A stretch of 64,000 nucleotides of DNA, from positions 11,988-75,987 of the forward strand of contig JAIXSZ010000020.1 of assembly GCA_027484425.1 (NCBI GenBank). Direction: 5' to 3'. Position numbers and translations under genes: made by a program. This document shows, piece by piece, positions 1 through 64,000 of the stretch. The notes beneath the pieces were generated by a model. That model did no database searches and was not told where the DNA came from. It saw nothing but the letters and a program-made list of their open reading frames with translations. The DNA comes from Sphingobacteriales bacterium (GTDB lineage: Bacteria; Bacteroidota; Bacteroidia; Chitinophagales; Chitinophagaceae). Positions within the stretch are counted from its first letter, which is position 1. Each line of letters starts with the position of its first letter.

Positions 1-703
1 TTATATCGTACGATGGTGTCCAGCCCGCTGCCGGTACCAGATAACTGATTGTTATATCAGAGGTTACGGCTTCTTTCGAGTAGAACTTTACCAGCAACTG
101 CCCACCCGGCTGGTAGCCTTTTGCCTGCTCCTCCTCTAGTTGCAGTTCCAGCTTCGCTATCCGTTCATCTATTGCCACCTTCATCACCTCTAGTTTATTC
201 TTTGCCGTCAGGTAGCTGCCCATCTTACTGCTTACTAGCTCCAGCATCTTCGCCAGTTCTGTTACAGTAAGCCCCGTATTGTAGCCGCTCACCTTACGGT
301 TGTCTTGCAGCACGGCTATTTGCTCTGTCAGCACAGCTATGTTTACGGCTACATCTGCCTTATTTTTCTTCTCAGTTTGTATGCTGTCTTTCAGTATTTT
401 AGCAATGGGCGAATATATTTCTTCCTCCAGATAGTTGTTCTGAAACACTGCCGACTGCACCACCGCACCATTACTGGCACGTATCACCAGGCTCGAGCTA
501 CTCACATTTCCTGCCACATTCGTCAGCATTATTTCGTTTTCGCCTTTGTCTAGTGCTATACTGGCTCGGCTGGTTAGTTCAGCACCCTTCAGAAACACCG
601 TAGCCGTTTCTATGTTCAGTCGTTGCTTTTTCTGCACCTTGGCATAGCCAGTTATAGTTACTAGCAGTATCATGCTCAGCACAGAGATGGATTTCAGTAG
701 CAT
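1..703 (-). CDS. Partial CDS running off the left edge of the window (its 3' end lies beyond position 1). Secreted coiled-coil protein, possibly DUF4139/DUF4140 (MuiA-like) family.
   Basis: Minus-strand frame is open from the ATG (complement of 701-703) to the window edge. Signal-peptide-like N-terminus MLLKSISVLSMILLVTITGYA followed by long coiled-coil stretches. The family assignment is from recalled sequence features only. Confidence 0.4.
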   Translation of the reverse strand, partial: MLLKSISVLSMILLVTITGYAKVQKKQRLNIETATVFLKGAELTSRASIALDKGENEIMLTNVAGNVSSSSLVIRASNGAVVQSAVFQNNYLEEEIYSPIAKILKDSIQTEKKNKADVAVNIAVLTEQIAVLQDNRKVSGYNTGLTVTELAKMLELVSSKMGSYLTAKNKLEVMKVAIDERIAKLELQLEEEQAKGYQPGGQLLVKFYSKEAVTSDITISYLVPAAGWTPSYDI

Positions 704-888
704 ATTTTTCTGTTTTAGGTAAGTAATAAGTGCGCCATTTGCGCTATTAGGTAAATGTACCAAAATATGCTTTGTTCCTTATGTAATCAATTTGCAACCT
801 TTTATCACTAAGTTCATCCGCCTACTGATAACTTACATTTTTCATTGACACATAAAATTTCCTTCCTAAAACCGTTAACTTTGTTGAC

Positions 889-1092
889 ATGAATTCAGCA
901 GAAAAAGAGAAAATCCTAAAAGACATCGAAAAGGGAATCAAGGAGTTTGATTGGATGCAATCTGGCAAGTTGAAATCTCCAAATTTCAATATTGTTTTGC
1001 AAGAACTGAGAACCGAAATAAATAAAGGATGGGACCCACCTGCCAGCAAGCGAAACGTTCAAGATATTATAGATTCAAAAGCTAATAATTAG
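889..1092 (+). CDS. Small hypothetical protein (67 aa)
   Basis: ATG-started ORF in an AT-rich region, helical and charged, no recognisable family. It is the first gene of a same-strand run of small ORFs. Confidence 0.3.
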   Translation: MNSAEKEKILKDIEKGIKEFDWMQSGKLKSPNFNIVLQELRTEINKGWDPPASKRNVQDIIDSKANN

Positions 1093-1172
1093 CCATTAGG
1101 TAGAGTCATTTCATCTTAGTCAGCTAATCTACAATTTCCTTAAGAGAACTGCAAATACCCACAAGTGTAAAT

Positions 1173-1664
1173 ATGGCAAATTGTTTTTGGTCACTTTTAA
1201 TGTTTTTATTTCTTATTGGATGTAGAAGTAGCAATAAATTTGTATCCTTCAACACCTATGTTACTTATACCCAAGGCAAAGAGCAGAAAGTGAGATACAC
1301 AGCAAGAATACCTAAAGGCTTCACAGCTTTTAAAATAGAAGCAGGTGGTGAATATGGCACTGACAAAGCATTTCGTTATCGGGATTCATCCATTATATAC
1401 ATCTCAGATTATCAGCTTTGCGATTTGAACTATGAAAATGTTCAAAAAGCTGGATTGTGGTCGAAGAGATTTACTTATACTAAAATATCTGTGAAATCAA
1501 TTTGCGACACATTAACGTTAGAAGGAATTGACGGCAATGGTTTGTATTGGAAAGAAGTTTTTAGAGGTAAAATTTGTATTGGCTATAGCAAAGTTAACGA
1601 AAGCAATAAAAACTCTTTTGATAAAGCAATAGAGTCTTTTAAATGTCGACACAGGTTGTGGTGA
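1173..1664 (+). CDS. Hypothetical lipoprotein (163 aa)
   Basis: N-terminal signal peptide with a lipobox-like LIGC (MANCFWSLLMFLFLIGCRSS). No family recognised. Confidence 0.5.
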   Translation: MANCFWSLLMFLFLIGCRSSNKFVSFNTYVTYTQGKEQKVRYTARIPKGFTAFKIEAGGEYGTDKAFRYRDSSIIYISDYQLCDLNYENVQKAGLWSKRFTYTKISVKSICDTLTLEGIDGNGLYWKEVFRGKICIGYSKVNESNKNSFDKAIESFKCRHRLW

Positions 1665-1719
1665 AAAAATAAAGTAAGTCCATTGGAGGTTTGCATAATT
1701 TCACAAGCAGATAATCACT

Positions 1720-2547
1720 ATGAGCAGAAATGAATGGACTACAGAAAAATTAATCTCCCGCCTTCTCACTAATAAGTCTGAGAAAACTTACTGGAATAAC
1801 ATTAGAGTTTTACGTAGTAGACCCACCATAGAAGTCTTAAACAGTTCTATAGAATTAACGCACCGTAGTGACGCAAAAGCCAGAAGAATCGGCATTGATG
1901 TTTTGGCTCAATTAGGTACCCCACCAAGGCCATTTTATGACCAAAGCAATAAATGTTTTTTTGAACTCTTGAATATAGAGAACGACCCAAAAGTATTAAT
2001 GTCTTTATTTTATGCCATTGGTCATAACAACGAAAAACTAAGTAATATACAAATAGAAAAGCTTTGCGAATTTTTTGACTCCCCAAACGAACTAGTTATT
2101 GAAGGATTAGTTCATGCATTATTAGGTGTAGACAAACCAAAAGCAATTGATGCGCTGATTAAACTTTCTACGCACAAATTATCTCATATCAGAGACTGGG
2201 CAACTTTCGGTTTAGGGTCTCTTGTAGAAAGAGAAAATAAAAAAATAAGAGTTGCATTGTGCAACAGGGTAAACGACAAACATAAAGACACAAAAGCTGA
2301 AGCTATCCTTGGTCTTGCCTTACGCAATGATTCTGGCATTGTAGACATTATACATCGAGAAGTGCTCACCGAAGAGTATGATACTATGTTGTTAGAAGCC
2401 ATTATTGCAATTAATGGCATTGATCTTTTACCAGTTTTAGAGCATCATTTAGCCAAAGTGCGAAACAATCAAGAAATTAATCCTACTTGGCTTAGTGGCC
2501 TCAAAAACTGTATATTGGAATTGCGTAAGAAAGCAACTAGTGAATAG
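1720..2547 (+). CDS. HEAT / PBS-lyase-like repeat protein (275 aa)
   Basis: Repeated ~30-aa helical units (ARRIGIDVLAQLG, VIEGLVHALLG, IRDWATFGLG, AILGLAL) typical of HEAT_2 repeats. It starts 55 bp after the preceding ORF on the same strand. Confidence 0.5.
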   Translation: MSRNEWTTEKLISRLLTNKSEKTYWNNIRVLRSRPTIEVLNSSIELTHRSDAKARRIGIDVLAQLGTPPRPFYDQSNKCFFELLNIENDPKVLMSLFYAIGHNNEKLSNIQIEKLCEFFDSPNELVIEGLVHALLGVDKPKAIDALIKLSTHKLSHIRDWATFGLGSLVERENKKIRVALCNRVNDKHKDTKAEAILGLALRNDSGIVDIIHREVLTEEYDTMLLEAIIAINGIDLLPVLEHHLAKVRNNQEINPTWLSGLKNCILELRKKATSE

Positions 2548-2703
2548 TTGTAATCTTGTCACTCTGCCGGGTAGAATCCTTTTTACTGGTGGCTTTTTTG
2601 TTCGATAATTCCCACTTTGCTTCATTAGCATTATGTTTGTATTTAATGTCATTATGATAAGTCCTATTTTTACATACATTAAGGCTGTTTAACCAAACCG
2701 GAT

Positions 2704-3231
2704 ATGGAAACAAGAATATTCTATTATTCTAAAGGCAGTAGCACGTTCTATTTTACTGCAATTGTCTTAGTAGCAGGATTGTCACTTTGGGCTCTTCTCT
2801 CTGATGACGTAACAATCGGCAAAAGGATATTTGCAGGGATTTTGCTACCAGGGTCCCTTTACATGGCTTATAGGAATTTCAAAAACTCTATCAAACCAGC
2901 ATATAAGAAAAAACCTGCGCTGATAATGGATGAAAAAGGTGTCTATATTGATGATATGCAGATAACAATATCATGGGATAACATTAGCAGCGTAAAGATG
3001 GATCGAGTTGGGAGACAAGGAGATTGGATATTCTTGTACATAATAAATAAGCACGCCATTAGCTACCAATTAAACAGAGATTTCAGTAGCGACTACATTA
3101 ATATTATTCCTTTTGATTATGCTGATGGTTGGGCTATTTTCGATGCACTTAAAGCATTCTGTGGTAAATACAGGCCTAGTGAAGTACTATTCAGCGGATA
3201 CAAACCCGAAACTTGGCCATCTGAGGGTTGA
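2704..3231 (+). CDS. Hypothetical membrane protein (175 aa), 2 TM plus a PH-like soluble domain
   Basis: Two hydrophobic helices near the N-terminus (FYFTAIVLVAGLSLWALL, IFAGILLPGSLYMAY), followed by a basic linker and a globular C-terminal domain. Confidence 0.45.
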   Translation: METRIFYYSKGSSTFYFTAIVLVAGLSLWALLSDDVTIGKRIFAGILLPGSLYMAYRNFKNSIKPAYKKKPALIMDEKGVYIDDMQITISWDNISSVKMDRVGRQGDWIFLYIINKHAISYQLNRDFSSDYINIIPFDYADGWAIFDALKAFCGKYRPSEVLFSGYKPETWPSEG

Positions 3232-3360
3232 ACTTTTTGTGTTTATAATCTTATGTCCCCGTTCTTCCAGTTCCGCCGTTGTCGGTGTTCCTCACCAACA
3301 ACGCTCGAGCAGGACAGATAACACTCAGATAAGACTAGTATCCATTGTCCGATAGCTGCC

Positions 3361-3433
3361 TCAAGTTGTTCCGAAGGGTCAACTGGAACTGCAAATAAAA
3401 ATCGTTCTCCCGAACGCATTCATTTGCCTGTAG
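3361..3433. repeat. Dispersed intergenic repeat, copy A (diverged, 5'-truncated)
   Basis: The core ...GTTCCGAAGGGTCAACTGGAACTGCAAATAAAAATCGTTCTCCCGAACGC... matches copies at 4441-4520 and 6481-6565. Confidence 0.6.
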
Positions 3434-3639
3434 CTAAATGAGTGCACCTTTCTCACTGGATTTTGTTTGTAGCCTAGCATTGTGTATTGGCTACCTTTTG
3501 CCCGCTATTTCCCCCAAAAACAGTTTGTAATTATTTCTCTCACCGGCTTCCAGTCTAGACACTGTGCCTTTGCTAACTAGTACCTCACACAATGAAGTCA
3601 GCTCGTAAATTCCAAACCCATCCTATCACTACTTCATCG

Positions 3640-4164
3640 TTACTTACTCACAGCTAATCTTTCAGCAAAAGCAGTAAATTCCTCACTTGCCCTATCTTTG
3701 TTTATGTTGTGTATTGACGTTAAGTACCCCATAAATGTATGTAGCACACTGCCATCCATTTGAGGTAAATCTACTTTTACTCTATTATCCAAGATTAATG
3801 CTGAGACAGTAGTCAAATTAAGCCATGTATTGAAGATTTTATTTCTGCCATTTTGTTTATTATCCACATAGTCACAATGATATAATAGAACTACCCCCGA
3901 GCCACGCTCTTCTACAAAATCAATCACTATTTTAGCTATTGTTACTCCTATCAAAGGATCTTTGTCCCAGTTTTTAGACTTGAGAACCCTATTAAACCCA
4001 AAACCATAGCCTTGTGTAAACAATCCTGGATACTCAGATAGGTATTTAACATACTGGTATGGGTCGAAGTAAACCGAGTACAATGAACCGTTATGAGTAA
4101 GAAAAGAATAAGAAATGATGTCTTCGTTATCTTCTTCCTGTATGTATGAATAAAAATCTTCCAA
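3640..4164 (-). CDS. Hypothetical protein (174 aa), TTG start, translationally coupled to the upstream 45-aa ORF
   Basis: The ORF begins with TTG immediately after the TAA of the preceding small ORF (GGT TAA TTG). No family recognised. Aromatic-rich, contains HCDY and GFGFN motifs. Confidence 0.45.
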   Translation of the reverse strand: MEDFYSYIQEEDNEDIISYSFLTHNGSLYSVYFDPYQYVKYLSEYPGLFTQGYGFGFNRVLKSKNWDKDPLIGVTIAKIVIDFVEERGSGVVLLYHCDYVDNKQNGRNKIFNTWLNLTTVSALILDNRVKVDLPQMDGSVLHTFMGYLTSIHNINKDRASEEFTAFAERLAVSK

Positions 4165-4302
4165 TTAACCTTTATGTTTAGTTAATCGTTTCAAAGCCTT
4201 TTCTTCCAACATTTTTTTTATTTCAGCTTTTCTTTTTGCTATGTCTTCAAAGAAAGAAATAGCCTCTTTATTGCTTGGCGATATAACTATCTTTTTTAGC
4301 AT
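4165..4302 (-). CDS. Small hypothetical protein (45 aa), first gene of a coupled two-gene cassette
   Basis: Hand-translated: MLKKIVISPSNKEAISFFEDIAKRKAEIKKMLEEKALKRLTKHKG. ATG is the complement of 4300-4302, and the TAA abuts the TTG start of the 174-aa ORF. A TAATTTTG (-7-like) motif lies ~40 bp upstream on the minus strand. Confidence 0.3.
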   Translation of the reverse strand: MLKKIVISPSNKEAISFFEDIAKRKAEIKKMLEEKALKRLTKHKG

Positions 4303-4440
4303 TTCGAATGATTTTAATTTCTATTTATACAGCAAAATTACTCCTTTTTATCATAATATTTGAATCCCGCTCGGAGTATTATAACAAGTTTGTAATAAAG
4401 CTTGGCGTAAGTTTTCTCTACCTCACACACTTTGCCGTTG

Positions 4441-4520
4441 GTTGTATCGTTGTTCCAGTTGTTCCGCAGGGTCAACTGAAACTACCAATAAAAATCGTTC
4501 ACCCGTACGCCTTCAATTTC
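4441..4520. repeat. Dispersed intergenic repeat, copy B
   Basis: ATCGTTGTTCCAGTTGTTCCGCAGGGTCAACTGAAACTACCAATAAAAATCGTTCACCCGTACGCCTTCAATTTCTTGCAGCTTAAT. Near-identical to copy C. Confidence 0.7.
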
Positions 4521-4679
4521 TTGCAGCTTAATAATTTCTTCCATCAGTCATTCCCACTCTATCCTTGCTTAACGCTCAGGCCTGATTACTGCAAGTGTCG
4601 ATTACGAAAACCCTATCCACATAGGTTTTTTCCACCTAGCACCAATAAAGAATTCAGCGAAAATGGCTGATTAGGCTGC

Positions 4680-6365
4680 TTATTCTTTTAGAATTTTGAA
4701 TACATAAGTTTGGTTACTGGTATAAATGCGGCAAATGTGGATGCCGTTGGGTAAATCCTTTATCGGTACATGTGGCGTACGCCCGTTAAGCGTATAGGTG
4801 CCAATTACCTGTCCGCCAAGGCTTATAATATCAAGCCTGGTATCTATAAATGCATAGTTGGCGGCAATAGTGATTTCGCTAGAGGCAGGGTTGGGATAAA
4901 CAAGTAGTTCTTTCAGATCATTATTCACATTCGTTACTGACGTATGATGGTCTACAGGCGGCAGCGTATCAGGCACACAACCCGGAAGGTTATACCTATA
5001 TGCCCCAACAAAAAATACCTGACTTATACCATCTGTTACCACAACACTGTCGAAACCAAGTTTTATTGAACAAACGCTGGCATCAGAAACCACATACACG
5101 CTTCCTTTATTATCGACAGCTACAGAAGAACCATCGTCGCCACCAGTATTGATAAATACGGTATCTATTAGATTGCCCGCTGTATCAAAATGAGCGAGGT
5201 ACATTGGGTTTGAGGGCGATCCGATAGAATGCCCACCCTGACCGCACATCCAAATATCATCACAATCATCTACCTCTAACTGGCAAAGTGAAAATATAGT
5301 GTTATCTTCAATGGTCTTTGCCCATCGTACACGGCCTGATGTATCGTATTTCGCAACAAACATTCTGCGCCTTCCAAATGAATAAGGTAAAGTAATTGTG
5401 TCAAGCGTAAGGTTGTTCACATAATTGCCTCCGATGTACAAATTTCCTTCTGGGTCAGCAGAACAACTGACTGCTCTTGTAGCAAAAGTATCCGCTACTA
5501 TTCCTTGTGCCCATAGTGGATTCCCGTCCTTGTCTGTTTTGGCTATAAAAAAGTATGTTTCAACACCCGAAGTTGGGTTGTAAATTGTAGATGCACCAAA
5601 TGAAAATGAATCTGACGTGTATCCACCCATCATATATATCATGCTGTCATCAGTCAATGCCAACTCGTAAATTTCATCATAAGTTCCATTACCCCCATAG
5701 CCCTTCGCCCAATGGTAGTTAAGTTCTGCGTCAGACTTGGCTACGAAAACATCTCCGCCGCCTAATGGAGTCGGAAGGGCAGAACTGCCCAACACCACGC
5801 CAGTACCATAAAGACCACCAATATACATCATTCCACTACTGTTTATCTTGATGCTGCGTGGAAATGCGCCAAAAGGGAATTTTTTTACCCAAGCTACAAC
5901 GCCTGCAGATGAAACCTTTGCACAAAAGTAAAAATTAGTGGAAGGGGATGTAACCAAAAAGCCCCCAAAATCAAAACTACCGCTTGAACATTCCCCTAAC
6001 AAATAAACATTTCCACGATTGTCAGCTTCTAAGTCTAAAATTGAGGTGCGACCATCTAGCATAGGACGAACCCACTTGTAGTTTCCCAAACTATCAGTAC
6101 AAACAATAACACTTTTGAATCCAATACCAGATGCATCTTCTACTGTATCGGTACCAAAAATTGCTATCAATGGGCTTACAGGTGTGGTTGCGTTCTGCCA
6201 TAACCATGTCGAAGCATATACATTTCCAAAGGTATCAGCTTCCACAACGCCACCTTCAGTACTTGCTCCTGGGCAATTACCGACTGATGCAAACCTCCAA
6301 CCTTGTGCGAATGAATTACTTACAAATAGAATTAAAATTACGAATGTAATAAAAGGACTTTTCAT
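4680..6365 (-). CDS. Secreted SBBP beta-propeller-repeat protein with T9SS type-A C-terminal sorting domain (561 aa)
   Basis: Signal peptide MKSPFITFVILILFVSNSFAQ. Repeated GNVY..G/SBBP-like motifs. C-terminus LVYPNPASSEITIA...GIHICRIYTSNQTYVFKILKE is typical of the Por/T9SS CTD. Confidence 0.75.
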   Translation of the reverse strand: MKSPFITFVILILFVSNSFAQGWRFASVGNCPGASTEGGVVEADTFGNVYASTWLWQNATTPVSPLIAIFGTDTVEDASGIGFKSVIVCTDSLGNYKWVRPMLDGRTSILDLEADNRGNVYLLGECSSGSFDFGGFLVTSPSTNFYFCAKVSSAGVVAWVKKFPFGAFPRSIKINSSGMMYIGGLYGTGVVLGSSALPTPLGGGDVFVAKSDAELNYHWAKGYGGNGTYDEIYELALTDDSMIYMMGGYTSDSFSFGASTIYNPTSGVETYFFIAKTDKDGNPLWAQGIVADTFATRAVSCSADPEGNLYIGGNYVNNLTLDTITLPYSFGRRRMFVAKYDTSGRVRWAKTIEDNTIFSLCQLEVDDCDDIWMCGQGGHSIGSPSNPMYLAHFDTAGNLIDTVFINTGGDDGSSVAVDNKGSVYVVSDASVCSIKLGFDSVVVTDGISQVFFVGAYRYNLPGCVPDTLPPVDHHTSVTNVNNDLKELLVYPNPASSEITIAANYAFIDTRLDIISLGGQVIGTYTLNGRTPHVPIKDLPNGIHICRIYTSNQTYVFKILKE

Positions 6366-6480
6366 AAAAGGTATATTTTACTGTTAAAAATGGGTGTACT
6401 TATCAAAGTTACCTTCATTGACGTGGTGTATAGGCAAACCGTTAGTATAAATAGAAAAATTTTCGCAGGCTATCGTACCA

Positions 6481-6565
6481 AACTCGATCGTTGTTCCATT
6501 TGTTCCGCAGGGTCAACCAGAACTACCAATAAAAATCGTTCTCCCGAACGCCTTCACTTTCTACC
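6481..6565. repeat. Dispersed intergenic repeat, copy C
   Basis: ATCGTTGTTCCATTTGTTCCGCAGGGTCAACCAGAACTACCAATAAAAATCGTTCTCCCGAACGCCTTCACTTTCTACCAGCTTAAT. Confidence 0.7.
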
Positions 6566-6896
6566 AGCTTAATCATTTCCGGCGCTTTGGGTGCTCCTCA
6601 ACATCGAATAGCACTTGACAGTATAATAGTAGGAACAAACATATCCTTCACTTACCAAAATTCCACATCTCAAAATGTGGATATCTTATTCTCTGCTACT
6701 ACCCATAATGGCTGACATTGGCGCACTTTTTGCGGCAGCAGTAGAGCGTAGTCTATTTATCCATTACCCTATTAAACCCACAATCATTATGTCAGCATGT
6801 TACATCCCCAATTCGCTACAACAAACATTACCCCCTATACCATCGTGCCCAACCTCACCACATAAAACCAACCTGCAAACACCCACTATCAGCAAA

Positions 6897-7915
6897 AATG
6901 AATAGCATTGATAATCAACTACTTACACCCAAAAACACATGAAATGACCGGAAACAAACCGGAAAAACCAGAAATGAACAATAAACCAAATATGACAACA
7001 AAACCACAGCATCCTGCGACCCGCATCCTGTAAATCCTAAAATTCTGTAAATCCTGATTCAGACAAAAACACCATCATACCGGAAAAAATGAATAGTATT
7101 GATAATCAACGAGTTACACCAAAAAACACATGAAATGACCGGAAACAAACCGGAAAAACTAGAAATGAACAATAAACCAAATATGACGACAAAACGACAG
7201 CACCTACACATATTTAGCAAATCGGCAGCAGGAACACCGCAACAAACTGTCAACTTATTTCGGGACTATTCAAACGGCCCACATCCTGTAAATCTTAAAA
7301 TCCTGTAAATCCTGATTCAGACAAAAACCCACCGGAAAATGCATGCACACCGGAAAAGTGAATAGCATTGATAATCAACTACTTACACCCCAAAACCCAT
7401 GAAAACACCGGCAAATAACCGGCAAAACTGGAAATGAACAATAAACTAAATATGAAAGCAAAACCACAGCATCCTGCGACCCGCATCCTGTAAATCCTAA
7501 AATCCTGTAAATCCTGATTCAGACTAAAACACAATACAAACCGGAAAAATGAATAGTATTGATAATCAACAACTTAAGTACCAAAACACATGAAAACACC
7601 GGAAACAAACCAGAAAAACCTATCAGTAGCCATAGCTATTTAGCGACGGCTACAGAAATGAACAATAAACCAAATATGACGACAAAACGACAGCACCTAC
7701 ACATATTTAGCAAATCGGCAGCAGGAACACCGCAACAAACTATCAACTTATTTCGGGACTATTCAAACGGCCCACATCCTGTAAATCCTGATTCAGACAA
7801 AACCCACCACAAAATGCATGCACACCGGAAAAATGAATAGCATTGATAATCAACAACTTAAGTGCCAAAACACATGAAAACACCGGAAACAAACCGGAAA
7901 TACATATTTGCTTCC
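6897..7915. repeat. Complex tandem repeat array, about 4.4 units. Short (~190 bp) and long (~270-285 bp) unit variants alternate.
   Basis: Units start near 6897, 7089, 7359, 7549 and 7833 (partial). Each begins (A)ATGAATAG(C/T)ATTGATAATCAAC and ends ACCGGAAAA. The short variant carries CCACAGCATCCTGCGACCCGCATCCTG, the long variant CGACAGCACCTACACATATTTAGCAAATCGGCAGCAGGAACACCGCAACAAACT. ORFs 7099..7308 and 7559..7840 are translations of the repeat. Confidence 0.85.
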
Positions 7916-7925
7916 CCGCTTATTG

Positions 7926-8402
7926 TTATGTCACTCTCGAGTGCAGATAATTGCAGCAATATATCAACAGCAGCAAAAACTCAGGCTTATTCATCTCTGG
8001 GTAGTTGTCGTCCGTTTCTATTTGGTAGTGAAAGCTGAACTCAGCTATTTTAAAATGTTGATGCACCATAGCCGTTTCATGCTCATGTTCATTAATCACC
8101 CCAAAGTGATAATTGAAAAAACCCACACGCTTAAAGGCATACGAGCTGCCATTTTCCAGCTCTATTATTATTTGACCTTTCCAGTTAAATCTTAATGATG
8201 CCTCTTTACGTTCACCATCAAAAACCGAAACACTGGTATGAAACGCACCCTGAGGATTCAACTGATAGATTTTGCCTTCTGGCAATTGTATTTCTGCCTT
8301 TATCGAAAACCAGGAAGTATAATCCAGTTTGCCCAGCGATGTGCCGCTTTCATCCTGCAATTCAAAAAAACTATTCCTCGTCCCTTTAGCCGAAAACTTC
8401 AT
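7926..8402 (-). CDS. Hypothetical protein (158 aa)
   Basis: ORF with ATG start and no recognisable family. Its 3' end abuts the tandem array. Confidence 0.4.
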   Translation of the reverse strand: MKFSAKGTRNSFFELQDESGTSLGKLDYTSWFSIKAEIQLPEGKIYQLNPQGAFHTSVSVFDGERKEASLRFNWKGQIIIELENGSSYAFKRVGFFNYHFGVINEHEHETAMVHQHFKIAEFSFHYQIETDDNYPEMNKPEFLLLLIYCCNYLHSRVT

Positions 8403-8689
8403 AGTACACCATTTTTTACAAACTCTAATATATAACCTTCACCCCAATTAATACAATATGACTGATAAGATATTTTGCCAATTCATAATTCTACCGCACC
8501 TATTTTCCGCTCAGCATACACTATTATCTATCTGTAATGTCTTTACATAGAGTATTATAAGCAAAATTTGAAAGAATATAATAAAAAAATGGGGGTAATA
8601 TGGTAATAACTATATAAAATCTCAATTTTTCCCATAAATTTGCCGACCTTGACAAAAATACTTAGTACAAAACACAATACAAACCTACA

Positions 8690-10894
8690 ATGGCTGTAAT
8701 ACAAACAATCAGAAACAAGTACGGGAAAATAGCGGGCGGGGTTATCGCAGTTGCGCTGGTTGGGTTCATCATTTCAGATGCTACAAGTGGCTCTATTGCT
8801 AATTTCTTCAGCGATAGAGACCCTAACGTTATGAACATAAATGGCACTGAAATAGAGCCAAAAGAATACGCTGAAAGATCCAAAGAATACGAAATACTGT
8901 ATAGCATGTACAATCAGGGACGCAACATCGATGATGTGTCTCGTGCTCAGATGAACGAGCAATTGATACAAATGATGGTATACGAAGCTATTGTAAATGA
9001 AGAGTGCGATAAGCTAGGTATTGCAGTAAGCGACGAAGAAAAGAAAGAACTGATTTATGGTATGAACGCCGACCCTATGGTTAGGCAGTTTCAGATAGAA
9101 GGCAACCAAATCTTCAACGATCCTCAGTCTCAAAACTTTGATCCAGGAAGAGTAAAAGGTTTCGAAAAAGAAATCGCAGAAAGAGGCGATCGTATCGACC
9201 CTTCTGGCAAAATCAGAGACCAGTGGGCTGCTGTAGTAGCTTATGTACAGCGCTCAGCTCGTGTACGCAAGTACAACACCCTGTTCTCTGGCGCTGCTTA
9301 CATGCCCAAAGCACAAATGAAACGTATGATGATGGAGCAAAACACTCAAGCTTCTATCCGCTACGTTAAAGTGCCTTTCACATCTGTTTCAGACAATGAT
9401 GTAAAAGTTACTGACGAAGATATCAAAGCTTACATGCAACAGCATGAAGCACTTTACAGAAATGATAATGCTACACGCGGCATCGAGTATGTGAGCTTCG
9501 AAATCGTACCTTCTTCTTCAGACACTGCCAGAATACTCAACTTCTTTACTGAAATCAAAGATGAGTTTGTAACCACTAAGGATAACGAAAGCTTCGTAAA
9601 CAGCAAAAGTGACTTGGTTAACTCTTACACTCAAACTTTCTTCAATAAACGTACCCTTACCTCTCGTTATGCCGACACTATAATGTCTATGCCTGTAGGC
9701 GAGGTGTTTGGTCCATACTACGAAAACGGTGGATACAATATGGTGAAAGTCACAGACAGAAAAACCCTGCCAGATTCAGTAAAACTGCGCCATATCTTGG
9801 TAAAAACCAAAGACCAAGGCAACGATGTTCGTTCTGACGAAGCAGCAAATGCTAAAATCGATAGCGCAATAGCAGCTCTCAAAGCGGGTGGCAAATTCGA
9901 TTCATTGGTTAATGTATATACCGAAGATGAAGGAAGCAAACAAAAAGGCGGAGAATACACCTTTACCCTAATGGACAAAGCTGGTATCTCAAAAGAGTTT
10001 GGCGACTTTGCATTCGAAGGTAAAGCTGGCGAAAGCAAGAAAGTAAAAGTATCTAACGACAACTATGCCGGGTATCACTACATAGAGATACTAGAGCAAA
10101 AAGGAATAGCACCTAGCGTGCAAATAGCACTCGTAGCCAAAACATTGATACCAAGCGATAGTACCAACAATGCCCTTTATGGTAAAGCCAACGAATTTGC
10201 CGGCAAAAACAACACAGCCGAAGCATTCGACGCTACTGCCAAAAAAGAAAACCTTGATAAGCGTGTAGGCGACAATGTGAAGATCAACAGCTTTGCAATA
10301 GATGGTCTGGGTGCAGCGCGCGAAGTGGTAAAATGGATGTACAAAAAAGACATAAAAGTAGGTACAGTATCAGAAGTTTTCCAGATAGGCAACGAGCGCT
10401 ATGTGGTTGCTAAACTATCTGGCATCAACGAAAAAGGCCTGAAAAAATTGACTCCTACCGACAGACCAATGCTAGAGCAAAAAGTAAAAGAGGAGAAAAA
10501 AGCAGAATTGATTGCTAAGCGTTACGGAGGCAAGGCGCTAGAAGCTATAGCCGCCGAAACGCAACAGATGGTACAGCAGAGCGACTCTGTGAGCCTTGCA
10601 GGCACTTACATCCCTAATTTGGGCTACGAGCCACGTGTAGTAGGTTACACCTTCAACAAGTCATTCCAGCCTAATACTGTATCTCCAGGCATCAAGGGTC
10701 AAGGTGGTGTGTACTTCATTACAGTGCTTAACAGAGTCAGCAATCCATTGCCTCCAGATGGTGGTATGATGGATCAAATCATTGCTCAGCAACGTTTTCA
10801 GCAAGAAAAACAAATGAGGAACCTCATAGACCAAGGTATACAGCAGTCGCTTATCAAAAAAGCGAATGTAGAATACTTCCCCACTAATTTCTAA
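8690..10894 (+). CDS. Periplasmic chaperone PpiD-like / SurA N-terminal-domain peptidyl-prolyl isomerase family protein (734 aa)
   Basis: N-terminal single TM anchor (GGVIAVALVGFIISDA), then a SurA_N-like chaperone domain (EQLIQMMVYEAIVNEECDKLGIAVSDEE). The size and architecture match the Bacteroidota PpiD/peptidylprolyl isomerase family. Confidence 0.65.
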   Translation: MAVIQTIRNKYGKIAGGVIAVALVGFIISDATSGSIANFFSDRDPNVMNINGTEIEPKEYAERSKEYEILYSMYNQGRNIDDVSRAQMNEQLIQMMVYEAIVNEECDKLGIAVSDEEKKELIYGMNADPMVRQFQIEGNQIFNDPQSQNFDPGRVKGFEKEIAERGDRIDPSGKIRDQWAAVVAYVQRSARVRKYNTLFSGAAYMPKAQMKRMMMEQNTQASIRYVKVPFTSVSDNDVKVTDEDIKAYMQQHEALYRNDNATRGIEYVSFEIVPSSSDTARILNFFTEIKDEFVTTKDNESFVNSKSDLVNSYTQTFFNKRTLTSRYADTIMSMPVGEVFGPYYENGGYNMVKVTDRKTLPDSVKLRHILVKTKDQGNDVRSDEAANAKIDSAIAALKAGGKFDSLVNVYTEDEGSKQKGGEYTFTLMDKAGISKEFGDFAFEGKAGESKKVKVSNDNYAGYHYIEILEQKGIAPSVQIALVAKTLIPSDSTNNALYGKANEFAGKNNTAEAFDATAKKENLDKRVGDNVKINSFAIDGLGAAREVVKWMYKKDIKVGTVSEVFQIGNERYVVAKLSGINEKGLKKLTPTDRPMLEQKVKEEKKAELIAKRYGGKALEAIAAETQQMVQQSDSVSLAGTYIPNLGYEPRVVGYTFNKSFQPNTVSPGIKGQGGVYFITVLNRVSNPLPPDGGMMDQIIAQQRFQQEKQMRNLIDQGIQQSLIKKANVEYFPTNF

Positions 10895-11026
10895 AAAATA
10901 TAATATATTAAATCGTCTAAAAAGGGTTGTCATTCTGGCAGCCCTTTTTTATTTGCATAGGGCAATAGATATATATACGTGTTGCAATTCTGAAAAATTA
11001 GTATCTTCGATTCTAACTATTTTTAT

Positions 11027-11413
11027 ATGGTTCAGCAATTTACAGAAGGCGTAAGTATAATGGTTGAAACATTCTATCAGCCACTACAGTCCAACCCTAT
11101 AAGGTCAGAGCATCTTTTTGCCTATCGCATCACTATCGAAAACCTAACAGTTTATCCGGTGAAGTTGTTGAGCCGCCATTGGCATATACTAGATAGCAAT
11201 GGTACTCACAGAGAGGTAGAAGGAGAAGGTGTAGTAGGTCAGCAGCCCATCATACAGCCCGGCGACAGCTACCAATACACATCAGGGGTCAACCTTATGA
11301 GCGACATTGGTAAAATGTATGGCACCTACCTAATGGAGAATCTTTTCAATAAAAAGAAACTGACCATAGCCATACCAGAGTTCAAGCTGGTAACACCTGC
11401 CAAGCTCAACTAA
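11027..11413 (+). CDS. apaG: ApaG-domain protein
   Basis: Strong match to the ApaG/DUF525 signature: SRHWHILDSNGTHREVEGEGVVGQQPIIQPGDSYQYTSG. Confidence 0.8.
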   Translation: MVQQFTEGVSIMVETFYQPLQSNPIRSEHLFAYRITIENLTVYPVKLLSRHWHILDSNGTHREVEGEGVVGQQPIIQPGDSYQYTSGVNLMSDIGKMYGTYLMENLFNKKKLTIAIPEFKLVTPAKLN

Positions 11414-11435
11414 ATTGAAGTAATCTTATCTTTTT

Positions 11436-12035
11436 CTAGGCTGTAAACTGCTCCAGCTCCTTGCTGCGCAGTAAGTACTTGCCCAGCACATCAAACTCTA
11501 TGTTTACCTTTGTGCCTTCCTCTATGGTATGAAAGTTGGTATGAGTGTAAGTGTACGGGATAATGGTAACTGTACATTCATCCCTACCCGTATTGAATAC
11601 TGTTAGGCTCACTCCATTGATACATATAGAGCCTTTCTCTATCACCAGTGCCCCAAACTGGCCTGGAAACCTAAACCTGAAAAGCCAGCTACCATCCAGT
11701 GTCTGTTTTTCTATACAAGTAGCAGTAGCATCTACATGACCTTGCACCAAGTGGCCATCAAGCCTATCGCCCAGCCTCAATGACCGTTCTATATTTAGCT
11801 TATCTCCAGTTTTCCAGTTACCTAGCGTGGTTTTGGCTAATGTCTCAGCAACAGCCGTCACGTTATAGCTGCTACCCTCTATGGCGGTTACGGTGAGGCA
11901 TACGCCATTGTGAGCCACACTTTGGTCTACCTTCAGCTCATCAGTAAGTGGACCATCGATAGTGTAGTGAACGTTAGTACCCTCCTGTCTTATCTCTTTT
12001 ACTACCGCTAACGCTTCTATAATTCCAGTAAACAT
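11436..12035 (-). CDS. ribE: Riboflavin synthase alpha subunit
   Basis: MFTGIIEALAVV...VAHNGVCLTV...GVSLTV lumazine-binding repeats, 199 aa. Confidence 0.85.
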   Translation of the reverse strand: MFTGIIEALAVVKEIRQEGTNVHYTIDGPLTDELKVDQSVAHNGVCLTVTAIEGSSYNVTAVAETLAKTTLGNWKTGDKLNIERSLRLGDRLDGHLVQGHVDATATCIEKQTLDGSWLFRFRFPGQFGALVIEKGSICINGVSLTVFNTGRDECTVTIIPYTYTHTNFHTIEEGTKVNIEFDVLGKYLLRSKELEQFTA

Positions 12036-12042
12036 TATTATG

Positions 12043-12606
12043 CTATTTTTTTATGGCTCGTCCTCTGCGCACTGTTGCTCCAGTATCTGTTCTTATGTAC
12101 AGGTCTACATACATCAAAGAGCTATCTACCTTGTCTCTCGCAAAATAGCCCACTACAGTATCTTTTTGGCTACAGAAGTACTGACCAGGATAAAGTGTTG
12201 TAGAATCGCCCACTGTAGTGTCTACCGTGGCTGTGTAGGTAGCGCCTGCTGTAAGTATTAGTTTTTCGCCAGATGGGCACAAGCCATCTATGCTTATTTT
12301 AGTTTGGGATATCTTGGTAATGTAAATGGTAAACGAGTCGGCGGAAAGATACAAGTCTGTAGCCGCCTGATAAGAGGTGTCTTTGAATGAATAAGTGCCC
12401 GCAAAGAGATCGGATGGATAGAAGCAAACTGTATTATCTGGTTTGCCAGGAAAACCCCAATTATAGTTTACAGCGCTGGGGTCGTTACAGTAAGGGTTGT
12501 TCAATCTTGGGTCATCTATGGGTGCAGGATCTTGCCATTTTTTACATGACACTACTACGCCTGTTGTCAGACACAATAGTAGCAATATGGATAATAGATT
12601 TCGCAT
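12043..12606 (-). CDS. Hypothetical lipoprotein (187 aa)
   Basis: Signal peptide plus lipobox MRNLLSILLLLCLTTGVVVSCKK. It lies 8 bp downstream of ribE on the same strand. Confidence 0.5.
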   Translation of the reverse strand: MRNLLSILLLLCLTTGVVVSCKKWQDPAPIDDPRLNNPYCNDPSAVNYNWGFPGKPDNTVCFYPSDLFAGTYSFKDTSYQAATDLYLSADSFTIYITKISQTKISIDGLCPSGEKLILTAGATYTATVDTTVGDSTTLYPGQYFCSQKDTVVGYFARDKVDSSLMYVDLYIRTDTGATVRRGRAIKK

Positions 12607-12775
12607 TATTTTTGTTGTTAGTGCCTACAACCAGATAGCTATAGCACCTACATAACGGTGGTTTAGCAAAAATATTTAAAATAGCCGGTAAAACGGGCAA
12701 ATATTATGAAGCTAAGTAACAACGCAACGTAAGATGCTGAAATAAATAACTGAAGAAATAGGTATAAGGACTATA

Positions 12776-13102
12776 CTACACAGCAAAGCTGTCACCACAA
12801 CCACAACTGCGACTGGCATTAGGATTACTGAAGTGAAACCCTTTACCATTCAGCCCGTCAGAGAAATCGAGGGTCGTATCGCAGAGGTATAAAAAGCTTT
12901 TGAGGTCAGTAACAACTTTTACCCCTTGGTCTTCAAATTCTTGGTCTTTAGGCTGCTTTTCATTGTCAAAGTCGAGCTTGTAAGACAAGCCTGAGCAGCC
13001 ACCGCCTACTACGCTCACACGAAGAAAATAGTCTTCACTAAGGTCTGCATCGCGCCTCAGTTGATCTACTTTTTCTTTCGCCTTGTCGCTTACATAAATC
13101 AT
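12776..13102 (-). CDS. IscA/HesB-family iron-sulfur cluster insertion protein
   Basis: 108 aa with the C-terminal CGCGDSF and GGGCSG motifs characteristic of A-type carriers. Confidence 0.8.
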   Translation of the reverse strand: MIYVSDKAKEKVDQLRRDADLSEDYFLRVSVVGGGCSGLSYKLDFDNEKQPKDQEFEDQGVKVVTDLKSFLYLCDTTLDFSDGLNGKGFHFSNPNASRSCGCGDSFAV

Positions 13103-13207
13103 TGTAATGTTGTTGGATTTTTTGTTTTTAGGTAATTTTTTTCATTACTAAAGACAACATCACATGCCCTATGGACCAGTGATGTTGTCTATTAATGTGT
13201 TGAAATA

Positions 13208-13624
13208 TTAGTGTGCTTTTTTCTCACTCACCATTTCAGGCAATCCGTTTTTTACACGGTAGTCGTTGATAGCTGCTTTGATAGCATCTTCGGCAAGCAC
13301 TGAGCAGTGAATTTTTACTGGAGGCAAGTTCAGTTCTTCAACGATATCCATATTGTCTATAAGTAATGCCTCATCAATCGATTTACCTTTAAGCCATTCT
13401 GTAGCTAAAGATGAAGAAGCAATAGCAGAGCCGCAACCAAAGGTTTTGAATTTGGCATCACTTATCATGCCACTAACCTCATCAACTTCTATTTGCAGGC
13501 GCATTACGTCGCCACACTCTGGTGCACCCACCAAACCTGTACCCACGTTAGTTTTAGCTTTATCAAGCGTTCCTACATTTTTAGGGTTGGAATAATGATC
13601 TATTAATTTTTCTGAGTATGCCAT
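13208..13624 (-). CDS. iscU: Fe-S cluster assembly scaffold IscU
   Basis: HYSNPKNVG...GAPECGDVMRLQ...FKTFGCGSAIASSS. Conserved Cys residues and LPPVK motif. Confidence 0.85.
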   Translation of the reverse strand: MAYSEKLIDHYSNPKNVGTLDKAKTNVGTGLVGAPECGDVMRLQIEVDEVSGMISDAKFKTFGCGSAIASSSLATEWLKGKSIDEALLIDNMDIVEELNLPPVKIHCSVLAEDAIKAAINDYRVKNGLPEMVSEKKAH

Positions 13625-13717
13625 TGTTTTGTGTTTTTTGTTTGTTGCACATTTAGTTTGTTGTGCAGGTGATTTGTACTATAGTATGAATTTTCTAATG
13701 TTGTTTTACTATATTAC

Positions 13718-14938
13718 TTAGTGGTGCGCCCACTCTATAGAGTTCAGATCTATACCTTCTTTGTGCATTTCCCAAAGCGGACTCATTTCGCGGAGTTTCA
13801 GCACTGTGTTTTTAATAGCATCTATTGTAAAGTCGATTTGTTCATCAGTGGTGTATCTACCTAGACCGAAGCGGAGAGAGCTATGTGCTAAGTCGTCGCC
13901 AAGGCCTAATGCTTTGAGCACATAAGAAGGCTCAAGTGATGCAGAAGTACATGCTGAACCGCTAGATAGGGCTATATTTTTATTGAAACCCATCATCAGA
14001 CCTTCACCCTCTACGTACTTGAAAGAAATATTGGTGGTGTGTGGTAGTCTGTGTGCACGATTTCCGTTCACGTAGGCTTCTTCCAGTTCCATCAACGAGT
14101 TTTCTAGTCTGTCGCGCATTGTGCTCAGTCTTTTTGCTTCGCTTTCCATTTCGTGCATGCATATTTCGCAAGCCTTACCCAGACCTACAATGCCTGGTAC
14201 GTTGAGTGTGCCACTGCGCATGCCACGCTCATGACCACCACCATCCATCTGAGAGGTTACTTTTACACGTGGGTTTTTGCGACGCACATAGAGTACGCCT
14301 ACACCCTTGGGTCCGTACATTTTGTGGCCGCTAAACGACATTAGGTCTATGCCATCTGCCAACACATCTACTGGTATTTTACCTACAGCCTGTGTGCCAT
14401 CAGTAAAGAAAAGCACGCCGTGCTTGCGGGCAATGCTGCTTATTTCACGAATTGGCTGTACAACACCAATCTCATTGTTGCCGTACATGATGGCAATAAG
14501 GATGGTTTTGTCTGTGATTGCAGCCTCTAGCTGAGCTAGGTCTATAAGACCATCTGGCTGCACCTCTAAGTAAGTTACCTGACCGCCTTGCTTTTCTATG
14601 TGTTTGCACGCATCCAGCACAGCTTTGTGCTCAGTGGTGCAAGTAATGATGTGATTGCCTTTAGAAGCATACATTTCAAATACACCTTTCAGTGCAAGAT
14701 TGTTGGCTTCAGTAGCCCCTGATGTAAAGATGATTTCTTTTGAGTCAGCATTTATTAATTTTGCCACTTGCTCGCGAGCATAATCTACAGCTTCTTCAGC
14801 CACCCATCCGAATGAGTGGTTGCGGCTAGCTGCATTACCGAATTTTTCAACAAAATAGGGTAACATTGCTTCCAAAACCCTTGGATCCATTGGGGTTGTG
14901 GCATTATTATCAAGATATATTGGGAGTTCTAGTTTCAT
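13718..14938 (-). CDS. iscS: Cysteine desulfurase IscS
   Basis: [14 protein letters not shown]-terminus, PLP-binding [14 protein letters not shown] and the active-site SSGSACTS loop. It is the first gene of the isc operon on the minus strand. Confidence 0.85.
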
Positions 14939-15046
14939 ACTATATTTATAAACAGATTTTAAACAAAATTACGTCAATTTGATAACTTTGAACTCCCGCA
15001 CAGGATTGGATTTCCTATATTGCTATTTGTAAAAACTATAAGAGTT

Positions 15047-15451
15047 ATGTTGAAAATAGAACATTTGGGCATTGCGGTAAAGAGCCTGGAGCATGCGGTG
15101 CCACTGTATGAACAACTACTAAATACCCCCTGCTACAAACAAGAGGTTGTGGAAACGGAAGGTGTGAGTACAGCCTTTTTTAGGACTGGCGACGAAAAAA
15201 TAGAACTGTTGGAGGCTACCAATGAAAATAGCCCAATAGCGAAGTTTATAGCCAAAAAAGGTGAGGGTATTCATCATGTAGCATTTGAGGTAGAAAACAT
15301 AGAAGCTGAGATGAAGCGTCTTGCGGCATTAGGTTTTGAATTGCTCAACGATGTACCTAAAAATGGTGCCGACAACAAACTGGTATGTTTTCTTCACCCA
15401 AGGTCTACAAATGGCGTTTTGGTAGAACTGTGCCAAGAAAAGAAAAATTGA
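15047..15451 (+). CDS. Methylmalonyl-CoA epimerase (VOC/glyoxalase family)
   Basis: MLKIEHLGIAV...GEGIHHVAFEVENIEAE. The ORF track begins at a TTG at 15020; the ATG at 15047 gives the canonical N-terminus. Confidence 0.7.
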   Translation: MLKIEHLGIAVKSLEHAVPLYEQLLNTPCYKQEVVETEGVSTAFFRTGDEKIELLEATNENSPIAKFIAKKGEGIHHVAFEVENIEAEMKRLAALGFELLNDVPKNGADNKLVCFLHPRSTNGVLVELCQEKKN

Positions 15452-15551
15452 TGTAGCCACATTTATTTTTATTAGTACGGTAGTTGTTAGACCCAAATTA
15501 TATAATTTGCAGCTACCAAAAACTAAGTCACTAACAATCAATAAAATTAGT

Positions 15552-16250
15552 ATGAAAAAAATTTGTTTATCATTAGCAGCAGTCTTTGTTCTGACTTTGA
15601 GTGCAAATGCACAGAAAAACAAAATAAAAATTGAAACAGAATATGGCAATATAGTATTGATGCTCTATGACAATACTCCGCTCAACACCAATAACATGGT
15701 GAAAATGGCAAAAGAGCATTTTTATGATAGTACACTTTTTCATCGTTGCATTCCACAGTTTATGATACAAGGTGGAGACCCCGAGTCTAAGCAGGCAAAA
15801 CCTGGACAGGCGTTGGGCAGTGGAGGATTAGGCACTACAATACCTGCCGAAATAAATGATGTAGCTTACCATAAAAGAGGCGCAGTGGGTGTGGCAAGAG
15901 ATCAGACTCCTGACAAATCTGGTTCGGCATGCCAGTTTTATCTGGTAACAGGCAAAACATTTACTGATGCTGAGCTGGATAATATGAGCAAACGGTCTGG
16001 TCGTAACTACACCCCACAACAGCGCGAAACCTACAAAACTGTAGGCGGCACACCACACCTTGACGGTAACTACACTGTGTTTGGAGAAGTAACAGAAGGG
16101 ATGGACGTAGTGGAGAAAATATCTGCTGAACCACGAGATGCTAATGACCGCCCTAATAAAGACATACGCATGATAAAGGTGCGTGTGATATCGAAAGAGA
16201 AATTCATTGACAAAATCAAGGGTATCTTCAAGAAAAAAGATAAAAAATAA
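15552..16250 (+). CDS. Cyclophilin-type peptidyl-prolyl cis-trans isomerase, secreted
   Basis: Signal peptide MKKICLSLAAVFVLTLSANAQ, then the cyclophilin core FHRCIPQFMIQGGDP...FYLVTG. The track start at 15507 is a TTG, so the ATG at 15552 is preferred. Confidence 0.8.
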   Translation: MKKICLSLAAVFVLTLSANAQKNKIKIETEYGNIVLMLYDNTPLNTNNMVKMAKEHFYDSTLFHRCIPQFMIQGGDPESKQAKPGQALGSGGLGTTIPAEINDVAYHKRGAVGVARDQTPDKSGSACQFYLVTGKTFTDAELDNMSKRSGRNYTPQQRETYKTVGGTPHLDGNYTVFGEVTEGMDVVEKISAEPRDANDRPNKDIRMIKVRVISKEKFIDKIKGIFKKKDKK

Positions 16251-16265
16251 CCACAATAACGGTAA

Positions 16266-17249
16266 TTACAAGCTAGTAGTATCTGAGTCAGATTTTCTGA
16301 ATTCAGGTACTATTTTTTTTAGGTCATTTACCAGCATTTGGGTGAACAACTCTGATCCGTGTTTGTTGAGGTGCTGGCTATTGTAATAATAGGTCCTGCT
16401 AGAGTCTAGATAAGTATTTCGGTAGTCTAAGTAGGGCACATCATACTTCTTGGCTAGCTCGTGCAGCTTATCTAGTATGATTTGATGATTTATGATATAC
16501 CTATTGGCCTCGTAATAAAAGGGCGGGTACACAAGTATTATTTGTATGTTGTTTTCCTTGCACATGCTAAGGTATTCCTCCATGGTGGCTAGAGCTTTTG
16601 GTTCAATTTTGCAATCAAAGCCCTTTTGAATAGTTTTTGCCATTTCGCTGAAAGAGCTGTCCCAGTAGCGGTCTTGCCCCATGTAACCTTTGTATTTGCC
16701 TGATATACTGCCCTTACCAAAGTAGCTTTGCAATCCTTCTTTTATTATGGGCAGTTGGTTATTGTATTTATAAAGTGGGAAATACCTTTCTACTAGAGAA
16801 ACATTGGGGTAAAGACCTTTATACAACCTCCAAATGGCGGAATCTGAGAGATAAGGCAAAAACTGTTGATAATTGGGTAGATGCCTGGAAGCGAAAAAAG
16901 TAGTGACATAACCTACCTCTTGCAGTATGTATTTGGGCTTTTTGTTGTATCTGAGGTACACTTTTAGTCGTTCGTACTGAATATCTGGAGGCGTAGCATC
17001 CATACCAAGATTGTAAGAGTTGATACCTAAAGATGAGTCTATGATGTAGGGTGAAAATTGCACCCATGCACGAGAAGAGCCATTAATCAGCATGTCGGCG
17101 TTTATCTTTCCATCAAATAGATCATTCCACTCCGCAAAAAAGAAGTGACGTGATTTGTGCAGACCAGCATCGGTGACATAAGCAAGCGGCAAGAGCACAG
17201 CCATAGGCACTATGCAAAACAACAACAGCTTGTATATGAATCTTTTCAT
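16266..17249 (-). CDS. Hypothetical exported protein, possible DltD/AlgJ-like partner of the MBOAT acyltransferase (327 aa)
   Basis: N-terminal hydrophobic anchor. The gene starts 6 bp after the MBOAT gene on the same strand. The family assignment is an inference from gene context and size. Confidence 0.4.
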   Translation of the reverse strand: MKRFIYKLLLFCIVPMAVLLPLAYVTDAGLHKSRHFFFAEWNDLFDGKINADMLINGSSRAWVQFSPYIIDSSLGINSYNLGMDATPPDIQYERLKVYLRYNKKPKYILQEVGYVTTFFASRHLPNYQQFLPYLSDSAIWRLYKGLYPNVSLVERYFPLYKYNNQLPIIKEGLQSYFGKGSISGKYKGYMGQDRYWDSSFSEMAKTIQKGFDCKIEPKALATMEEYLSMCKENNIQIILVYPPFYYEANRYIINHQIILDKLHELAKKYDVPYLDYRNTYLDSSRTYYYNSQHLNKHGSELFTQMLVNDLKKIVPEFRKSDSDTTSL

Positions 17250-17254
17250 CTTGT

Positions 17255-18721
17255 CTAAAACTGGAAGTAAATAAATTCTCTGCTGGAAAAAACTCCGAAA
17301 TACATAATTATCATTACTACTGTGTAGTATATGCTCCAGCGAACGACCATTGGTTTGCTATCGATGAGTTGGCTGATGCTGTGCTTTCGCTGCAAGTAAT
17401 GTACGGCTTCCATACTTACTATAGCCAAACAACACAACATCATTTTATAGGTTTCTATGGCTATTCCGGAAGAAAAAGCCCCTTTACTGGTCATAATTTT
17501 CATTTCGTTGACCACACCTGGTAGTCGGCCAATCATGTAAATGGCGTTCTGACTATTATCTGCCCTGAAAAACACCCATGCTACCAGTACCAGCCCAAAA
17601 GTGATGACACGCTGTAGGTTGTCATTGAGCCATTTTATTTTTTCAAGCCCTATAGCTTGTCTGATTTTTAGCCTTGCAGCATCTGTGATATTACCAAACA
17701 CCTGATAAAAGCCGTGTAACCCTCCCCATATAATAAACTTCCAGTCGGCACCATGCCAGAGGCCGCTAACCAGAAAAACCACTAAAAGATTAATTTGTTT
17801 GCGAACCATCGGGACTCGGTTTCCACCAAGGGGAATGTATAAATAGTCTTTGAACCAAGTAGATAATGATATATGCCAACGCCTCCAGAATTCTGATATT
17901 CGGGTAGCACTGTACGGGCGGTCAAAATTTCGCATGAGCTTAAACCCCATTATTCTGGCTGAACCAATAGCAATATCTGAATAGCCTGAAAAATCGCAAT
18001 ATATCTGGAACGTAAAGAAGATACACCCAATTAGTATTGCCATCGACGATTGTTGGTATGGATTGTCGAATACAATATCTGACACTTGAGCTAACCTATC
18101 GGCAATGACAGCTTTCTTAAACATGCCCCAGAGCATCAGCCGCAAGCCGCTAACAGCAGCATTATACTCGAACTTATGCTCCTCGTGAAACTGATGTAAC
18201 ATGTTTTGTGGACGCTCTATGGGGCCCGCCACAAGCTGTGGGTAAAACATTACATACAGCGAGTAAATGCCAAAGTTTCTTTCGGCCTTTTGGTGGCCCC
18301 TGTATACCTCTATGGTGTAGCTCATAGCCTGAAACGTATGAAAAGACAGGCCAATAGGCAGTAGAATATTGAGATAAGGTATCTGATTTTTATAACCGAA
18401 ATAAGCGGCTACATCGGAAATATTATCATTAATGAAGTTGAAGTATTTGAACACGGCCAGCACACCAATATTAGCCACAAGGCTCATAATGAGGTAGTTC
18501 TTTTTTTTCTGTTTGTCAGGCTCGTTTTCAAGCAGAATACCTGCGTAATAATCTATAACTATGGTAAACCCTAGTATGAGAATGTAGACTGGCTTGAAGA
18601 ACATGTAGAAAAAACATGAAGCCACCAGCAGCAAAAACCATCTGAACCTGTGCGGAAGTATAAAATACAGCCCGGTAACAAGTATGAAAAAAATTACAAA
18701 CTCTATGGAGTTGAATAACAT
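17255..18721 (-). CDS. MBOAT-family membrane-bound O-acyltransferase (AlgI/DltB-like)
   Basis: 488 aa, multi-pass membrane protein, MLFNSIEFVIFF start typical of MBOAT, conserved His-containing region (WRRWHISLSTWFKDYLYIPLGGNR). Confidence 0.8.
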   Translation of the reverse strand: MLFNSIEFVIFFILVTGLYFILPHRFRWFLLLVASCFFYMFFKPVYILILGFTIVIDYYAGILLENEPDKQKKKNYLIMSLVANIGVLAVFKYFNFINDNISDVAAYFGYKNQIPYLNILLPIGLSFHTFQAMSYTIEVYRGHQKAERNFGIYSLYVMFYPQLVAGPIERPQNMLHQFHEEHKFEYNAAVSGLRLMLWGMFKKAVIADRLAQVSDIVFDNPYQQSSMAILIGCIFFTFQIYCDFSGYSDIAIGSARIMGFKLMRNFDRPYSATRISEFWRRWHISLSTWFKDYLYIPLGGNRVPMVRKQINLLVVFLVSGLWHGADWKFIIWGGLHGFYQVFGNITDAARLKIRQAIGLEKIKWLNDNLQRVITFGLVLVAWVFFRADNSQNAIYMIGRLPGVVNEMKIMTSKGAFSSGIAIETYKMMLCCLAIVSMEAVHYLQRKHSISQLIDSKPMVVRWSIYYTVVMIIMYFGVFSSREFIYFQF

Positions 18722-18881
18722 AGTTGGTTATTGCCTTGCTTGATATAGTTATCCTGCATCAAATGATGGGCGAAGGTAATAATTAGCTGGCGAAAATGCT
18801 ACTGAGCTAATGAGTGCATAGGTAATAGCAGTAATGAAATTTGGGTTATTTTCGGTGCATAGGGTTACTTTTGTAAAGCAA

Positions 18882-19616
18882 ATGATAACATCTACTAAGC
18901 TTTCCGTAAATATTAATAAGATTGCTACTCTGCGTAACAGTAGAGGCGGCAACAATCCTGATCTGCTGAAGGTGGCTGCCGATTGCGAGCGTTTTGGTGC
19001 AGAAGGCATCACAGTGCATCCTAGGCCTGATGAGCGACATATACGATATGACGATGTGAGAGCGCTATCGGGAATGCTCACTACAGAGTTTAACATAGAG
19101 GGCAACCCAAAGGAGGACAAATTTGTGCAACTGGTGCTAGATGTGAAACCTGCACAGGTGACATTAGTACCAGACAACCCAGGGCAACTAACATCAAACC
19201 ATGGATGGGATACAATAAAAGAGCAAAACTACTTACGTAGTATAGTGGCTACATTTAAAGAGGCAGGCATACGGGTATCGATATTTACAGACCCAGACAC
19301 GGAGATAATAGCAGCAGCCGCTACCACAGGCACTGACCGAATAGAGCTATACACTGAAAACTATGCCCGAATGTATACCACCCATCCACAGGCAGCTATA
19401 GCACCCTATGTTGCAGCAGCAACAACAGCCATGCAGCATGGGCTAGGCATAAATGCTGGGCATGATTTGGACAGGGACAATCTTGGGTACTTTGCAAGTA
19501 ACATAAATGGCTTGCTTGAAGTATCTATAGGTCATGCACTCATATCAGATGCGCTCTACTACGGATTGGAAAACACGATACAAATTTATAAAAGAGCTTT
19601 AGTTACCCATAACTAG
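18882..19616 (+). CDS. pdxJ: Pyridoxine 5'-phosphate synthase
   Basis: [18 protein letters not shown]...[13 protein letters not shown]...NAGHDL. The track ORF starts at 18834; the ATG at 18882 gives the canonical PdxJ N-terminus. Confidence 0.85.
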
Positions 19617-19637
19617 TACTAAATACACAACCAAACT

Positions 19638-20606
19638 ATGCGCGTTTTCACTTCTCTGTACATTCTGATATTGGTTTATATCATAGCAGCATTAGTGTTT
19701 TGGGAAATAAACTTACAAAAGCAGAGTGGTCGTATATATGCGCAAGAGGTGATAACGCTTAGGAATCAGGTAGATAGTGCCCGATTGCCGAACATATACA
19801 AGCATGAAATGGACATGCTGAACCAGAAACTGAAATCGAGAACGATGCAGTATGTGGGAGAGGGGGCTACGTTTCTGATAGTAATACTGATAGGAGCGGC
19901 GGTAGTATATGGGTCGTTTACACGCAGGATGATGGTATCTAAGCAGCAAAACAACTTTATGCTGGCAGTGACGCACGAGTTGAAATCGCCAGTGGCTGCT
20001 ATAAAGCTAAACCTACAAACACTAGAAAAACACCAACTGAATGAAGAAAAACGGAAGATGCTTATAGACCGATGCATTAGTGAGTCGAACAGGCTTAATG
20101 ATTTGTGTAACAATATGCTGTTTACATCGCAGATTGAGGGCCGACAGTACAAACCAGCTATGGAGACATTTAGCCTGTCTGCGTTGGCGGAGGAAATGGT
20201 AGCAGAGATAGCAATGCGGTACTCGAGGAGGTTTCAGGAGGAGATAGCTGCGGGATGCAAGGTGGTAGGAGATGGACCAATGCTGCGCATAGCCATCAGC
20301 AATCTGCTGGAGAATGCCATAAAATATACGCCAGCATCACAACCTATAACCATAACCCTTGCACACCAACCCCCAATGGTGATATTGAGCATAGCAGATG
20401 AAGGGCCTGGTATACCCGACAGTGAGAAAAGAAGGATATTTGAGAAGTTTTACCGAATAGGCAACGAGGATACCCGCAAAACTAAGGGTACCGGACTGGG
20501 ACTGTACCTGAGTAATAAAATAGTGGAACAACACAAAGGGCGCATCACTGTTACAGACAACACACCCTCTGGTTCTGTGTTTCACATTCAGCTACCACTA
20601 GCGTAA
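19638..20606 (+). CDS. Sensor histidine kinase (2 TM, HisKA + HATPase_c)
   Basis: H-box LAVTHELKSPVAAI, N-box LLENAIKYT, G-boxes DEGPGIP and GTGLGLYLS. Confidence 0.75.
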   Translation: MRVFTSLYILILVYIIAALVFWEINLQKQSGRIYAQEVITLRNQVDSARLPNIYKHEMDMLNQKLKSRTMQYVGEGATFLIVILIGAAVVYGSFTRRMMVSKQQNNFMLAVTHELKSPVAAIKLNLQTLEKHQLNEEKRKMLIDRCISESNRLNDLCNNMLFTSQIEGRQYKPAMETFSLSALAEEMVAEIAMRYSRRFQEEIAAGCKVVGDGPMLRIAISNLLENAIKYTPASQPITITLAHQPPMVILSIADEGPGIPDSEKRRIFEKFYRIGNEDTRKTKGTGLGLYLSNKIVEQHKGRITVTDNTPSGSVFHIQLPLA

Positions 20607-20852
20607 TGCTAGTGACGTATAAGCCTCACTATCATTATTACCACAGCTATAAGAAACATAAACAGAGAAATTCTGTTCATGCCATGCATAAACTTGATAT
20701 TCATGTTTCTAGGTTCGCTATCATCACGTTTGCGCAGGTAGAAGTATGTGAGTACCTGCTGCCAAATTCCTTGTTTCATCAATCACCTAATTTTTTAATG
20801 AAGTTACGAAAATAATCCCTCAAAGCTACTATATTTGCAGGCACAGTGAGCA

Positions 20853-21248
<396 letters not shown>

Positions 21249-21385
21249 ATCTCGACACTAAGAAGTGCTACAATACCTCATTCCCTTAGTTACCAAGATG
21301 GCACAAGAGTACGCAACCATAGATGAAAATACTATTGCAATGTTTGGCACAATAGTTGCTTTTGCATTATCTTAACAATTGACCT

Positions 21386-22174
21386 ATGAAAAAACGTTCT
21401 GGCCGTTTATTGGTAATACTGGCCACTACACTGCTGGCTATAGGGTGTAAGAAATCTAGCAGTCCTGCACCTAACCCGACTAGACCACCTGCGCCCACAA
21501 AAACACCAGCCCCTAAAGATCTGCCTACCAAACTACTGGAGGGTGGCTATTTGTGGCACAGAAATGCTGTAACCACTGGTGTAGATGGCAAGGACTCGAG
21601 CTATACCGAAACTACAGCAGACCGTATAGGTGTGATAAATGATACTGAAATACAAATGTGGAGTCAAATAGACTATAAATCTAGTATACAAAACAATTTT
21701 GAATATGTTAGTAGTAACGACTCGGAAGTAGTGTATGTGCAGAAAAAAGCAACATTGACCTACAAGAAAAAACGCAATCTGCTGGTTTGGGGGAGGGGTA
21801 GCTCACCTTACTATGGGGTGCCGGGCGCAACCAAAATATGGGGTGAAATAAATAAAAAACGTTTGGACTCTGAAAGGCACTGGCACTACAAATATGAACA
21901 CATGATGCTCCATTATAAAAGAGAAAATACGGATACGCTGGCTAATGCTGTAGTGCTATTTAAATTACTACTTGACGACAAATTGAATTTGAGTGGTGCA
22001 GACTCGACTGGGTCGATATACGAAGATTATATTTATAATCCTGGACCTAATGATTTGAATTTAACAACCAGACTAGAGTATAGGATAAGGGACAATAAAA
22101 TTGATTACTTCAACTATAACTATTACATGAGTGGGGGTTATGTAGTTGACATAAGGAAATACACTACTCTATAA
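21386..22174 (+). CDS. Hypothetical lipoprotein with Pro/Thr-rich linker (262 aa)
   Basis: MKKRSGRLLVILATTLLAIGCKK lipobox, then PAPNPTRPPAPTKTPAPK linker. Confidence 0.5.
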   Translation: MKKRSGRLLVILATTLLAIGCKKSSSPAPNPTRPPAPTKTPAPKDLPTKLLEGGYLWHRNAVTTGVDGKDSSYTETTADRIGVINDTEIQMWSQIDYKSSIQNNFEYVSSNDSEVVYVQKKATLTYKKKRNLLVWGRGSSPYYGVPGATKIWGEINKKRLDSERHWHYKYEHMMLHYKRENTDTLANAVVLFKLLLDDKLNLSGADSTGSIYEDYIYNPGPNDLNLTTRLEYRIRDNKIDYFNYNYYMSGGYVVDIRKYTTL

Positions 22175-22673
22175 CTTGTTGGGCAGTGAACAACATGCAG
22201 GTATGGAGCGCGCAAAAACCATAACAGACAAGCAGGAGAAAATGCGCATTCCCTATGGGGATATACAAAATGTCAAAATGATGTATAGTAAATGCTATCA
22301 GGGAGCGTGTATGTAGCTATTTGTCGCAAAAGTGGTAATAATTTGCGACACAAAAGGTCGAGTGAGGTCTGAAAATCATTCTAGAACATCACCTTATAGA
22401 TTCCAGTCTAATGAGTTGATTTAGCCAGTGCAGGTTGTGACAGATTAGAGACAACATATAATAGACACTGATTTGGCACCAAGGAAAGCGCCTCCCTGCC
22501 GGAAACGTACAAGTGTGCAAACGACGCTGATAGTAGTGCGGTGGCTTGTAGCCAAAAGACAGAAAGTGAACTACTGTAATGGGTAAGTTTTCCATATTTA
22601 TTTACGCTTATCTTTGCGCTGGCTGCAGTCAGCTGCCCTCTGTTGCAGAGGAGTGGTGAAACAGAATATACTT

Positions 22674-24167
22674 ATGTCGGAATTATATATATACAACTCT
22701 TATACGCGCCAGAAAGAGCGTTTTGAACCTATGACACCTGGCTATGCTGGGCTGTACGTATGTGGGCCTACGGTGTCGGGCGAGTCGCATTTGGGTCATG
22801 CACGACCCTACGTAACGTTTGACGTGGTGCAGCGTTATCTGCGCCACTTGGGTATGAAGGTGCGCTATGTGCGCAACATAACAGATGCTGGCCACTTTGA
22901 AGAAGAAGGAAGAGAAGCAATAGATAAGGTGGGTGAAAAAGCGAAGCTGGAGAAAATGGAACCAATGGAGATGGTACATAAGTACACTTCTATGTTTCAT
23001 AAAGGTATGCGCTTGTTTAACTGCGAGGAACCTGCTATCGAACCCACCGCTACGGGGCACATAGTGGAGCAGATAGACATGATAAAGGTGATAATGGACA
23101 AGGGGTTTGCGTATGAAGTAAATGGATCGGTATACTTTGATGTGAGTAAGTATGCTGCGGAATACCCATATGGTAAACTATCGGGCAGAGTGCTAGAAGA
23201 CCAACTGGAAACTACCCGCGAGCTGGACGGACAAGAAGAGAAGCGCAACAAAGCCGACTTTGCACTGTGGAAGAAAGCACCACCGCAACATATAATGCGA
23301 TGGAATAGCCCTTGGGGTGAGGGTTTTCCGGGATGGCACATAGAGTGCTCTGCGATGAGTAGTAAGTATCTGGGTGAGACCTTTGATATACATGGTGGTG
23401 GCATGGACCTCCAGTTTCCGCACCACGAGAGCGAAATCGCCCAAAGCCATATAGCACATGGCTGTATGCCTGTGCGCTACTGGATGCACAACAACATGAT
23501 AACCATCAATGGAAAGAAGATGGGAAAGAGCTATAACAATGTGATAAAACTATCGGAATTGTTTAGCGGTAATCATCCGTTGCTGGAGCAGCCCTACCAC
23601 CCGATGGTGGTGCGGTTTTATATATTGCAAACACATTATCGCAGTACGCTAGACTTCGGCAATGAAGCATTGCAAGCCAGCGAACGCGCACTGCGCCGAC
23701 TGTGGGAGGCATATGAAGTGCTGCAAAAACTGACACTCAATAATAATGGTGCTGCTGCAGATGCGGCACTAGATGCACAGGTGCGCAACTGGTGCGGCGA
23801 GTGTGCCGACTTTATGAATGATGACCTGAATACCGCAAAAGTAATAGCCAACCTGTTTGAGCTGGCACCGGTGATAAATGGCATAAAAGGTGGACAAATA
23901 GCTACTAATGCTCTAAGCGGTGAAACAATGCAACTGCTGCAAACCACCTGGAAAACCTACATGGAGGATATTCTAGGCCTTCAAGCACTGCAAGTACAAC
24001 AGACTGATAAACTGGATAAGGTCCTGACATTACTAATAGAAATAAGGAAAGACGCTAAGAAGCGCAAAGACTTTGCCACAAGCGACCAGATACGCAATCG
24101 CCTGGCAGAAGCAGGGGTGGTGCTGAAGGATGAGAAAAACGGAGATGTGAGTTACACGATAGAATAG
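22674..24167 (+). CDS. cysS: Cysteinyl-tRNA synthetase
   Basis: HIGH-type motif ([16 protein letters not shown]) and KMGKS motif (KMGKSYNN). The track ORF opens at 22614 (TTG); the ATG giving [19 protein letters not shown] at about 22674 is preferred. Confidence 0.85.
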
Positions 24168-24199
24168 CTGTAAATATCAATTATAAACGACTGTATGCA

Positions 24200-24226
24200 A
24201 GGGCTGCCGCTAACATGGCAGCCCTT
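24200..24226 (+). terminator. Rho-independent terminator-like hairpin after cysS
   Basis: GGGCTGCCGCTAACATGGCAGCCC stem-loop followed by a T-rich tract. Confidence 0.45.
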
Positions 24227-24542
24227 TCTGTGTGTGGCAGTGTATGTGATGAACGAGGATGTGAACTACGTGAAACAACGTAGAAAAATACTGTAAATGG
24301 TGTAGGGACAGGCGGGATGTGAGGGGTAGTTTTGCTGTGTAATAAGAACAGATATACTATGTGCCTGAAACGCTACCCAATAATGGCAGCTCCACTGCTG
24401 GCAGGCATAGCCAATAAAGCACTGGCGCAATAGCATAGTGGTAGAACAACTAATGATACTGAGGTAATTACTTATCACTATCAAACCCGAAAGATGGCTA
24501 CCTGGAAAATGGTGGCCATCTTTAGTAATAACGGTTATGGGT

Positions 24543-25175
24543 TTATGTGTCTAGTAGTTTGTTTTTGAAGGCAAAACTAATGAGCTCAGCGGTGTTTCGT
24601 AGCCCCAATTTTTGTAGTATGTTGTTACGGTGCGTATCGGCAGTGCGGGGGCTGATGCTCATTTTTTCCCCTATCTGGGCACTGCCCAGCCCATCGGCAA
24701 GGAGGGCTATGATTTCTATTTCTCTTCGGCTGAGAAGATTTACGCGATTGTCGGTCTGCGGTTGTGTTGCTAGCAAGTGGGTAGTAAGATCTGAAGAGAA
24801 ATACTTGCCCCCATCGCAGACCCGTTTTATTGCGGTTTTAAATTCTTCTTTATCGCTGGATTTTATGAGGTATCCTTCTGCCCCATCTTGCATTACCTGA
24901 CTTACCATGTACTTTTCGTAGTGCATAGATAGTATGATGACCCGCACCTGGGGGTGTCTTTTTTTTAGTTCTTTAAGTGCCTCTAGGCCGTTCATTACCG
25001 GCATGTTAATGTCTAGCAATACGAGGTTGGGCTGGTGGCTATTCATGAGTTGCAGCAGCTCGCGTCCGTTGCCCGCGGTAGCTATGAGCTCGGTATCTTC
25101 TATTTCGTTGATTATGTGTACCAAGCCCTCGGCAAAGAGCTTGTGGTCATCGGCTATGATAATTTTTAATTTCAT
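24543..25175 (-). CDS. Response regulator, NarL/FixJ (LuxR HTH) family
   Basis: REC domain (IIIADDH...LLDINMP...) plus a C-terminal LuxR HTH (LSRREIEIIALLADGLGSAQIGEKMSISPRTADTHRNNILQKLGL). It overlaps the upstream kinase gene by 4 bp. Confidence 0.8.
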   Translation of the reverse strand: MKLKIIIADDHKLFAEGLVHIINEIEDTELIATAGNGRELLQLMNSHQPNLVLLDINMPVMNGLEALKELKKRHPQVRVIILSMHYEKYMVSQVMQDGAEGYLIKSSDKEEFKTAIKRVCDGGKYFSSDLTTHLLATQPQTDNRVNLLSRREIEIIALLADGLGSAQIGEKMSISPRTADTHRNNILQKLGLRNTAELISFAFKNKLLDT

Positions 25176-27094
25176 GAGGCAAGGGGGATTTTAATAACAG
25201 TTCTCAATCCTGACTCTGTACTTTTTTCCATGGTCAGTTCTCCATTCACTTGTTGTACCCGGGTACGAATATTGAGTAGTCCCATACCGGCACGTTTGGT
25301 GGCATCGCTTATACCTTTTCCGTCGTCTTCTACTACCAGCACCAGGTTATTTCGTAGGTTGTACAGTTGCATATTTACGTTGGTGGCACCGCTGTGTTTT
25401 AACGCATTGGACAAGAGCTCCTGCGCCACACGGTATAGGGTTAGTTTCAGTTGTTCATTGTTGGGCACAATAGCCCCTAGGTCTTCGAAAACGGCAGCAA
25501 TGGAGGTGTGTGCAAAGGTATGCCTCACGAGCTCAGACAGCGCAGGGGCGAGCCCATACTGCTGTAGAGTGACGGGCAACATTTGGTAAGATATATTGCG
25601 TACTTCTGTGGTTACATTGTCGAGCATGGTGAGTGCGGTAGTAATGATGCCAGTGGGCTGCTGCAAACCTATGCGCACAGCACCCAATTGCTGGCAAACA
25701 CTATCGTGCAGCTCGCGTGCTATACGTTCGCGTTCGTACTCCTGTGCTTGTATAACGGCAGCTATACCTTCTTTCTGTTGTGCTTCTTTTTCTTGTGCCA
25801 AGCGAAGTTTCTGGCGCACCTTCATGCGGCTGATGGTGATGTAGAACACCACTCCTACACCTATTATGGCTATAGCTAATAGCGCTATGAGGTAGCGACT
25901 CTTAGCTATGGAAGCCTCGTTGGCATTGATGGTCAGTTGGCGTATTTCGTTTTGCTGTTGCAGTGCTTTTATTTGTTTCTCTTTTATTTCATTTTTATAC
26001 TTGGCCTCCATAGCTGCTATAGCATCTGCTGTGTTTTTGTTGTACATAGAGTCTTTGAGCACTAATGCATCAACCAAATTTTCGGCAGCTAGTGCGCCAT
26101 TGCCGGTTAGTGCGTAAGCCTCTGCCAGTACCTTGTGTGCCTTGCTGCGGTAGTCGAAACTTTGCAGTTCTGTGCTGAGTTTGAGGCTCTGGAGTGCATA
26201 GGGTATGGCCTCTTTATGTCTGCCCAGCTCATTGAGCAGGCTGGCTATGGCACAAGTGTTGATGGCCAGAGGGTCGGGTTCGTCTTTGTCTTTGAGTAGG
26301 TTGTACGCCTTGGTCATGTACAGCAAAGAGAGTGCATATTGTTTGTGTTCCTGATAATAGGTACCCAGATTGCCGTATACAAACCCGAGGTTGTATTCAT
26401 CTTTTGCGGCTTCGGATATTTTGATGGCGGTGGTGTAATAAATGAATGCTATAGAATCCTGACCGTCGTCGTCGTAGGCAATAGCCAGTGAGTTGTACCA
26501 TCTTGCTAGTTTTTCTTCGGGCTCGTGCATTAGCTTTTTGACCCTGATGCACTCGGTAATATTTTCTATAGCTTTTTTGTTTTGTTTTAGGTTGTTATAA
26601 ATCAAGCCTATGTTGCCCAGTGAAGAAGCGACGGCGGCGGTATCGTTCATCTGTTGTCTGTAACTCATCGCTTTAAGGTGGCTGCTGAGTGCATCCTCCA
26701 TCCTACCCATTTTGGTGTAAATAAGTGCCTTATTATTGTGAATGTTGGCAACCCCTTTTTTAAACCCGCACCTAATAGATATAGCCATTGCACTATCGTA
26801 GCACTGAAAAGCACTATCGAACTTGCCGAGGTCGTCGTAGATGGTACCGAAAGAGGCGTAACAAATAGATATCCTTTTAGGGTTGTTGATAGATCGGGCT
26901 ACTTTGAGGAGCGTATCGTTGAGTCTAAGGGCGTGTTGTGGGTCATCGTATTTTAGGGTTCTTATGCGGGCTATTTGCTGGTCTATATAAGCGGTATCAT
27001 GCTGCTGTGCTACGGCATATGATACAAAACAAGTAATTGACAGCAGCAATAAAGTGCATTGTAAAAAGAAACTGCGTAAAGTATGTGTGCTCAT
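25172..27094 (-). CDS. TPR-repeat sensor histidine kinase (HisKA_3 + HATPase_c)
   Basis: Signal peptide (MSTHTLRSFFLQCTLLLLSITCFVSYAVAQ), multiple TPR units, a TM helix, then ELHDSVCQQL (H-box) and GKGI...GMGLLNI G-boxes. The track extends the ORF to 27178; the ATG at 27094 is preferred. Confidence 0.75.
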   Translation of the reverse strand: MSTHTLRSFFLQCTLLLLSITCFVSYAVAQQHDTAYIDQQIARIRTLKYDDPQHALRLNDTLLKVARSINNPKRISICYASFGTIYDDLGKFDSAFQCYDSAMAISIRCGFKKGVANIHNNKALIYTKMGRMEDALSSHLKAMSYRQQMNDTAAVASSLGNIGLIYNNLKQNKKAIENITECIRVKKLMHEPEEKLARWYNSLAIAYDDDGQDSIAFIYYTTAIKISEAAKDEYNLGFVYGNLGTYYQEHKQYALSLLYMTKAYNLLKDKDEPDPLAINTCAIASLLNELGRHKEAIPYALQSLKLSTELQSFDYRSKAHKVLAEAYALTGNGALAAENLVDALVLKDSMYNKNTADAIAAMEAKYKNEIKEKQIKALQQQNEIRQLTINANEASIAKSRYLIALLAIAIIGVGVVFYITISRMKVRQKLRLAQEKEAQQKEGIAAVIQAQEYERERIARELHDSVCQQLGAVRIGLQQPTGIITTALTMLDNVTTEVRNISYQMLPVTLQQYGLAPALSELVRHTFAHTSIAAVFEDLGAIVPNNEQLKLTLYRVAQELLSNALKHSGATNVNMQLYNLRNNLVLVVEDDGKGISDATKRAGMGLLNIRTRVQQVNGELTMEKSTESGLRTVIKIPLAS

Positions 27095-27364
27095 AGATGA
27101 TAAATGTGGTGCGAAAAAACGCTCTGTGTCACTAAAATAAAGAAAATAATGCAAGGAGTAACGAATAGACAAAACCAATCATATTATTATTGGCCACATA
27201 ACAGACATGCTCAACACCAGAAACAAAAAAGCTCGAAAATTATCTTTACAAAAATTTTTTTGCTAGTAAATTGTTGTTTTTTTGTTCATATTGTTTTTAA
27301 CCGATAACTTTAGCGTGCAAAATATCCCTTTTGCAAAACTTTAAAATTAATTAAAACCAAAAAA

Positions 27365-29308
27365 ATGAAAAAAAGTTTACTATCAGTCGCTGCCTTTCTG
27401 GCTTTGGGTTTGACCAGTAATGCACAGTGGACAGAAAATTTCGAGACAACTACTGGCACATCACTGCCTACTGGCTGGTCACAGACAGTAGCAACTGGTG
27501 CAGTAATCAGTGACTCTGTGGGGTGGAATTCAGGTACCAATACAACTTTGGGTACTGCTGATTTTCCAATGTTTCCGCATACAAGATATGTGGCAGTAAA
27601 TGATGATAGAAGAGCAGGAGCAAACAACACCAGCTCATTTCTGATTTCTCCAACATTTAGCTTGGCAGCTGGTAACTGGTGGTTGAAATTTGATTGTTCT
27701 TATTTGGGTAGAACTTATAGTGGAGCTACAGAGTCAGCTAAAGTAGAAATATCTACAGATGGTGGTACAACATGGACTGTGGTATCTACACTTACTGGTA
27801 ATGCAAGCTTGTGGTGGGAGATGCGTCACATAAACCTTTCTGCTTATGCTGGTATGTCTAACCTTAAATTAGGTTTCAGATATAATGATGGCGGTGGATG
27901 GTTGTATGGCTGGGGAATAGATGATGTTGAGGTTTTCTCGCCAGCATCTAACGACATAGCTCTTTTGGCTATTGCGCCAGCTACTGGTACTCCTAATTCT
28001 TATGGTTTAGGTGGTGCGAACATATCTGTACTAGGTCAAGTGTTTAATAATGGTGGTACTACTATCACTTCATTCAACGCTAAGTATATATTCAACGGTG
28101 GTGCTGTAGTAACTAACGCAGTAACTGGTGTGAGCATAGCTCCGTTCACTACTGGTACATTCACTGCAACTACTCCTGTTACTCTTCCTGCAGCGGTTGG
28201 TCCTTACCAATTGCAGGTATGGGCTGAGCTGGCTGGCGATGCTAACTCTGCAAACGACACTGCAGACCTAGATACACTTAACACTGTAGGATTTATGCCT
28301 ACAAAAGTACTTGCAGTTGAAGAAGGAACTGGTACATGGTGCCAGTGGTGTCCACGTGGTATCGTGTTTATGGATTCTCTGCATACTTTGTATGGTAACG
28401 GTGTGAGCTTAGTGGCGGTACACAACAACGACCCTATGGAAGTAACTGCATATGATGCATGGATGGGTACACAAATTGGTGGTTATCCTTCTGCTGTTGT
28501 AGATCGTCGTTATGAAGTAGACCCAGGAAACTTGTTGACTGCATACACACAATACAGCGATGATTTCGCTTTCGCATCAGTTACTGCAGTTCCAACACTT
28601 ACTGGTACTAGCCTTTCTGTAGCTGTAACTGTAAAACCAGCTCTCAACCTGAACGGTGCAAAATTAGCTTTGGTAATGACTGAAGATGACCTGAAAGGAA
28701 CTGCTAGCGGATGGAACCAAGCAAACGCTTATAGCGGATCAACTACCAACATCCTTACAGGTGGTGGTGTCAACTACAATGCACTTCCTAACCCAATACC
28801 TGCAGCACAAATGAACTACGACTTCGTTGCTCGTTCTATAGACCCATCTGCTACTGGCGGTGCTGGTTTGTTGCCTGCTAGTATGGTGTACAACACAGAT
28901 TACACTTATACATTCAACAAAACACTAGATGCTGCTTGGGTTGCAAACAAATTACATGGTGTTGTGTTGTTGTTGGACGGTACTACAGGTGCAGTACTTA
29001 ACAGTGCAAACTTTGCTGCTGTAGTAGGTGTATCTGACATCAATGCAGGTGTAGAAAACTTTGTTGTGGCTCCAAACCCAGCTTCTACTCAGGCTAATGT
29101 GATCTTTGATCTTCAGAACAGCGGTAATGTATCAATATCTGTTTATGACATGGTGGGCAGAGCAGTATATACTGTTCCTTCTTCTTTCATGAACGCAGGT
29201 ACTAGCCGTATATCATTGCCTTTGGATAATTTCTCGACTGGTCTTTACAATGTAAAAGTTCAAACTGAGAATGGTACAATCACTGGCAAATTCAACGTGG
29301 TAAAATAA
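27365..29308 (+). CDS. Secreted protein with choice-of-anchor-J-like N-terminal domain and T9SS type-A CTD (647 aa)
   Basis: Signal peptide MKKSLLSVAAFLALGLTSNAQ. WTENFETTTGTSLPTGWSQ motif. Internal CxxC (GTWCQWCPRG). C-terminal Por sorting domain (VAPNPASTQANVIFDL...GLYNVKVQTENGTITGKFNVVK). Confidence 0.7.
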   Translation: MKKSLLSVAAFLALGLTSNAQWTENFETTTGTSLPTGWSQTVATGAVISDSVGWNSGTNTTLGTADFPMFPHTRYVAVNDDRRAGANNTSSFLISPTFSLAAGNWWLKFDCSYLGRTYSGATESAKVEISTDGGTTWTVVSTLTGNASLWWEMRHINLSAYAGMSNLKLGFRYNDGGGWLYGWGIDDVEVFSPASNDIALLAIAPATGTPNSYGLGGANISVLGQVFNNGGTTITSFNAKYIFNGGAVVTNAVTGVSIAPFTTGTFTATTPVTLPAAVGPYQLQVWAELAGDANSANDTADLDTLNTVGFMPTKVLAVEEGTGTWCQWCPRGIVFMDSLHTLYGNGVSLVAVHNNDPMEVTAYDAWMGTQIGGYPSAVVDRRYEVDPGNLLTAYTQYSDDFAFASVTAVPTLTGTSLSVAVTVKPALNLNGAKLALVMTEDDLKGTASGWNQANAYSGSTTNILTGGGVNYNALPNPIPAAQMNYDFVARSIDPSATGGAGLLPASMVYNTDYTYTFNKTLDAAWVANKLHGVVLLLDGTTGAVLNSANFAAVVGVSDINAGVENFVVAPNPASTQANVIFDLQNSGNVSISVYDMVGRAVYTVPSSFMNAGTSRISLPLDNFSTGLYNVKVQTENGTITGKFNVVK

Positions 29309-29331
29309 TCACATCGACTACTAGTTTTTTC

Positions 29332-29374
29332 GCAACGGCTGCTTCTAATAAAGAAGCAGCCGTTGCGTTTTTTA
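29332..29374 (+). terminator. Rho-independent terminator
   Basis: GCAACGGCTGCTTC-TAATAAA-GAAGCAGCCGTTGC hairpin followed by GTTTTTTA. Confidence 0.7.
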
Positions 29375-29589
29375 TTTAGTCTTGTGTGGTAAACCACTTC
29401 ACTCACAATTACGAATGTGTATAACTGCTGGCAAAAATGTGAGTAACTATTGCCCGCAAAAACAGGCGAAAGAACGAAATGAACAGTGTTTTATTGCAGA
29501 AACCGGCTAAAATCTTATAAAATCCTTAAAATGAGGGCGGATATTTTTGTAATGACATAAATTTTCAATAATTTGCAGGGATAAATTGA

Positions 29590-30318
29590 ATGGTTATGAA
29601 AAAGTTTATTACACTACTATCACTTGCTGGTGCGTTACTAACCGCAGGTTCTACTTATGCTCAATCTATCGATGTTCAGCATGATACAGTTACTGTTTCA
29701 GGTGCTGGATTTTATGATGCATATAATTACATTATCAACACTACTACATCGCCTATAACAATTGAGTGGAAAGTTATATCAACCAACTTTCCTAGTGACT
29801 GGATAGGTAACACTGGTATATGTGACAATAAAACTTGTATATCTGGAGGTGGTTTGTGGCCTACCACTACCTATGAAACAGACCCCTATGCTGGTTCTAT
29901 AACCAACGGTATGTTCAAAATGCAGATAGATTTGGCTACTGCCTCTGGCACTACAACTACAGGCACACATTACATGCGCGTACGCCTCAACAATAAATTT
30001 GCGCCAAGTGATACTGCAATCCAAACTTACATAGTAACGAAAACCACAACTTCTGTAAAAGTTGTGAAATCTACAGGAGATATAACTATGTATCCTAACC
30101 CCGCAACTAGTGCCTTAAACGTAGTGTTTGATGCTAATGCGGATATTAAGAACATAGCGGTTTACAACATCATAGGCAAACAAGTAAATATGTTCAGAGT
30201 AAGTGGTGCTACTAGTGCTAGCCTGAACGTAGAGAACCTTTCAGATGGTATCTACTTCGTAAGATTGATGAACTCAAACGGCGAAGTTGTGGCTACACGC
30301 AAGTTTACAAAACAGTAG
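29590..30318 (+). CDS. Small secreted protein with T9SS type-A C-terminal sorting domain (242 aa)
   Basis: Signal peptide MKKFITLLSLAGALLTAGSTYAQ. C-terminus MYPNPATSALNVVFDA...GIYFVRLMNSNGEVVATRKFTKQ. Confidence 0.7.
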   Translation: MVMKKFITLLSLAGALLTAGSTYAQSIDVQHDTVTVSGAGFYDAYNYIINTTTSPITIEWKVISTNFPSDWIGNTGICDNKTCISGGGLWPTTTYETDPYAGSITNGMFKMQIDLATASGTTTTGTHYMRVRLNNKFAPSDTAIQTYIVTKTTTSVKVVKSTGDITMYPNPATSALNVVFDANADIKNIAVYNIIGKQVNMFRVSGATSASLNVENLSDGIYFVRLMNSNGEVVATRKFTKQ

Positions 30319-30341
30319 TTTTTTAACTCACTATATGGTTA

Positions 30342-30369
30342 GGGCAGTCTTTGCAGACTGCCCTTTTTT
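30342..30369 (+). terminator. Rho-independent terminator
   Basis: GGGCAGTCT-TTGC-AGACTGCCC hairpin followed by TTTTTT. Confidence 0.7.
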
Positions 30370-30775
30370 GTGCGTAAAAATAGCCAGGCGTTACTATTTA
30401 TCTTATGGCTTTTGCCAGCCACTAACTAGCTTTAGAAACAGACTATCATAATAATCAAACATTGCAGGATTAAAAGGCCTATGGGCAATAAAAACCACGA
30501 ACGAATAACTATCATTGCTGGCCAGCAAGTACATATTTGTCTGCCTCCCTGCTTTTTGGGGTTTTGTTGCTCTTTGTTCGGAACATTCCACCTTACTGCT
30601 TTGTGTGGCAGCCCTTCGGCCATGACTAACGCCAAGGAAAAGTCAGTTGCGCCCCCATCGCACAGCAAAGATGTTGGAGTAATGATACTAGCTGGATAAA
30701 CAGCGGCATGCGGACTGTAACAGGTAAAACTAATAATGGGGAATGGAACTTGATACTGGCGAAGGTAGAAGGCAT

Positions 30776-30818
30776 AAAAAAGAGGCAACCTTAATTCTGG
30801 TTGCCTCTTTTAAAAAAA
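30776..30818. terminator. Bidirectional terminator-like hairpin downstream of the flotillin gene
   Basis: AAAAAGAGGCAACC-TTAATTCT-GGTTGCCTCTTTTAAAAAAA. The A/T runs on both sides allow termination in either direction. Confidence 0.6.
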
Positions 30819-30839
30819 GGTTACATGATAATGTTCAGT

Positions 30840-33161
30840 TTATGAGTTCTGGTCTACACTATCCTTTTTTGCGTCTATGTCAAATTTCTTGCCACTCATT
30901 TTTTCCAGAAGCATAATGCCCATCATATTTTCGAGGTTGCTGCTGCCTTGCCCGCCACCGCCTGAGATGAGCATGTCTGGAATGAGCTTCATATTGCTCG
31001 CAGCAATTTTTTCTACCACCTGTATTTGGCCGAAGACATCCTTGCCCATTGCATCGGTCTGTAGCTTATACGACTCGGCAGTAGATTTACCTTTTGCCAA
31101 TATTACCTCAGCTTCAGCAAGACCCACTTTAGATGTAGCCTCGGCTTGTGCCACAGCGGTTACACGAGTAGCTTCGGCCTCAGCAGTAGCTTTTAGTCTG
31201 GTAGCTTTAGATGCACCCTCGGCTGTAAGCTCTACTGCCTTGGCGGCACCTATAGCCCGCTCTACATCGCTATTGGCTATGTTTTTAGATATTTCTACAC
31301 CACGCTCAGAGTCAACTACTTTTGGCTGCATATCTGCCTGAGCCTTCATGTTGGCCAGAAGTTTTCGTTGTTCTTCAGCTTCTGTTTGTGTTTTGTAGGT
31401 TATTTTCTCCTGCTCTGCTATTTGCTTATCAGACACGATCTTGGTGAGCTCAGTAGGCAGCACGACATCAGCAATAAGGGTGTCTTTAGAGTCAATAAAG
31501 TGTTCTTTGAGCACCTCTACAATGTGTGTTTTGGCGGTAGCCTGTAGTTCTTTACGCTGCGTGTAAAGATCCAGCGCCTTAATGTATTGAGCAGCATTGC
31601 GGAAGTGCGATGAAATAGCGGGCTCTAACACCTGAGATATAAGGCTTTGTACAGAGCCTTGATTGGCAATAACCTTGGGTGCATTTTCCATAGGAATGTG
31701 AATGATAACATTGACATCCATATTTACACTAAAAGCATCTGCGGTACGAAGGGTGATTGTTTTGAGGTTAGAGTCGAGGTCGTGCGCGTTAGATCTGCTA
31801 TCAGCCCAGCTCAGTGTTATCTGGTTGGTAGGTACCATATCTACTTTGTAGGTTTTGGTATTTACAGGGTGCTTACCCGGACCAAGCGGCTCCTTCCATA
31901 TACCCTTGAACCCATTCTCTACAATTTTGGCATTTACTTTAGCGTCCGTGGTATCTTCGCCACGCTCGCCTACATAGCTGGTAACTACTCCACACTTACC
32001 TATTTCCACCACTGTCATTTGAACTTTTTCGATAGATGCAAACCATGGATTGATGGCGTAGTTACCCGAACGCAGCACGGGTATCTGTAAACCCTTTTGC
32101 CCGTTGGCCGCTAAGAAAGCCGCAGGATCTTGAAAGTTATTGTGCTTGTCTAGTGGCACCTCGTCAGCAGCTATTTTGGATGGGTCCATTATCGGGCGAC
32201 CTTCATTTACAGTGACAATACCTATTTCATCAGCATTAATGCTGGTCCAGAATTGGTTGGTATCTACCCTAAATAATGAAGTATTGATGCGGTATTTACC
32301 GGGCATTAGCACTTCTAGCTGACGGCCCTTTTCGCCACCATTATTTATAAACGATTCGCCATCAAGAAAGTTGAGGTGACCATCAATTTTTTTTCCAAGC
32401 AGCCTACCTTCTGGTATACCGGCGCCATCCATAGCTGTAACTAGCCCAATGTAACCACCGGCAACATCTACGATTCTGTCTACCGACACCTTGAACAACA
32501 TGGTATTGATACGGTAGTTACCAGGACCTAATACGCGAATCTGTGGACCCTTCTGACCCTTGTTGGCCAGAAACTTTTCGGCATTCTGGTAATCATCGCA
32601 ATCAACTGGTGTGGCGAAGATACGACCTCTTTCGCAGGGCTCGCCAGCTATAGACTCTACATTACCCACCTGATCTTCGCCTATAATGATGACACTCACT
32701 ATCTCTACCTGAAACAAGTAAGGATTGATACGGTGTTCACCATCTGGCAAAATGGCTACCTGTGGTCCTTTTTGTCCGCCATTGGCTAGGAACGCCTCAC
32801 CATCTTGGTACATATTGCACTCTACTGGTCGTGCAAAAAGCTGTCCAGAATCGAGAGGCTCACCAGTAATAGCCGTTACGAGGCCTACCTCACCCTTTTT
32901 GATATTGATGAACTTGTACTTGCGTGTTTTGTAAATGAAAGGGATAAGGAATCTGAGACCCGGACCCAATATACGCGCCTGCACACCCACCTCATTACTG
33001 CGGGCAACGGTTCGGTTTTCGGGCATGGTGGCTCCAAACCAGCGTCGTTCTAAAACTACAATTTCATCTCCTTTGGCATTTACTATAGACTGGTAAAGTA
33101 AAATGAGGACTAGCACTGCCAGAATAATGCCTGAGGGGTTGGCTAATAACTGCTCTAACAT
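30840..33161 (-). CDS. Flotillin-family (SPFH/band-7) protein with N-terminal TM anchor and about 4-5 inserted ~75-aa repeat modules (773 aa)
   Basis: N-terminal TM helix (IILAVLVLILLYQ). Repeated modules ending in PG.YRINP/T..LF.V. C-terminal flotillin coiled-coil with EA-rich repeats (ATAEAEATRVTAVAQAEATSKVGLAEAEVILAKG). The underlying nucleotide repeats are visible at 32040-32950. Confidence 0.7.
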   Translation of the reverse strand: MLEQLLANPSGIILAVLVLILLYQSIVNAKGDEIVVLERRWFGATMPENRTVARSNEVGVQARILGPGLRFLIPFIYKTRKYKFINIKKGEVGLVTAITGEPLDSGQLFARPVECNMYQDGEAFLANGGQKGPQVAILPDGEHRINPYLFQVEIVSVIIIGEDQVGNVESIAGEPCERGRIFATPVDCDDYQNAEKFLANKGQKGPQIRVLGPGNYRINTMLFKVSVDRIVDVAGGYIGLVTAMDGAGIPEGRLLGKKIDGHLNFLDGESFINNGGEKGRQLEVLMPGKYRINTSLFRVDTNQFWTSINADEIGIVTVNEGRPIMDPSKIAADEVPLDKHNNFQDPAAFLAANGQKGLQIPVLRSGNYAINPWFASIEKVQMTVVEIGKCGVVTSYVGERGEDTTDAKVNAKIVENGFKGIWKEPLGPGKHPVNTKTYKVDMVPTNQITLSWADSRSNAHDLDSNLKTITLRTADAFSVNMDVNVIIHIPMENAPKVIANQGSVQSLISQVLEPAISSHFRNAAQYIKALDLYTQRKELQATAKTHIVEVLKEHFIDSKDTLIADVVLPTELTKIVSDKQIAEQEKITYKTQTEAEEQRKLLANMKAQADMQPKVVDSERGVEISKNIANSDVERAIGAAKAVELTAEGASKATRLKATAEAEATRVTAVAQAEATSKVGLAEAEVILAKGKSTAESYKLQTDAMGKDVFGQIQVVEKIAASNMKLIPDMLISGGGGQGSSNLENMMGIMLLEKMSGKKFDIDAKKDSVDQNS

Positions 33162-33531
33162 AAGGTGGGTATCCGACAGGGAATGTAAACTTTCGGAGAG
33201 GACAAAATTACAGATATTTTCATATTCCTAATTATAAATCGGTGAATTGACATAGGTTTAAAGAGGTACCCTATGTAGTACCAAGAACACCTACCTACGG
33301 TATATTGTTACAAAAAATAAAACAAAGACTATAGTAACACTCGCTGTAAGAATGTAAACTGAAATCAATTGGGGTATGCGCGTTGTAAAGAAGCAAAAGA
33401 AATAAATAGACTAGTAGCTGCTTAATAAAAGTACGTATAGCACGTTATACATAAAATTGCGCCTCTTAGATTTCTTTTTTAAGAATAAAACTCTTATTTT
33501 TCAAAATATTAACTAAGCTCTTCTGTATTTT

Positions 33532-34644
33532 ATGATAATAGGTGTATTGAAAGAACAAGCCCCGGAAACACGTGTTTCCCTGGTGCCCGAAGTAGTAACT
33601 GCACTGGCAAAACTGAAAGTAAGTATCTGGATAGAAGATGGTGCAGGAGTAGCCGCTTTCTTTAGCAATGACGCATACATAGCGGCAGGTGCAGAAATAA
33701 AAACAGCAGCAGAAATAAATACACAAGCAGATATGGTACTGACCATACAGCCTACCAATGCTGGCAATGCCAAAGATGGTGCGGTGCTGGTGGGTATATA
33801 CCAACCATTATTCAACCATGTACAGATGCAACAATGGGCAGACAAAGGATATACTGTGTTCAGCATGGACACTATACCCCGAACTACACGAGCCCAATCG
33901 ATGGATGTACTAAGCTCACAAGCCAACATAGCTGGCTACAAGGCCGTGCTGCTGGCAGCTTTTAGCTATTGCCGTTACTTCCCCATGTTTATGACTGCTG
34001 CAGGCAGTATACCCCCTGCTAAGGTGCTGATACTAGGTGCTGGTGTGGCAGGGCTACAGGCAATAGCTACCGCTAAGCGACTAGGAGCTGTGGTAGAGGT
34101 GTTTGACACACGCCCCGCGGTGAAGGAAGAAGTTATGAGCCTAGGAGCAAAATTTGTGGAAGTGGAAGGTGCGGCAGATGCATCGAAAGCTGGAGGATAT
34201 GCAGTGGAACAAAGTGAAGATTTTCAGCGGAAGCAACGTGAAAAGATTCACGAACACGCTAAAAAATCGGACATCATTATAACAACAGCCCAGATACCTG
34301 GTCGTAAAGCACCTATACTTATCACAAAGGCGATGATAGAAGACATGCGCCAAGGATCTGTAATCATAGACATTGCTTCTGTGACAGGTGGAAATACCGA
34401 ATTGACACAAGACAACCAAACAGTGATGCACAATGGCGTGGCCATAATAGGTAACTCGGCACTAGCTGCTACTGCATCTTCAGATGCTAGCAAGGTGTAT
34501 AGCAAAAACGTTCTCAACTTCACCAAACTTATACTGAACGCCGAGGGCGGTATCAACCTCAATTTTGAAGAAGATATAGTGAAAGGAACAGCAATAACAT
34601 ACGGAGGAAAGATTGTAAACGAACGTGTGCTGGCATTGAGATAG
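33532..34644 (+). CDS. pntA: NAD(P) transhydrogenase subunit alpha part 1
   Basis: Alanine-dehydrogenase/PNT N-terminal domain and NAD-binding GxGxxG (LILGAGVAGLQAIATAKRLGA). Confidence 0.85.
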   Translation: MIIGVLKEQAPETRVSLVPEVVTALAKLKVSIWIEDGAGVAAFFSNDAYIAAGAEIKTAAEINTQADMVLTIQPTNAGNAKDGAVLVGIYQPLFNHVQMQQWADKGYTVFSMDTIPRTTRAQSMDVLSSQANIAGYKAVLLAAFSYCRYFPMFMTAAGSIPPAKVLILGAGVAGLQAIATAKRLGAVVEVFDTRPAVKEEVMSLGAKFVEVEGAADASKAGGYAVEQSEDFQRKQREKIHEHAKKSDIIITTAQIPGRKAPILITKAMIEDMRQGSVIIDIASVTGGNTELTQDNQTVMHNGVAIIGNSALAATASSDASKVYSKNVLNFTKLILNAEGGINLNFEEDIVKGTAITYGGKIVNERVLALR

Positions 34645-34722
34645 TGGTTGCAATACCAAGTAGTATGCCCTCACTTGAATTAAGAGTAAAAAACAATACT
34701 TAACAATAAACAATTCAATAGA

Positions 34723-35043
34723 ATGGAATCAATAATCAGTTTGTTTACCGACCCTGCCACTTACAGGCTTATGACCATAGTGATACTATCTATATTCTTA
34801 GGAATAGAGGTAATATCGCGTGTGCCATCTGTGTTGCATACACCCCTGATGAGTGGTGCGAATGCCATACATGGTGTGGTAATAATAGGGGCTATAATAG
34901 TAATGGGGCAGGCTCATACAGACGACTACCTAGCACTTGTGCTGGGCTTTCTGGCGGTGATACTAGGTACGCTGAATGTGGTAGGTGGATTTGTGGTGAC
35001 CGACCGCATGCTAGAAATGTTTGGGAAGAAAAAGAAGAAATAA
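34723..35043 (+). CDS. pntAB: NAD(P) transhydrogenase subunit alpha part 2 (membrane)
   Basis: 106 aa with three TM helices and a poly-Lys C-terminus. It sits between pntAA and pntB. Confidence 0.8.
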   Translation: MESIISLFTDPATYRLMTIVILSIFLGIEVISRVPSVLHTPLMSGANAIHGVVIIGAIIVMGQAHTDDYLALVLGFLAVILGTLNVVGGFVVTDRMLEMFGKKKKK

Positions 35044-35108
35044 AAATCCCAATGGGGAAATTCCAAGGGGGAAATTCCAAATACCAAAGGGAAATTCCAA
35101 GGGGAAAC
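35044..35108. repeat. Tandem short palindromic repeats (G)GGGAAATTCCAA, about 4 copies. Left flank of the four-helix-bundle gene.
   Basis: GGGGAAATTCCAAGGGGGAAATTCCAAATACCAAAGGGAAATTCCAAGGGGAAAC. Confidence 0.8.
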
Positions 35109-35137
35109 AGAACAGCATAATGGTTAATTAGAGAGAA

Positions 35138-35473
35138 ATGAATGAGCTTGAATTGAGGTGTTTAAAGTTTGCAACTACTATCAGAGATTTTTGCAGATTA
35201 TTAAAACATGATACTATAAACCTAGTTTACATAAAACAAGTAGTAAGATCCTCATCATCAATAGGTGCTAATTATATCGAAGCAAATGAAAATTTAGGAA
35301 GACAAGATTTATTAATGCATTTGAAGATATCGAGGAAGGAAGCAAAAGAGACACAATATTGGTTGGATCTAATAATCACAGAAGATGAAATAACACGTAT
35401 TGGCTTGAAAAAAGAAGCAGAGGAAATAAGACGGATAATGTCCGCTATAATAAATAAGATACAAGGGCAATAA
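35138..35473 (+). CDS. Four-helix-bundle protein (23S rRNA intervening-sequence protein family, PF05635-like)
   Basis: 111 aa. The IGANYIEA...SRKEAKETQYWLDL signature is typical of this family. The gene is inserted between pntAB and pntB. Confidence 0.7.
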   Translation: MNELELRCLKFATTIRDFCRLLKHDTINLVYIKQVVRSSSSIGANYIEANENLGRQDLLMHLKISRKEAKETQYWLDLIITEDEITRIGLKKEAEEIRRIMSAIINKIQGQ

Positions 35474-35549
35474 ATACATTAAGAAACTTGAAATTGACTT
35501 TATTTACGACGGAAGATGCACATAAGTAGTTGGCATTGGTGTTTAGTAA

Positions 35550-35589
35550 TTCAATTTGGAACTTTGGATTTGGAATTTTGGATTTTTTT
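35550..35589. repeat. Inverted-orientation counterpart of the AATTCCAA repeats. Right flank of the four-helix-bundle gene.
   Basis: TCAATTTGGAACTTTGGATTTGGAATTTTGGATTTTTTT. Its reverse complement contains CCAAAATTCCAAATCCAAAGTTCCAAATTG. Confidence 0.7.
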
Positions 35590-35607
35590 GGAGTTTAATT
35601 ACATCGT

Positions 35608-37023
35608 ATGGAAAACATGATATTACAGTTGATTTATTTGATAGGCTCTATTACTTTCATCATGGGTCTGAAAATGCTATCGCACCCTGATACTGCCAGA
35701 AAAGGAAATCTGCTGGCAGCAGGGGGAATGACATTGGCTATACTTGGCACAATATTTCTGTATAGAGACGGAAATGGAGAAGGGCTACACAACTATGCAT
35801 GGATATTTGCCGCATTGATAATAGGAACCGTAGTAGGAACTGCGGTATCTAAAAAAGTGCAGATGACTGCTATGCCAGAGATGGTGAGCCTATTTAATGG
35901 TATGGGTGGTGCATGTGCCATGCTGATATCGATAATAGAATACAGACACATAATGGCTAACATAGCCACCCATACCCCTGGCACGGGTACTATGATAGTA
36001 GTGGTGCTGGGTATGCTGATAGGTACCGTGTCGTTTGCAGGCAGTATCATAGCCTGGGGTAAGCTAAATGGCAGTATAAAAGACCGTACTATACCAGGAG
36101 GACAGGGTATCAACTTTATATTGTTTGCCGGTATGATAGCACTAGTTGTAATGGTGGCAAGTGGAAAGTTCACAGATATGCCGGCATTGTTTTATGGTAT
36201 ACTGGTGCTTTCTGCCCTGTATGGCATTTTGTTTGTGATGCCTATAGGAGGTGCAGATATGCCGGTGGTGATATCATTGCTGAACTCGTTTACGGGTGTG
36301 GCAGCAGCATTTGGTGGTTTTTTGTATGACAACCCAGTAATGCTAACGGGTGGAATACTAGTAGGATCTGCAGGTACTATCCTTACCATTTTGATGTGTA
36401 AAGCAATGAACCGCTCTTTGAAGAATGTATTGATAGGTTCGTTTGGTGGTGCTAAAACTGGCGGTGGTGCTGCAGGTAGCAAAGAGCAGGGGAACTACAA
36501 AGAAATATCGCTGAATGACACTGCAGTATTGATGGCCTACGCACAAAAAGTAATGATTATACCTGGCTATGGACTAGCCGTTGCACAAGCACAACACACC
36601 TGCCATGAACTAGAGAAAGTGCTGAATGAAAAAGGCGTAGAAGTGCTATATGGTATACACCCAGTAGCCGGGAGGATGCCTGGTCATATGAATGTGCTGC
36701 TTGCTGAGGCCGATGTGCCTTACGAAAAACTATTGGAAATGGAGGATGCAAATGACCAAATGGGCGGTACTAATGTAGTGCTGATACTGGGCGCTAACGA
36801 TGTGGTAAACCCTGCAGCAAAAGAAGACCCTACTAGCCCCATATACGGCATGCCGATACTAGAGGTGGAAAAAGCTGAGCATGTGATAGTAAACAAACGT
36901 AGTATGAAACCAGGCTATGCTGGCATTGAGAACGAATTGTTCTTCCGTCCAAAATCTTCAATGTTGTTTGGAGATGCGAAAAAAGTACTGCAATCGCTGG
37001 TTACAGAACTGAAACAAATGTAA
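35608..37023 (+). CDS. pntB: NAD(P) transhydrogenase subunit beta
   Basis: Multi-TM N-terminal domain, then the C-terminal NADP(H)-binding dIII domain (GYGLAVAQAQH...ILGANDVVNPAA). Confidence 0.85.
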   Translation: MENMILQLIYLIGSITFIMGLKMLSHPDTARKGNLLAAGGMTLAILGTIFLYRDGNGEGLHNYAWIFAALIIGTVVGTAVSKKVQMTAMPEMVSLFNGMGGACAMLISIIEYRHIMANIATHTPGTGTMIVVVLGMLIGTVSFAGSIIAWGKLNGSIKDRTIPGGQGINFILFAGMIALVVMVASGKFTDMPALFYGILVLSALYGILFVMPIGGADMPVVISLLNSFTGVAAAFGGFLYDNPVMLTGGILVGSAGTILTILMCKAMNRSLKNVLIGSFGGAKTGGGAAGSKEQGNYKEISLNDTAVLMAYAQKVMIIPGYGLAVAQAQHTCHELEKVLNEKGVEVLYGIHPVAGRMPGHMNVLLAEADVPYEKLLEMEDANDQMGGTNVVLILGANDVVNPAAKEDPTSPIYGMPILEVEKAEHVIVNKRSMKPGYAGIENELFFRPKSSMLFGDAKKVLQSLVTELKQM

Positions 37024-37125
37024 CTGCGCGCAAAATGTAGCTATCAACCCATAGCTGAATGCGCTGCAAGAGAGAATATGCAGATGACTAGTAACAAATT
37101 TCAAAACTTTAACTAAATTTATGCC

Positions 37126-37713
37126 ATGGTAAGTAAGAAAAACGGCCTGGTAATAACAGTATTGGGGATATTATCATTATTCGTATCGGTTATATATATA
37201 TCCTCATGTACCAGAACTCCTGGAGAGTTTCCCTATTCATGTAGTGGAGTAGTGTGTCAAAATGGTGGCAGATGCGATAGCGGCAAATGTGTATGTCCTG
37301 TAGGATTTGAGGGCACTAACTGCGCCACTGGTACCGTAGATAAGTTTATAGGGTACTGGAAGGTGACGCAAATAGTGCTAGGTAGCGACTCATTGAGTCT
37401 TGTGAATACGCAAACCAATTACACTTTGCGTATGATGCCAACTGCCACAAACACTACTTTCTTCTTGTATAACTTTAATAATAACCCTGCCTATAGTAGT
37501 TTGATTTGCCGCCTAGACAGTAATAATAAAGCTGACTTTGGTATAGATACTACCTCTGCCACGAATATGATTTACGATCAATTTAGGATCAGAAATGGTT
37601 ATGGTTTTATGTACACCAATGATTCTATAAGCATGAAAGTGTTTGTGCGTAGGCTAAACAGCACCGTAAACTGGCAGAACGACACCTTAGCTTTGGGTTT
37701 GAAGCGTCTGTAA
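37126..37713 (+). CDS. Hypothetical anchored or secreted protein with an EGF-like Cys-rich module (195 aa)
   Basis: N-terminal hydrophobic segment, then CSGVVCQNGGRCDSGKCVCPVGFEGTNCATG (EGF-like six-Cys pattern). Confidence 0.45.
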   Translation: MVSKKNGLVITVLGILSLFVSVIYISSCTRTPGEFPYSCSGVVCQNGGRCDSGKCVCPVGFEGTNCATGTVDKFIGYWKVTQIVLGSDSLSLVNTQTNYTLRMMPTATNTTFFLYNFNNNPAYSSLICRLDSNNKADFGIDTTSATNMIYDQFRIRNGYGFMYTNDSISMKVFVRRLNSTVNWQNDTLALGLKRL

Positions 37714-37906
37714 TGTTCAAACAGTACTCCTAAACAACAAGAAAGCAAAATAGAGTAAGGTTGTGCAAGAGAAATAAGGATGAAAACTATCTGAAAAATC
37801 TCAAAAAAATATTTGCAAAACACAATTTTACGTTTTACTTTTGCAATCCCTTTACGTGATAAGCGAACAGCATACTTCATAAAAAGAGGAAATAGTTCTT
37901 TTAAAA

Positions 37907-37979
37907 GCCACTTTAGCTCAGATGGTAGAGCAACTGATTTGTAATCAGTAGGTCGCTGGTTCGATTCCGGCAAGTGGCT
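37907..37979 (+). tRNA. tRNA-Thr (anticodon TGT)
   Basis: Acceptor GCCACTT/AAGTGGC, anticodon stem ACTGA/TCAGT with loop TTTGTAA, T-arm GCTGG-TTCGATT-CCGGC. Confidence 0.85.
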
Positions 37980-38051
37980 CTGGTAAGATTTAAACTTTAA
38001 AAGTGATTAAGCAGACAAATGGTTAATCACTTTTTTAAGTTTTGACTGAAT

Positions 38052-38135
38052 GGGCACATTCCACAAGCGGCCAACGTGAGCAGACTGTAAATCTGCCGTC
38101 TTTCGACTTCGGAGGTTCGAATCCTTCTGTGCCCA
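38052..38135 (+). tRNA. tRNA-Tyr (anticodon GTA), long variable arm
   Basis: Acceptor GGGCACA/TGTGCCC, anticodon loop CTGTAAA in CAGACTGTAAATCTG. Near-identical to the canonical bacterial tRNA-Tyr core (GCAGACTGTAAATCTGCCGTC...GGTTCGAATCC). Confidence 0.85.
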
Positions 38136-38216
38136 CATCAACAATGTGAAAGGTTGTAAATTTGAAAATAAGCCCTAGGCTATACGCTCTTTTTATAAGT
38201 TTTCACATTTTTTCAA

Positions 38217-38289
38217 GCGGGAGTAGCTCAGTTGGTAGAGCGACAGCCTTCCAAGCTGTAGGTCGCGGGTTCGAGCCTCGTCTCCCGCT
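38217..38289 (+). tRNA. tRNA-Gly (anticodon TCC)
   Basis: Acceptor GCGGGAG/CTCCCGC, anticodon stem ACAGC/GCTGT with loop CTTCCAA. Confidence 0.85.
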
Positions 38290-38497
38290 CGCTTTTCAAG
38301 TTCTTTTATTTTTTTTGGCTAGTACTATTAGTATATATTGATATTACTAGCCCAGTATGTCAACAGTCATTTTTGGCACATCTATCATGTTCACATAATA
38401 GAAAGTCAAGAATGTAATTTAGCAATACGGCAAACGTACTATTATTATGTTTTGCTAGTATTGGGCTATAATTTGAAATGATAGCAGTTTTATTAAA

Positions 38498-38570
<73 letters not shown>

Positions 38571-38833
38571 ATTCTTTTCTAAGGTTTCGACCGTTATCCT
38601 ATGTTAGTGTGATGTACACGGTAAACAGAAAAGAAAATTCTCACCTGAATGAATATTAGCTAAAAGTATAAGTACAGAAATAGGATAAATAGTGGTATTC
38701 ATTAGCAGTTAGTACCGTAATATATGCTTTTTGGATTTCTCTTCAAAAAAAAATTTATTTGGAGACGAAAATAAGTTTATATTTGCACACTTTTTAGAAT
38801 TAAGCAAAACCAATAATTTCAAAACAATAAAAA

Positions 38834-40021
38834 ATGGCAAAAGAAACCTTTAAGAGGGAGAAACCTCACGTAAACATTGGTACCATCGGCCACGTTGACC
38901 ACGGTAAAACTACACTGACCGCTGCTATCACTACCATTCTGTCTTCTAAAGGATTGGCAGAAAAGAGAGGATACGATGAAATCGATGCAGCTCCAGAAGA
39001 AAAAGAGCGTGGTATCACGATCAATACGGCTCACGTAGAATATGCTACTGCCAACCGTCACTATGCACACGTTGACTGTCCAGGTCACGCTGACTATGTA
39101 AAAAACATGATTACTGGTGCTGCTCAAATGGACGGTGCTATCCTTGTAGTTGCGGCTACAGATGGTCCTATGCCACAAACAAGAGAGCACATCCTTCTTG
39201 CTCGTCAGGTGGGTGTTCCACGTATGGTTATCTTCATGAACAAAGTAGACCTAGTTGATGATGCTGAAATACTGGAGCTTGTAGAAATGGAAATTCGCGA
39301 ATTGCTTTCTAAGAATGGTTATGATGGTGATAACACACCTATCATACAGGGTTCTGCTACAGGTGCACTTGCTGGCGACGCTAAGTGGGTTAAAGCTGTA
39401 GAAGATTTGATGGAAGCTGTAGATTCTTATATACCATTGCCTCCACGTCCTATCGATCAGCCATTCCTTATGTCTGTAGAAGATGTATTCACTATCACTG
39501 GTCGTGGTACTGTTGCTACAGGTCGTATCGAGCGTGGTGTGATTAAAGTAGGTGAAAACGTTGAAATCGTAGGTTTCAATGAATCTCCACTTACTTCTAC
39601 TTGTACTGGTGTTGAGATGTTCAAAAAACTGTTGGATCGTGGTGAGGCTGGTGACAACGCCGGTTTGCTGCTCCGCGGTATTGAGAAAAAAGATATCCGT
39701 CGTGGTATGGTTATCTGCGCTCCTAAAACTATTACTCCGCACACAGACTTCAAAGGTGAAGTTTATGTGTTGAGCAAAGAAGAAGGTGGCCGTCACACTC
39801 CGTTCTTCAACAAATATCGTCCTCAGTTCTATTTCCGTACTACTGACGTAACAGGCGAGTGCATGTTGCCAGAAGGTGTGGAAATGGTAATGCCAGGTGA
39901 TAACGTAAATCTTTCTGTAGTTCTAATCGCTCCTATAGCGATGGATAAAGGTCTGAAATTCGCGATACGTGAAGGTGGCCGTACAGTAGGTGCTGGTCAG
40001 GTAACTGAAATCATCAAATAA
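38834..40021 (+). CDS. tuf: Elongation factor Tu
   Basis: [18 protein letters not shown] and NKVD GTPase motifs, 395 aa. It is preceded by the canonical Thr-Tyr-Gly-Thr tRNA cluster. Confidence 0.95.
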
Positions 40022-40060
40022 TTACTTGCAGCATTGCTGCAGTATTACTACTTAATACAA

Positions 40061-40097
40061 AATAGCCGCTCCTTTCAGAAGGAGCGGCTATTTTTTT
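40061..40097 (+). terminator. Rho-independent terminator after tuf
   Basis: AATAGCCGCTCC-TTTCAGAA-GGAGCGGCTATTTTTTTG. Confidence 0.75.
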
Positions 40098-40170
40098 GTA
40101 GATAAATTATGGAATAATCATTGAAAATGAGGGATTGGAATACTTGTGAAATACAATAATAATATTGTCG

Positions 40171-41259
40171 TCAGTATTTGGTGAACAAGTCAAACCTTAC
40201 ATTTTGCTCTTGTTGTGACATCTGTAAAACTAAACCCAGTTTATCTGCAATGCTAACACATAAAAAAAGACCTAATCCCAACCCGTTGTGGGTTTCGTCT
40301 TTGTGGAACTTTGTAAAGGGTTGTGCATGCGTGAGATTGAAAGAAAGGCTAGATGCAATGGCGTTAGAGACAGAAAAATGAAAACCACTTTCGATAGCAG
40401 AGAGTGTTACCTTGGGCGACGAAGTAGCAGAGCTATTGAACTTCAAAGCATTATCTATCAACTCTGTAAAAAGCACACCAAGCAGCTCATTATCTACAAC
40501 ATTTAAAGGAGCGTCGGCACCACTCGTTGCAATATCTAATTTGTTTTGAAACAGGCCGTTTTGAAACCAAGAAATTACTTCTTTTAAAATACTTTTTGCA
40601 GATCTTGAATGACAAGACGTCTCATCACTCGTGGTCTGGTGGGTGGTGATGAGAGAGAAAAGCACCATGTTACGAGCATTACGATACATTCTGAAGCTAG
40701 ACGAATATATAGCTTGCACTGTGGAAGAGAAAGCTGCTGCACTAAAATTAGATTCCGCATTACCTAACATTATAGAGGCATTGAGAATACCATTGATAGG
40801 TGTAAAAAATTCCTGCTTAAAGCTAGCATTGAGTATGGTCATCCATTTTTTGTTAAGTTCCTCCTGCTTGAGTTTAGTGTGTGAAACGTTCACACTTATT
40901 CTGGCATTTATAGTATTAATCAGCTCTTTTGCAGAAAACGGCTTTGTCATGTAGTCGTCAGCGCCCATATTCATACCAATTCTGATATCTTTTTCGTCGG
41001 CATAGGCGGTGAGGAAAATGAAAGGGATTTTGTATAATAAATTGTCGGCTTTTACTTCTTTGAGAATATCATAACCGTTGATATCGGGCAAATTTATATC
41101 ACACAATATGAGGTCAATGGAATCAACGTTTTTCCGGAGCAAATCCAGACCATTTCTGCCATTTGAGGCTGTTAATGTATCTAGGCCACTTGCTTCCAAG
41201 ATAATTACGAGTGACTCAAGCAAACTAACCTCATCTTCTATCAATAATATTTTACTCAT
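40171..41259 (-). CDS. Receiver (REC) domain fused to a His-less histidine-kinase-like domain (degenerate HisKA + HATPase_c), 362 aa
   Basis: N-terminal REC (LLIEDE...LILCDINLPDINGYDI...TKPF). The H-box position reads KQEFFTPINGILNASIML, with no phospho-accepting His. The C-terminus retains a G2-like box, GLGLGLFLCVSIADKLG. It lies 4 bp downstream of the large PAS kinase. Confidence 0.6.
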   Translation of the reverse strand: MSKILLIEDEVSLLESLVIILEASGLDTLTASNGRNGLDLLRKNVDSIDLILCDINLPDINGYDILKEVKADNLLYKIPFIFLTAYADEKDIRIGMNMGADDYMTKPFSAKELINTINARISVNVSHTKLKQEELNKKWMTILNASFKQEFFTPINGILNASIMLGNAESNFSAAAFSSTVQAIYSSSFRMYRNARNMVLFSLITTHQTTSDETSCHSRSAKSILKEVISWFQNGLFQNKLDIATSGADAPLNVVDNELLGVLFTELIDNALKFNSSATSSPKVTLSAIESGFHFSVSNAIASSLSFNLTHAQPFTKFHKDETHNGLGLGLFLCVSIADKLGLVLQMSQQEQNVRFDLFTKY

Positions 41260-41262
41260 CTG

Positions 41263-44200
41263 TCAATTTGCTGGCAAAGAAATTTTGAAAATAGAACCTT
41301 CATTTTGAACGCTAGAGAATGAGATGCGACCATTATGTTTCTTCACTACATAATCTACTACCATCAACCCTAAACCAGACCCCTGAATGACACCCGCATT
41401 TGATGCCCTGAAAAAGGACGAAAAAAGTTTTTTCTGATCATCTTCAGGTATTCCTATACCGAAATCTGTTACCTCAAAAATAAGAGTATTATCTATCTTT
41501 TGGAGACTAATATGAGGGGGATTCCTCCCTGCTGAGTATTTGAATGCATTATTTATAAGATTGACAATAGCGTGCCTCATGAGCTTTTTGTCGATGGTTG
41601 CAAAACAGTTGTTTTCGCACATACAATGCACTGTTAGTGCTCTGCCGTCGGTATGTGGATTGTAGAAGTCGTTTTTAATATCCTCTACAAACTTTAGTAC
41701 ATCTATATTGTCTGGCGCATATTCCATTTTACCGGCCTCTATACGGCTTATCATCATCAGCTCATTCAGTATCTCGGTCATGAGTCGCACCTCTTTCATT
41801 ATTCTACCCATCATCACTTCTGGTTTCAGTTTGCTATTGATACCCAGACTGCCAGAATGAAACATCTCTAGAATTTCTGTATTGGCCTGAATAATAGCTA
41901 GTGGTGTGCGCAGTTCATGCGATGTGATGCGGATAAATTGTGACTTAGAGTTATTGAGTTCTTTTTCCTTAGCAATAATCTCGGTAAGATATTCTTCTTT
42001 CTTTACTACTTCGGTAATGTCTGATATCCTACCCACATAAGGAGCACCAGTGTTGATAACAGATGATGTTATGGTAAAATCGAGATAGATATCTTTACCG
42101 CTGGTAGTAGTGGTGTGTAATACACACGACTGTGGTAAACCAGTAATGTCGAGATTTTCTACGCTTAAAATATATTTTCGCTGCTCAGCCTGTGGTAATA
42201 TACTTAAGAAATTAACGTCAGTACTGTTAATGTCTAACTCCAGAATGCGCGCAAAGGAGTTATTAAAAAAGCTAATGCTACCATCAGCTAACCCAGTGAA
42301 AATGCCATCTTTTACAAGATTTAGCAATTTTAGTACTCTTGCTTCTTGAATTTCAGCCTTTTGTTTATTTTCTACTTGCTCGGTAATGTCTATGCCATAT
42401 CCTATTACAAACTTTACTTCATTGTTTGCATCAAGACTCGGATACATTATTCTGAGTATGTGTGCAAAGGTGCCATCGGCTTTGGAAATCTGGTCTATTA
42501 TACTTGAAGGTTGTTTATGCTGCAGCGTTTCGTTAAATATATGGCTTCTTTCATCAGCTAATTTGTAGTCCAAACCTTTGTAATCACAATATTCATAGTC
42601 GTTTTTACCAATCATCCAGGCCCTCATATCTGGATTATTTACTGCGTTTTTATTTATGAACTGATATCTATGATCCAATGAAAAAATGACTATATCTGCG
42701 GGTACTTCATTAAGTATTTCGTGGTAATATTCTCGTTGTTCGGCTATTTTTTTCTCTATAAATATTTGCTCTGTTACATCCATTCCAAACCCCACTACAT
42801 ACTCTGGATTGCCATCATTATCGAGAAATGGATACAGGAAACGTAGCATAAACTTTTCTGATCCATCTGGCAATATATGTTTATCTATGTTACTCAGCGC
42901 TTTTTTGGTGCTTACAGCTTCTCTAAACATACTATCTCGTTGCACAGCACGACTATTATCTATTCCCTTACGGGCACAATAGTCATACATATCTTTGCCT
43001 ATCAGCCACTCTCTCATTTCGTCATTTCTTACAGCGTTCTTATTGATAAATTCGAACTTCTGCTGAAGATTAAACATCATGACATCTGCCGGTAGCTCAT
43101 TGAGAATACGGTGAAAGTATTCTCTTTGTTCTGTGATTTTTTTCTCATGATTAAACCATTCTGTCACGTCCTCATAAATCCACAAAAAGCCTGATTCTTT
43201 GCTATCTACAACTACTGGGATGAATTGTTGTTTTAGTATTTTACCATCTGCCATCTCCACCTGTTTAGAGGCTACAAGGCTTCTGTTGGCCACAATATCA
43301 TTTATTCTCGAAAGTTCTTCTTCTGGATCGCGGAACAAATGTTTGACATACTGGAGTGCTTCAGCAGAATTGGCACCTACTAAAGAAAAATCAGTAGATG
43401 GCGCTTCTATTATACGATATAGCGCTTTGTTTACGAAAATAATGTTGCGGTTTATATCTTCGAAAAGTACCGCAGCATTAAAGTTATTGATAAGGGCCGA
43501 AAGGCGTGCTTCAGAATTTTTTAGCTCTTGTTCTAGTTTTTTAGGTTGGGTTACATCATTGTACTTCCATAGATGACCAGCATAAAGGTCATCTATAATA
43601 ATGGGTATATAGTCGCGCTCCAGAATGCGCCCATCTTGCAAGCAGAGTAAGTCTCCGGTTACCATTATTTGCTCCTGTAGAAGTTCGTTTACCCTACTCA
43701 CAAAACCATCTGGATTATCAAATAGTACTTTACTGTGTTCGGCCATACCGGAGCAGTCTAATCCTAACATTTGCTCTGTGGACAAGGGCACAGAAAACAT
43801 ATCACAAAATCGTTGATTGACTAATACTATTTCTCTGTTTTCGTTTTCGAGTAGTACAGCGGAGTTCAAACTCTCAAGTATGGTACTTAATCTGGTAGCC
43901 ATTTTCTTAAACTCCAGATCTTTCAGTTTATCGTCATTGATATCAGTAAGTGTACCGAACAATATGTGTGGTTTTCCTTCGGGTGTCCAATTAAGTACTT
44001 TACCTCTTGTTTTGAAGTACTTATGACAGTTGTTATTGCAATGCAGTTGTTGCTCTAGTGAAAAAGAGGGTTGTTCTGTATTTATCCCAGGAATAACATT
44101 CAGCATGAGATGGTTGTAATCATCAACACACATGGCACTTTTGAGTTGTTCGGCACCAAAGGTATCTGAGCCATTGTATCCCAATAACTCTTTAAACTTA

Positions 44201-45105
44201 TGAGATACCTGAAATTCATCACTTTGCAAATTGTATGACCATACGCCATCTCCTGCACCTTCCAGCGCAAACTTCCATAACTCTTGGCTTTCGCGTAAGG
44301 CGTGTTCGTTGGTCTTCAATTCAGTTACATCTTCAAAGAAATAGTACCTACCCTTTACTTCATTTTTCTTATCAAGTATAGGCTGAACTGTAGTTCTAAA
44401 CCAGAATGTGGTATCGTGCTTATTATATCCTATATTATCGAAAGTGAAAGGTTTTTTCTTTTTTACCATTTCGTCTACATAACTGGATGGAATATGTGTT
44501 GACTGCTTGCCATATATCACATCTCTGGGTCTTAGCCCTACAACATCTTCCAGCTTACAGCCTATAGACCTTTCAAAATCTCGGCTCACCCATTCTATTG
44601 CGCCCTTAGCATCAGTAATAGCTACGCCGCTTATGGTTTCAGAGTATTTTAGTTTTGCACCTGAAAATAGTGCAGGGCTGCCTTCGCTGTTGGAACCGCC
44701 AAACTGGGCTGCTATTTCAAACAATTCTTCGTTGGTGTTTTTAACAACTATTTTTTGAGCAGTTTCCTTACCTAGCTTTACATTGGGTGCACCCAAAAAC
44801 AGTACTTCATCTGAAGCGGAAAGGTATTCGAGTTCTCCTTGAATCATCATAGGATAATCGCCGGGCTTGACAAATGAAGCCAACAATTGGTAACTCTTGC
44901 CGCCAAGATCACCAAAATTAAATATTGAGAAATCGGGAGTTTGAACTGAAAAGAAATCTGTTATTTTACATCCAGATTGTATTCCAAACATTCTGCATAT
45001 ACTATCGCCAGCAGATTGCACCACCAATTCCCTGTTTACAAGTATGTAAAAAGGAAACAAACGCCCAATCTGATCTACATTAAACACTATACTACTGCCG
45101 GCCAT
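41263..45105 (-). CDS. Multi-PAS/PAC sensor histidine kinase (1280 aa)
   Basis: Several PAS-like modules with an internal tandem duplication. H-box ITSHELRTPLAIIQANTEIL, N-box NLINNAFKYS, G-boxes DFGIGIP and GSGLGLMVV. Confidence 0.75.
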   Translation of the reverse strand: MAGSSIVFNVDQIGRLFPFYILVNRELVVQSAGDSICRMFGIQSGCKITDFFSVQTPDFSIFNFGDLGGKSYQLLASFVKPGDYPMMIQGELEYLSASDEVLFLGAPNVKLGKETAQKIVVKNTNEELFEIAAQFGGSNSEGSPALFSGAKLKYSETISGVAITDAKGAIEWVSRDFERSIGCKLEDVVGLRPRDVIYGKQSTHIPSSYVDEMVKKKKPFTFDNIGYNKHDTTFWFRTTVQPILDKKNEVKGRYYFFEDVTELKTNEHALRESQELWKFALEGAGDGVWSYNLQSDEFQVSHKFKELLGYNGSDTFGAEQLKSAMCVDDYNHLMLNVIPGINTEQPSFSLEQQLHCNNNCHKYFKTRGKVLNWTPEGKPHILFGTLTDINDDKLKDLEFKKMATRLSTILESLNSAVLLENENREIVLVNQRFCDMFSVPLSTEQMLGLDCSGMAEHSKVLFDNPDGFVSRVNELLQEQIMVTGDLLCLQDGRILERDYIPIIIDDLYAGHLWKYNDVTQPKKLEQELKNSEARLSALINNFNAAVLFEDINRNIIFVNKALYRIIEAPSTDFSLVGANSAEALQYVKHLFRDPEEELSRINDIVANRSLVASKQVEMADGKILKQQFIPVVVDSKESGFLWIYEDVTEWFNHEKKITEQREYFHRILNELPADVMMFNLQQKFEFINKNAVRNDEMREWLIGKDMYDYCARKGIDNSRAVQRDSMFREAVSTKKALSNIDKHILPDGSEKFMLRFLYPFLDNDGNPEYVVGFGMDVTEQIFIEKKIAEQREYYHEILNEVPADIVIFSLDHRYQFINKNAVNNPDMRAWMIGKNDYEYCDYKGLDYKLADERSHIFNETLQHKQPSSIIDQISKADGTFAHILRIMYPSLDANNEVKFVIGYGIDITEQVENKQKAEIQEARVLKLLNLVKDGIFTGLADGSISFFNNSFARILELDINSTDVNFLSILPQAEQRKYILSVENLDITGLPQSCVLHTTTTSGKDIYLDFTITSSVINTGAPYVGRISDITEVVKKEEYLTEIIAKEKELNNSKSQFIRITSHELRTPLAIIQANTEILEMFHSGSLGINSKLKPEVMMGRIMKEVRLMTEILNELMMISRIEAGKMEYAPDNIDVLKFVEDIKNDFYNPHTDGRALTVHCMCENNCFATIDKKLMRHAIVNLINNAFKYSAGRNPPHISLQKIDNTLIFEVTDFGIGIPEDDQKKLFSSFFRASNAGVIQGSGLGLMVVDYVVKKHNGRISFSSVQNEGSIFKISLPAN

Positions 45106-45156
45106 AGTTTTTGTTTTATCTTCATTGGGCAGATTGAGCGATCAACTACCTTAGCT

Positions 45157-45540
45157 TCAGTTAGTAAATGACAACAAAATATCACTGAAGCGTTCCATAT
45201 AAAAAGGTTTTTCGAAATATTCCTTCACTGCCGTTGTATCAATATTATTGTTATTAGTTGTCTTCACAAAATCATTTCTACTATAACAGGAGGTGATGAA
45301 TATTTTCAATCTACTTTTAAGGTCTGTTTTATTTATTTCGTTTAAGAATGTATATCCATCCATTACCGGCATGTTCAAGTCTAAAGACACTAAAACTATA
45401 TCTTCATTATTTTGAATAATTTCCAGAGCTTGTTCTCCATTTTCTGCTTCATAGATTTCGAAACCATTGCTTTCCATTGTTCTTCTTAACATAAGTCTTG
45501 AAATAAAATCATCATCAACTATTAGCAATCGTTTGTTCAT
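45157..45540 (-). CDS. Single-domain response regulator (CheY-like receiver)
   Basis: LLIVDDD...VSLDLNMPVMDGY...EKPF. 127 aa with no output domain. Confidence 0.7.
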   Translation of the reverse strand: MNKRLLIVDDDFISRLMLRRTMESNGFEIYEAENGEQALEIIQNNEDIVLVSLDLNMPVMDGYTFLNEINKTDLKSRLKIFITSCYSRNDFVKTTNNNNIDTTAVKEYFEKPFYMERFSDILLSFTN

Positions 45541-45931
45541 TTAATCTTAGTTTGTATGGTTTTTTGATACAGATTGGTTCATTTGTTGAATGAAGTAAGA
45601 AATGTCCACATTAGTTGAATGCTTTTAGAAGATTAATATTTGTTGAATTTCGAGATCAGCCACTTTAGTTTATAAAAGCGTCTTGTTGACTTTCTAAACA
45701 TAGTAAGCTGAAAAATCATAATAACTTACCCAATTCCCAACTATAAAAATCAACAGCACCCTTTTTTTTGCCAGTTTTATTTGCGTACCAGACTGATTGT
45801 TATCTTATACCGTAAACCATCTATATATCAACCGGTTAAAAACGAATACATATAGGTGTATGTTTTGCTACAATTAGTTCTCGTTATGAAAAATCTACTT
45901 TTTGCAAAGTGAATAATATAGCGTGTCTACC

Positions 45932-46561
45932 CTAATTGAGAAATTTACTGATTAATTCTGCTTTCGACTTTACATCCATTTTTATGTAAATACTCTTGAG
46001 ATGGAAATTGATGGTATGAAAAGAAACATTCATTTCATTAGCCATTTCCTTATACGTGTACCCTTTTTTAGCCAGCTCTAAAACTCTTTTTTCGCGTGAC
46101 GTAAGTTCTTTGTCAGATCTTACAGCTTTGGCTGCATCCTGTACATTGAGTTGTCCCATTAGTTTTGTGAGTGTTTCTGGGTCTAGAAAACTACCAGTAC
46201 GCTCTACGTTGGCTATTGCATCATATAATTGTGTGGTACTGAATGGCTTATAAATATAACCATTAGCCCCATTTTGTATAGCCTTTAGTATTAGTCCTTC
46301 ATCATAGTCGCCGGTGATGACTATTATATTTACGCCATTGAACAAAAATTTGATTTCGTCTATAATATTCAACCCCATAGTATCGTCGAGATGAATATCT
46401 AAAAGCACAAAATCGGGCCTGCCGCACTGATGAGCAATTTCTCTAAGGTCCTTGAAACTACCCTCTGAAAAAGCAATAGTATGTTGCTTATTTATAGATA
46501 TAAAATCTTCCAGCGTTTCGCGTAAGCCAATGTCGTTTTCTAAAATTCCAATAGAATACAT
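45932..46561 (-). CDS. Response regulator with LuxR-type HTH (atypical receiver N-terminus)
   Basis: Receiver-like domain (VLLDIHLDD...IVITG...YIYKP) plus a C-terminal LuxR HTH (LTSREKRVLELAKKGYTYKEMANEMNVSFHTINFHLKSIYIKM). Confidence 0.65.
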   Translation of the reverse strand: MYSIGILENDIGLRETLEDFISINKQHTIAFSEGSFKDLREIAHQCGRPDFVLLDIHLDDTMGLNIIDEIKFLFNGVNIIVITGDYDEGLILKAIQNGANGYIYKPFSTTQLYDAIANVERTGSFLDPETLTKLMGQLNVQDAAKAVRSDKELTSREKRVLELAKKGYTYKEMANEMNVSFHTINFHLKSIYIKMDVKSKAELISKFLN

Positions 46562-46728
46562 GTCATGTATATTTGAATGCGAATTTACACTTATTTATAC
46601 GCTACAACACTACTATTGTTAGTAGTTTACCTGCTTATTTTAGGTGTATAAATTGATGGGTGTTTCGGCAATAAGCGCATGATACACAATACTAGTAAAA
46701 GGCATATGTCTCGCTGTCAACGTAAGTA

Positions 46729-48069
46729 TTACAACAATATCTTGTTTTCAATCATTGACATTTGTTGGTGGGTTACCTCCGCTATAAACTGCTCATACCC
46801 ACTGCGCCAACCTTTCCACTGGTCATCGGTACCAAGCGAAAAGTTGTGAAAAACTGTGATGAGAGTGCTGCCAGTTTGCTGTAATATTCTGGTCATTGCA
46901 TGAAGCCGTTCTAAAGCTGCCGCTGGAGTAAGCTTGGCCTCGAAGTGAGCTGTAGTATCCATAAAGCAAAAAGGAAATATACGCAACTGCGTCACAACAT
47001 CATTCTCCAAATCGTACCACAAAAATGAGCTGCCTGTGCCTGCCCTAAAGCCTAGATGAGTGCCATAACCCATAGAGTAATCTTGAGTGATATGGTTATA
47101 TAATAGTTGATGATAGGTTTCGGGTAGAATAGCACGTATGTAATGCTGCCGAGATAGGGACGTGCGCTTACCAGCCACCTGCTCCAGCAACATTTTTTCT
47201 TGACGAAGGGTATCACCCTTGTTGGCAAAGTAAGATGGGTGTATACCAATGTTACCATCTGTACATAAGTTCTTTATCACCCTTACCATAGCTGGGTGCT
47301 GAGGGTGAATGTTTTTATCGAAAGTCGAAGTGCGCCTTGCTGATAATACAAAGTATATTGGTGACAAACCATACTGCTTGTGTAGCTGGCGCATCCACCT
47401 GAAAGAGTCATAGGGGTCTTTTTCTTTCTTTTGTAGGACCTTGGCTCTGTGGCTTAGCTGGCGGACATCTGCCCGTAACAATGCTCTTATCAATGCACCC
47501 ACTATACGTCTTGCACCTTTGTGGAGGTGGGCATATGCCATGTCTATGTCGTAAGTGGGCAGAAAAACAAAAGCACCTGCTTGTAGTACGCTCTTGTAGT
47601 GATCTTGCAAAGTATTGCGTAATGCGTGAACCCACTCGTCTACAATGGGGCGCTGCAGCCATCCTTGCTGATACAAAATACTATTAGTGGCAGGATAACG
47701 ACCATGCTTGTCTGGCATGTATACTTCGTACTCCTCATAGCGGGTAAGTAGAAAAAAGATAGCCGAAAACATATCGAACGGTAGTGAGTAACCATCTGTA
47801 CCGCAGTCATAAAGTGTGGGTATACCTTGCCAATCGCCTATGGCTGGCTGCTGTGATGTAATACCGTTGACACCTAGTAAGCCCTCAGAGGGTATACTCA
47901 CGGCGTCGGGCATGGCTATACCATATGCCACAACGTGTGTAGCTGCTTGTGCTTCGGCTAGGGTATGCACAATGGTATAGTTGAGGTGCAGCCTTTCTTT
48001 AAACAGCCACTCGGCTACATAACGCAACCGAGTACTGATAAATGGGCTGTAAACAACTATACTATTCAT
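46729..48069 (-). CDS. Hypothetical protein, possibly polysaccharide-deacetylase-like (446 aa)
   Basis: The ATG giving MNSIVVYSPF lies 13 bp downstream of the lutB-like stop (the track ORF extends to 48129). The family call is weak, based on size and H-rich motifs (HPQHPAMVRV, IGIHPSYF). Confidence 0.35.
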   Translation of the reverse strand: MNSIVVYSPFISTRLRYVAEWLFKERLHLNYTIVHTLAEAQAATHVVAYGIAMPDAVSIPSEGLLGVNGITSQQPAIGDWQGIPTLYDCGTDGYSLPFDMFSAIFFLLTRYEEYEVYMPDKHGRYPATNSILYQQGWLQRPIVDEWVHALRNTLQDHYKSVLQAGAFVFLPTYDIDMAYAHLHKGARRIVGALIRALLRADVRQLSHRAKVLQKKEKDPYDSFRWMRQLHKQYGLSPIYFVLSARRTSTFDKNIHPQHPAMVRVIKNLCTDGNIGIHPSYFANKGDTLRQEKMLLEQVAGKRTSLSRQHYIRAILPETYHQLLYNHITQDYSMGYGTHLGFRAGTGSSFLWYDLENDVVTQLRIFPFCFMDTTAHFEAKLTPAAALERLHAMTRILQQTGSTLITVFHNFSLGTDDQWKGWRSGYEQFIAEVTHQQMSMIENKILL

Positions 48070-48082
48070 ATCTGCTACTTGT

Positions 48083-49456
48083 TTACGGTTTTTTTTCTTT
48101 CCACAATTTGTTGAACGATTTCTCGGCAAATGCTAATTGCGAGCGGTGCTTCACCCAACTATCTTTAAATAGATAGTTGACCGCCTTGCCCTTGGTTGCT
48201 GGTCCTACAATATTCAGCAGCCCTCTGCTGAGCATAGCTCGCTCCCAGCCGGCCCAAGCCGCATGTTCTCCAAAACTATTCAGGTTTTCGTCTACCGCTA
48301 TTTTGCGGTTTTCCAGTAGCATTTCGTGTATGTTTATCTTCAATGGGCACACTTCTGTGCAGTTGCCACATAAGCTCGACGCATAACTGAGATGTTTGTA
48401 CTCATTCATACCCTTAAGGTGCGGTGTTATCACAGCACCTATAGGGCCACTGTAAGTAGCACCGTAAGCGTGACCTCCTATGTTTTTGTACACGGGGCAT
48501 GCATTGAGGCAAGAGCCACAACGAATACAATACATACTTTCTCTCACTTCTTTGCGCATCAGGTTGGTACGACCATTGTCGAGCAGTATTACATACATTT
48601 CTCTGGGGCCATCCGTTTCGCCAGTGCGGCGTGGACCGGTAAATATGCTGTTGTATACTGTGACCTGCTGCCCAGTACCAAACGTAGCCAGCAGCGGCCA
48701 AAACAGGTGCAGGTCATTGACTGAGGGAATGAGTTTTTCTATACCCACTATGGCTATGTGTACATCTGGAAACGAGGTAGACAACCTGCCATTACCTTCG
48801 TTTTCGGTAACACATACACCGCCTATATCTGCCAGCAGAAAGTTGCCCCCAGTTACCCCCACCTGTGCCGATACATACTTGGCTCGCAGCTTGTGGCGGG
48901 CTATCATCGTTATCTCAGACGGGCTGAGGTGTGGCTCTGTGCCTAGCTTTTCGTGAAACAGTTTTGCTACATCCTCCTTGCTCTTGTGCATGGCGGGCGT
49001 TACAATGTGGTAAGGGGCTTCGCCATCTAGCTGCTGTATGTATTCGCCCAGGTCGGTCTCTACCGATTCTATGCCATGTTCACCCAGAAACTCGTTGAGG
49101 TGTATTTCCTCAGTCACCATCGATTTGGCTTTCACCACCTGCTTGGTGTTGTGCTCGCGACATATCTCCAGCACCGCTTGCTGTGCCTCTTCTACATTTT
49201 CTGCCCATATCACCTTGCCTCCACGGGCAGTAAAGTTTTTCTCAAACTGCTCCAGATAAGTATCCAGATGCTCTATGGTTTTCCATTTTATGTTTTTGGC
49301 TTTTTGGCGCGCTAGTTCCAGATTGGCATACTGGTGTTTGCCCTTTACCACACTGTCGTTGTACTTCTGAATATTGAAGGCTACCTTGCGCTTGTGCTCC
49401 AGGTCGCTGGCCTTCACTTCGCTCTTGGCAAGAAATATATTGTGCTGATCGGCCAT
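48083..49456 (-). CDS. lutB: LutB/LldF-type lactate-utilisation iron-sulfur protein (LUD domain + 4Fe-4S)
   Basis: Two ferredoxin-type Cys clusters (CIRCGSCLNACPVY and CGNCTEVCP) and an N-terminal LUD-like domain. Confidence 0.7.
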   Translation of the reverse strand: MADQHNIFLAKSEVKASDLEHKRKVAFNIQKYNDSVVKGKHQYANLELARQKAKNIKWKTIEHLDTYLEQFEKNFTARGGKVIWAENVEEAQQAVLEICREHNTKQVVKAKSMVTEEIHLNEFLGEHGIESVETDLGEYIQQLDGEAPYHIVTPAMHKSKEDVAKLFHEKLGTEPHLSPSEITMIARHKLRAKYVSAQVGVTGGNFLLADIGGVCVTENEGNGRLSTSFPDVHIAIVGIEKLIPSVNDLHLFWPLLATFGTGQQVTVYNSIFTGPRRTGETDGPREMYVILLDNGRTNLMRKEVRESMYCIRCGSCLNACPVYKNIGGHAYGATYSGPIGAVITPHLKGMNEYKHLSYASSLCGNCTEVCPLKINIHEMLLENRKIAVDENLNSFGEHAAWAGWERAMLSRGLLNIVGPATKGKAVNYLFKDSWVKHRSQLAFAEKSFNKLWKEKKP

Positions 49457-49587
49457 TGCTTGATGTTATACTTTATGCACAAAGTTACGAAGCCATACCC
49501 GCATTTGCAGGTTATTAAGCTCCCAACGAATGTACACAATGTATGAAAAAAATAGAAAATGAATGTTGCTAGTTGTGGCAGGCCTTA

Positions 49588-50307
49588 TCAGCCATATATC
49601 TCTATATGAATGTCTTTTTTGTCGTAGCCCATTCTGAGTATGCGCTCGCGGGCTTCGTCTACCATATCGCGCCAGCCACATAGCATAAACGATGCTGGCT
49701 GTCGCTGGCTGCATAGCTGCTCGTAGATGTCGTGTACATAACCAGTGCTACCCTGCCACTGCTCGCGCGATAGGGTGGGCAGGTAGCGGAAGCCGGGTAT
49801 ACGGGTTTCCAGTTGGCGCATTTCGTCATAGTACAGCAGGTCGCTCTGGGTGCGTGTACCAAACACCATATTTACCTTATACCCCTCTAGCTTGTGGTGT
49901 GCTATGTAGTGCAGCATGCTGCGAAAGGGAGCTATGCCTGTGCCTGTACAGATAAAAAAGTGTTCTTTTTCTTTTTCCTCAGGCAATATAAAAATGCCCT
50001 GAGGCCCACGTAGCGTTAGTGTGCTGCCTTCTTTTATGTTTTCGAATATGTACTTGGAGCCGCCAGTGCCGCCCTCTAGGTGTACAATAGCTAGTTCTAT
50101 CTCATTGCTACCATCGGGTGCAGAGGCTATGCTGTAGCTGCGCCACCGTTTGTTGCGCTGCTCGTGTATGGGTAGGTCCAGTGTCACAAACTGACCGGGC
50201 TTAAACATAAACGATTCGGTTTCGGGTAGTGTCACCCACAGGCGGCGCGTATTGTGCGTTGCCTGCTCTATCCGGGTCACTATTCCTTTTTGCCAGTTGG
50301 GTAACAT
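49588..50307 (-). CDS. Ferredoxin-NADP reductase-like FAD/NAD(P)-binding oxidoreductase
   Basis: RSYSIAS FAD-binding motif and GTGIAPF NAD-binding motif, 239 aa. Confidence 0.65.
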   Translation of the reverse strand: MLPNWQKGIVTRIEQATHNTRRLWVTLPETESFMFKPGQFVTLDLPIHEQRNKRWRSYSIASAPDGSNEIELAIVHLEGGTGGSKYIFENIKEGSTLTLRGPQGIFILPEEKEKEHFFICTGTGIAPFRSMLHYIAHHKLEGYKVNMVFGTRTQSDLLYYDEMRQLETRIPGFRYLPTLSREQWQGSTGYVHDIYEQLCSQRQPASFMLCGWRDMVDEARERILRMGYDKKDIHIEIYG

Positions 50308-50505
50308 ATCTATTGATAAAGGTACACATTTTTGCCCTGTAGGTGTATAGATGGTGGTGATAGGGGGATATGTGGGGGCGAAACCGAGTAGTATAATTCG
50401 TTACAAATTATGCTGAGTTGCAAAAGCTACAGATAATCAAGTGTATATCTTATGCCGCTATCTAATGATAGTAAATGACTATCTTTAAAGCTAAATTTTG
50501 ATATT

Positions 50506-51747
50506 TTGTATTTTTCTGAGTTTGGTTTCGATGATGACCTGATGGATGGCATAGATGCCATGGGCTACGAAACAGCCACCCCTGTGCAAGAGCAAGTAAT
50601 ACCCCACATAATAGCCGGCAGAGACATAATAGCCGCTGCCCAAACGGGTACTGGCAAAACAGCTGCTTTCCTGCTACCTGTGCTACACAAGCTGCTATCG
50701 CAACAGCACGACGAGCACTCTATAAACGCACTGATAGTAGTACCTACCCGCGAGCTGGCTGTGCAAATAGCCCAGACACTGGAGGGTATAACGTACTACA
50801 CCTCTATCAGCTTTATATCGGTATACGGTGGCACGGGTGGTGCTCTGTTTGCTGCCGAGCGTAAGGCACTGGAAAAAGGAGCTGATATAGTGATATGCAC
50901 TCCGGGGCGCATGATATCGCACCTGAATATGGGCTATGTGAAACTAGATGGCCTGCGCTACCTGATACTAGACGAGGCAGATAGAATGCTGGATATGGGT
51001 TTTTATGAAGACATCATAAAAATAATATCGTACCTGCCCGCACAGCGGCAAAACCTGCTGTTTTCGGCCACTATGCCACCGGCTATGCGCAAGCTAGCCA
51101 ATACCATACTGAAGAACCCCGCAGAAATAAACATAGCCATATCTAAGCCGCCAGAGCAGATAGCTCAAGGGGCTTTTCTGGTGTATGAGCCACAAAAAAT
51201 ACCGCTAGTAAAGTTTGTGCTGGAACAAGCTGAATTTGGTAGTGTACTCATCTTCTGCTCTAGCAAGCTGAGTGTAAAAAAGCTGTATGAAGAGCTGCGC
51301 AAGGCTAAGTTTTCGGTGGGCAATATACAGTCTGACCTAGAACAAGACCAGCGCGAGCAGGTATTGCTAGACTTCAGAAGCCGCAAGCTGAAAATAATAG
51401 TAGCTACAGACATACTGAGCCGAGGCATAGACATTGAAGACATAGACCTGGTAATAAACTACGATGTGCCACACGATGGCGAAGACTACGTGCACCGAAT
51501 AGGGCGCACAGCTCGTGCGGCTACCAAGGGTACTGCCTATACATTCGTGACAGACAAAGAGTTGTACAAGTTTCAGAAGATAGAAAAGCTGATAGGCACT
51601 GATGTGCCCCGTCAGGTAGTGCCAGAGCAGTTTGGCCCGGCCCCTGCCGAAACCATAGCTTCGAAGTCAAAATCGAAAAGCAGTAACAAAAAACGCAAGT
51701 TCAAACGCGGCGGGCCTGGAAAGGGAACGCAAGGCGGAGGTGCATAG
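50506..51747 (+). CDS. DEAD-box ATP-dependent RNA helicase
   Basis: Q motif (GYETATPVQ), motif I AQTGTGKT, DEAD, SAT, HRIGRTAR. Gly/Lys-rich basic C-terminal tail. Apparent TTG start. Confidence 0.8.
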   Translation: MYFSEFGFDDDLMDGIDAMGYETATPVQEQVIPHIIAGRDIIAAAQTGTGKTAAFLLPVLHKLLSQQHDEHSINALIVVPTRELAVQIAQTLEGITYYTSISFISVYGGTGGALFAAERKALEKGADIVICTPGRMISHLNMGYVKLDGLRYLILDEADRMLDMGFYEDIIKIISYLPAQRQNLLFSATMPPAMRKLANTILKNPAEINIAISKPPEQIAQGAFLVYEPQKIPLVKFVLEQAEFGSVLIFCSSKLSVKKLYEELRKAKFSVGNIQSDLEQDQREQVLLDFRSRKLKIIVATDILSRGIDIEDIDLVINYDVPHDGEDYVHRIGRTARAATKGTAYTFVTDKELYKFQKIEKLIGTDVPRQVVPEQFGPAPAETIASKSKSKSSNKKRKFKRGGPGKGTQGGGA

Positions 51748-51752
51748 CGTAG

Positions 51753-52463
51753 TTACTTTATGTTCTTAAACCTTGCAGCTATTTCTTTTTTGTAGCTATC
51801 GCCCACCGGCAGTGTCACCTCCTGCACCAATATAGTTTGTGCAGTTATTTTTTGCACAAACTGTACATTGGCTATATATGATTTATGTAGCCGCACAAAA
51901 TTTTTGGGTTTCAGGTCTGTTTCCAGGTCCGATATTTTGTGGTTTACAATCAGTGTTTTACCACTACCAGTCAGGTGCAGTTTGCTGTAGTTGCCCGCTG
52001 CCTCTATGTAATAAATATTGTTCAAAAACACTTTTTCTGTAGTAACCCCAGTTTTGAAAAATGTAAATTCATTGTTTTCTTTTTCATTGTCATCTTGTAG
52101 GGGGCGCACATCGGTTACTGCACGGTTTACAGCCAGCAGAAAACGCTCTGTAGATATAGGTTTGAGCAGATAATCTGTTACACCTATGTTGAACCCCTCA
52201 ACTGCATATTCTGTGTAGGCTGTGGTAATAATGATTTTGTGCGCTTGCTGCAACGACCTTATGAACTGTAAGCCATTGACTCCGGGCATTTTGATGTCGC
52301 AAAATATAATGTCTACAGCAGTATTATGTAGCAATGCCATTGCCTCGCCAGCATTTCGGCAGCTACCCACCAGTTTCAGATTGGGTAGCAGGGCTATATA
52401 CTCTTGCAGTACCTGTCTGGCTAGTGGTTCGTCGTCCGCTATCAAACAATTATATATTTTCAT
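51753..52463 (-). CDS. LytTR-family response regulator
   Basis: REC domain (CLIADDEP...IFCDIKMPGVNG) plus a C-terminal LytTR DNA-binding domain. Confidence 0.8.
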   Translation of the reverse strand: MKIYNCLIADDEPLARQVLQEYIALLPNLKLVGSCRNAGEAMALLHNTAVDIIFCDIKMPGVNGLQFIRSLQQAHKIIITTAYTEYAVEGFNIGVTDYLLKPISTERFLLAVNRAVTDVRPLQDDNEKENNEFTFFKTGVTTEKVFLNNIYYIEAAGNYSKLHLTGSGKTLIVNHKISDLETDLKPKNFVRLHKSYIANVQFVQKITAQTILVQEVTLPVGDSYKKEIAARFKNIK

Positions 52464-53473
52464 AGTTGCAGCTTTAGGGTAGCACCGTACACATTGTTTT
52501 GGTGATTGATGTTCAAGTCATACTTTTTGCCATACAGTAGGTCTAGTCTTTTTATGATGTTTTTAAGCCCAGTACCTGTGGCGGTATTGTGAGCCAGTAT
52601 CGTAAAGTTATTAGTAACTGTAAACAATAGCCGACCATCCGTTACAGACAGGTGTATATGAATGTTCACTTGTCCGGTGTTTTGCTCTACGCCATGCTTG
52701 AAGGCGTTTTCTACAAATGGTAAAAGCAATAATGGGGGCAGCCTGTATTGGTTATATTCATTGGGAGCAATGTCCATTTCGCATACAGCATCATCATTGA
52801 GCCGCAACCGCTCCATTGCTGTATAGCTGCTCAAAAAATGGATCTCTTCTGCCAGTGTCACATACTCCCGCTGCGATACTTCCATCATATATCGCATGAG
52901 GTCAGATAACTGTAAAATAACCTTTTCTACCTTGCCCGATTGCGACCTTGCCAGCGAATAAAGACTATTGAGGGTATTAAACAGAAAATGTGGATTGACC
53001 TGAGATTTGAGAAACAGTATTTCTTGTTTAGCTTTTGCCAGCTCTAGCTGCTGTACTTTCCGCACAACGTACAAATAGTCTGTAAACACTGTTATGCCCG
53101 ATGCGAGAAATAACAACAGCACACTGAACGGTAAATTAAAGAAAAACCATTGCCAAAAAGGATTGTTGAACGGCATGATAAGATTGCTAACTGGACCCAA
53201 TATTAACTGCTGTATACAGGCAGTAAGTACTATAAGTCCGAAACCCAACAAAGATTTTCCTTTCAGAAAATAAACCGGTGTGATATACTTAGCTGCCACA
53301 AAATAGGCTCCTCCATAAGTGCAGTAGAATAAAATACCAACTAATGTCAGCTTTACTGCCCCAAATGCATATAATGCAGGCTCTGCAAAAAAATAAATAG
53401 TGAGTAATACCCAAAACAGGATATGAATCCAGTAATGCCGCTCGGTGATGTACCCCAATTTGATTTTGCCCAT
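52460..53473 (-). CDS. LytS/YehU-type sensor histidine kinase (5TM + His_kinase)
   Basis: Multi-TM N-terminus, NPHFLFNTLNSL H-box and GTGLKNI G-box. It overlaps the LytTR regulator by 4 bp. Confidence 0.75.
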   Translation of the reverse strand: MGKIKLGYITERHYWIHILFWVLLTIYFFAEPALYAFGAVKLTLVGILFYCTYGGAYFVAAKYITPVYFLKGKSLLGFGLIVLTACIQQLILGPVSNLIMPFNNPFWQWFFFNLPFSVLLLFLASGITVFTDYLYVVRKVQQLELAKAKQEILFLKSQVNPHFLFNTLNSLYSLARSQSGKVEKVILQLSDLMRYMMEVSQREYVTLAEEIHFLSSYTAMERLRLNDDAVCEMDIAPNEYNQYRLPPLLLLPFVENAFKHGVEQNTGQVNIHIHLSVTDGRLLFTVTNNFTILAHNTATGTGLKNIIKRLDLLYGKKYDLNINHQNNVYGATLKLQL

Positions 53474-53676
53474 ACATTGTTTCCTCCACTACTCTATCAC
53501 CAAATTTAGGTACATACCTCTATTTACCAATGCGTCGCCAGCAAGCAATTGATGAAACTGCAAAAACAAAGGATAAAAAACACAAACAAAAGCTGTTCGT
53601 CCTGTCTATACCCTTTTCAACATTTAAATTTTTTTGTAACCATTTTTGCACAGAGTTTTGTACAAACTATTGTAAC

Positions 53677-55092
53677 ATGATGATGCAGAAAGCGTGGTAT
53701 ATAGCGATGGTTATTATAAGTTCATTGTTTTCAATTAACGTAAGTGGTCAAATAACCGGCATCAAAATAGCGGGTGATACCTGCACCAGCCTTACACTAT
53801 CGTTACAGGCAGAAGGCACCAGCAGCTCACCCTATTTTTTCTGGAACTTTGGCGACCCTGCCAGCGGCACTAACGATACCATTACCATTACGGGGCTGAG
53901 TGCATCGCCCTATCCTACACATACCTTCAGCGGCCCAGGGGTGTATACGGTTTGTGTGTCGCTGCAAGAGCCCGGCTTCCCTATTACTACTATCTGCCGC
54001 ACCATTTCTATTGGTTTGTGTTGCAATGGTATTATTAGTACATCAGACACCTGTGTAGAAAACAGCATACCCTTTTCGGTAGTGAGTAGTGCCTCCATTA
54101 CCGGTATCAACTGGAACTTCGGCGACCCAGCCAGTGGCGCTGCCAATACATCTGTGTCACTTTCTCCCAGCCACTTGTTCTCGTCGGCGGGCAGCTACAC
54201 TGTTACGGCTGTTGTTGCTGCTACTTGCGGCAGCTTTACTATCAATTACCCTATATCAGTAGTAGCTTGCCAAACGGTATCGCCTTGCAGTGCTACTATA
54301 CGTGCTAGAGATACCTGCCTGCAAAACGGCACAAGATTTGAATTGGCAACAGCAGCTATTGTAAACGCCATCAATTGGAACTTTGGTGACCCTGCCAGTG
54401 GTGCCAGCAACACAGCAACTGGTGCTACCCCTACTCACCTGTTCTCTGCCAGCGGCACCTATACCGTTACTGCAGTAATAGCCGCGGATTGCGGTGATAT
54501 AGTGGCTACAACAACAGTCAATGTAATTAACTGCATCATCAATAATCCGTGTACTGCCAATATCAACATTGCGGACACTTGTTTGGAGTTAGGTTCTTCT
54601 TTCTCACTCAGCTCTCTTTATCCTGTCATCGCCGTCAACTGGAATTTTGGGGATGTAGCGTCTTCTGGTAACAATACGTCCAACCTACAGAATCCTACAC
54701 ATATATTTAGCAACTCAGGTGCATTTATTATTCGTGCAACTGCTAATCTCAGTTGTGGAACTATATCCATTTCACGTACAGTTGTTATCAGAAAGTGTGA
54801 TAGCGTGTCGGTAAGTTGTACCATTACCGTTCCCAACGCCTTTACACCAAATGGTGATGGTCTTAACGATGGACTAAAACCAGTTATACCCTGCGCGCTT
54901 GCCCAATATGAGTTTTGGGTATTCAATAGGTGGGGAGAGGTAGTGTATAATACTCGAAATGTAACCGACAGATGGGACGGTACATTCAGAGGCTACCAGT
55001 GCAATACTGGTGTGTTCTTTTATCAAGTGAAATACAAATTTGACAATGCTTCTGAAAAGGTATTAGGAGGCAATTTTACTTTGATTCGGTAA
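53677..55092 (+). CDS. PKD-repeat protein with gliding-motility-associated C-terminal domain (T9SS type-B CTD)
   Basis: Signal peptide MMMQKAWYIAMVIISSLFSINVSGQ. Four repeats of NWNFGDPASG...H.FS..G.YTVT. C-terminal VPNAFTPNGDGLNDGLKPV...FNRWGEVVY motif. Confidence 0.75.
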   Translation: MMMQKAWYIAMVIISSLFSINVSGQITGIKIAGDTCTSLTLSLQAEGTSSSPYFFWNFGDPASGTNDTITITGLSASPYPTHTFSGPGVYTVCVSLQEPGFPITTICRTISIGLCCNGIISTSDTCVENSIPFSVVSSASITGINWNFGDPASGAANTSVSLSPSHLFSSAGSYTVTAVVAATCGSFTINYPISVVACQTVSPCSATIRARDTCLQNGTRFELATAAIVNAINWNFGDPASGASNTATGATPTHLFSASGTYTVTAVIAADCGDIVATTTVNVINCIINNPCTANINIADTCLELGSSFSLSSLYPVIAVNWNFGDVASSGNNTSNLQNPTHIFSNSGAFIIRATANLSCGTISISRTVVIRKCDSVSVSCTITVPNAFTPNGDGLNDGLKPVIPCALAQYEFWVFNRWGEVVYNTRNVTDRWDGTFRGYQCNTGVFFYQVKYKFDNASEKVLGGNFTLIR

Positions 55093-55172
55093 TACCAACT
55101 AAAATAAACACTAAAAAGCCGCAGCCCAAGAGGGGTACGGCTTCTTTATTATTGTATTGTAGGTAAGTAGTA

Positions 55173-55766
55173 TTATGCTAGTTTTTCTACCTGCATATAG
55201 TTCAGTTCTACCGGTGTAGCCCTGCCAAATATTTTTACTACTACTTTCAGTTTTTTCTTCTCGTTGTTGATTTCCTCTACAGTACCATTGAAATCGTTGA
55301 ATGGACCATCAATGATCTTCACTGTTTCGCCTATGATGTATGGATCTGCGTAGCCAATACCCTGCTCGCTCACCTCATCCATCTTACCAAACATTTTATT
55401 CACCTCTGCTTTGCGCAAAGCCGTAGGATGGTCTTTGCCCAAAAAATGAATAACTCCTGTTACATTTTTTACAGTATGTATGATGTCGTCGGTAAGTTTG
55501 CCATCATTAGCTTCCAGCAGTATATATCCTGGAAACAAAGTTTTTTCGCGGAGTACTTTTTTGCCGTTCAGCACTTTAAATACCTTTTCTACAGGGCACA
55601 ATATCTGCACCACAGAGTTGGTCCAGTTGTTGATTTTCACTTCCTTGTCCAGGTATTCTTTTACTTTTCTTTCCTTTCCGCTCACCACACGTATCACATA
55701 CCACTTGGTATCTGGCGCTGGTGCCACATCAGGAATTATTACTACTTCTTCGCTCATAGCATCCAT
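55173..55766 (-). CDS. nusG: Transcription termination/antitermination factor NusG
   Basis: NGN domain ([19 protein letters not shown]) and C-terminal KOW ([21 protein letters not shown]). Confidence 0.85.
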
Positions 55767-55770
55767 TTGA

Positions 55771-55968
55771 TTAGCCGCCTATAGTTTTGTAAATGAATGT
55801 AAGCGCATTTTCAGACACAAAGTCCATACCGAAGATAACAACAGTAACCAGCGACAGTGCTACCAGCACTATGATAGTAGTTTGTTGTAGTTCTTCCCAA
55901 GATGGCCAGGTCACCTTGTGCAACAACTCGTCATAAGCTTCTTGCACATAATTGCCTAATTTGCTCAT
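55771..55968 (-). CDS. secE: Preprotein translocase subunit SecE
   Basis: 65 aa, single C-terminal TM helix, the KVTWPS motif, and a position between tRNA-Trp and nusG. Confidence 0.75.
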   Translation of the reverse strand: MSKLGNYVQEAYDELLHKVTWPSWEELQQTTIIVLVALSLVTVVIFGMDFVSENALTFIYKTIGG

Positions 55969-56056
55969 ATTTCTCTTTTAGTGACCAAACAACAAAGGTG
56001 CAAATAGCAGACGCTATTTACAACCCTCAATCGGTTAGCCGATTAAACATTAAGGG

Positions 56057-56127
56057 CACGGGCACGCGGATTCGAACCACGATCAAAGGTTTTGGAGACC
56101 TCTATTCTACCATTGAACTATGCCCGT
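56057..56127 (-). tRNA. tRNA-Trp (anticodon CCA)
   Basis: Reverse complement folds as ACGGGCA-TA-GTTC-AATGGTA-GAAT-A-GAGGT-CTCCAAA-ACCTT-TGAT-CGTGG-TTCGAAT-CCGCG-TGCCCGT-G. Confidence 0.8.
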
Positions 56128-56255
56128 ATAAATCAAAAAGTCAAAAGATAAACTTTTGACTTTTTTTGAACACAGTGCAAATGTAGGAAATGTTTTTGGT
56201 TTTTTGAAATCAATTTAAAGTTTCTAGCCCAAGCTTAGTACTTGTCACCTGGATA

Positions 56256-56519
56256 CTATTTGTCTTTACGCTTCTTATAACGATGAACTATTGCCGCATA
56301 CGCATAAATACTAAGTATGGGTACTGCCACTACCACAAACGATAGCCCAAACCTGATTCCCAATTTCTGTAGTGGCACATCCCTAATGTCGACGCCCTTA
56401 TTGTGGTAGGCAAGCCATGTATTGCTAGCTGCCATCACCAAAGCTGCTAGTGCTATGGTAAGTCTGAGTTTGACTACAGATTTTTCTTTGGGATGCTCCA
56501 TATCAGCGTACTTACTCAA
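56256..56519 (-). CDS. Small hypothetical membrane protein (87 aa, 2 TM)
   Basis: Two hydrophobic helices and a basic C-terminus. No family recognised. Confidence 0.3.
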   Translation of the reverse strand: MSKYADMEHPKEKSVVKLRLTIALAALVMAASNTWLAYHNKGVDIRDVPLQKLGIRFGLSFVVVAVPILSIYAYAAIVHRYKKRKDK

Positions 56520-56568
56520 AAATAGCGATTGATGCCCTAGAATGCATATTTACTGCTAATTTTGGGGT

Positions 56569-58089
56569 ATGAAGGTAAGAGTAAGATTTGCACCCAGCCC
56601 TACCGGCGGCTTGCACCTGGGTGGTGTACGCACTGTATTGTTCAATTATCTGTTCGCTCGCGCCCATGATGGCGATTTTGTGCTAAGAATAGAAGACACC
56701 GACCAAACGCGTTTTGTACCCGGCGCTGAGCAATACATAATGGATTGTTTGGCTTGGTGCGGACTAGAGCCTGATGAAAGTCCAGTAAAAGGTGGTCCTT
56801 TTGTGCCCTACCGCCAAAGTGAGCGCAAAAGTATGTACAGGCAATATGCTTTGCAGCTAGTAGCGTCCGGCAATGCTTACTATGCGTTCGATACGCCTGA
56901 AGAGCTGGAAAAAATGAGGCATGAACATCGTAAAGACGAGCACTCTGCTGCACAGTATGATAGCAATACCCGCCTACTGATGCGCAACTCGTTGACACTG
57001 AGCCCCGCCGAAACCGAGGCACTAATAGCTGCCGGCACACCCCACGTAATAAGGATAAAAGTACCAGAGCACACCACCATACACATCAGCGACATGATAA
57101 GGGGCGATATAGCCTTCGATAGTTCGCTGGTGGATGATAAAGTACTGTTGAAGGCAGATGGTATGCCCACATACCACCTAGCTGTGGTGGTAGACGATTA
57201 CTTGATGCAGATATCGCATGCTTTTCGTGGCGAGGAGTGGTTGCCAAGCGCACCGGTGCATGTACTGCTGTGGGAGTATCTGGGCTGGAAAGCACACATG
57301 CCACAATGGGCGCACCTGCCGCTGATACTGAAGCCAGATGGAAACGGCAAACTAAGCAAGCGTGATGGCGACAGGCTGGGCTTCCCAGTGTTTGCCATGA
57401 ACTGGCTAGACCCCAAAACAAATGAAATAACAAAGGGATTTAAGGAGATGGGCTTCCTGCCTCAGGCGTTTGTAAACATGCTGGCTATGCTAGGTTGGAA
57501 TGATGGCACAGGACAAGAGCTGTTTTCGCTCGATGAGCTGGTAGGCTGTTTCTCAATAGAGCGGGTACATAAAGGCGGTGCTAAGTTCGACTTTGAGAAA
57601 GCTAAATGGTTCAACCATCAGTACATACAACACACGGACAATGAAACACTTGCCTCTCTTGCACTTCCATTTATAGAGGCTAACGGTGTTAATCCTACCC
57701 TAGAGCAGGTTGCAACAGTAGCGGCCCTGATCAAAGACCGTTGCACACTGCTCAGCGACTTCTGGGCACAAGGCCATTTCTTTTTTGCAACACCTGAGCT
57801 GGTAGAGAAAGCTGCAATAGCCGATAAGTGGAATGAACAGAAACAACAGTTTTTCAGTAGCTGGGCAACCGTACTCAATGCTCTGCCAACATGGAATGCT
57901 GCCGACCTCGAAACCTCATTTAACGACCATGTGCAGCTACATGGCATCAAAAAGGGAGAAGTAATGCTGCCATTCCGCATTATGCTGGTAGGTGCAAAGT
58001 ATGGCCCAGGAGTCTTTGCGATAGCAGAAGTGATAGGTAAAGATGAAACAATAAGCCGAATGAATGAAACAATGTCGGCAATAGGGTAG
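56569..58089 (+). CDS. gltX: Glutamyl-tRNA synthetase
   Basis: RFAPSPTGGLHLGG (HIGH region) and KLSKRDGD (KMSKS region), 506 aa. Confidence 0.9.
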   Translation: MKVRVRFAPSPTGGLHLGGVRTVLFNYLFARAHDGDFVLRIEDTDQTRFVPGAEQYIMDCLAWCGLEPDESPVKGGPFVPYRQSERKSMYRQYALQLVASGNAYYAFDTPEELEKMRHEHRKDEHSAAQYDSNTRLLMRNSLTLSPAETEALIAAGTPHVIRIKVPEHTTIHISDMIRGDIAFDSSLVDDKVLLKADGMPTYHLAVVVDDYLMQISHAFRGEEWLPSAPVHVLLWEYLGWKAHMPQWAHLPLILKPDGNGKLSKRDGDRLGFPVFAMNWLDPKTNEITKGFKEMGFLPQAFVNMLAMLGWNDGTGQELFSLDELVGCFSIERVHKGGAKFDFEKAKWFNHQYIQHTDNETLASLALPFIEANGVNPTLEQVATVAALIKDRCTLLSDFWAQGHFFFATPELVEKAAIADKWNEQKQQFFSSWATVLNALPTWNAADLETSFNDHVQLHGIKKGEVMLPFRIMLVGAKYGPGVFAIAEVIGKDETISRMNETMSAIG

Positions 58090-58324
58090 GTAATTGACTT
58101 TACCTCGGCTACATTATATAAACGAACCCGCTACTCAGCATAATGCTGGGTAACGGGTTTATCGTTTTGATATAGTAAAAAAACGCTTCCCGTATCTCGT
58201 TTTTTCTTGCCAATAATCCTAAGGTCGATATTGCCTACTTTTAGCTCAATGGTCACTAAACCAACGGTACAAAGAAGTCTTTCTAACTGACTAAAGCCAA
58301 TTAGTTATATCTCGGTACTAATAT

Positions 58325-58606
58325 CTACGCTAGCACATCTCTGAAAGACTCTATCCTGTCAAACATACCCTTAGCAAACGGACACAGTGGTATCACTGTT
58401 ATCTTTTGTTTGCGTGCGTATGCTACTAATGCTTGGAGCAATTGTTTGCCCAGCCCCTTACCTTCATATGCCTCAGCTACCTCTGTGTGGTCAATGATTA
58501 TTTTGTTGGCAGCAGGGTAGTTGTAGTGCATGGTTGCTATCTCTGCACCATCGTGCATTATGTAAAACCTACCCTTTATTTCATTGTTTTGTTGCAGTAC
58601 ATCCAT
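58325..58606 (-). CDS. Small GNAT-family N-acetyltransferase (93 aa)
   Basis: Compact GNAT-like fold with a YEGKGLGKQLLQALVAYAR acetyl-CoA-binding-type motif. Confidence 0.5.
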   Translation of the reverse strand: MDVLQQNNEIKGRFYIMHDGAEIATMHYNYPAANKIIIDHTEVAEAYEGKGLGKQLLQALVAYARKQKITVIPLCPFAKGMFDRIESFRDVLA

Positions 58607-58631
58607 ACGTTACTATATTGCTGGTGAGTAG

Positions 58632-59960
58632 TTATTTGGCTACCGCTATCATCACCTTTTTGTTTTTAATTTTTTCATTTTTCACCAGTTGCAGTGCTTG
58701 TCCTACTTTCGACTTCCTTACTGCCACAAACGAGAAAAAGTCTTTTACATCTATCAGCCCTATATCTTCTTTTTTCAGCATGCCCTTTTGTGCCAAAAAA
58801 CCCACTATATCTACCTTGTTTACCTTGTCTTTTTTGCCGGCAGCTATAAACAGTGTAGACCATTGTGGTGGTGCGGGTAGCTTCTGGTCTGCTTCAGGTA
58901 CTATTTCCTCTACCTCTCCGGTTATATACTCTGGTAGCTGCTCCTCTGGCGATAGTATCAGTATAGCAGTACCTGTAGCATCCATCCTAGCGGTTCTACC
59001 ATTGCGGTGAGTGTAGCTATCTGGTGTCAGTGGCAGGTGGTAGTGTATTATGTAACGGATGTTGGGTATGTCAAGACCCCGGGCAGCAAGGTCAGTAGTC
59101 ACCAGAAAATCTACTGTGCCATTTCTGAATTTGCAGAGAGCCGTATCACGCTCTTGCTGCTCCATACCACCATGATAAAAAGTATTCACTATGCCACTCT
59201 TTGCCATCAGAGCGCTTGTTCTTTCCACTGCCTCACGGTGATTGCAAAATATGATAGTAGGTCGATTGCCTATGTAGCAAAGTAGCTCAAACAATGTGTC
59301 TGTTTTGTCCTTTCCCGGCGACAGTATTTTTTTTACTTCCAGTCTGTCTTCTTCGGTAGTTTCCTCGGGCAGATAATCAAGCGTTGTTACCTCTTTCATA
59401 CCAAGAAAACCCAATACTTCCACGGCTTCAGTAGCAGATGTCAATACTCTTTTGTTCAGTGCAGGTAATGAGCCCACCACAAACGACATCTCTTCCTCAA
59501 ACCCCAACTCCAGCGTTTTATCATATTCATCCAACACCAATGTAGTAATAGCTCCAACTGTTATGTTGCCTCGGCGAATGTGGTCTGATAGCCTACCAGG
59601 AGTACCCACTATTACAGCGGGCGGTTGTTGCAGGTTGTTTTCTTCGGTTTGCCTCAAGTGGCCACCATAGCAGGCTGTTATTTTCAGCCCAGTACCCATC
59701 GACTTGAATACTTCTTCTATTTGCTGTGCTAGCTCTCTAGATGGCACTATGATAAGTGCCTGCGTAAGTTTGTTGCCCGCATCTAACAGTTGCACCAATG
59801 GCAACAGATACGCCAGCGTTTTGCCCGATCCTGTAGCCGATAGCAATACAGTATCACCCTCCTTGCCGATAGCCGCCATAGCAGCTACCTGCATTTCATT
59901 CATTTCTTTTATTTTCAGATTGGTGAGTAGCGTGTCTACTGGATATTTTTGAACTTGCAT
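58632..59960 (-). CDS. DEAD-box RNA helicase with C-terminal DbpA-type RNA-binding domain
   Basis: SATGSGKT, DEYD (variant DEAD), SAT, HRNGRTAR, and a C-terminal DbpA-like domain (VDIVGFLAQKG...IDVKDFFSFVAV). Confidence 0.8.
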   Translation of the reverse strand: MQVQKYPVDTLLTNLKIKEMNEMQVAAMAAIGKEGDTVLLSATGSGKTLAYLLPLVQLLDAGNKLTQALIIVPSRELAQQIEEVFKSMGTGLKITACYGGHLRQTEENNLQQPPAVIVGTPGRLSDHIRRGNITVGAITTLVLDEYDKTLELGFEEEMSFVVGSLPALNKRVLTSATEAVEVLGFLGMKEVTTLDYLPEETTEEDRLEVKKILSPGKDKTDTLFELLCYIGNRPTIIFCNHREAVERTSALMAKSGIVNTFYHGGMEQQERDTALCKFRNGTVDFLVTTDLAARGLDIPNIRYIIHYHLPLTPDSYTHRNGRTARMDATGTAILILSPEEQLPEYITGEVEEIVPEADQKLPAPPQWSTLFIAAGKKDKVNKVDIVGFLAQKGMLKKEDIGLIDVKDFFSFVAVRKSKVGQALQLVKNEKIKNKKVMIAVAK

Positions 59961-60063
59961 AACTGCAAAGGTAGGTTTTATTATACGGGTATGTTTTACC
60001 TATGCATTTACCCTACAACCTGTAACTGTCAAAAAATATCTATCTACACTTCTACTTATGCCC

Positions 60064-61041
60064 TTAATCCTTCAAGAAACCAAACTTGCCAGCGTTGTAG
60101 TCTTCTACTGCTTGGCGTATCTCAGCTTCTGTATTCATCACAAACGGACCATAACTCACATACGGCTCATTGAGTGGCTGTCCGCTCAGTACCAGTATGG
60201 TAGCCTTTTTTGATGATGTTATCCGTATCTCTCCCCCCTCATTTTTCAACTGTAGATAGTGGTTCTCTGGCACGGGATACTTATTCACTGTTATAGATCC
60301 ATCTACTACCAGTATGCCAGAGTTGTAGTGTGCAGGTAGGGTGAAGGTGAAGTCTGCATTGGCATTCAGGTGCATATCGTACATATTCACTGGCGAAAAA
60401 GTACTGGCGATTCCCTTCACACCTTCATACTCACCAGCTACCACATACACTGTGCCCGAGTTGCCAGGTAGGGTTACTTTGGGCTTAGACGAGTGTAATA
60501 TACTTTGGTATTTGGCAGGGGTCATTTTGTGTGCTTTCGGCAGGTTTATCCATAGTTGCAACATCTCAAATGCGCCACCTTTCTTAGTGTAGGTTTGCTC
60601 GTGGTATTCTTTGTGAAGCACACCACCTCCAGCGGTCATCCATTGCACATCGCCTGGCCCTATGATGCCATGATTACCCTTGCTGTCGTGGTGCTCTACT
60701 GCTCCTTTGTATGCAAAAGTGATGGTTTCTATACCTCTGTGCGGATGCACTCCCACACCTCTGGATATTTCGGATGGAGGATAACTAACCTCTGCGTTGA
60801 AATCTAACAAAAAAAACGGGCTCATGCGCTCTTCAAATCCTCGTCCATTCGGAAAATAGTTCATCACTTTAAATCCATTTCCCACCATATGTGTGTTGGT
60901 AGGGGGTAGCACAGCTTCTACTCCTCTGTAGGGCGATGCAGCTATCTTCTCAGCTGCCCTTAGTGGGCTGGTTATGGCATTGTGTAGGTAAGTTAGCGCA
61001 GTAGCAAGTATCCCTTTTTTGATAAATTCTTTCCTTTCCAT
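60064..61041 (-). CDS. Pirin-family protein with a Tat-like N-terminal signal
   Basis: Cupin motifs HPHRGIETITFAYKGAVEHHDSKGNHGIIGPGDVQWMTAG. The N-terminus MERKEFIKKGILATALTYL resembles a twin-arginine (RK-variant) signal. Confidence 0.8.
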   Translation of the reverse strand: MERKEFIKKGILATALTYLHNAITSPLRAAEKIAASPYRGVEAVLPPTNTHMVGNGFKVMNYFPNGRGFEERMSPFFLLDFNAEVSYPPSEISRGVGVHPHRGIETITFAYKGAVEHHDSKGNHGIIGPGDVQWMTAGGGVLHKEYHEQTYTKKGGAFEMLQLWINLPKAHKMTPAKYQSILHSSKPKVTLPGNSGTVYVVAGEYEGVKGIASTFSPVNMYDMHLNANADFTFTLPAHYNSGILVVDGSITVNKYPVPENHYLQLKNEGGEIRITSSKKATILVLSGQPLNEPYVSYGPFVMNTEAEIRQAVEDYNAGKFGFLKD

Positions 61042-61138
61042 ACCAATTATGTTTTGTGATATTCAAAATTATCAAAAAAACATGTACCAACATCTATTTG
61101 CCACCCTATACCACAATAGTCTTTAATTATGCCATAGC

Positions 61139-61639
61139 TTATTCACTCAGTGTCAACTGCAGGGTCGCCGGGGCATAGATTTGTTCTGTGCGTGTACTAT
61201 AATCGTCAAATGTTACCCCATACCTTATTTCCCTTACCCTATATCCATCAGTGCGGCATTGAGTGTCCGCTGATACTCGTATCATACTACCAAAACTATC
61301 GTTGGCACACCAGCCATGAAGTGCCTTGTGCAGTGCCCATTCTAGGTCGTAGTAGTTTATGGCCATTTCTTTGTATTCGTTGGGGGTGTTATGCGCAGTA
61401 GGGCTTATCGGAGCAAAACCCAGCTTTAGCAACACCTCGCCATTGGCTGTCTGTACCCCTTCGCCTAGGTTGCTGAAGGAGAACTTATCAATGTCGATAA
61501 GCACACACGGAAATGTAACTGGCGGTCTTCCCTTTACTGCCAACTGGCCGGTGTCTTGTGCCACATAACTAATGCTGGTTACGGTACTCTTTATATGCAC
61601 TTGCAGTGCTAAAAACAATTGTGCAAATGGTGAATTCAT
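61139..61639 (-). CDS. Hypothetical protein (166 aa), part of a putative phage-like module
   Basis: No family recognised. It is co-oriented with the DUF1320-like gene and its start overlaps the end of the preceding ORF, which could also indicate a frameshifted longer gene. Confidence 0.35.
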   Translation of the reverse strand: MNSPFAQLFLALQVHIKSTVTSISYVAQDTGQLAVKGRPPVTFPCVLIDIDKFSFSNLGEGVQTANGEVLLKLGFAPISPTAHNTPNEYKEMAINYYDLEWALHKALHGWCANDSFGSMIRVSADTQCRTDGYRVREIRYGVTFDDYSTRTEQIYAPATLQLTLSE

Positions 61640-61675
61640 CGTTTCTATTTTCGAGGGTTTAGTTGATGGTTGTTG

Positions 61676-62764
61676 TTACACTTGTGGAATACCATAGGTA
61701 TCATACCAGTAACTATCTGGTATGTTTACTATACCCGCTAGATCTTTATCTATTGCCATTCGTTTGTGCAAGTATTCAATGTCTGTATCTTTTGCAAATA
61801 CAAACCTTCCTCCCGCCACCTCATATCCATACGACTGTAGTATGCGCATAAAAGCTGGTGTATTGAGCATAGCAGTAGTGTAGGCTATGTCTGCCTTAGT
61901 TATTTCATACTGCTGTTCCTGATGTATTTTGCTTTGTGCATAGCCCGCACTACGGCTGCTGTTGGTGGTTTCTGTGTTGCCCAGCACAGTTACAGATATT
62001 TCTTCGTTCAGCGCCTTTATAAACGATAACTGCAATCCACCATCACTATTGGCTTGTTTGCCATCTTTTATTTCGAAGTCTGCCTGTCGGGGTATCATCA
62101 TAGACAGCGAGCTACCACTATCTTCCAACACCTTTCTTAGTTCTTCCTTAGTTTGCTCGTCGTACGAGTCATATTTTATCACACGCACTGGCTGCCCAAA
62201 TAGTTCTATAAATTGAGCCCAATCGGCCAATCCACTTCTTTTATACAGGCAGTATGGTGCACACCGCAGCAACAGGCCCATATCGCCTGGAGTCTCCATT
62301 ACCCACACATTGGGCAGGTCTGCATAGTTTATACCTTCCATGCCGTTTTGTTCGTAGGCTATCACTCTACTTTCTGGTTTTATATGCTTTCTTGGTATGG
62401 TATTGCATATCAACTCCGTACCCGGCAAAAACTCCAATCCCGACAAACCCCACAGTAAGGTTTCCAGTATAGTTTTTATTACCTCTCTGAATGCCATTGA
62501 AGCTATCAGGCCGTCTAGCTTGTGTACCTTTTGTCCAGCTTTTTCAAAGTATATTTCTTTATTCAGCACAGCATTTATTTTCTTAGCTACCACACCCGTC
62601 AGGTGTCCATCCAGTAGTATGTCTTCATACAAGTCATACAGCCTTGTTCTGTTAGGGTGGTGCATTGACTCTGCTGCGCTTAGTGCATTGCGCCAAGTGT
62701 TTATATCCTTCCTATTTCGGTCAATTGACCTTACGTTCAATTCATTCAATATTATCTTCTCCAT
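61676..62764 (-). CDS. Hypothetical protein (362 aa), possible phage structural protein (portal/DUF935-like or sheath-like, unresolved)
   Basis: No confident family. Assigned to the phage-like module from gene context downstream of the gp36-like gene. Confidence 0.35.
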   Translation of the reverse strand: MEKIILNELNVRSIDRNRKDINTWRNALSAAESMHHPNRTRLYDLYEDILLDGHLTGVVAKKINAVLNKEIYFEKAGQKVHKLDGLIASMAFREVIKTILETLLWGLSGLEFLPGTELICNTIPRKHIKPESRVIAYEQNGMEGINYADLPNVWVMETPGDMGLLLRCAPYCLYKRSGLADWAQFIELFGQPVRVIKYDSYDEQTKEELRKVLEDSGSSLSMMIPRQADFEIKDGKQANSDGGLQLSFIKALNEEISVTVLGNTETTNSSRSAGYAQSKIHQEQQYEITKADIAYTTAMLNTPAFMRILQSYGYEVAGGRFVFAKDTDIEYLHKRMAIDKDLAGIVNIPDSYWYDTYGIPQV

Positions 62765-62843
62765 ATGTTACGATTAATTTACCTTTATTTAAAGCTGATT
62801 CCCTTATACTTCCAAATAGAATATTATTATCTTTACGCACCCC

Positions 62844-63251
62844 TTGTTTCTATTGATATCAATTTTACCCATTGCAATTATTATAACAATGAGACGAATA
62901 CTAACAGAGTTTTACAGCCTTGTTTACAAGACTACAGGCAATAAGTTGTTGGCTTATGGTATTGGGTTAATAGTCTTGGCTCTGTTTAACTGCATTATAG
63001 TAAAAGGCCTGGCAATGCTCATACAAGACTGGGTAGGCTTTGCTGGTATGATCCTTATCTTGTTCAGGTTTCCTATTTACTTTATTACTTTCTTGTTATC
63101 GCTCGGTGTAGCCTTTTGGTTTACACCAAACATCCAAACGCTAACTCGCGATGCAAAAAAGAATAACAAATACCTCACTATAATACTCTACAGTCTTTTT
63201 GCCATTGTTCTTTTTGCCTACATGCAATTGGGAGAAGTTTTATTTTCCTGA
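62844..63251 (+). CDS. Hypothetical small membrane protein (135 aa, about 4 TM)
   Basis: Highly hydrophobic ORF on the opposite strand, between the phage-like genes. Confidence 0.3.
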   Translation: MFLLISILPIAIIITMRRILTEFYSLVYKTTGNKLLAYGIGLIVLALFNCIIVKGLAMLIQDWVGFAGMILILFRFPIYFITFLLSLGVAFWFTPNIQTLTRDAKKNNKYLTIILYSLFAIVLFAYMQLGEVLFS

Positions 63252-63283
63252 TATCCTCCTTAATTTGAAGTGCTAACTACTAA

Positions 63284-63721
63284 CTAGTAATGGTTGCTTC
63301 TTTTAGGGTTACTATTCCAGTTTATAGCGTTGCTTTCCGGCAGTGATGTATTGGTCTCCGCCTCCTTGTATGGCCATCCATCTGGTTGCAAAGCGCCTGT
63401 TTTTATGCTTTTCAGCACCTCTACTGCGTCTGTGTAAGCTACTCTACTGGTGCTGTGCTCTACTCCTGTATTGTTGAGGCGCACTAAGTGCCAGCAAGCC
63501 ACGTCTTTTACTATACTTTTCAGGTACTCATCTTGTACCACAGGTGGAGTTGCTGGTGTACCAAATAGTTGAGTAAGGTTGTAGCGGCTTAGGTACATCT
63601 TACATTCTTGTTCGGCGGTAGCAATCGCTATTTCTGCTATCGCAATATCACCTCTTGTTATCTCTGTTATTACTTCTGCATACAGCTTAGTTTCTAGCTC
63701 TGCAACGGTTATTATAGGCAT
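63284..63721 (-). CDS. DUF1320 / Mu gp36-like phage protein (head-tail connector family)
   Basis: The pattern ITVAELETKLYAEVI...IAIATAEQECKMYLSRYNL...LKSIVKDVACWHLVRL matches the recalled gp36/DUF1320 family motif (A..A..E...YL.RY.L ... IA.Y.L). Confidence 0.5.
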   Translation of the reverse strand: MPIITVAELETKLYAEVITEITRGDIAIAEIAIATAEQECKMYLSRYNLTQLFGTPATPPVVQDEYLKSIVKDVACWHLVRLNNTGVEHSTSRVAYTDAVEVLKSIKTGALQPDGWPYKEAETNTSLPESNAINWNSNPKRSNHY

Positions 63722-63841
63722 GTTCTAAGGGTTTAAATTGGTTTATTTAGTCACTTTAGGCACTGACATCCCAGCACTACATCCCTATCAAGGGCAGTAG
63801 TGTCAATAGCTCTTCAATAGTAGTAGCGGTGCGGCTATTTA

Positions 63842-64000
63842 CTATTCATCCTCATCTTTGGGTTCTTTCTTTTTTCCTCTTGTAGGCTTGTCTTCTTCAT
63901 TCTCCTCTTCATCTTCATCATCTTCGTCACTTTTCTTGTTTCTCGCCGTTGGCTTTTTTACATTTTGTTTGCTGCCGGGCTCTGTTGCCTCTTCTTTATC
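63842..64000 (-). CDS. Partial CDS (C-terminus only) ending in a highly acidic/basic low-complexity tail. Its 5' part lies beyond the window edge.
   Basis: Hand-translated C-terminus ...KKPTARNKKSDEDDEDEEENEEDKPTRGKKKEPKDEDE followed by stop (complement of 63842-63844). Confidence 0.4.
   Translation of the reverse strand, partial: DKEEATEPGSKQNVKKPTARNKKSDEDDEDEEENEEDKPTRGKKKEPKDEDE

Follow-up and report, generated by a model that had tools for sequence, protein, structure and literature searches.

The intergenic repeat M3 belongs to a previously undescribed modular non-coding repeat family of Flavipsychrobacter, and comparison of related loci supports the conclusion that its copies mark joints between swappable accessory-gene cassettes. 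For how these joints arose and act, the best reading is a repeat of the REP/BIME/BOX kind, to which we give roughly an even chance; three other explanations were weighed and are considered below.

Results

A larger non-coding element ends in M3 on its 3′ side

A repeat search of the 64-kb stretch of DNA analyzed here (the window) identified three 93-nt direct copies of M3 (repeat family D4) at 3353-3445, 4446-4538 and 6487-6579, the first and last of which are 75% and 89% identical, respectively, to the reference copy at 4446-4538. The full copies, all in the same orientation, span 3353-3450, 4441-4542 and 6478-6584, and a profile built from 20 family members extended them to 3357-3450, 4441-4542 and 6478-6584; scanning the window with this profile found no further copies. 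The degenerate core AGGGTCAACNNNAACTNCNAATAAAAATCGTTC matched exactly the three M3 sites in 64 kb (0.00 expected from 100 shuffles), which bears out the three-copy dispersed repeat described in an earlier note on this DNA. All three copies lie within 3.2 kb, and the remaining 60 kb of the window, mostly housekeeping sequence, contains none. That note's count of three stands but overlooked a probable fourth copy, an internally deleted remnant recognized by a 28-nt match to an M5-end fragment of locus L024 and by direct reading of the sequence (Table 1).

Copy C had been described as an isolated 85-bp unit, a view that we revise: the copy closes, on the 3′ side, the non-coding element LNC_rep(n)-LNC_a-M5-M3, which occupies 6478-7903. 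The same module order and orientation were found in seven loci, namely the window and six other Flavipsychrobacter contigs (L002, L003, L004, L006, L007 and L009), and units homologous to LNC_rep occur in all of the latter except L004. In addition to M3, the element comprises 0.4-1.4 kb of conserved non-coding sequence. In the window LNC_rep starts 22 nt past the stop codon of a co-oriented 158-aa gene (7926-8402), and in the window, L003, L006 and L007 this platform starts 10-150 nt past the stop codon of a co-oriented upstream gene. On the 3′ side of the full unit, M3-only copies follow in the same direction, set between gene cassettes; H2-only and M5-start-only forms also occur. The extra 5′ module of copy A recurs in three other loci: in L005 and L024 it precedes M3, and in L009 it follows one.

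The family sample comprises 24 M3 copies on 10 contigs from ∼4 genomes, and was obtained with an exact-match pattern search that favors conserved copies. One metagenome-assembled genome carries at least 11 copies on 5 contigs. All 19 copies in the seven multi-copy loci point one way, for which our own arithmetic gives a chance of ∼2^-12 if orientation were random.

Table 1. Positions of M3 copies, associated modules and cassettes in the window.
Feature	Position	Strand	Remarks
M3 copy C	6478..6584, core 6487-6579	-	'Platform' copy, continuous with M5 upstream
Copy C hairpin H1	6550-6537	-	CGTTC-GGGA-GAACG, then ATTTTTATT
Copy C hairpin H2	6523-6493	-	
M3 copy B	4441..4542	-	M3-only copy
Copy B hairpin H1	4509-4496	-	Weakened (CGTAC…GTGAACG)
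Copy B hairpin H2	4482-4452	-	
M3 copy A	3353..3450	-	Diverged terminal copy
Copy A hairpin H1	3416-3403	-	
Copy A hairpin H2	3389-3359	-	3′ arm degraded
Extra 5′ module on copy A	3451..3600, limits approximate	-	…GTGTGAGGTACTAGTTAGC…GCTAGGCTACAAAC…CCAGTGAGAAAGG
Probable fourth M3 remnant, internally deleted	3257..3298	-	M5 3′ end TTGGTGAGGAACACCGACAACGGCGG fused to M3 3′ end AACTGGAAGAACGGGG
M5 module	6580..6700	-	Middle part varies between loci
M5 first hairpin	6681-6662	-	ATCCACAT-TTTGAG-ATGTGGA plus T-run; terminator-like on both strands
LNC_a module	6702..6863	-	Block near-invariant in six loci: …CTGACATAATGAT…TAGACTACGCTCTACTGATGCCGCAAAAAGTGCGCCAA…
LNC_rep	6864..7903	-	∼2.2 copies of a 460-nt composite unit (repeat families D1, D2, D5, D6, D7)
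Cassette 1	4680..6365	-	T9SS-sorted SBBP beta-propeller protein, 561 aa
Cassette 1 -7 motif	6411-6404	-	Bacteroidetes-type, TAACTTTG
Cassette 2	3640..4302	-	Coupled 45-aa + 174-aa (DUF6169) gene pair
Cassette 2 -7 motif	4340-4333	-	TAATTTTG
Far edge of hypervariable region	889..904	+	Conserved ATGAATTCAGCAGAAA just before homology stop at 904

M3 folds into two hairpins with conserved loops

M3 contains two stem-loops, a terminator-like H1 followed by a T-run and then H2, a 31-nt hairpin with a 10-bp stem and an 11-nt loop. A consensus copy folds far better than shuffled sequences (z of -3.4 to -3.9), and H2 has three pairs with compensatory changes, a number that 16 of 500 shuffles also reached; the covariation signal is weak, owing to the high similarity of the copies. 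Relative to the family consensus the window copies have decayed, and H2 of copy C, with wobbles and mismatches, folds with a z of only ∼0. When three copies were folded as single-stranded DNA on both strands, two separate local hairpins formed and the ends stayed unpaired. A diverged H2-like hairpin, GCAGTTCCAGAT-AACAT-ATCTGGAAC, adjoins a toxin-antitoxin pair in a distant Flavipsychrobacter (L023).

Several of these properties would suit an element that acts only locally, in transcription or as RNA (as a bidirectional terminator, an mRNA-stabilizing 3′ hairpin, or a small or cis-regulatory RNA), and that was copied with duplicated genes and has no part in cassette movement. H1, with a G+C-containing stem and a T-run after a gene, is a predicted intrinsic terminator and was flagged as terminator-like on both strands in copies A and C (the stem in copy B is weakened). 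Nearly every M3 copy lies 6-190 nt past the stop codon of a gene on one strand or the other, and H2 contains G-U wobbles. We nevertheless consider this explanation very unlikely. The wobbles favor neither strand (five fit the minus sense and three the plus sense), and an Rfam search gave zero matches either at the gathering score or at E≤5. The genes flanking different copies are unrelated, and thus the repeat was not copied along with genes. Distances from M3 to downstream start codons range from 121 to about 500 nt, and M3 keeps its fixed modular order with the other conserved non-coding sequence of the element. Furthermore, both hairpin loops and the linker are conserved about as much as the stems, which is needed neither by a plain terminator nor by plain homology and hints that a protein or an RNA may recognize them specifically. 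A simple terminator role, which the earlier note had set against its own cassette-boundary reading, would fit one hairpin, terminator-like in both directions, but would leave the conserved loops and the modular architecture unexplained.

The 3′ end of M3 is fixed and the 5′ ends are ragged

In the 20-copy alignment the 3′ end of M3 is fixed at …CAACGAGG (also written …GGAACAACGAGG), 7-8 nt past a strong hairpin, and at least five different 5′ limits were found. Very different sequences follow the fixed end, including a truncated CRISPR repeat in L001; neither a conserved flanking target nucleotide after the 3′ end nor a target-site duplication in the flanks was found in this alignment. A fixed 3′ end with such diverse neighbors resembles a defined site of cleavage or joining more than it does the outcome of homologous exchange. 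A search of 3200-8000 for terminal inverted repeats (TIRs) returned only H2 matching itself. M3 doublets and partial duplications are present, with tandem partial 3′ ends in L001 (31-nt unit, 2.1 copies) and also in L009.

One-ended or rolling-circle capture (IS91/ISCR, Helitron) could leave such a pattern if an element replicating from or to this end had M3, with its subterminal hairpin and short tail, as 3′ terminus. Read-through past the terminus would take flanking genes up to the next terminus, giving co-oriented termini and variable 5′ extents. The position of the fixed end relative to the hairpin, the ragged 5′ ends, the strict co-orientation of copies, the tandem partial 3′ ends and the lack of TIRs are all consistent with this mechanism. 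However, no Rep/Y2 or other HUH transposase with M5/M3 ends was found in any locus examined, the 3′ flank lacks a conserved target nucleotide, and the model does not predict arrays that share one non-coding platform yet stand at different core genes. We consequently assign rolling-circle capture a very low probability.

M3 copies bracket cassettes that differ between related genomes

The earlier note placed the copies in intergenic spaces, which is correct, but the flanking genes are on the minus strand, so that in gene orientation each copy is 3′ of one cassette and 5′ of the next, 121-143 nt before the next start codon in the window. Copy B lies 138 nt 3′ of the SBBP stop codon and 143 nt 5′ of the 45-aa start codon, and copy A is 3′ of the DUF6169 gene and, on its other side, faces the 3′ end of a plus-strand gene (2704-3231). 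By sequence reading, TAnnTTTG, which we take to be the Bacteroidetes promoter -7 motif, is present between M3 and the start codon in four of four co-oriented cassettes.

The claim that each cassette has a repeat copy on both sides gained support from L009, the orthologous locus of a related species. Its DUF4139/MuiA flank is 92% identical to that of the window over 904 bp, compared with 89% for M3 and 73% for the adjacent LNC_a. In this locus the same repeats bracket VapBC and HigBA rather than the 45-aa/DUF6169 pair and the T9SS SBBP gene, which supports the cassette-boundary reading. The DUF6169 cassette recurs at 91% identity in another lineage (L024), where the downstream repeat is kept and the upstream junction differs; homology to the L024 cassette starts at 4359. 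A toxin-tip-plus-partner segment that is 95% identical between L002 and L004 ends 48 nt from an M3, and short-read contigs with the window's cassette proteins begin and end inside M3, in keeping with a multi-copy repeat. Homology among four lineages (the window, L009, L018 and L019) stops at 904.

These observations would also fit an integron-like system. In such a system, LNC-M5-M3 would be the analogue of attI, each cassette would end in its own M3 as the analogue of attC, and circular cassettes would enter and leave at one fixed point, at or close to the 3′ end of M3, through a recombinase encoded elsewhere in the genome. Consistent with this, seven loci have a platform with co-oriented M3 copies behind it, the cassettes are short, with 1-2 genes in 0.8-2 kb, and toxin-antitoxin pairs (VapBC and HigBA) are among them, cassette content differs at the orthologous locus, and the DUF6169 cassette retains its downstream M3 in two lineages with different upstream junctions. 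The sharp, constant 3′ boundary, the conservation of loops as well as stems and the degeneracy of the terminal copy (copy A) point the same way. On the other hand, M3 has no R″/R′ core sites and no single end-pairing hairpin, its 5′ limits are ragged, and it forms doublets and partial duplications. About half of the genes adjoining M3 run the other way, some 'cassettes' are toxin-like segments of several genes, and the cassettes have their own promoter motifs. No tyrosine or serine recombinase was found next to any of the seven platforms or among the window ORFs tested, and classical integrons are very rare in Bacteroidetes (PMC9024848). Integron-like capture is therefore unlikely in our judgment. 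The fuller proposal built on it is similarly doubtful: a Chitinophagaceae (Bacteroidota) capture system that would work like an integron yet share none of its parts, with a 0.4-1.4-kb platform after core genes at several sites, a 90-nt M3 closing each cassette, strand exchange at the M3 3′ end and the recombinase encoded elsewhere.

The earlier note's observation that the window lacks an integrase or transposase agrees with our search, which found neither among the window ORFs tested. The only transposase found near an array was a RAYT at 5367-5912 of L003 (NF047646, 99.9 bits), and it is flanked by GACGTAGTCGGAGACTACGCC-type hairpins, a REP different from M3.

Discussion

The reading that we hold at about even chance places M3, as the conserved 3′ module, in a lineage-specific, TIR-less modular family, closest in kind to REP/BIME clusters and pneumococcal BOX. 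In accessory islands M3 would terminate or insulate transcription and would also offer a joint for recombination. We infer that the family spread to many loci, and it may have done so as a non-autonomous element mobilized in trans. The likeliest agent would be a hairpin-recognizing enzyme (HUH/Y1-type or similar), given hairpin ends, polar copies and the lack of both TIRs and target duplications. Each resident M3 is predicted to halt or insulate transcription between adjacent cassettes. The co-oriented copies would provide portable homology for cassette gain, loss or replacement, whether through exchange, unequal or homologous, or through an M3-bearing circle that integrates. Several points stand against the REP/BIME/BOX-like reading: the loci examined contain no candidate mobilizing enzyme for M3, and REP/REPIN families are typically inverted doublets with head-to-tail pairs rare (PMC3733652), whereas every M3 copy is head-to-tail. 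The conserved loops and linker and the fixed 3′ end beside diverse sequence also count against it, as do the weak covariation and the small sample biased toward conserved copies.

Even if M3 repeats are only REP/BOX-like debris, they account for the short-read break-up of this lineage's accessory islands, which hold toxin-antitoxin pairs, T9SS cargo, toxin-like arrays and a CRISPR end, and for cassette turnover at fixed chromosomal sites; they are also a ready marker for locating accessory islands. Should a dedicated enzyme act at the fixed end of M3, the family would instead represent another cassette platform, the second to have evolved independently, in a phylum with almost no classical integrons, of interest for research on gene-cassette mobility and site-specific DNA insertion.

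Comparison with known systems

The earlier note offered three labels for the repeat: attC-like, MITE-like and REP-like. M3 arrays do resemble integron attC arrays and CALINs, such as the Vibrio cholerae repeats (PMC9024848), in being one-direction arrays of near-identical repeats, ∼90-120 nt long, set between small cassettes, with toxin-antitoxin pairs among the latter. In both, content varies between relatives, a distinct non-coding region lies at one end of the array, and short-read assemblies break at the repeats. M3 differs in lacking core sites, end pairing and a nearby IntI, and in having cassettes with their own promoters in either orientation and ragged 5′ limits. The attC label was rejected: RYYYAAC/GTTRRRY is absent from both strands of 20 copies, the sole GTTG/CAAC pair is internal to H2 and unfit in order and position, and two local hairpins replace the one end-pairing hairpin. 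A complete integron (IntI, attI and Pc) was likewise rejected, as no recombinase domain was found in the ORFs by the seven platforms or the window ORFs tested. Nor is M3 a TIR-type MITE, since it has neither TIRs nor a target-site duplication and its 5′ ends are ragged.

REP-like proved the nearest of the three labels, with reservations. Like REP/BIME and REPIN-RAYT elements of E. coli and Pseudomonas (PMC3733652), M3 consists of short extragenic stem-loops mostly 3′ of genes, its clusters may contain units repeated together with stretches of the adjoining DNA, TIRs and target duplications are lacking, and a role in termination or mRNA stability is plausible. The size of H2 is within the range reported for GTAG-tagged REPs (stem of 5-13 bp, loop of 2-20 nt; PMC3733652), and one M3-bearing genome has a RAYT gene. 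In contrast to the mostly inverted REP dimers, M3 is only head-to-tail, and REPIN inverted doublets were rejected with 19 of 19 copies in multi-copy loci direct. G(C/T)AG lies 5′ of H2 in 14-15 of 20 copies, but these columns are the least conserved of M3. The L003 RAYT was rejected as cognate, being beside a different REP. Also unlike REPs, M3 is a 90-nt two-hairpin unit in fixed larger modules, and its copies are clustered in accessory islands.

The ends of IS200/IS605 elements resemble each other. M3 is like HUH derivatives (IS200/IS605 PATEs, IS91/ISCR) in that it has no TIRs, is polar and strictly co-oriented, and has subterminal hairpins, set in by ∼18-19 nt at the left end (M5) and by 7-8 nt at the right end (M3); it is unlike them in that the two end hairpins are unrelated and no autonomous partner or conserved target motif was found. 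A PATE derived from IS200/IS605 was rejected on the grounds that the M5 hairpin (ATCCACAT…ATGTGGAT) is unrelated to H2 and that the loci examined hold no partner element. Group II intron domains V-VI were also rejected, with no Rfam Intron_gpII match (gathering score, E≤5) and an H1 base of AGU, not AGC.

BOX elements of Streptococcus pneumoniae are modular and intergenic (boxA-boxB(n)-boxC), scattered singly and without an encoded transposase. As in BIME and BOX elements, the M3 family has a fixed module order, a variable number of internal modules and shortened forms, and it shares with BOX stable stem-loops and the lack of a transposase inside. It has no sequence relation to BOX and belongs to another phylum, and M3 forms co-oriented arrays that bracket cassettes behind a conserved platform.

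M3 copies lie at the junctions between exchanged cassettes

A repeat search of the window returned one family of three direct 93-nt copies of M3, a ~90-nt repeat made of two hairpins (H1 and H2). The likeness between these copies starts and stops sharply, and their flanking sequences are unrelated. A degenerate 33-nt M3 core matched three times in 64 kb, at these same copies, with 0 matches expected from 100 shuffles; the three repeat copies described in an earlier note do exist. A profile search of the remaining 60 kb of the window, which holds mostly housekeeping genes, gave no M3 copy; an additional shared module was found upstream of copy A. Because the neighbouring genes are on the minus strand, M3 is described in minus-strand orientation.

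Positions of the M3 element and of the cassette genes in the window
Feature	Position	Strand	Remark
Probable internally deleted M3 remnant	3257-3298
M3, copy A	3353-3445		75% identical to middle copy
DUF6169 gene	4164→3640	minus
45-aa gene	4302→4165	minus
M3, copy B	4446-4538		middle copy, reference (100%)
SBBP/T9SS gene	6365→4680	minus
M3, copy C	6487-6579		89% identical to middle copy
M5	6580-6700		opens with hairpin ATCCACAT-TTTGAG-ATGTGGA and a T-run
LNC_a	6702-6863		includes a nearly invariant block
LNC_rep	6864-7903		about 2.2 copies of a 460-nt composite

The same note held that the copies bound gene cassettes, and comparison with other genomes bore this out. A contig of an F. stenotrophus MAG (L009) is syntenic with the window start (92% identity over 904 bp in the region of the DUF4139/MuiA gene) and also carries, at the far side, the larger non-coding element described below. 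Between these landmarks, five M3 copies set apart VapBC and HigBA pairs in L009, whereas in the window three copies set apart the T9SS SBBP gene and the 45-aa/DUF6169 pair; cassettes therefore differ between relatives while M3 stays at their junctions. In four lineages (the window and contigs L009, L018 and L019) homology ends at one nucleotide, window 904. The first 16 nt of an ORF (ATGAATTCAGCAGAAA, window 889-904 and equivalents) and the region upstream are conserved, and the sequence beyond is unrelated in each. Because homology stops after these 16 nt, the far edge of the variable region is one exact nucleotide within a gene start.

In a contig from another sample (L024), the DUF6169 cassette is 91% identical and retains a copy-A-type M3 downstream; a different module lies upstream, and homology to the window begins 57 nt before the start codon. 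As a two-gene unit, the 45-aa/DUF6169 pair is conserved and turns up elsewhere in unrelated contexts; it may be a mobile module, of a toxin-antitoxin-like or another kind. Pairs of 45-aa and ~175-aa DUF6169 genes (window 3640-4302; contigs of P0129) are present in other bacteria, with neighbours such as a ParE pair and a TonB-type receptor.

At three further loci (L002, L004, L007), M3 separates paralogous large proteins with variable C-termini and small partner genes, and one such segment, 95% shared by two MAGs, ends 48 nt from an M3. These proteins (L002 289-4878, L007 118-6394, L004 3380-4548) are 631-644 aa long, with N-termini 95% alike and differing C-termini; downstream of their genes lie small genes and free-standing copies of their C-terminal region (shared motif G..DL.D.Q.LL…GH..AER). 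The large proteins had no Pfam or PADLOC match, and by analogy the arrays resemble polymorphic-toxin/immunity arrays. A defence island was also considered for the window and set aside, as PADLOC gave no meaningful match for the cassette and neighbouring proteins. In L001, M3 abuts the truncated terminal repeat of a type II-C CRISPR array. That locus (1-5475) encodes the cas9 C-terminus, cas1 and cas2 and holds a 47-nt repeat in about 23 copies; the final copy stops 7 nt short and runs straight into the 3′ end of an M3 bearing a 31-nt partial duplication. Short-read contigs with the window's cassette proteins start and stop inside M3, all of them breaking at repeats. By these sequence comparisons, M3 copies do mark cassette boundaries.

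M3 is part of a larger modular element

Profile searches of nine contigs and the window revealed that copy C runs upstream into three more modules, M5, LNC_a and LNC_rep. The resulting element, here called the platform, is modular and polar, with the order and orientation LNC_rep-LNC_a-M5-M3 found also in L002, L003, L004, L006, L007 and L009. Where its upstream edge is visible (window, L003, L006, L007), the platform begins 10-150 nt past the stop codon of a co-oriented gene, which in L007 is coaD. All M3-only copies lie downstream of a platform save one in L004, and H2-only, M5-start-only and tandem partial forms were also found. At the seven multi-copy loci, every M3 copy is co-oriented (19 of 19). 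GC skew across the window gave no information for relating this orientation to the replication strand. Alignment of LNC_a-M5-M3 from six loci gave two conserved islands with a variable stretch between them and little covariation.

LNC_rep is a non-coding stretch of ~1 kb with TTGATTATCAA palindromes, direct GGATTTACAGGAT repeats and TTTCCGG doublets. Its minus strand is G+T-rich (GC skew -0.19), and homologous units head M3 arrays in five further contigs. Within LNC_a, a block at 6702-6800 (…TAGACTACGCTCTACTGATGCCGCAAAAAGTGCGCCAA…) is nearly invariant in six loci and its surroundings are less conserved. A 1-nt indel argues against coding, and the block could serve the platform as a protein-binding or RNA element.

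The family was seeded by scanning one genome per species for an exact pattern, which gave nine contigs from three MAGs, all Flavipsychrobacter. In all, 24 M3 copies were sampled, on 10 contigs of about four genomes; because of this seeding, the sample is skewed toward conserved copies. Outside the genus, the M3 element had 0 matches in two metagenome scans, none or chance matches only in viral scans, and none by plasmid and phage BLAST. The more distant relatives L022 and L023 retain no synteny at the orthologous locus and yielded only a single diverged H2-like hairpin.

Folding of M3 and its placement relative to genes

Consensus, conservation and pairing were derived from a 20-copy alignment, which gave …ATTAAGCTGCTAGAAAGTGAAGG-CGTTC-GGGA-GAACG-ATTTTTATTGGCA-GTTCCAGTTG-ACCCTNCGGAA-CAACTGGAAC-AACGAGG. 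H1 has a 5-bp stem and a GNRA-type loop, with A/G·U pairs that lengthen it and a T-run behind it, and a consensus scan scored it as terminator-like on both strands; H2 has a 10-bp stem with an 11-nt loop. Loops and linker are conserved as much as the stems, and the wobble pairs favour neither strand, with five that fit the minus sense and three the plus sense. Folding and covariation had been proposed earlier as a check. A consensus copy is far more stably folded than shuffled sequence (z -3.4 to -3.9) and copy C does not (z about 0), which indicates that the window copies are somewhat decayed. Compensatory changes in three H2 pairs, in copies L004_4596 and L007_4534, give weak support (16 of 500 shuffles reach the same), because M3 copies are so alike.

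Several functional assignments were considered. A minus-strand peptide, …EGVRENDFYW*, can be read in copies B and C, but one codon varies between TGG, TAG, TTG and TCG from copy to copy and the reading frame does not hold; M3 is not coding, and a coding remnant was rejected. A small RNA or riboswitch is not supported, given no Rfam match to M3, inconsistent placement relative to genes and weak covariation. Each co-oriented cassette has a TAnnTTTG motif (TAACTTTG, TAATTTTG, TACCTTTG, TAAATTTG), which we take to be the Bacteroidetes-type promoter motif, between M3 and the start codon and none within M3; thus, M3 is not a promoter and the cassettes are not promoterless. In the window these motifs are at 6411-6404 and 4340-4333.

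Nearly every M3 copy lies 6-190 nt past some stop codon, and about half of the adjacent genes converge on M3 instead of following it, a placement that fits a two-way terminator or insulator. That M3 is a purely transcriptional element, with no part in cassette exchange, is very unlikely in our estimate.

A model for M3 spread

Between species, M3 is 89% identical versus 73% for neighbouring non-coding sequence. Its presence at eight or more unrelated loci would require past or present mobilising activity, and hairpin ends without TIRs or target duplications point to a structure-recognising enzyme in trans. We propose that M3 may have been spread by such an enzyme, that H1, and perhaps H2, would stop transcription between cassettes, and that co-oriented copies would be the joints at which cassettes are gained, lost and replaced. 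This reading as a whole has, in our judgement, an even chance of being correct. The 3′ end of M3 is constant (…CAACGAGG; …CAACGAT in the window) and its 5′ limit varies, with five or more positions seen in the 20-copy alignment. In our estimate, a rolling-circle or one-ended capture model is very unlikely.

Other features of the window

At 20853-21244, three tandem 105-nt units come after tRNA-Ala(GGC), each with the 3′ part of the tRNA (GAGGTGACCGGTTTGAAT…CTCCACAAAAATTG), a hairpin and a T-run; by analogy with integration sites, a tRNA 3′ half seems to have been duplicated serially. A Mu-type phage portal gene (PF06074, E 8.5e-65) and a Gp36-like protein at 61676-63721 belong to a Mu-like prophage or remnant that extends past the window end. 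A gene of the '23S rRNA-intervening-sequence protein' family (PF05635, 35138-35473) lies between genes that are presumably pntA and pntB (transhydrogenase).

Comparison with known elements

Of the element classes suggested earlier, attC-like and MITE-like identities were not upheld. M3 has no TIRs, it lacks R″/R′ sites, its ends do not pair, and no integrase was found among the ORFs tested in the window or those adjoining platforms. A site-specific, integron-like system would account for the fixed 3′ end and conserved loops of M3, but integrons are very rare in Bacteroidetes (PMC9024848), and we regard this alternative to the model above as unlikely.

Of the suggested identities, REP-like is the nearest. 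H2 is within the reported REP size range (PMC3733652), and G(C/T)AG often stands before it; however, this tag is the least conserved part of M3, and M3 copies are never inverted but all head-to-tail, an arrangement rare among REP dimers (PMC3733652). The only REP-associated tyrosine transposase (RAYT) found, in L003, is flanked by a REP that differs from M3. This RAYT (NF047646, 99.9 bits) lies between inverted double hairpins (GGCGTAGTCTCCGACTACGTC and GTAGTCAATCTCCAGATTGAC), the whole at 5290-5995. A single related REP directly follows higA within the L009 array (about 4020-4060), and this type is absent from the window. The RAYT-linked REP is a second repeat family in these islands, independent of M3.

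H1 has the geometry of group II intron D5 (8-bp lower helix, 1-nt bulge, 5-bp upper helix, GNRA loop), but a D5/D6 identity was rejected since H1 has AGU rather than AGC and no Rfam match. For IS200/IS605-type PATEs, the spacing of the end hairpins is suggestive, although the two end hairpins of the M3 element are unrelated to each other. The M3 element does share the modular architecture of BIME- and BOX-like elements.

Follow-up and report, generated by a model that had tools for sequence, protein, structure and literature searches.

Flavipsychrobacter genomes carry a family of head-to-tail modular repeat arrays with modules shared with the linker of a small-terminase-like protein family

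Several described systems are close to the locus analysed here. Neisseria NIMEs, Rhizobium RIMEs, Escherichia coli BIMEs and pneumococcal BOX elements are lineage-specific mosaics of dispersed intergenic modules with variable copy number, and intergenic mosaic repeats of this class are tied to rearrangement breakpoints and assembly breaks. REP/BIME elements associated with RAYT are built from palindromic units of 20–40 nt in alternating orientation, together with a Y1 transposase, and CRISPR arrays consist of repeats of about 23–55 nt separated by unique spacers. Rickettsia palindromic elements are repeats that occur in intergenic regions as well as in frame within genes. In phages, the sites recognized by the small terminase at pac and cos often lie inside the small-terminase gene itself: pac is located within the small-terminase genes of P22, SPP1 and P1, while lambda cosB is composed of R sites and an IHF site. 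Small RNAs dependent on sigma-54 and carrying A-rich motifs are represented by Pseudomonas CrcZ; we know of no CrcZ-type partner protein in Bacteroidota.

The locus lies in a 64,000-nt stretch of DNA (the window) and consists of five head-to-tail units at 6898–7915, the last of which measures 83 nt. The features and modules are collected in Table 1, with unit boundaries set by our own alignment. Every unit begins with the head (A/G)TGAATAG(C/T)ATTGATAATCAAC. The sequence AATAGYATTGATAATCAAC occurs five times in the window, on the + strand only (6901, 7092, 7361, 7552 and 7836), all within 6901–7854, and is absent from shuffled sequence, while a repeat search recovered a 105-nt family of five copies at spacings of 191, 269, 191 and 284 nt. 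The periodic tandem array proposed in an earlier sequence-only reading is therefore real, and the perfect TTGAT-A-ATCAA palindrome that it assigned to each unit is present in all five. Unit 5, counted there as a further short unit, is a truncated head only. It can be observed that ACCGGAAA is found 12 times against 1.08 expected, every copy within the array, the + strand of which contains 44.5% A and 24.6% C. A 134-nt block is common to both long units at 99% identity, and an extra hairpin module of 33 nt is present in unit 4. Head identity is highest between neighbours (93% for units 1 and 2 and for units 4 and 5, 81–86% for the remaining pairs), and tail identity is highest between alternate units (92% for units 1 and 3; 99% for the X block of units 2 and 4). 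Such a combination of neighbour-like heads and alternate-like tails implies that the array is a recombination mosaic; the ~460-bp super-unit duplication suggested earlier is accordingly not clean. The units differ by indels, and Tandem Repeats Finder, recommended as a check, missed the array for this reason.

Table 1. Features of the array and its upstream region in the window, and modules of the repeat family with the peptides that they encode in the protein-repeat frame
Feature	Position	Strand	Description
R90, dispersed element	6488–6580	+	~90 nt; precedes the leader; contains hairpin CGTTCTCCCGAACG
Leader core	6647–6864	+	directly 5' of the first unit; 70–84% identical upstream of the first H in at least 18 other arrays, same strand
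Leader inverted repeat TCCACAT-CTCAAA-ATGTGGA	6662–6681	+	right arm invariant, on to TGTGGATAT (6676–6684)
Sigma-54-type -24/-12 motif TGGCGCACTTTTTGC	6719–6733	+	TGGC-N7-TTGC, directed into the array
Unit 1	6898–7088	+	191 nt: H head, M module, T tail
Unit 2	7089–7357	+	269 nt: H, M, X block (7195–7277), long T tail
Unit 3	7358–7548	+	191 nt: H, M, T; Leu-Ile-Ile-Asn frame stopped by an in-frame TAA after 16 codons
Unit 4	7549–7832	+	284 nt: H, S hairpin module (7619–7654), M, X block (7688–7770), T
Unit 5	7833–7915	+	truncated, head only; adjoins the 3' end of a convergent 158-aa gene
Palindrome TTGATAATCAA	6908–6918, 7099–7109, 7368–7378, 7559–7569, 7843–7853	+	one per unit; Leu-Ile-Ile-Asn in the protein-repeat frame
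Module H			peptide PENETSLIINDLDPKTHETTGNK
Module M			GAAATGAACAATAAACCAAATATGA
Module T			9-nt-periodic ATCCTGTAAATCCTGATTCAGAC, then ACCGG boxes; peptide SCQSYNPENADSDK
Module S			hairpin GTAGCC...GGCTAC; peptide NLSVAIALSEGYGN
Module P			CAGCCCCTTCGGCTG, then C/T-rich tract; peptide QPLRLSLRSRSLPRSENPS
Module X			confined to long units

The array belongs to a family of modular, non-coding repeat arrays, built head to tail, that is specific to Flavipsychrobacter. Its apparent uniqueness in the window is not upheld, since the head module H is present in more than 130 copies, spread over no fewer than 45 same-strand arrays of Flavipsychrobacter MAGs. A 19-mer scan with one genome per species returned at least 84 loci, mainly on contigs of three Flavipsychrobacter MAGs (family Chitinophagaceae), with one to three matches per contig and frequently at contig ends. 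An nhmmer profile located 139 H copies in the retrieved loci, in same-strand arrays of 1–6 units at spacings of ~150–280 nt. H is ~75 nt long and comprises a near-invariant TTGATAATCAA, a TTA four bases further on and two ACCGG boxes 11 nt apart. The segments between the heads belong to a few recurring module families, so that behind its H head each unit carries a selection from M, X, S, P and T. Contigs coding an identical copy of the 158-aa neighbour protein terminate inside the array, indicating that the arrays break short-read assemblies. Matches to the array sequence were absent from phage and plasmid collections; a scan of viral contigs gave two single matches judged to be chance, a JGI metagenome scan with the leader block gave four matches, all unrelated, and no paper on Flavipsychrobacter repeats was found in the literature.

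As dispersed, intergenic mosaics of a few modules, with variable copy number, a rearrangement breakpoint and assembly breaks, the arrays resemble NIME, RIME, BIME and BOX elements. They are a lineage-specific variant of this known class, and the variant is itself new. The modules here are bounded by direct ACCGGAAA-type boxes and not by the short, dRS3-like inverted repeats of NIMEs and RIMEs. Three traits are unusual and distinguish the arrays from all four of these systems: the strict head-to-tail arrangement of units of 190–280 nt, all on one strand; a common leader with a sigma-54-type motif in most arrays; and the homology of the modules to the coding repeats of one protein family, in the linker of small-terminase-like proteins. 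The likeness to CRISPR lies in a leader followed by a one-directional conserved element that alternates with other sequence. Membership of that class was nonetheless rejected, in agreement with the sequence-only reading, because the conserved element is a head of ~75 nt without a hairpin and the inter-head segments, the would-be spacers, are recurring modules; moreover, the element is homologous to a protein-coding repeat and no cas genes lie nearby. Assignment to MITEs is disfavoured by the lack of terminal inverted repeats, the repeat search having found 0 inverted pairs in 6400–8100, and assignment to REP/BIME-RAYT elements was rejected because H lies on one strand in each array and no Y1_Tnp occurs among 60 array-flanking genes.

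These 60 flanking genes, classified with Pfam, are diverse housekeeping genes in either orientation; neither a transposase, integrase or RAYT nor an enrichment of mobile elements was found among them, and 5 of the 60 carry a T9SS tail. The orientation of arrays relative to the nearest ORFs is mixed, with 71 long ORFs around arrays on the same strand and 71 on the opposite one. The GC skew and GC3 skew of the flanks are negative on the array strand, whichever the gene orientation. The 64-kb window displays no net skew overall and large per-gene noise, and a replication-strand polarity of the arrays was not retained.

The dynamics of the array can be followed at one orthologous site. In a related species (locus L087) a leader remnant and a single H are located at the same place beside the same adjoining gene, the 158-aa product of which is 84% identical to the window copy. 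L087 is collinear with the window from 7801, the boundary before unit 5, and its single unit is orthologous to unit 5. On the far side of the array L087 has cysS, which maps to window 22481–24174 in inverted orientation, so that synteny is broken. This comparison indicates that unit 5 is ancestral at this site, that the array expanded locally and that a rearrangement breakpoint coincides with it. The proneness to copy-number variation suggested earlier is thereby confirmed, with one unit in the related species and five in the window. L087 was the only orthologous site recovered and carries both a unit and the leader remnant; no empty site was found.

The region between the array and the T9SS gene is also repetitive. 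The array had been thought to fill the whole gap, whereas 530 nt of it are conserved repeat sequence as well, namely the leader and the 90-nt element R90. Further copies of R90 are located in the window at 4446–4538 (89% identical) and 3366–3425 (88%) and upstream of arrays in many Flavipsychrobacter loci, and its hairpin scored as terminator-like on both strands. The leader stands at the start of most arrays, that of the window included. Its most conserved blocks are an inverted repeat with an invariant right arm reaching TGTGGATATCTTA, and TTGGCGCACTTTTTGCGGCA, which contains TGGC-N7-TTGC. The left arm of the inverted repeat is present in ~13 of the 19 leader copies, the right arm and TGGATATCTTA in all 19. 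The second block matches the sigma-54 -24/-12 promoter in spacing and core, GG-N10-GC with TGGC and TTGC being found at a conserved position and orientation (consensus TGGCAC-N5-TTGCT; PMC12316311). TGGC-N7-TTGC is located 120–190 nt before the first H in 19 of the 27 arrays with at least 420 nt upstream, and array leaders supply 20 of its 33 occurrences in the 486 kb searched on both strands, against a background of 0.03 per kb. In a diverged leader (L005/L026) the TGTGGATA box, TGGC and TTGC are kept and the spacer is different. It should be noted that the motif is not rare by itself, with 5 occurrences in the window against 3.2 expected, and that it is absent upstream of the terminase-like genes. 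As a putative sigma-54 promoter it is a good lead rather than proof, and the inverted repeat at 6662–6681 is a candidate activator site. Inspection by eye of both strands for Bacteroidetes -33/-7 promoter motifs gave no convincing match. A -24/-12-type motif followed by A/C-rich repetitive sequence recalls CrcZ, from which the Flavipsychrobacter arrays differ in their many copies per genome and in having no terminator.

The modules are linked to a protein family by five loci in which H units lie inside a long ORF. The ORF at L009:1319–2569 encodes 416 aa, with an N-terminal HTH (Pfam Terminase_5, 4e-7; weak DUF1804 and transposase-HTH matches), a conserved middle, 2–4 repeats ENE[TI][SA]LIINDL[DS].KTHENTGN and a conserved in-frame C-terminal tail. 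An alignment of L009, L004, L025, L036 and L027 demonstrates that the frame is maintained across 2–4 H units into the C-terminal tails, which are of two alternative kinds in the family. The family is restricted to the genus, and the database contains 37 of its proteins, of 264–434 aa, with at least 60% identity in the N-terminal part. Their variable, disordered linkers are composed of H, P, S and T modules, in frame and stop-free: TTGATAATCAAC.A.TTA is read as Leu-Ile-Ile-Asn-x-Leu (TTG-ATA-ATC-AAC-nnn-TTA) and ACC-GGA-AAC-AAA-CCG-GAA as Thr-Gly-Asn-Lys-Pro-Glu. Over 56 nt, the T module of the window matches a segment inside the ORF of another species' gene at 91% identity, with TAA in the array where the ORF has TAT. 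Residues 4–145 match PHROG phrog_4151 ("DNA binding protein") at E 4e-21, with weak matches to several small-terminase families. In the window's strain, a packaging gene cluster lies just past the right end of the window, where a large terminase gene (phrog_38, 7e-61) is immediately preceded by the gene of a 165-aa phrog_4151 protein. The large terminase gene is followed by an adaptor-like gene and then, ~1.7 kb downstream, a Mu-like portal gene (window 61676–62764). The linker family is ~20% identical to this 165-aa protein. The position of the phrog_4151 protein next to a large terminase indicates that the linker family is a set of diverged small-terminase paralogs.

These paralogs are stand-alone genes in varied housekeeping contexts, and stop-bearing H units of the ordinary type lie after their stop codons; no H array adjoins the true terminase cluster. 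An AlphaFold2 model of the terminase-like protein was too poor for a fold search (pLDDT 46), and a sequence search of the PDB returned weak HTH matches only. In one more distant species the motif within the ORF reads PLITNDL or TLVINNL, and its palindrome is broken. Since a diverged lineage also has the coding linker repeat, this repeat seems to be ancestral, and the direction of transfer was therefore probably from gene to array and not by invasion of genes. The coexistence of non-coding copies and in-frame, stop-free protein segments of one repeat is shared with Rickettsia palindromic elements. The present case differs from these in its single host gene family, in units that do not form hairpins, and in the probable direction from gene to array.

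Whether the window units are themselves translated bears on the suggestion, made in the sequence-only reading, that conserved ORFs would make the array a tandem gene family. The TTG-initiated ORFs of 41, 69 and 93 aa named there do share their frame with a real protein-family repeat; the Leu-Ile-Ile-Asn frame is open for 41, 69, 16, 93 and 35 codons in the five successive units. However, AAR-TGA-ATA-GYA precedes every unit, placing a stop three codons upstream (the TGA precedes each TTG by 9 nt), the frame of one unit ends prematurely, the unit lengths are not divisible by 3, and a comparison of the long X-type units with relatives in two other arrays gave dN/dS of 0.6–1.0 and indels of 1 and 5 nt. 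An open frame under purifying selection, as a small-protein gene would show, was thus not found. The upstream TGA, the frameshifts and the near-neutral dN/dS indicate that the window units are not translated as conserved proteins. A long ORF was also looked for downstream of each H, and a reading of H as a conserved promoter plus 5' UTR was rejected after this search. Among distinct H variants 23% of changes are synonymous against 21% expected, while copies weighted by frequency give 35% in the protein frame against 8% and 16% in the others. This enrichment fits descent from, or exchange with, coding copies, and it could also reflect peptide selection.

The pattern of substitution within H points to constraint on the nucleic acid. 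The synonymous third positions of AAC, ACA and GGC are ~50% variable, and those of TTG, ATA, ATC, TTA, ACC, CCG and GCA are essentially invariant. The same pattern is seen in copies not picked by the search pattern and in in-ORF copies, and the palindrome is intact in 55 of the 59 copies that this pattern had not selected. Invariant synonymous sites beside variable ones are explained neither by peptide selection nor by gene conversion, and imply a site at the nucleic-acid level. RNAalifold on 114 H copies yielded no consensus structure on either strand, and Rfam searches of the region (E up to 1) and of the whole window (gathering thresholds), proposed as a check in the earlier reading, returned nothing relevant beyond sub-threshold chance matches. 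Given this lack of an RNA fold or Rfam match, a protein-binding DNA site would be the simplest reading, with the associated HTH family as the obvious candidate to bind it. The variants of the S hairpin (GGCTAC to GGCTAT, GTAGCC to GTAGTC) retain G-U pairing on the + strand and not on the other, a hint that the module may act as RNA or as a single strand; those of the P hairpin carry no strand signal. The E. coli IHF consensus is WATCAANNNNTTR. H contains a perfect and conserved match to it, ATCAA-N4-TTA, which coincides with the codons Ile-Asn-x-Leu and may equally be explained by them. Furthermore, the broken palindrome of the distant species raises the possibility that the ancestral constraint was on the peptide rather than on the DNA.

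Taken with the homology to a small-terminase-like family, these features lead us to propose, with a probability of about 0.45, that the H array is a DNA binding platform for terminase-like proteins, and that it may also be transcribed. The arrays would descend from the coding linker repeat, probably with continuing sequence exchange between the two, and would have spread, grown and shrunk through homologous recombination and unequal crossing-over. Their persistence would be due to H acting as a site at the nucleic-acid level, namely as double-stranded DNA bound by the terminase-like HTH proteins, perhaps together with a DNA-bending protein. The leader may drive sigma-54-dependent transcription across the array, and the array would not be a dedicated regulator of the adjoining T9SS gene. 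Such a platform would resemble the repeated small-terminase sites of phage pac and cos regions: within H a palindrome is joined by direct-repeat boxes and by ATCAA-N4-TTA, which resembles the IHF consensus, and H units lie inside and just after genes with a small-terminase-like N-terminus, likenesses that are drawn from sequence and association. The arrays depart from pac and cos in their number, dozens being scattered chromosome-wide and none lying beside real terminase genes, and the family proteins in their long linkers and extra C-terminal domains. An array of binding sites, as first suggested from the sequence, is still the best guess at a function. A bolder form of the proposal, in which chromosome-wide pac-like platforms for domesticated small-terminase paralogs would be switched by sigma-54 and, with the resident terminase and portal, would direct packaging or transfer of chromosomal DNA or act as decoys for invading phage terminases, is regarded as a long shot.

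Other explanations were weighed against the binding platform. The arrays may be functionless debris, that is, decaying 3' halves of terminase-like genes copied by recombination and kept by drift and gene conversion. The stops, frameshifts and dN/dS of 0.6–1.0 in the units are what decay would produce, as are the lack of synonymous excess among distinct variants (23% against 21%) and a homology to the coding linker that extends along the full length of the units. This explanation is nevertheless considered rather unlikely, because ~100 units have one specific stop-bearing variant, GTGAATAG, most arrays are headed by a conserved leader foreign to the gene, the arrays far outnumber the genes, and invariant synonymous sites beside ~50% variable ones are expected from neither drift nor gene conversion. 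A sigma-54-driven non-coding RNA, A/C-rich and largely unstructured, which would serve as a sponge, or be processed into unit-sized RNAs, and so compete with the terminase-like mRNAs for a factor that binds the same sequences in them, is in our judgement about as unlikely. In its favour, the leader motif and the inverted repeat upstream of it are both conserved and directed into the array, the S hairpin retains G-U pairs on the + strand only, and the in-ORF copies are certainly transcribed on that strand. On the other hand, neither strand of H gave a conserved secondary structure and Rfam gave no match, a + strand terminator is not apparent, many arrays lead into convergent genes, the P hairpin is silent as to strand, and a sigma-54 motif alone is weak evidence.

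The units could also be tandem small-peptide genes, each giving a peptide from the TTG of the palindrome (MIINxLxxKTHENTGNKP...) with a variable tail. Their ORF is in register with a genuine protein repeat, 66% of units keep this frame open over 30 codons or more while the other frames close at once, and frequency-weighted synonymous variants are enriched in it. Against this, the ORFs lack an ATG start and are preceded, at a distance of three codons, by a conserved TGA; an in-frame TAA at AAATAACCGG interrupts ~11 of the 98 array-type H copies, the tails show dN/dS of 0.6–1.0 and frameshifting indels, and short units read the homologous T module in another frame than long units do. We consider such genes decidedly improbable. 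Less probable again is a non-autonomous transposable element, MITE-like or REP/RAYT-like, that inserts beside its own copies. Dispersal between genes, the breaking of assemblies and the hairpin modules S and P would suit it, but terminal inverted repeats are lacking, each array has one orientation, no transposase, integrase or RAYT lies near the arrays, the sole Y1 transposase found belongs to a distant relative with different REPs, and local duplication explains the growth of the array at the orthologous site. At the very bottom of the scale stands an operator array for a regulator of the adjoining SBBP/T9SS cargo gene, the special link implied by the sequence-only reading. It is favoured by the position of the array 530 nt upstream of the gene start, by the dimer-style palindrome in each unit and by the 5 of 60 flanking genes with a T9SS tail. 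Similar arrays, however, adjoin unrelated genes in both orientations, often at their 3' ends, the orthologous L087 site has one unit and a cysS neighbour, and the leader and repeat in the intervening 530 nt are directed away from the T9SS gene.

Were the arrays mere debris, they would constitute an ordinary lineage-specific repeat family. The binding platform carries predictions of its own, namely that protein would bind to TTGATAATCAA and to the ACCGG boxes, and that transcription would start near 6745 in an RpoN-dependent manner. In practice, the arrays account for fragmented Flavipsychrobacter assemblies, the contigs of which end within them, and mark at least one synteny breakpoint. If the platform is real, coding repeats and non-coding chromosomal arrays would share modules under a dual constraint, on the peptide and on the nucleotide sequence, and a phage-derived, small-terminase-like family would be tied to dozens of sites on the Flavipsychrobacter chromosome.

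Comparison with the related species (locus L087) demonstrates that the window is collinear from 7801 rightwards, and that to the left of this point the synteny jumps to inverted segments carrying cysS and T9SS genes (window 22481-24174 and 27250-30369), so that the five-unit array coincides with a rearrangement breakpoint. Strand composition was also analyzed around the arrays. Read on the array strand, GC3 skew was negative in array-flanking genes of either orientation across 39 fetched loci, with means of -0.18 and -0.08. Within the window its sign flips near 12 kb (1-12000 vs 12000-27000), and across the whole 64 kb there is no net skew.

Several other repeats were noted, as listed in the table below. 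The dispersed repeat of about 90 nt, present in three copies in the window, contains the hairpin CGTTCTCCCGAACG, and several further copies occur at other Flavipsychrobacter loci, often upstream of the conserved leaders that precede the arrays. Because its minus strand reads as a hairpin followed by a T-run, this repeat may act as a terminator. A longer unit of about 360 nt, lying between head modules (H), was found in six copies in one MAG and is absent from the window. It holds a short ORF-like stretch (..ADRYKNAQPLMVPFDAEE..), in which differences between copies are mostly non-synonymous; its T-rich part is strongly conserved, with hairpins formed by GTAGC..GCTAC plus a T-run and by a 12-bp A/T palindrome. 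The repeat of about 60 nt upstream of the genus-restricted terminase-like genes is found three times in tandem at locus L009.

The 158-aa gene that abuts the array in the window has a homolog in a more distant relative, where it is preceded by a RAYT-like Y1 transposase of 153 aa. Classical REP-type hairpins, GCTCCGTTAGGAGC and CCCCTAACGGGG, lie on the flanks of this transposase and are unrelated to the H family. A perfect H head also starts a contig from a Runella sp. MAG, which probably reflects a mis-binned or chimeric contig end and not an H family outside Flavipsychrobacter.

Coordinates of repeats, motifs and genes in the window and the fetched loci (L-numbers)
Feature	Location	Strand	Remark
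~90-nt dispersed repeat	window 6488-6580, 4446-4538, 3366-3425		copies 88-89% identical to each other
~360-nt inter-head unit	L006 5917-6295, L021 3870-4250, L032 3497-3858, L045 2257-2612, L048 764-1128, L051 209-562
~60-nt repeat CAGCCCCAACGGGGCGCAATATCATAGCGGTGGGCATCGCCCACCGAAAA	L009 about 860-1040; L094 about 8080-8140		two different species
Y1 transposase and 158-aa homolog	L090 4800-5990
H head ACCGGAAAAGTGAATAGCATTGATAATCAAC	L052 3-37
Mu-like portal gene	window 61676-62764
DnaA-box-like TGTGGATAT	window 6676-6684		in every leader
DnaA-box-like TGTGGATAA	L005/L026		diverged leader
Perfect TTATCCACA	L009 1162-1169		upstream of a terminase-like gene
Perfect TTATCCACA	L096 6115-6122		upstream of true small-terminase-position gene
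Sigma-54 -24/-12 motif TGGCACAATAGTTGC	window 21345-21359	+	near-consensus; 24 nt upstream of ORF 21383-22171

Housekeeping genes flank a small cluster of phage-type packaging genes that occupies window 61139-63721 and continues past the window end (L096 6172-11626). A phrog_4151 DNA-binding protein comes first, in the small-terminase position; the large terminase is next, then proteins of 188 aa and of adaptor-like type, and the Mu-like portal and a phrog_6911 protein complete the order. No gene for a capsid or tail component was recognised in the cluster, which may be what remains of a prophage or else a domesticated module. DnaA-box-like 9-mers recur in the leaders and upstream of terminase-type genes. 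Finally, the position of the near-consensus sigma-54 motif just ahead of an ORF suggests that sigma-54 promoters are used by this organism.

Follow-up and report, generated by a model that had tools for sequence, protein, structure and literature searches.

The proteins of PF05635/TIGR02436 make up a very large orphan family whose sole functional anchors, to our knowledge, are Avd of retroelements and the open reading frames (ORFs) of ribosomal RNA intervening sequences. In the 23S rRNA intervening sequence (IVS) of Coxiella, two to three tandem GACAGAT heptamers, the number of which varies between strains, precede the S23p ORF, and the ends of the element form a 28-bp inverted-repeat stem within which RNase III cuts (PMC4990558). 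PMC4990558 also cites ORF-bearing 23S IVSs for Leptospira, Xanthomonas, Brucella and Haemophilus, and the idea that IVS elements are mobile now, or formerly were, has long been on record (PMC4990558). PF05635 resembles Avd (PMC10053308), and short tandem heptamers of the TAACTGA type have been described from Beggiatoaceae, Cyanobacteria and Bacteroidetes (PMC4679880). Four-helix-bundle or IVS proteins receive no mention in PMC4679880, and full-text searches, in which subscription journals are mostly uncovered, returned no literature in which PF05635 genes outside rRNA are connected with heptamer arrays at their flanks.

Here we describe a member of this family that lies between two inverted heptamer arrays inside the transhydrogenase (pnt) operon of a 64-kb stretch of DNA, referred to as the window. 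The upstream host gene pntAA (33532-34644) encodes the dehydrogenase part of transhydrogenase alpha according to its AlaDh_PNT domains in Pfam (AlaDh_PNT_N, E 5e-33; AlaDh_PNT_C, E 7e-64) and is followed by pntAB (34723-35043) for the 4-TM part of the alpha subunit (PNTB_4TM, E 2e-32), and the downstream host gene pntB (35608-37023) encodes transhydrogenase beta (PNTB, E 2e-176). Between pntAB and pntB we found, as an earlier note on this DNA had claimed, an ORF for a 111-aa four-helix-bundle protein (35138-35473), hereafter FHB, which scored above the cut-offs of both Pfam and TIGR02436. All four ORFs share the + strand. The spacer 35044-35607 is taken up entirely by the element, of which all parts are given here on the + strand. 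The 5' arm (35044-35108), made of AAATTCC-type heptamers and G-runs, reads AAATCCCAATGGGG followed by three copies of GGAAATTCCAA, and a short leader without repeats (35109-35137) leads to the FHB start codon. Past the FHB stop codon follow a 3' spacer without repeats (35474-35549), which is unconserved among orthologues, and the 3' arm (35550-35600), in which degenerate GGAATTT, GGAACTT and GGATTT units form an inverted counterpart of the 5' array. The resulting intergenic distances amount to 94 nt between pntAB and FHB, starting directly at the pntAB stop, and 134 nt between FHB and pntB, with only 2-7 nt separating the end of the 3' arm from the pntB start codon.

Motif and repeat scans located exact copies of GGAAATTCCAA at 35056, 35070 and 35090 and a degenerate first copy at 35044, while the 3' flank TTTGGAACTTTGGATTTGGAATTTTGGATTTTTTTGGAG at 35554-35596 represents the inverse of the upstream units. 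The description of about four tandem units upstream and an inverted, degenerate array downstream thus holds, apart from the label palindromic, as GGAAATTCC is no true palindrome. Both arrays have a period of 7 nt (or 14 nt) and reached Tandem Repeats Finder scores of 60-92. No further exact GGAAATTCCAA was detected by the motif scan elsewhere in the 64 kb, and the heptamer pattern is confined to the FHB flanks within the window. General repeat scans near FHB gave no pattern resembling a template/variable repeat pair. Rfam contained no family for the FHB flanks when the region, the whole window and 20 related loci were searched, the only matches being tRNAs; likewise, no rRNA match was obtained in the 64-kb window, and in none of the 20 related loci did Rfam place FHB inside an rRNA gene.

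The inverted pairs between the two flanks are 76% complementary over 25 nt and 88% complementary over 16 nt. In the best predicted inter-spacer duplex, positions 35051-35131, which include most of the repeat-free leader, would pair with 35526-35605 over ~80 nt at -50.6 kcal/mol, so that the base of the stem starts 7 nt past the pntAB stop codon. This energy was matched by 0 of 200 dinucleotide shuffles (z -5.3), and both the minimum-free-energy and the centroid fold of the whole 578 nt closed the same stem; folding of the flanks thus gave the long hairpin that the earlier note had proposed to look for. Duplex energy is in general a poor discriminator at such loci, as A-rich and U-rich flanks pair even after shuffling. 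Among orthologues, the stem was significant in L006, L007 and L008 and non-significant in L005 and L088 (L numbers denote individual loci); the 5' array of L008 is far longer than its 3' array, and because the two arms are unequal in length, much of the 5' array would be unpairable. Mismatches between arms showed no excess of G.U (108) over A.C (127; p 0.24), and the sense duplex was stronger than the antisense duplex in 43 of 72 loci, which is marginal (p 0.07). As neither wobble pairs nor the sense/antisense comparison provided a clear RNA-specific signal, the inverted symmetry could be kept at the DNA level.

With regard to expression, no terminator-like site was found on the + strand within the cassette, and sigma-70-like promoter matches occurred at chance level only. 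The Bacteroidetes TAnnTTTG box is missing across 33200-35620, including the region 5' of pntAA, and its absence is hence uninformative. Together, the co-orientation with the host genes, the spacer-filling arms and the lack of an internal + strand terminator in the sequence suggest that FHB depends on host transcription.

The assignment of FHB to PF05635/TIGR02436, to which the 23S rRNA intervening-sequence protein and Avd also belong, is based on 48.3 bits against the Pfam model 23S_rRNA_IVP (cut-off 33.8) and 64.9 bits against TIGR02436 'four helix bundle protein' (cut-off 24). An AlphaFold2 monomer model (pLDDT 95.6) placed helices at residues 3-20, 26-49, 55-78 and 84-109. The nearest solved relatives of FHB are BT_0352 (PDB 2RLD) and Xcc0516 (2GSC), both 'S23 ribosomal' members from structural genomics, BT_0352 being the closest by sequence (E 7.5e-15, 34% identity). 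The model superposed with TM-scores of 0.83 on 2RLD, 0.78 on 2GSC and 0.74 on Avd (4DWL). The 2RLD deposition contains five chains, and the Xanthomonas family protein is a homopentamer (PMC4990558). Comparison with the nearest species, L008, gave a dN/dS of 0.21, and towards more distant orthologues dS was saturated with dN at just 0.15-0.3. Judged by these substitution rates, the FHB ORF is under purifying selection, and such an intact and constrained ORF suggests that the protein has some role.

The top match of PntB belongs to a Flavipsychrobacter MAG (Chitinophagaceae) with 98% amino-acid identity. Across ~75 Bacteroidota pnt loci, the gap between pntAB and pntB was mostly 10-120 nt long and free of genes, which confirms that the operon is normally contiguous; the insert-free relatives include L009, L010, L011 and L038, with PntB identities of 84%, 82%, 77% and 75%, respectively. 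A second Flavipsychrobacter MAG, Taibaiella lutea and further contigs have FHB orthologues (70-94% identity) in the same gap, all with AAATTCC-type units on the 5' side and GGAATTT-type units on the 3' side, and homologous 5' arrays were found in L005-L008. A repeat-free gene at this position throughout the family, which would have spoken against a cassette, was not what we observed: the gene is not family-wide, and the repeats are present where the gene is. In a neighbour-joining tree, the FHB genes at pntAB|pntB of Flavipsychrobacter and Taibaiella form one clade, and FHB divergence follows PntB divergence in these loci. Based on the same position, the single FHB clade and the co-divergence with the host, we concluded from the sequence comparison that the insert at pntAB|pntB is old and vertically inherited within the Flavipsychrobacter/Taibaiella clade. 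The same gap harbours an FHB with 31% identity and different units in L073, and truncated or frameshifted FHB copies in L030, L039 and L043. In other Chitinophagaceae it contains ORF-less hairpins of short tandem units (shuffle z -5.2 in L022, -5.1 in L015 and -4.2 in L023), which are unrelated in sequence and recall ORF-less IVSs.

A closer view of turnover at this site was obtained from contigs with a PntAB protein exactly as in the window. Six of them (L168, L169, L171-L174) carry an intact FHB, L170 carries an FHB with a one-base frameshift, and L175-L177 show a 67-nt gap without FHB. What is left in these empty alleles is two units of the 5' arm (GGGGAAAATTCCAAATCCCAA) and the distal spacer end; leader, ORF and the entire 3' arm are gone, and the alleles are predicted to form no structure. 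A tree built on 1.5 kb of pnt sequence around the gap nested the empty alleles among filled ones, with 97% nucleotide identity to L171, and the sister clade and the outgroups consist of filled alleles as well. Given this nesting and the remnant of the 5' arm, the empty alleles represent losses by deletion and not pre-insertion sites, and a recent insertion at pnt was rejected on the same grounds. A recent arrival of the cassette is thus unsupported, since the insert is syntenic and co-diverging across Flavipsychrobacter and Taibaiella and the polymorphism seen here reflects loss rather than gain. The number of 5'-arm units also varies among close relatives, the window having 4 and L008 as many as 13. 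As judged from the frameshifted and deleted alleles among the identical-PntAB contigs, the cassette is dispensable.

A sequence search with the FHB protein retrieved 2,699 relatives, and a metagenome scan with the FHB alignment yielded 80 further loci at 44-66% identity. Nearly all of the scanned loci feature an A/C-rich array of ~7-nt units on the 5' side of the gene and its reverse complement on the 3' side. The units (AAATTCC, AAATCCG, AAATCCT, AAATAAC, AAATGTC and others) vary from locus to locus, and the two arms within one locus agree: in 72 non-redundant loci, 7.1 8-mers of the 5' flank recurred in the reverse-complemented 3' flank of the same locus versus 2.4 in those of other loci, and the own arm partner ranked first in 8/72 and among the top three in 22/72. 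The FHB-seeded loci contained 230 heptamer arrays in 259 kb, compared with 40 in 527 kb for loci chosen by PntB alone, which corresponds to a density ~10 times higher, and 123 of these 230 lay at most 160 nt from the FHB ORF. The arrays therefore did not turn up as repeats at many loci without any link to the gene; they are strongly linked to FHB and, as far as these comparisons indicate, belong to the FHB gene family and not to pnt.

The arrangement within host operons is similarly regular. FHB has the orientation of its upstream neighbour in 59/67 loci and of its downstream neighbour in 59/66, and in the 19 measurable loci the outer arm ends lie at a median of 6 nt past the upstream stop and 9 nt short of the downstream start. 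Host gaps identified by Pfam include nuoL|nuoM, ctaB|cox3, MYG1|obg and a glycosyltransferase pair, and other positions are upstream of IMPDH and upstream of a multihaem cytochrome. The foreign character ascribed to the gene at pnt is supported by these findings, as most pnt operons are insert-free and the same inverted arrays accompany FHB in many unrelated gaps. In two contigs, L144 and L145, the cassettes are 97.6% identical; their homology sets in abruptly where the 5' array begins, at its outer edge, and the DNA upstream is unrelated (an AMMECR1 gene versus another gene). The ORFs of L114, L158 and L165 are 85-90% identical and differ in arrays and contexts; as the ORFs are alike and the arrays unlike, the arrays change much faster than the ORF. 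Most loci still bear inverted arrays of the same style despite this fast change, and contigs frequently terminate within the arrays.

The search for further copies thus succeeded in other contigs, where FHB-plus-array cassettes were found, and not elsewhere in the 64-kb window, where neither tblastn nor motif scans detected a second FHB. Within ~11 kb of FHB no transposase, integrase or reverse transcriptase was present, no reverse-transcriptase domain was detected in ORFs of at least 150 aa between 22.6 and 46.6 kb, and no target-site duplication was seen in the filled and empty pnt alleles or in L144/L145. Mobility as proposed earlier is supported by near-identical cassettes in unlike upstream flanks, and as no mobility enzyme lies within ~11 kb, the term mobile is used here in a comparative sense. 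Readings as a defence system or a phage gene were rejected, as neither PADLOC nor PHROGs returned a match.

Starting from the features that are established, namely the anatomy, the linkage of arrays and gene, the co-orientation, the presence/absence and pseudogene alleles, the purifying selection and the cassettes with unlike flanks, we propose with moderate confidence that the pnt cassette is an IVS-type, promoter-less selfish or commensal cassette residing in an mRNA spacer. It would be composed of a 5' heptamer array, a PF05635 ORF and an inverse 3' array, the same build as an ORF-bearing 23S IVS, with FHB being transcribed by read-through from the pnt operon. We infer that in the transcript the arrays would pair over a long, imperfectly matched stem with the ORF in its loop, so that about 10-15 nt would lie between the pntAB stop and the pntB start across the base of the stem. 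On the model of rRNA IVSs, such a stem is a likely substrate of RNase III; its cleavage would divide the operon RNA and give FHB a message of its own. As an alternative or additional role, the stem may maintain translational coupling of pntB, and an effect on pntB translation is possible. Entry into the pntAB|pntB gap probably predates the split of Flavipsychrobacter and Taibaiella and would have been followed by vertical inheritance, during which the arrays would grow and shrink by slippage and the cassette would now and then be frameshifted or deleted. The cassette reading of the earlier note is partly supported: arrays and gene form one unit that does not belong to pnt, can be dispensed with and has been mobile on an evolutionary time scale. 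It is no recent arrival at this locus.

Several other explanations account for part of these data. The element could be a non-autonomous transposable element at the DNA level, its arrays serving as terminal inverted repeats or hairpin-forming ends, its enzyme acting in trans, FHB being cargo or helper and the RNA stem a by-product, a reading partly compatible with the IVS-type cassette. The inverse arrays at both ends have the form of terminal inverted repeats, their symmetry carries no RNA-specific wobble bias, the contexts of the cassette are many and unrelated, the L144/L145 homology has a sharp boundary at the array's outer edge, and contigs often break off in the arrays as multi-copy repeats would. 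We nevertheless regard such an element as unlikely, in view of the ~11 kb around FHB without transposase, integrase or reverse transcriptase, the lack of a visible target-site duplication and the single copy in the 64-kb window. Moreover, arrays that differ between ORFs of 85-90% identity evolve far faster than the ORF, which is unusual for recognition sequences, and the strong co-orientation with host operons is not needed by a DNA transposon. Domestication offers a further route, in which FHB would be an RNA- or DNA-binding regulator of its own arrays that benefits the operon, for example through the PntA:PntB ratio. Purifying selection on the ORF, lengthy vertical retention, the fold shared with Avd, which is part of the solved reverse-transcriptase ribonucleoprotein of a diversity-generating retroelement (DGR; 8UBE), and the respiratory or energy operons among the hosts (pnt, nuoL|nuoM, ctaB|cox3) would all fit a domesticated gene. 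Most pnt operons, however, manage without FHB, the gene is lost or frameshifted in identical-PntAB contigs, and other contexts (glycosyltransferases, obg, IMPDH) lie outside energy metabolism, so that we judge domestication to be distinctly improbable.

A regulatory or structural element controlling pntB, offered as an alternative from the outset, would amount to a pnt-specific cis-regulatory hairpin into which an unrelated gene was inserted by chance. The 3' arm does adjoin the pntB start codon, and ORF-less hairpins exist in the same gap of other Chitinophagaceae, but those hairpins are unrelated in sequence, and neither the empty alleles nor the majority of pnt operons have a hairpin. In dozens of other operons, FHB is flanked by arrays of the same style, and a structure specific to pntB is unlikely, as the arrays accompany the gene into those operons; the linkage of array and gene across contexts largely refutes the pnt-specific hairpin, and we consider it very improbable. 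Finally, FHB could be the Avd of a DGR or a remnant of one, given the common family and fold (TM-score 0.74 to 4DWL). As no reverse transcriptase or other retroelement gene lies within ~11 kb and the neighbours are pnt genes at every orthologous locus, we assign this origin a next to negligible probability.

The IVS-type cassette has a bearing on two old questions, the origin of rRNA IVSs and the tolerance of insertions within operons, and a gene with inverted arrays in housekeeping operons would unite scattered PF05635 observations as one kind of element. A bolder generalization, which we put forward as speculative and rather unlikely, is that PF05635 genes with inverted heptamer arrays constitute widespread, undescribed, operon-embedded 'messenger-RNA intervening sequences', of which rRNA IVSs would be a special surviving case, and that the Avd-like protein aids their spread or upkeep. 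If true, the protein might bind the arrays or, like Avd in retroelements, bring in a polymerase or reverse transcriptase, and the element would be a mobile one without a conventional transposase. The filled, frameshifted and empty pnt alleles provide natural isogenic-like comparisons, and a named species, Taibaiella lutea, has the cassette.

Miniature inverted-repeat elements and REP/BIME palindromes are short, intergenic, inverted in symmetry, found within operons and variable between strains. They differ from the pnt cassette in having a fixed sequence, whereas the cassette combines microsatellite-like heptamer arms with a conserved protein gene, and for the cassette neither a target-site duplication nor a partner transposase was found. 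The repeats of PMC4679880 share with the cassette arrays their intergenic position, their tandem heptamers, often just 5' of start codons, and the overlap in phyla; they are mostly direct, whereas the cassette arrays form inverted pairs around a gene. Avd of DGRs (4DWL, 8UBE) has the four-helix-bundle fold and the Pfam-level family in common with FHB, but identity in the structural alignment is ~13% and no retroelement gene is near FHB. Of the systems described so far, ORF-bearing 23S rRNA IVSs come closest. In them, as in the pnt cassette with its predicted stem, a PF05635 ('S23p') ORF is looped by a stem of terminal inverted repeats, lies in sense orientation in the host transcript, comes without a mobility gene of its own and decays in some lineages. 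The Coxiella IVS further resembles the cassette in its strain-variable tandem heptamers immediately 5' of the ORF, with GACAGAT as the heptamer there and AAATTCC in the pnt cassette. The Coxiella ORF is decaying and probably untranslated, whereas that of FHB is intact and under purifying selection, and RNase III excision is demonstrated in Coxiella and predicted by analogy for the pnt cassette. The site of IVSs is helix 9, 25 or 45 of 23S rRNA, and that of the pnt cassette is the pntAB-pntB mRNA spacer. The pnt cassette thus lacks the defining location of an rRNA IVS and shares its other testable features.

In two related loci whose pntAB/pntB gap is devoid of the four-helix-bundle (FHB) gene, namely L009 (gap 1368-1419) and the empty allele L175 (1489-1555), only an A-rich stretch resembling the 5' arm of the cassette is retained immediately 5' of the pntB start codon, which in L009 corresponds to AAATCCTAAATCGAAAAATATAAATTCCAAAA. 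No 3' arm is left in either of these gaps, and no structure was predicted for them. When the FHB cassette is deleted from pnt gaps, the ORF and the 3' arm seem to be lost together. The same gap is filled by strong ORF-less hairpins at three loci of other Chitinophagaceae, L022 (2510-2655), L023 (2870-3000) and L015 (2895-2995), with fold strengths of z = -4.2 to -5.2. These hairpins are formed by short tandem units (AATTGGGAAA/TTTCCCAATT, AAATTCCAAAT/ATTTGGAATTT and ATGATGTATGAT/ATCATACATCAT) and may represent either cassette remnants or independent palindromic elements.

Analysis of the host operons revealed that several FHB cassettes are embedded in operons encoding membrane complexes of respiration or energy coupling, the examples being nuoL/nuoM (L139), ctaB/cox3 (L095 and L147), a position upstream of a multihaem cytochrome (L140) and many pnt loci. 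As few FHB loci were sampled and relatives of the pnt copy are over-represented among them, this pattern may be due to chance. Furthermore, a single contig (L121) carries two FHB genes less than 2.5 kb apart (84-425 and 2471-2842), which led to the conclusion that some genomes harbor multiple neighbouring cassettes.

Repeat scans of the window also revealed approximately three tandem copies of a 105-nt unit behind tRNA-Ala(GGC) (20853-20926; entire repeat region 20853-21244). Each unit comprises the 3' part of the tRNA (T-arm and acceptor end), the GC-rich hairpin CTTTCCCGAAAGCATTCGGGAAAG and a T-run, the complete tRNA being present in the first copy only. These copies could be a scar from repeated integration or excision at the tRNA end or, alternatively, a tandem-duplicated terminator region. 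Near 7 kb, three short ATCCTGTAA arrays of about 3.7 copies each (7025-7056, 7283-7314 and 7485-7516) lie 200-260 nt apart, close to two AAAACACCRG arrays (7583-7617 and 7867-7900). Downstream of the pnt operon follow a 195-aa ORF without a Pfam match, a cluster of four tRNA genes (37907-38569) and the elongation factor Tu gene (38834-40021).

A giant array of composite AAGTTCCAAATAACAAATAAACTCCAAATCTC-type units was detected in L109, another FHB-bearing locus, where it extends over approximately 1.7 kb (about 578-2288) directly upstream of an FHB gene, the two lying on opposite strands, with a further stretch downstream (3051-3125). The AAGTTCCAAATAACAAATAAACTCCAAATCTC-type units of this array share the heptamer style of the cassette arms.
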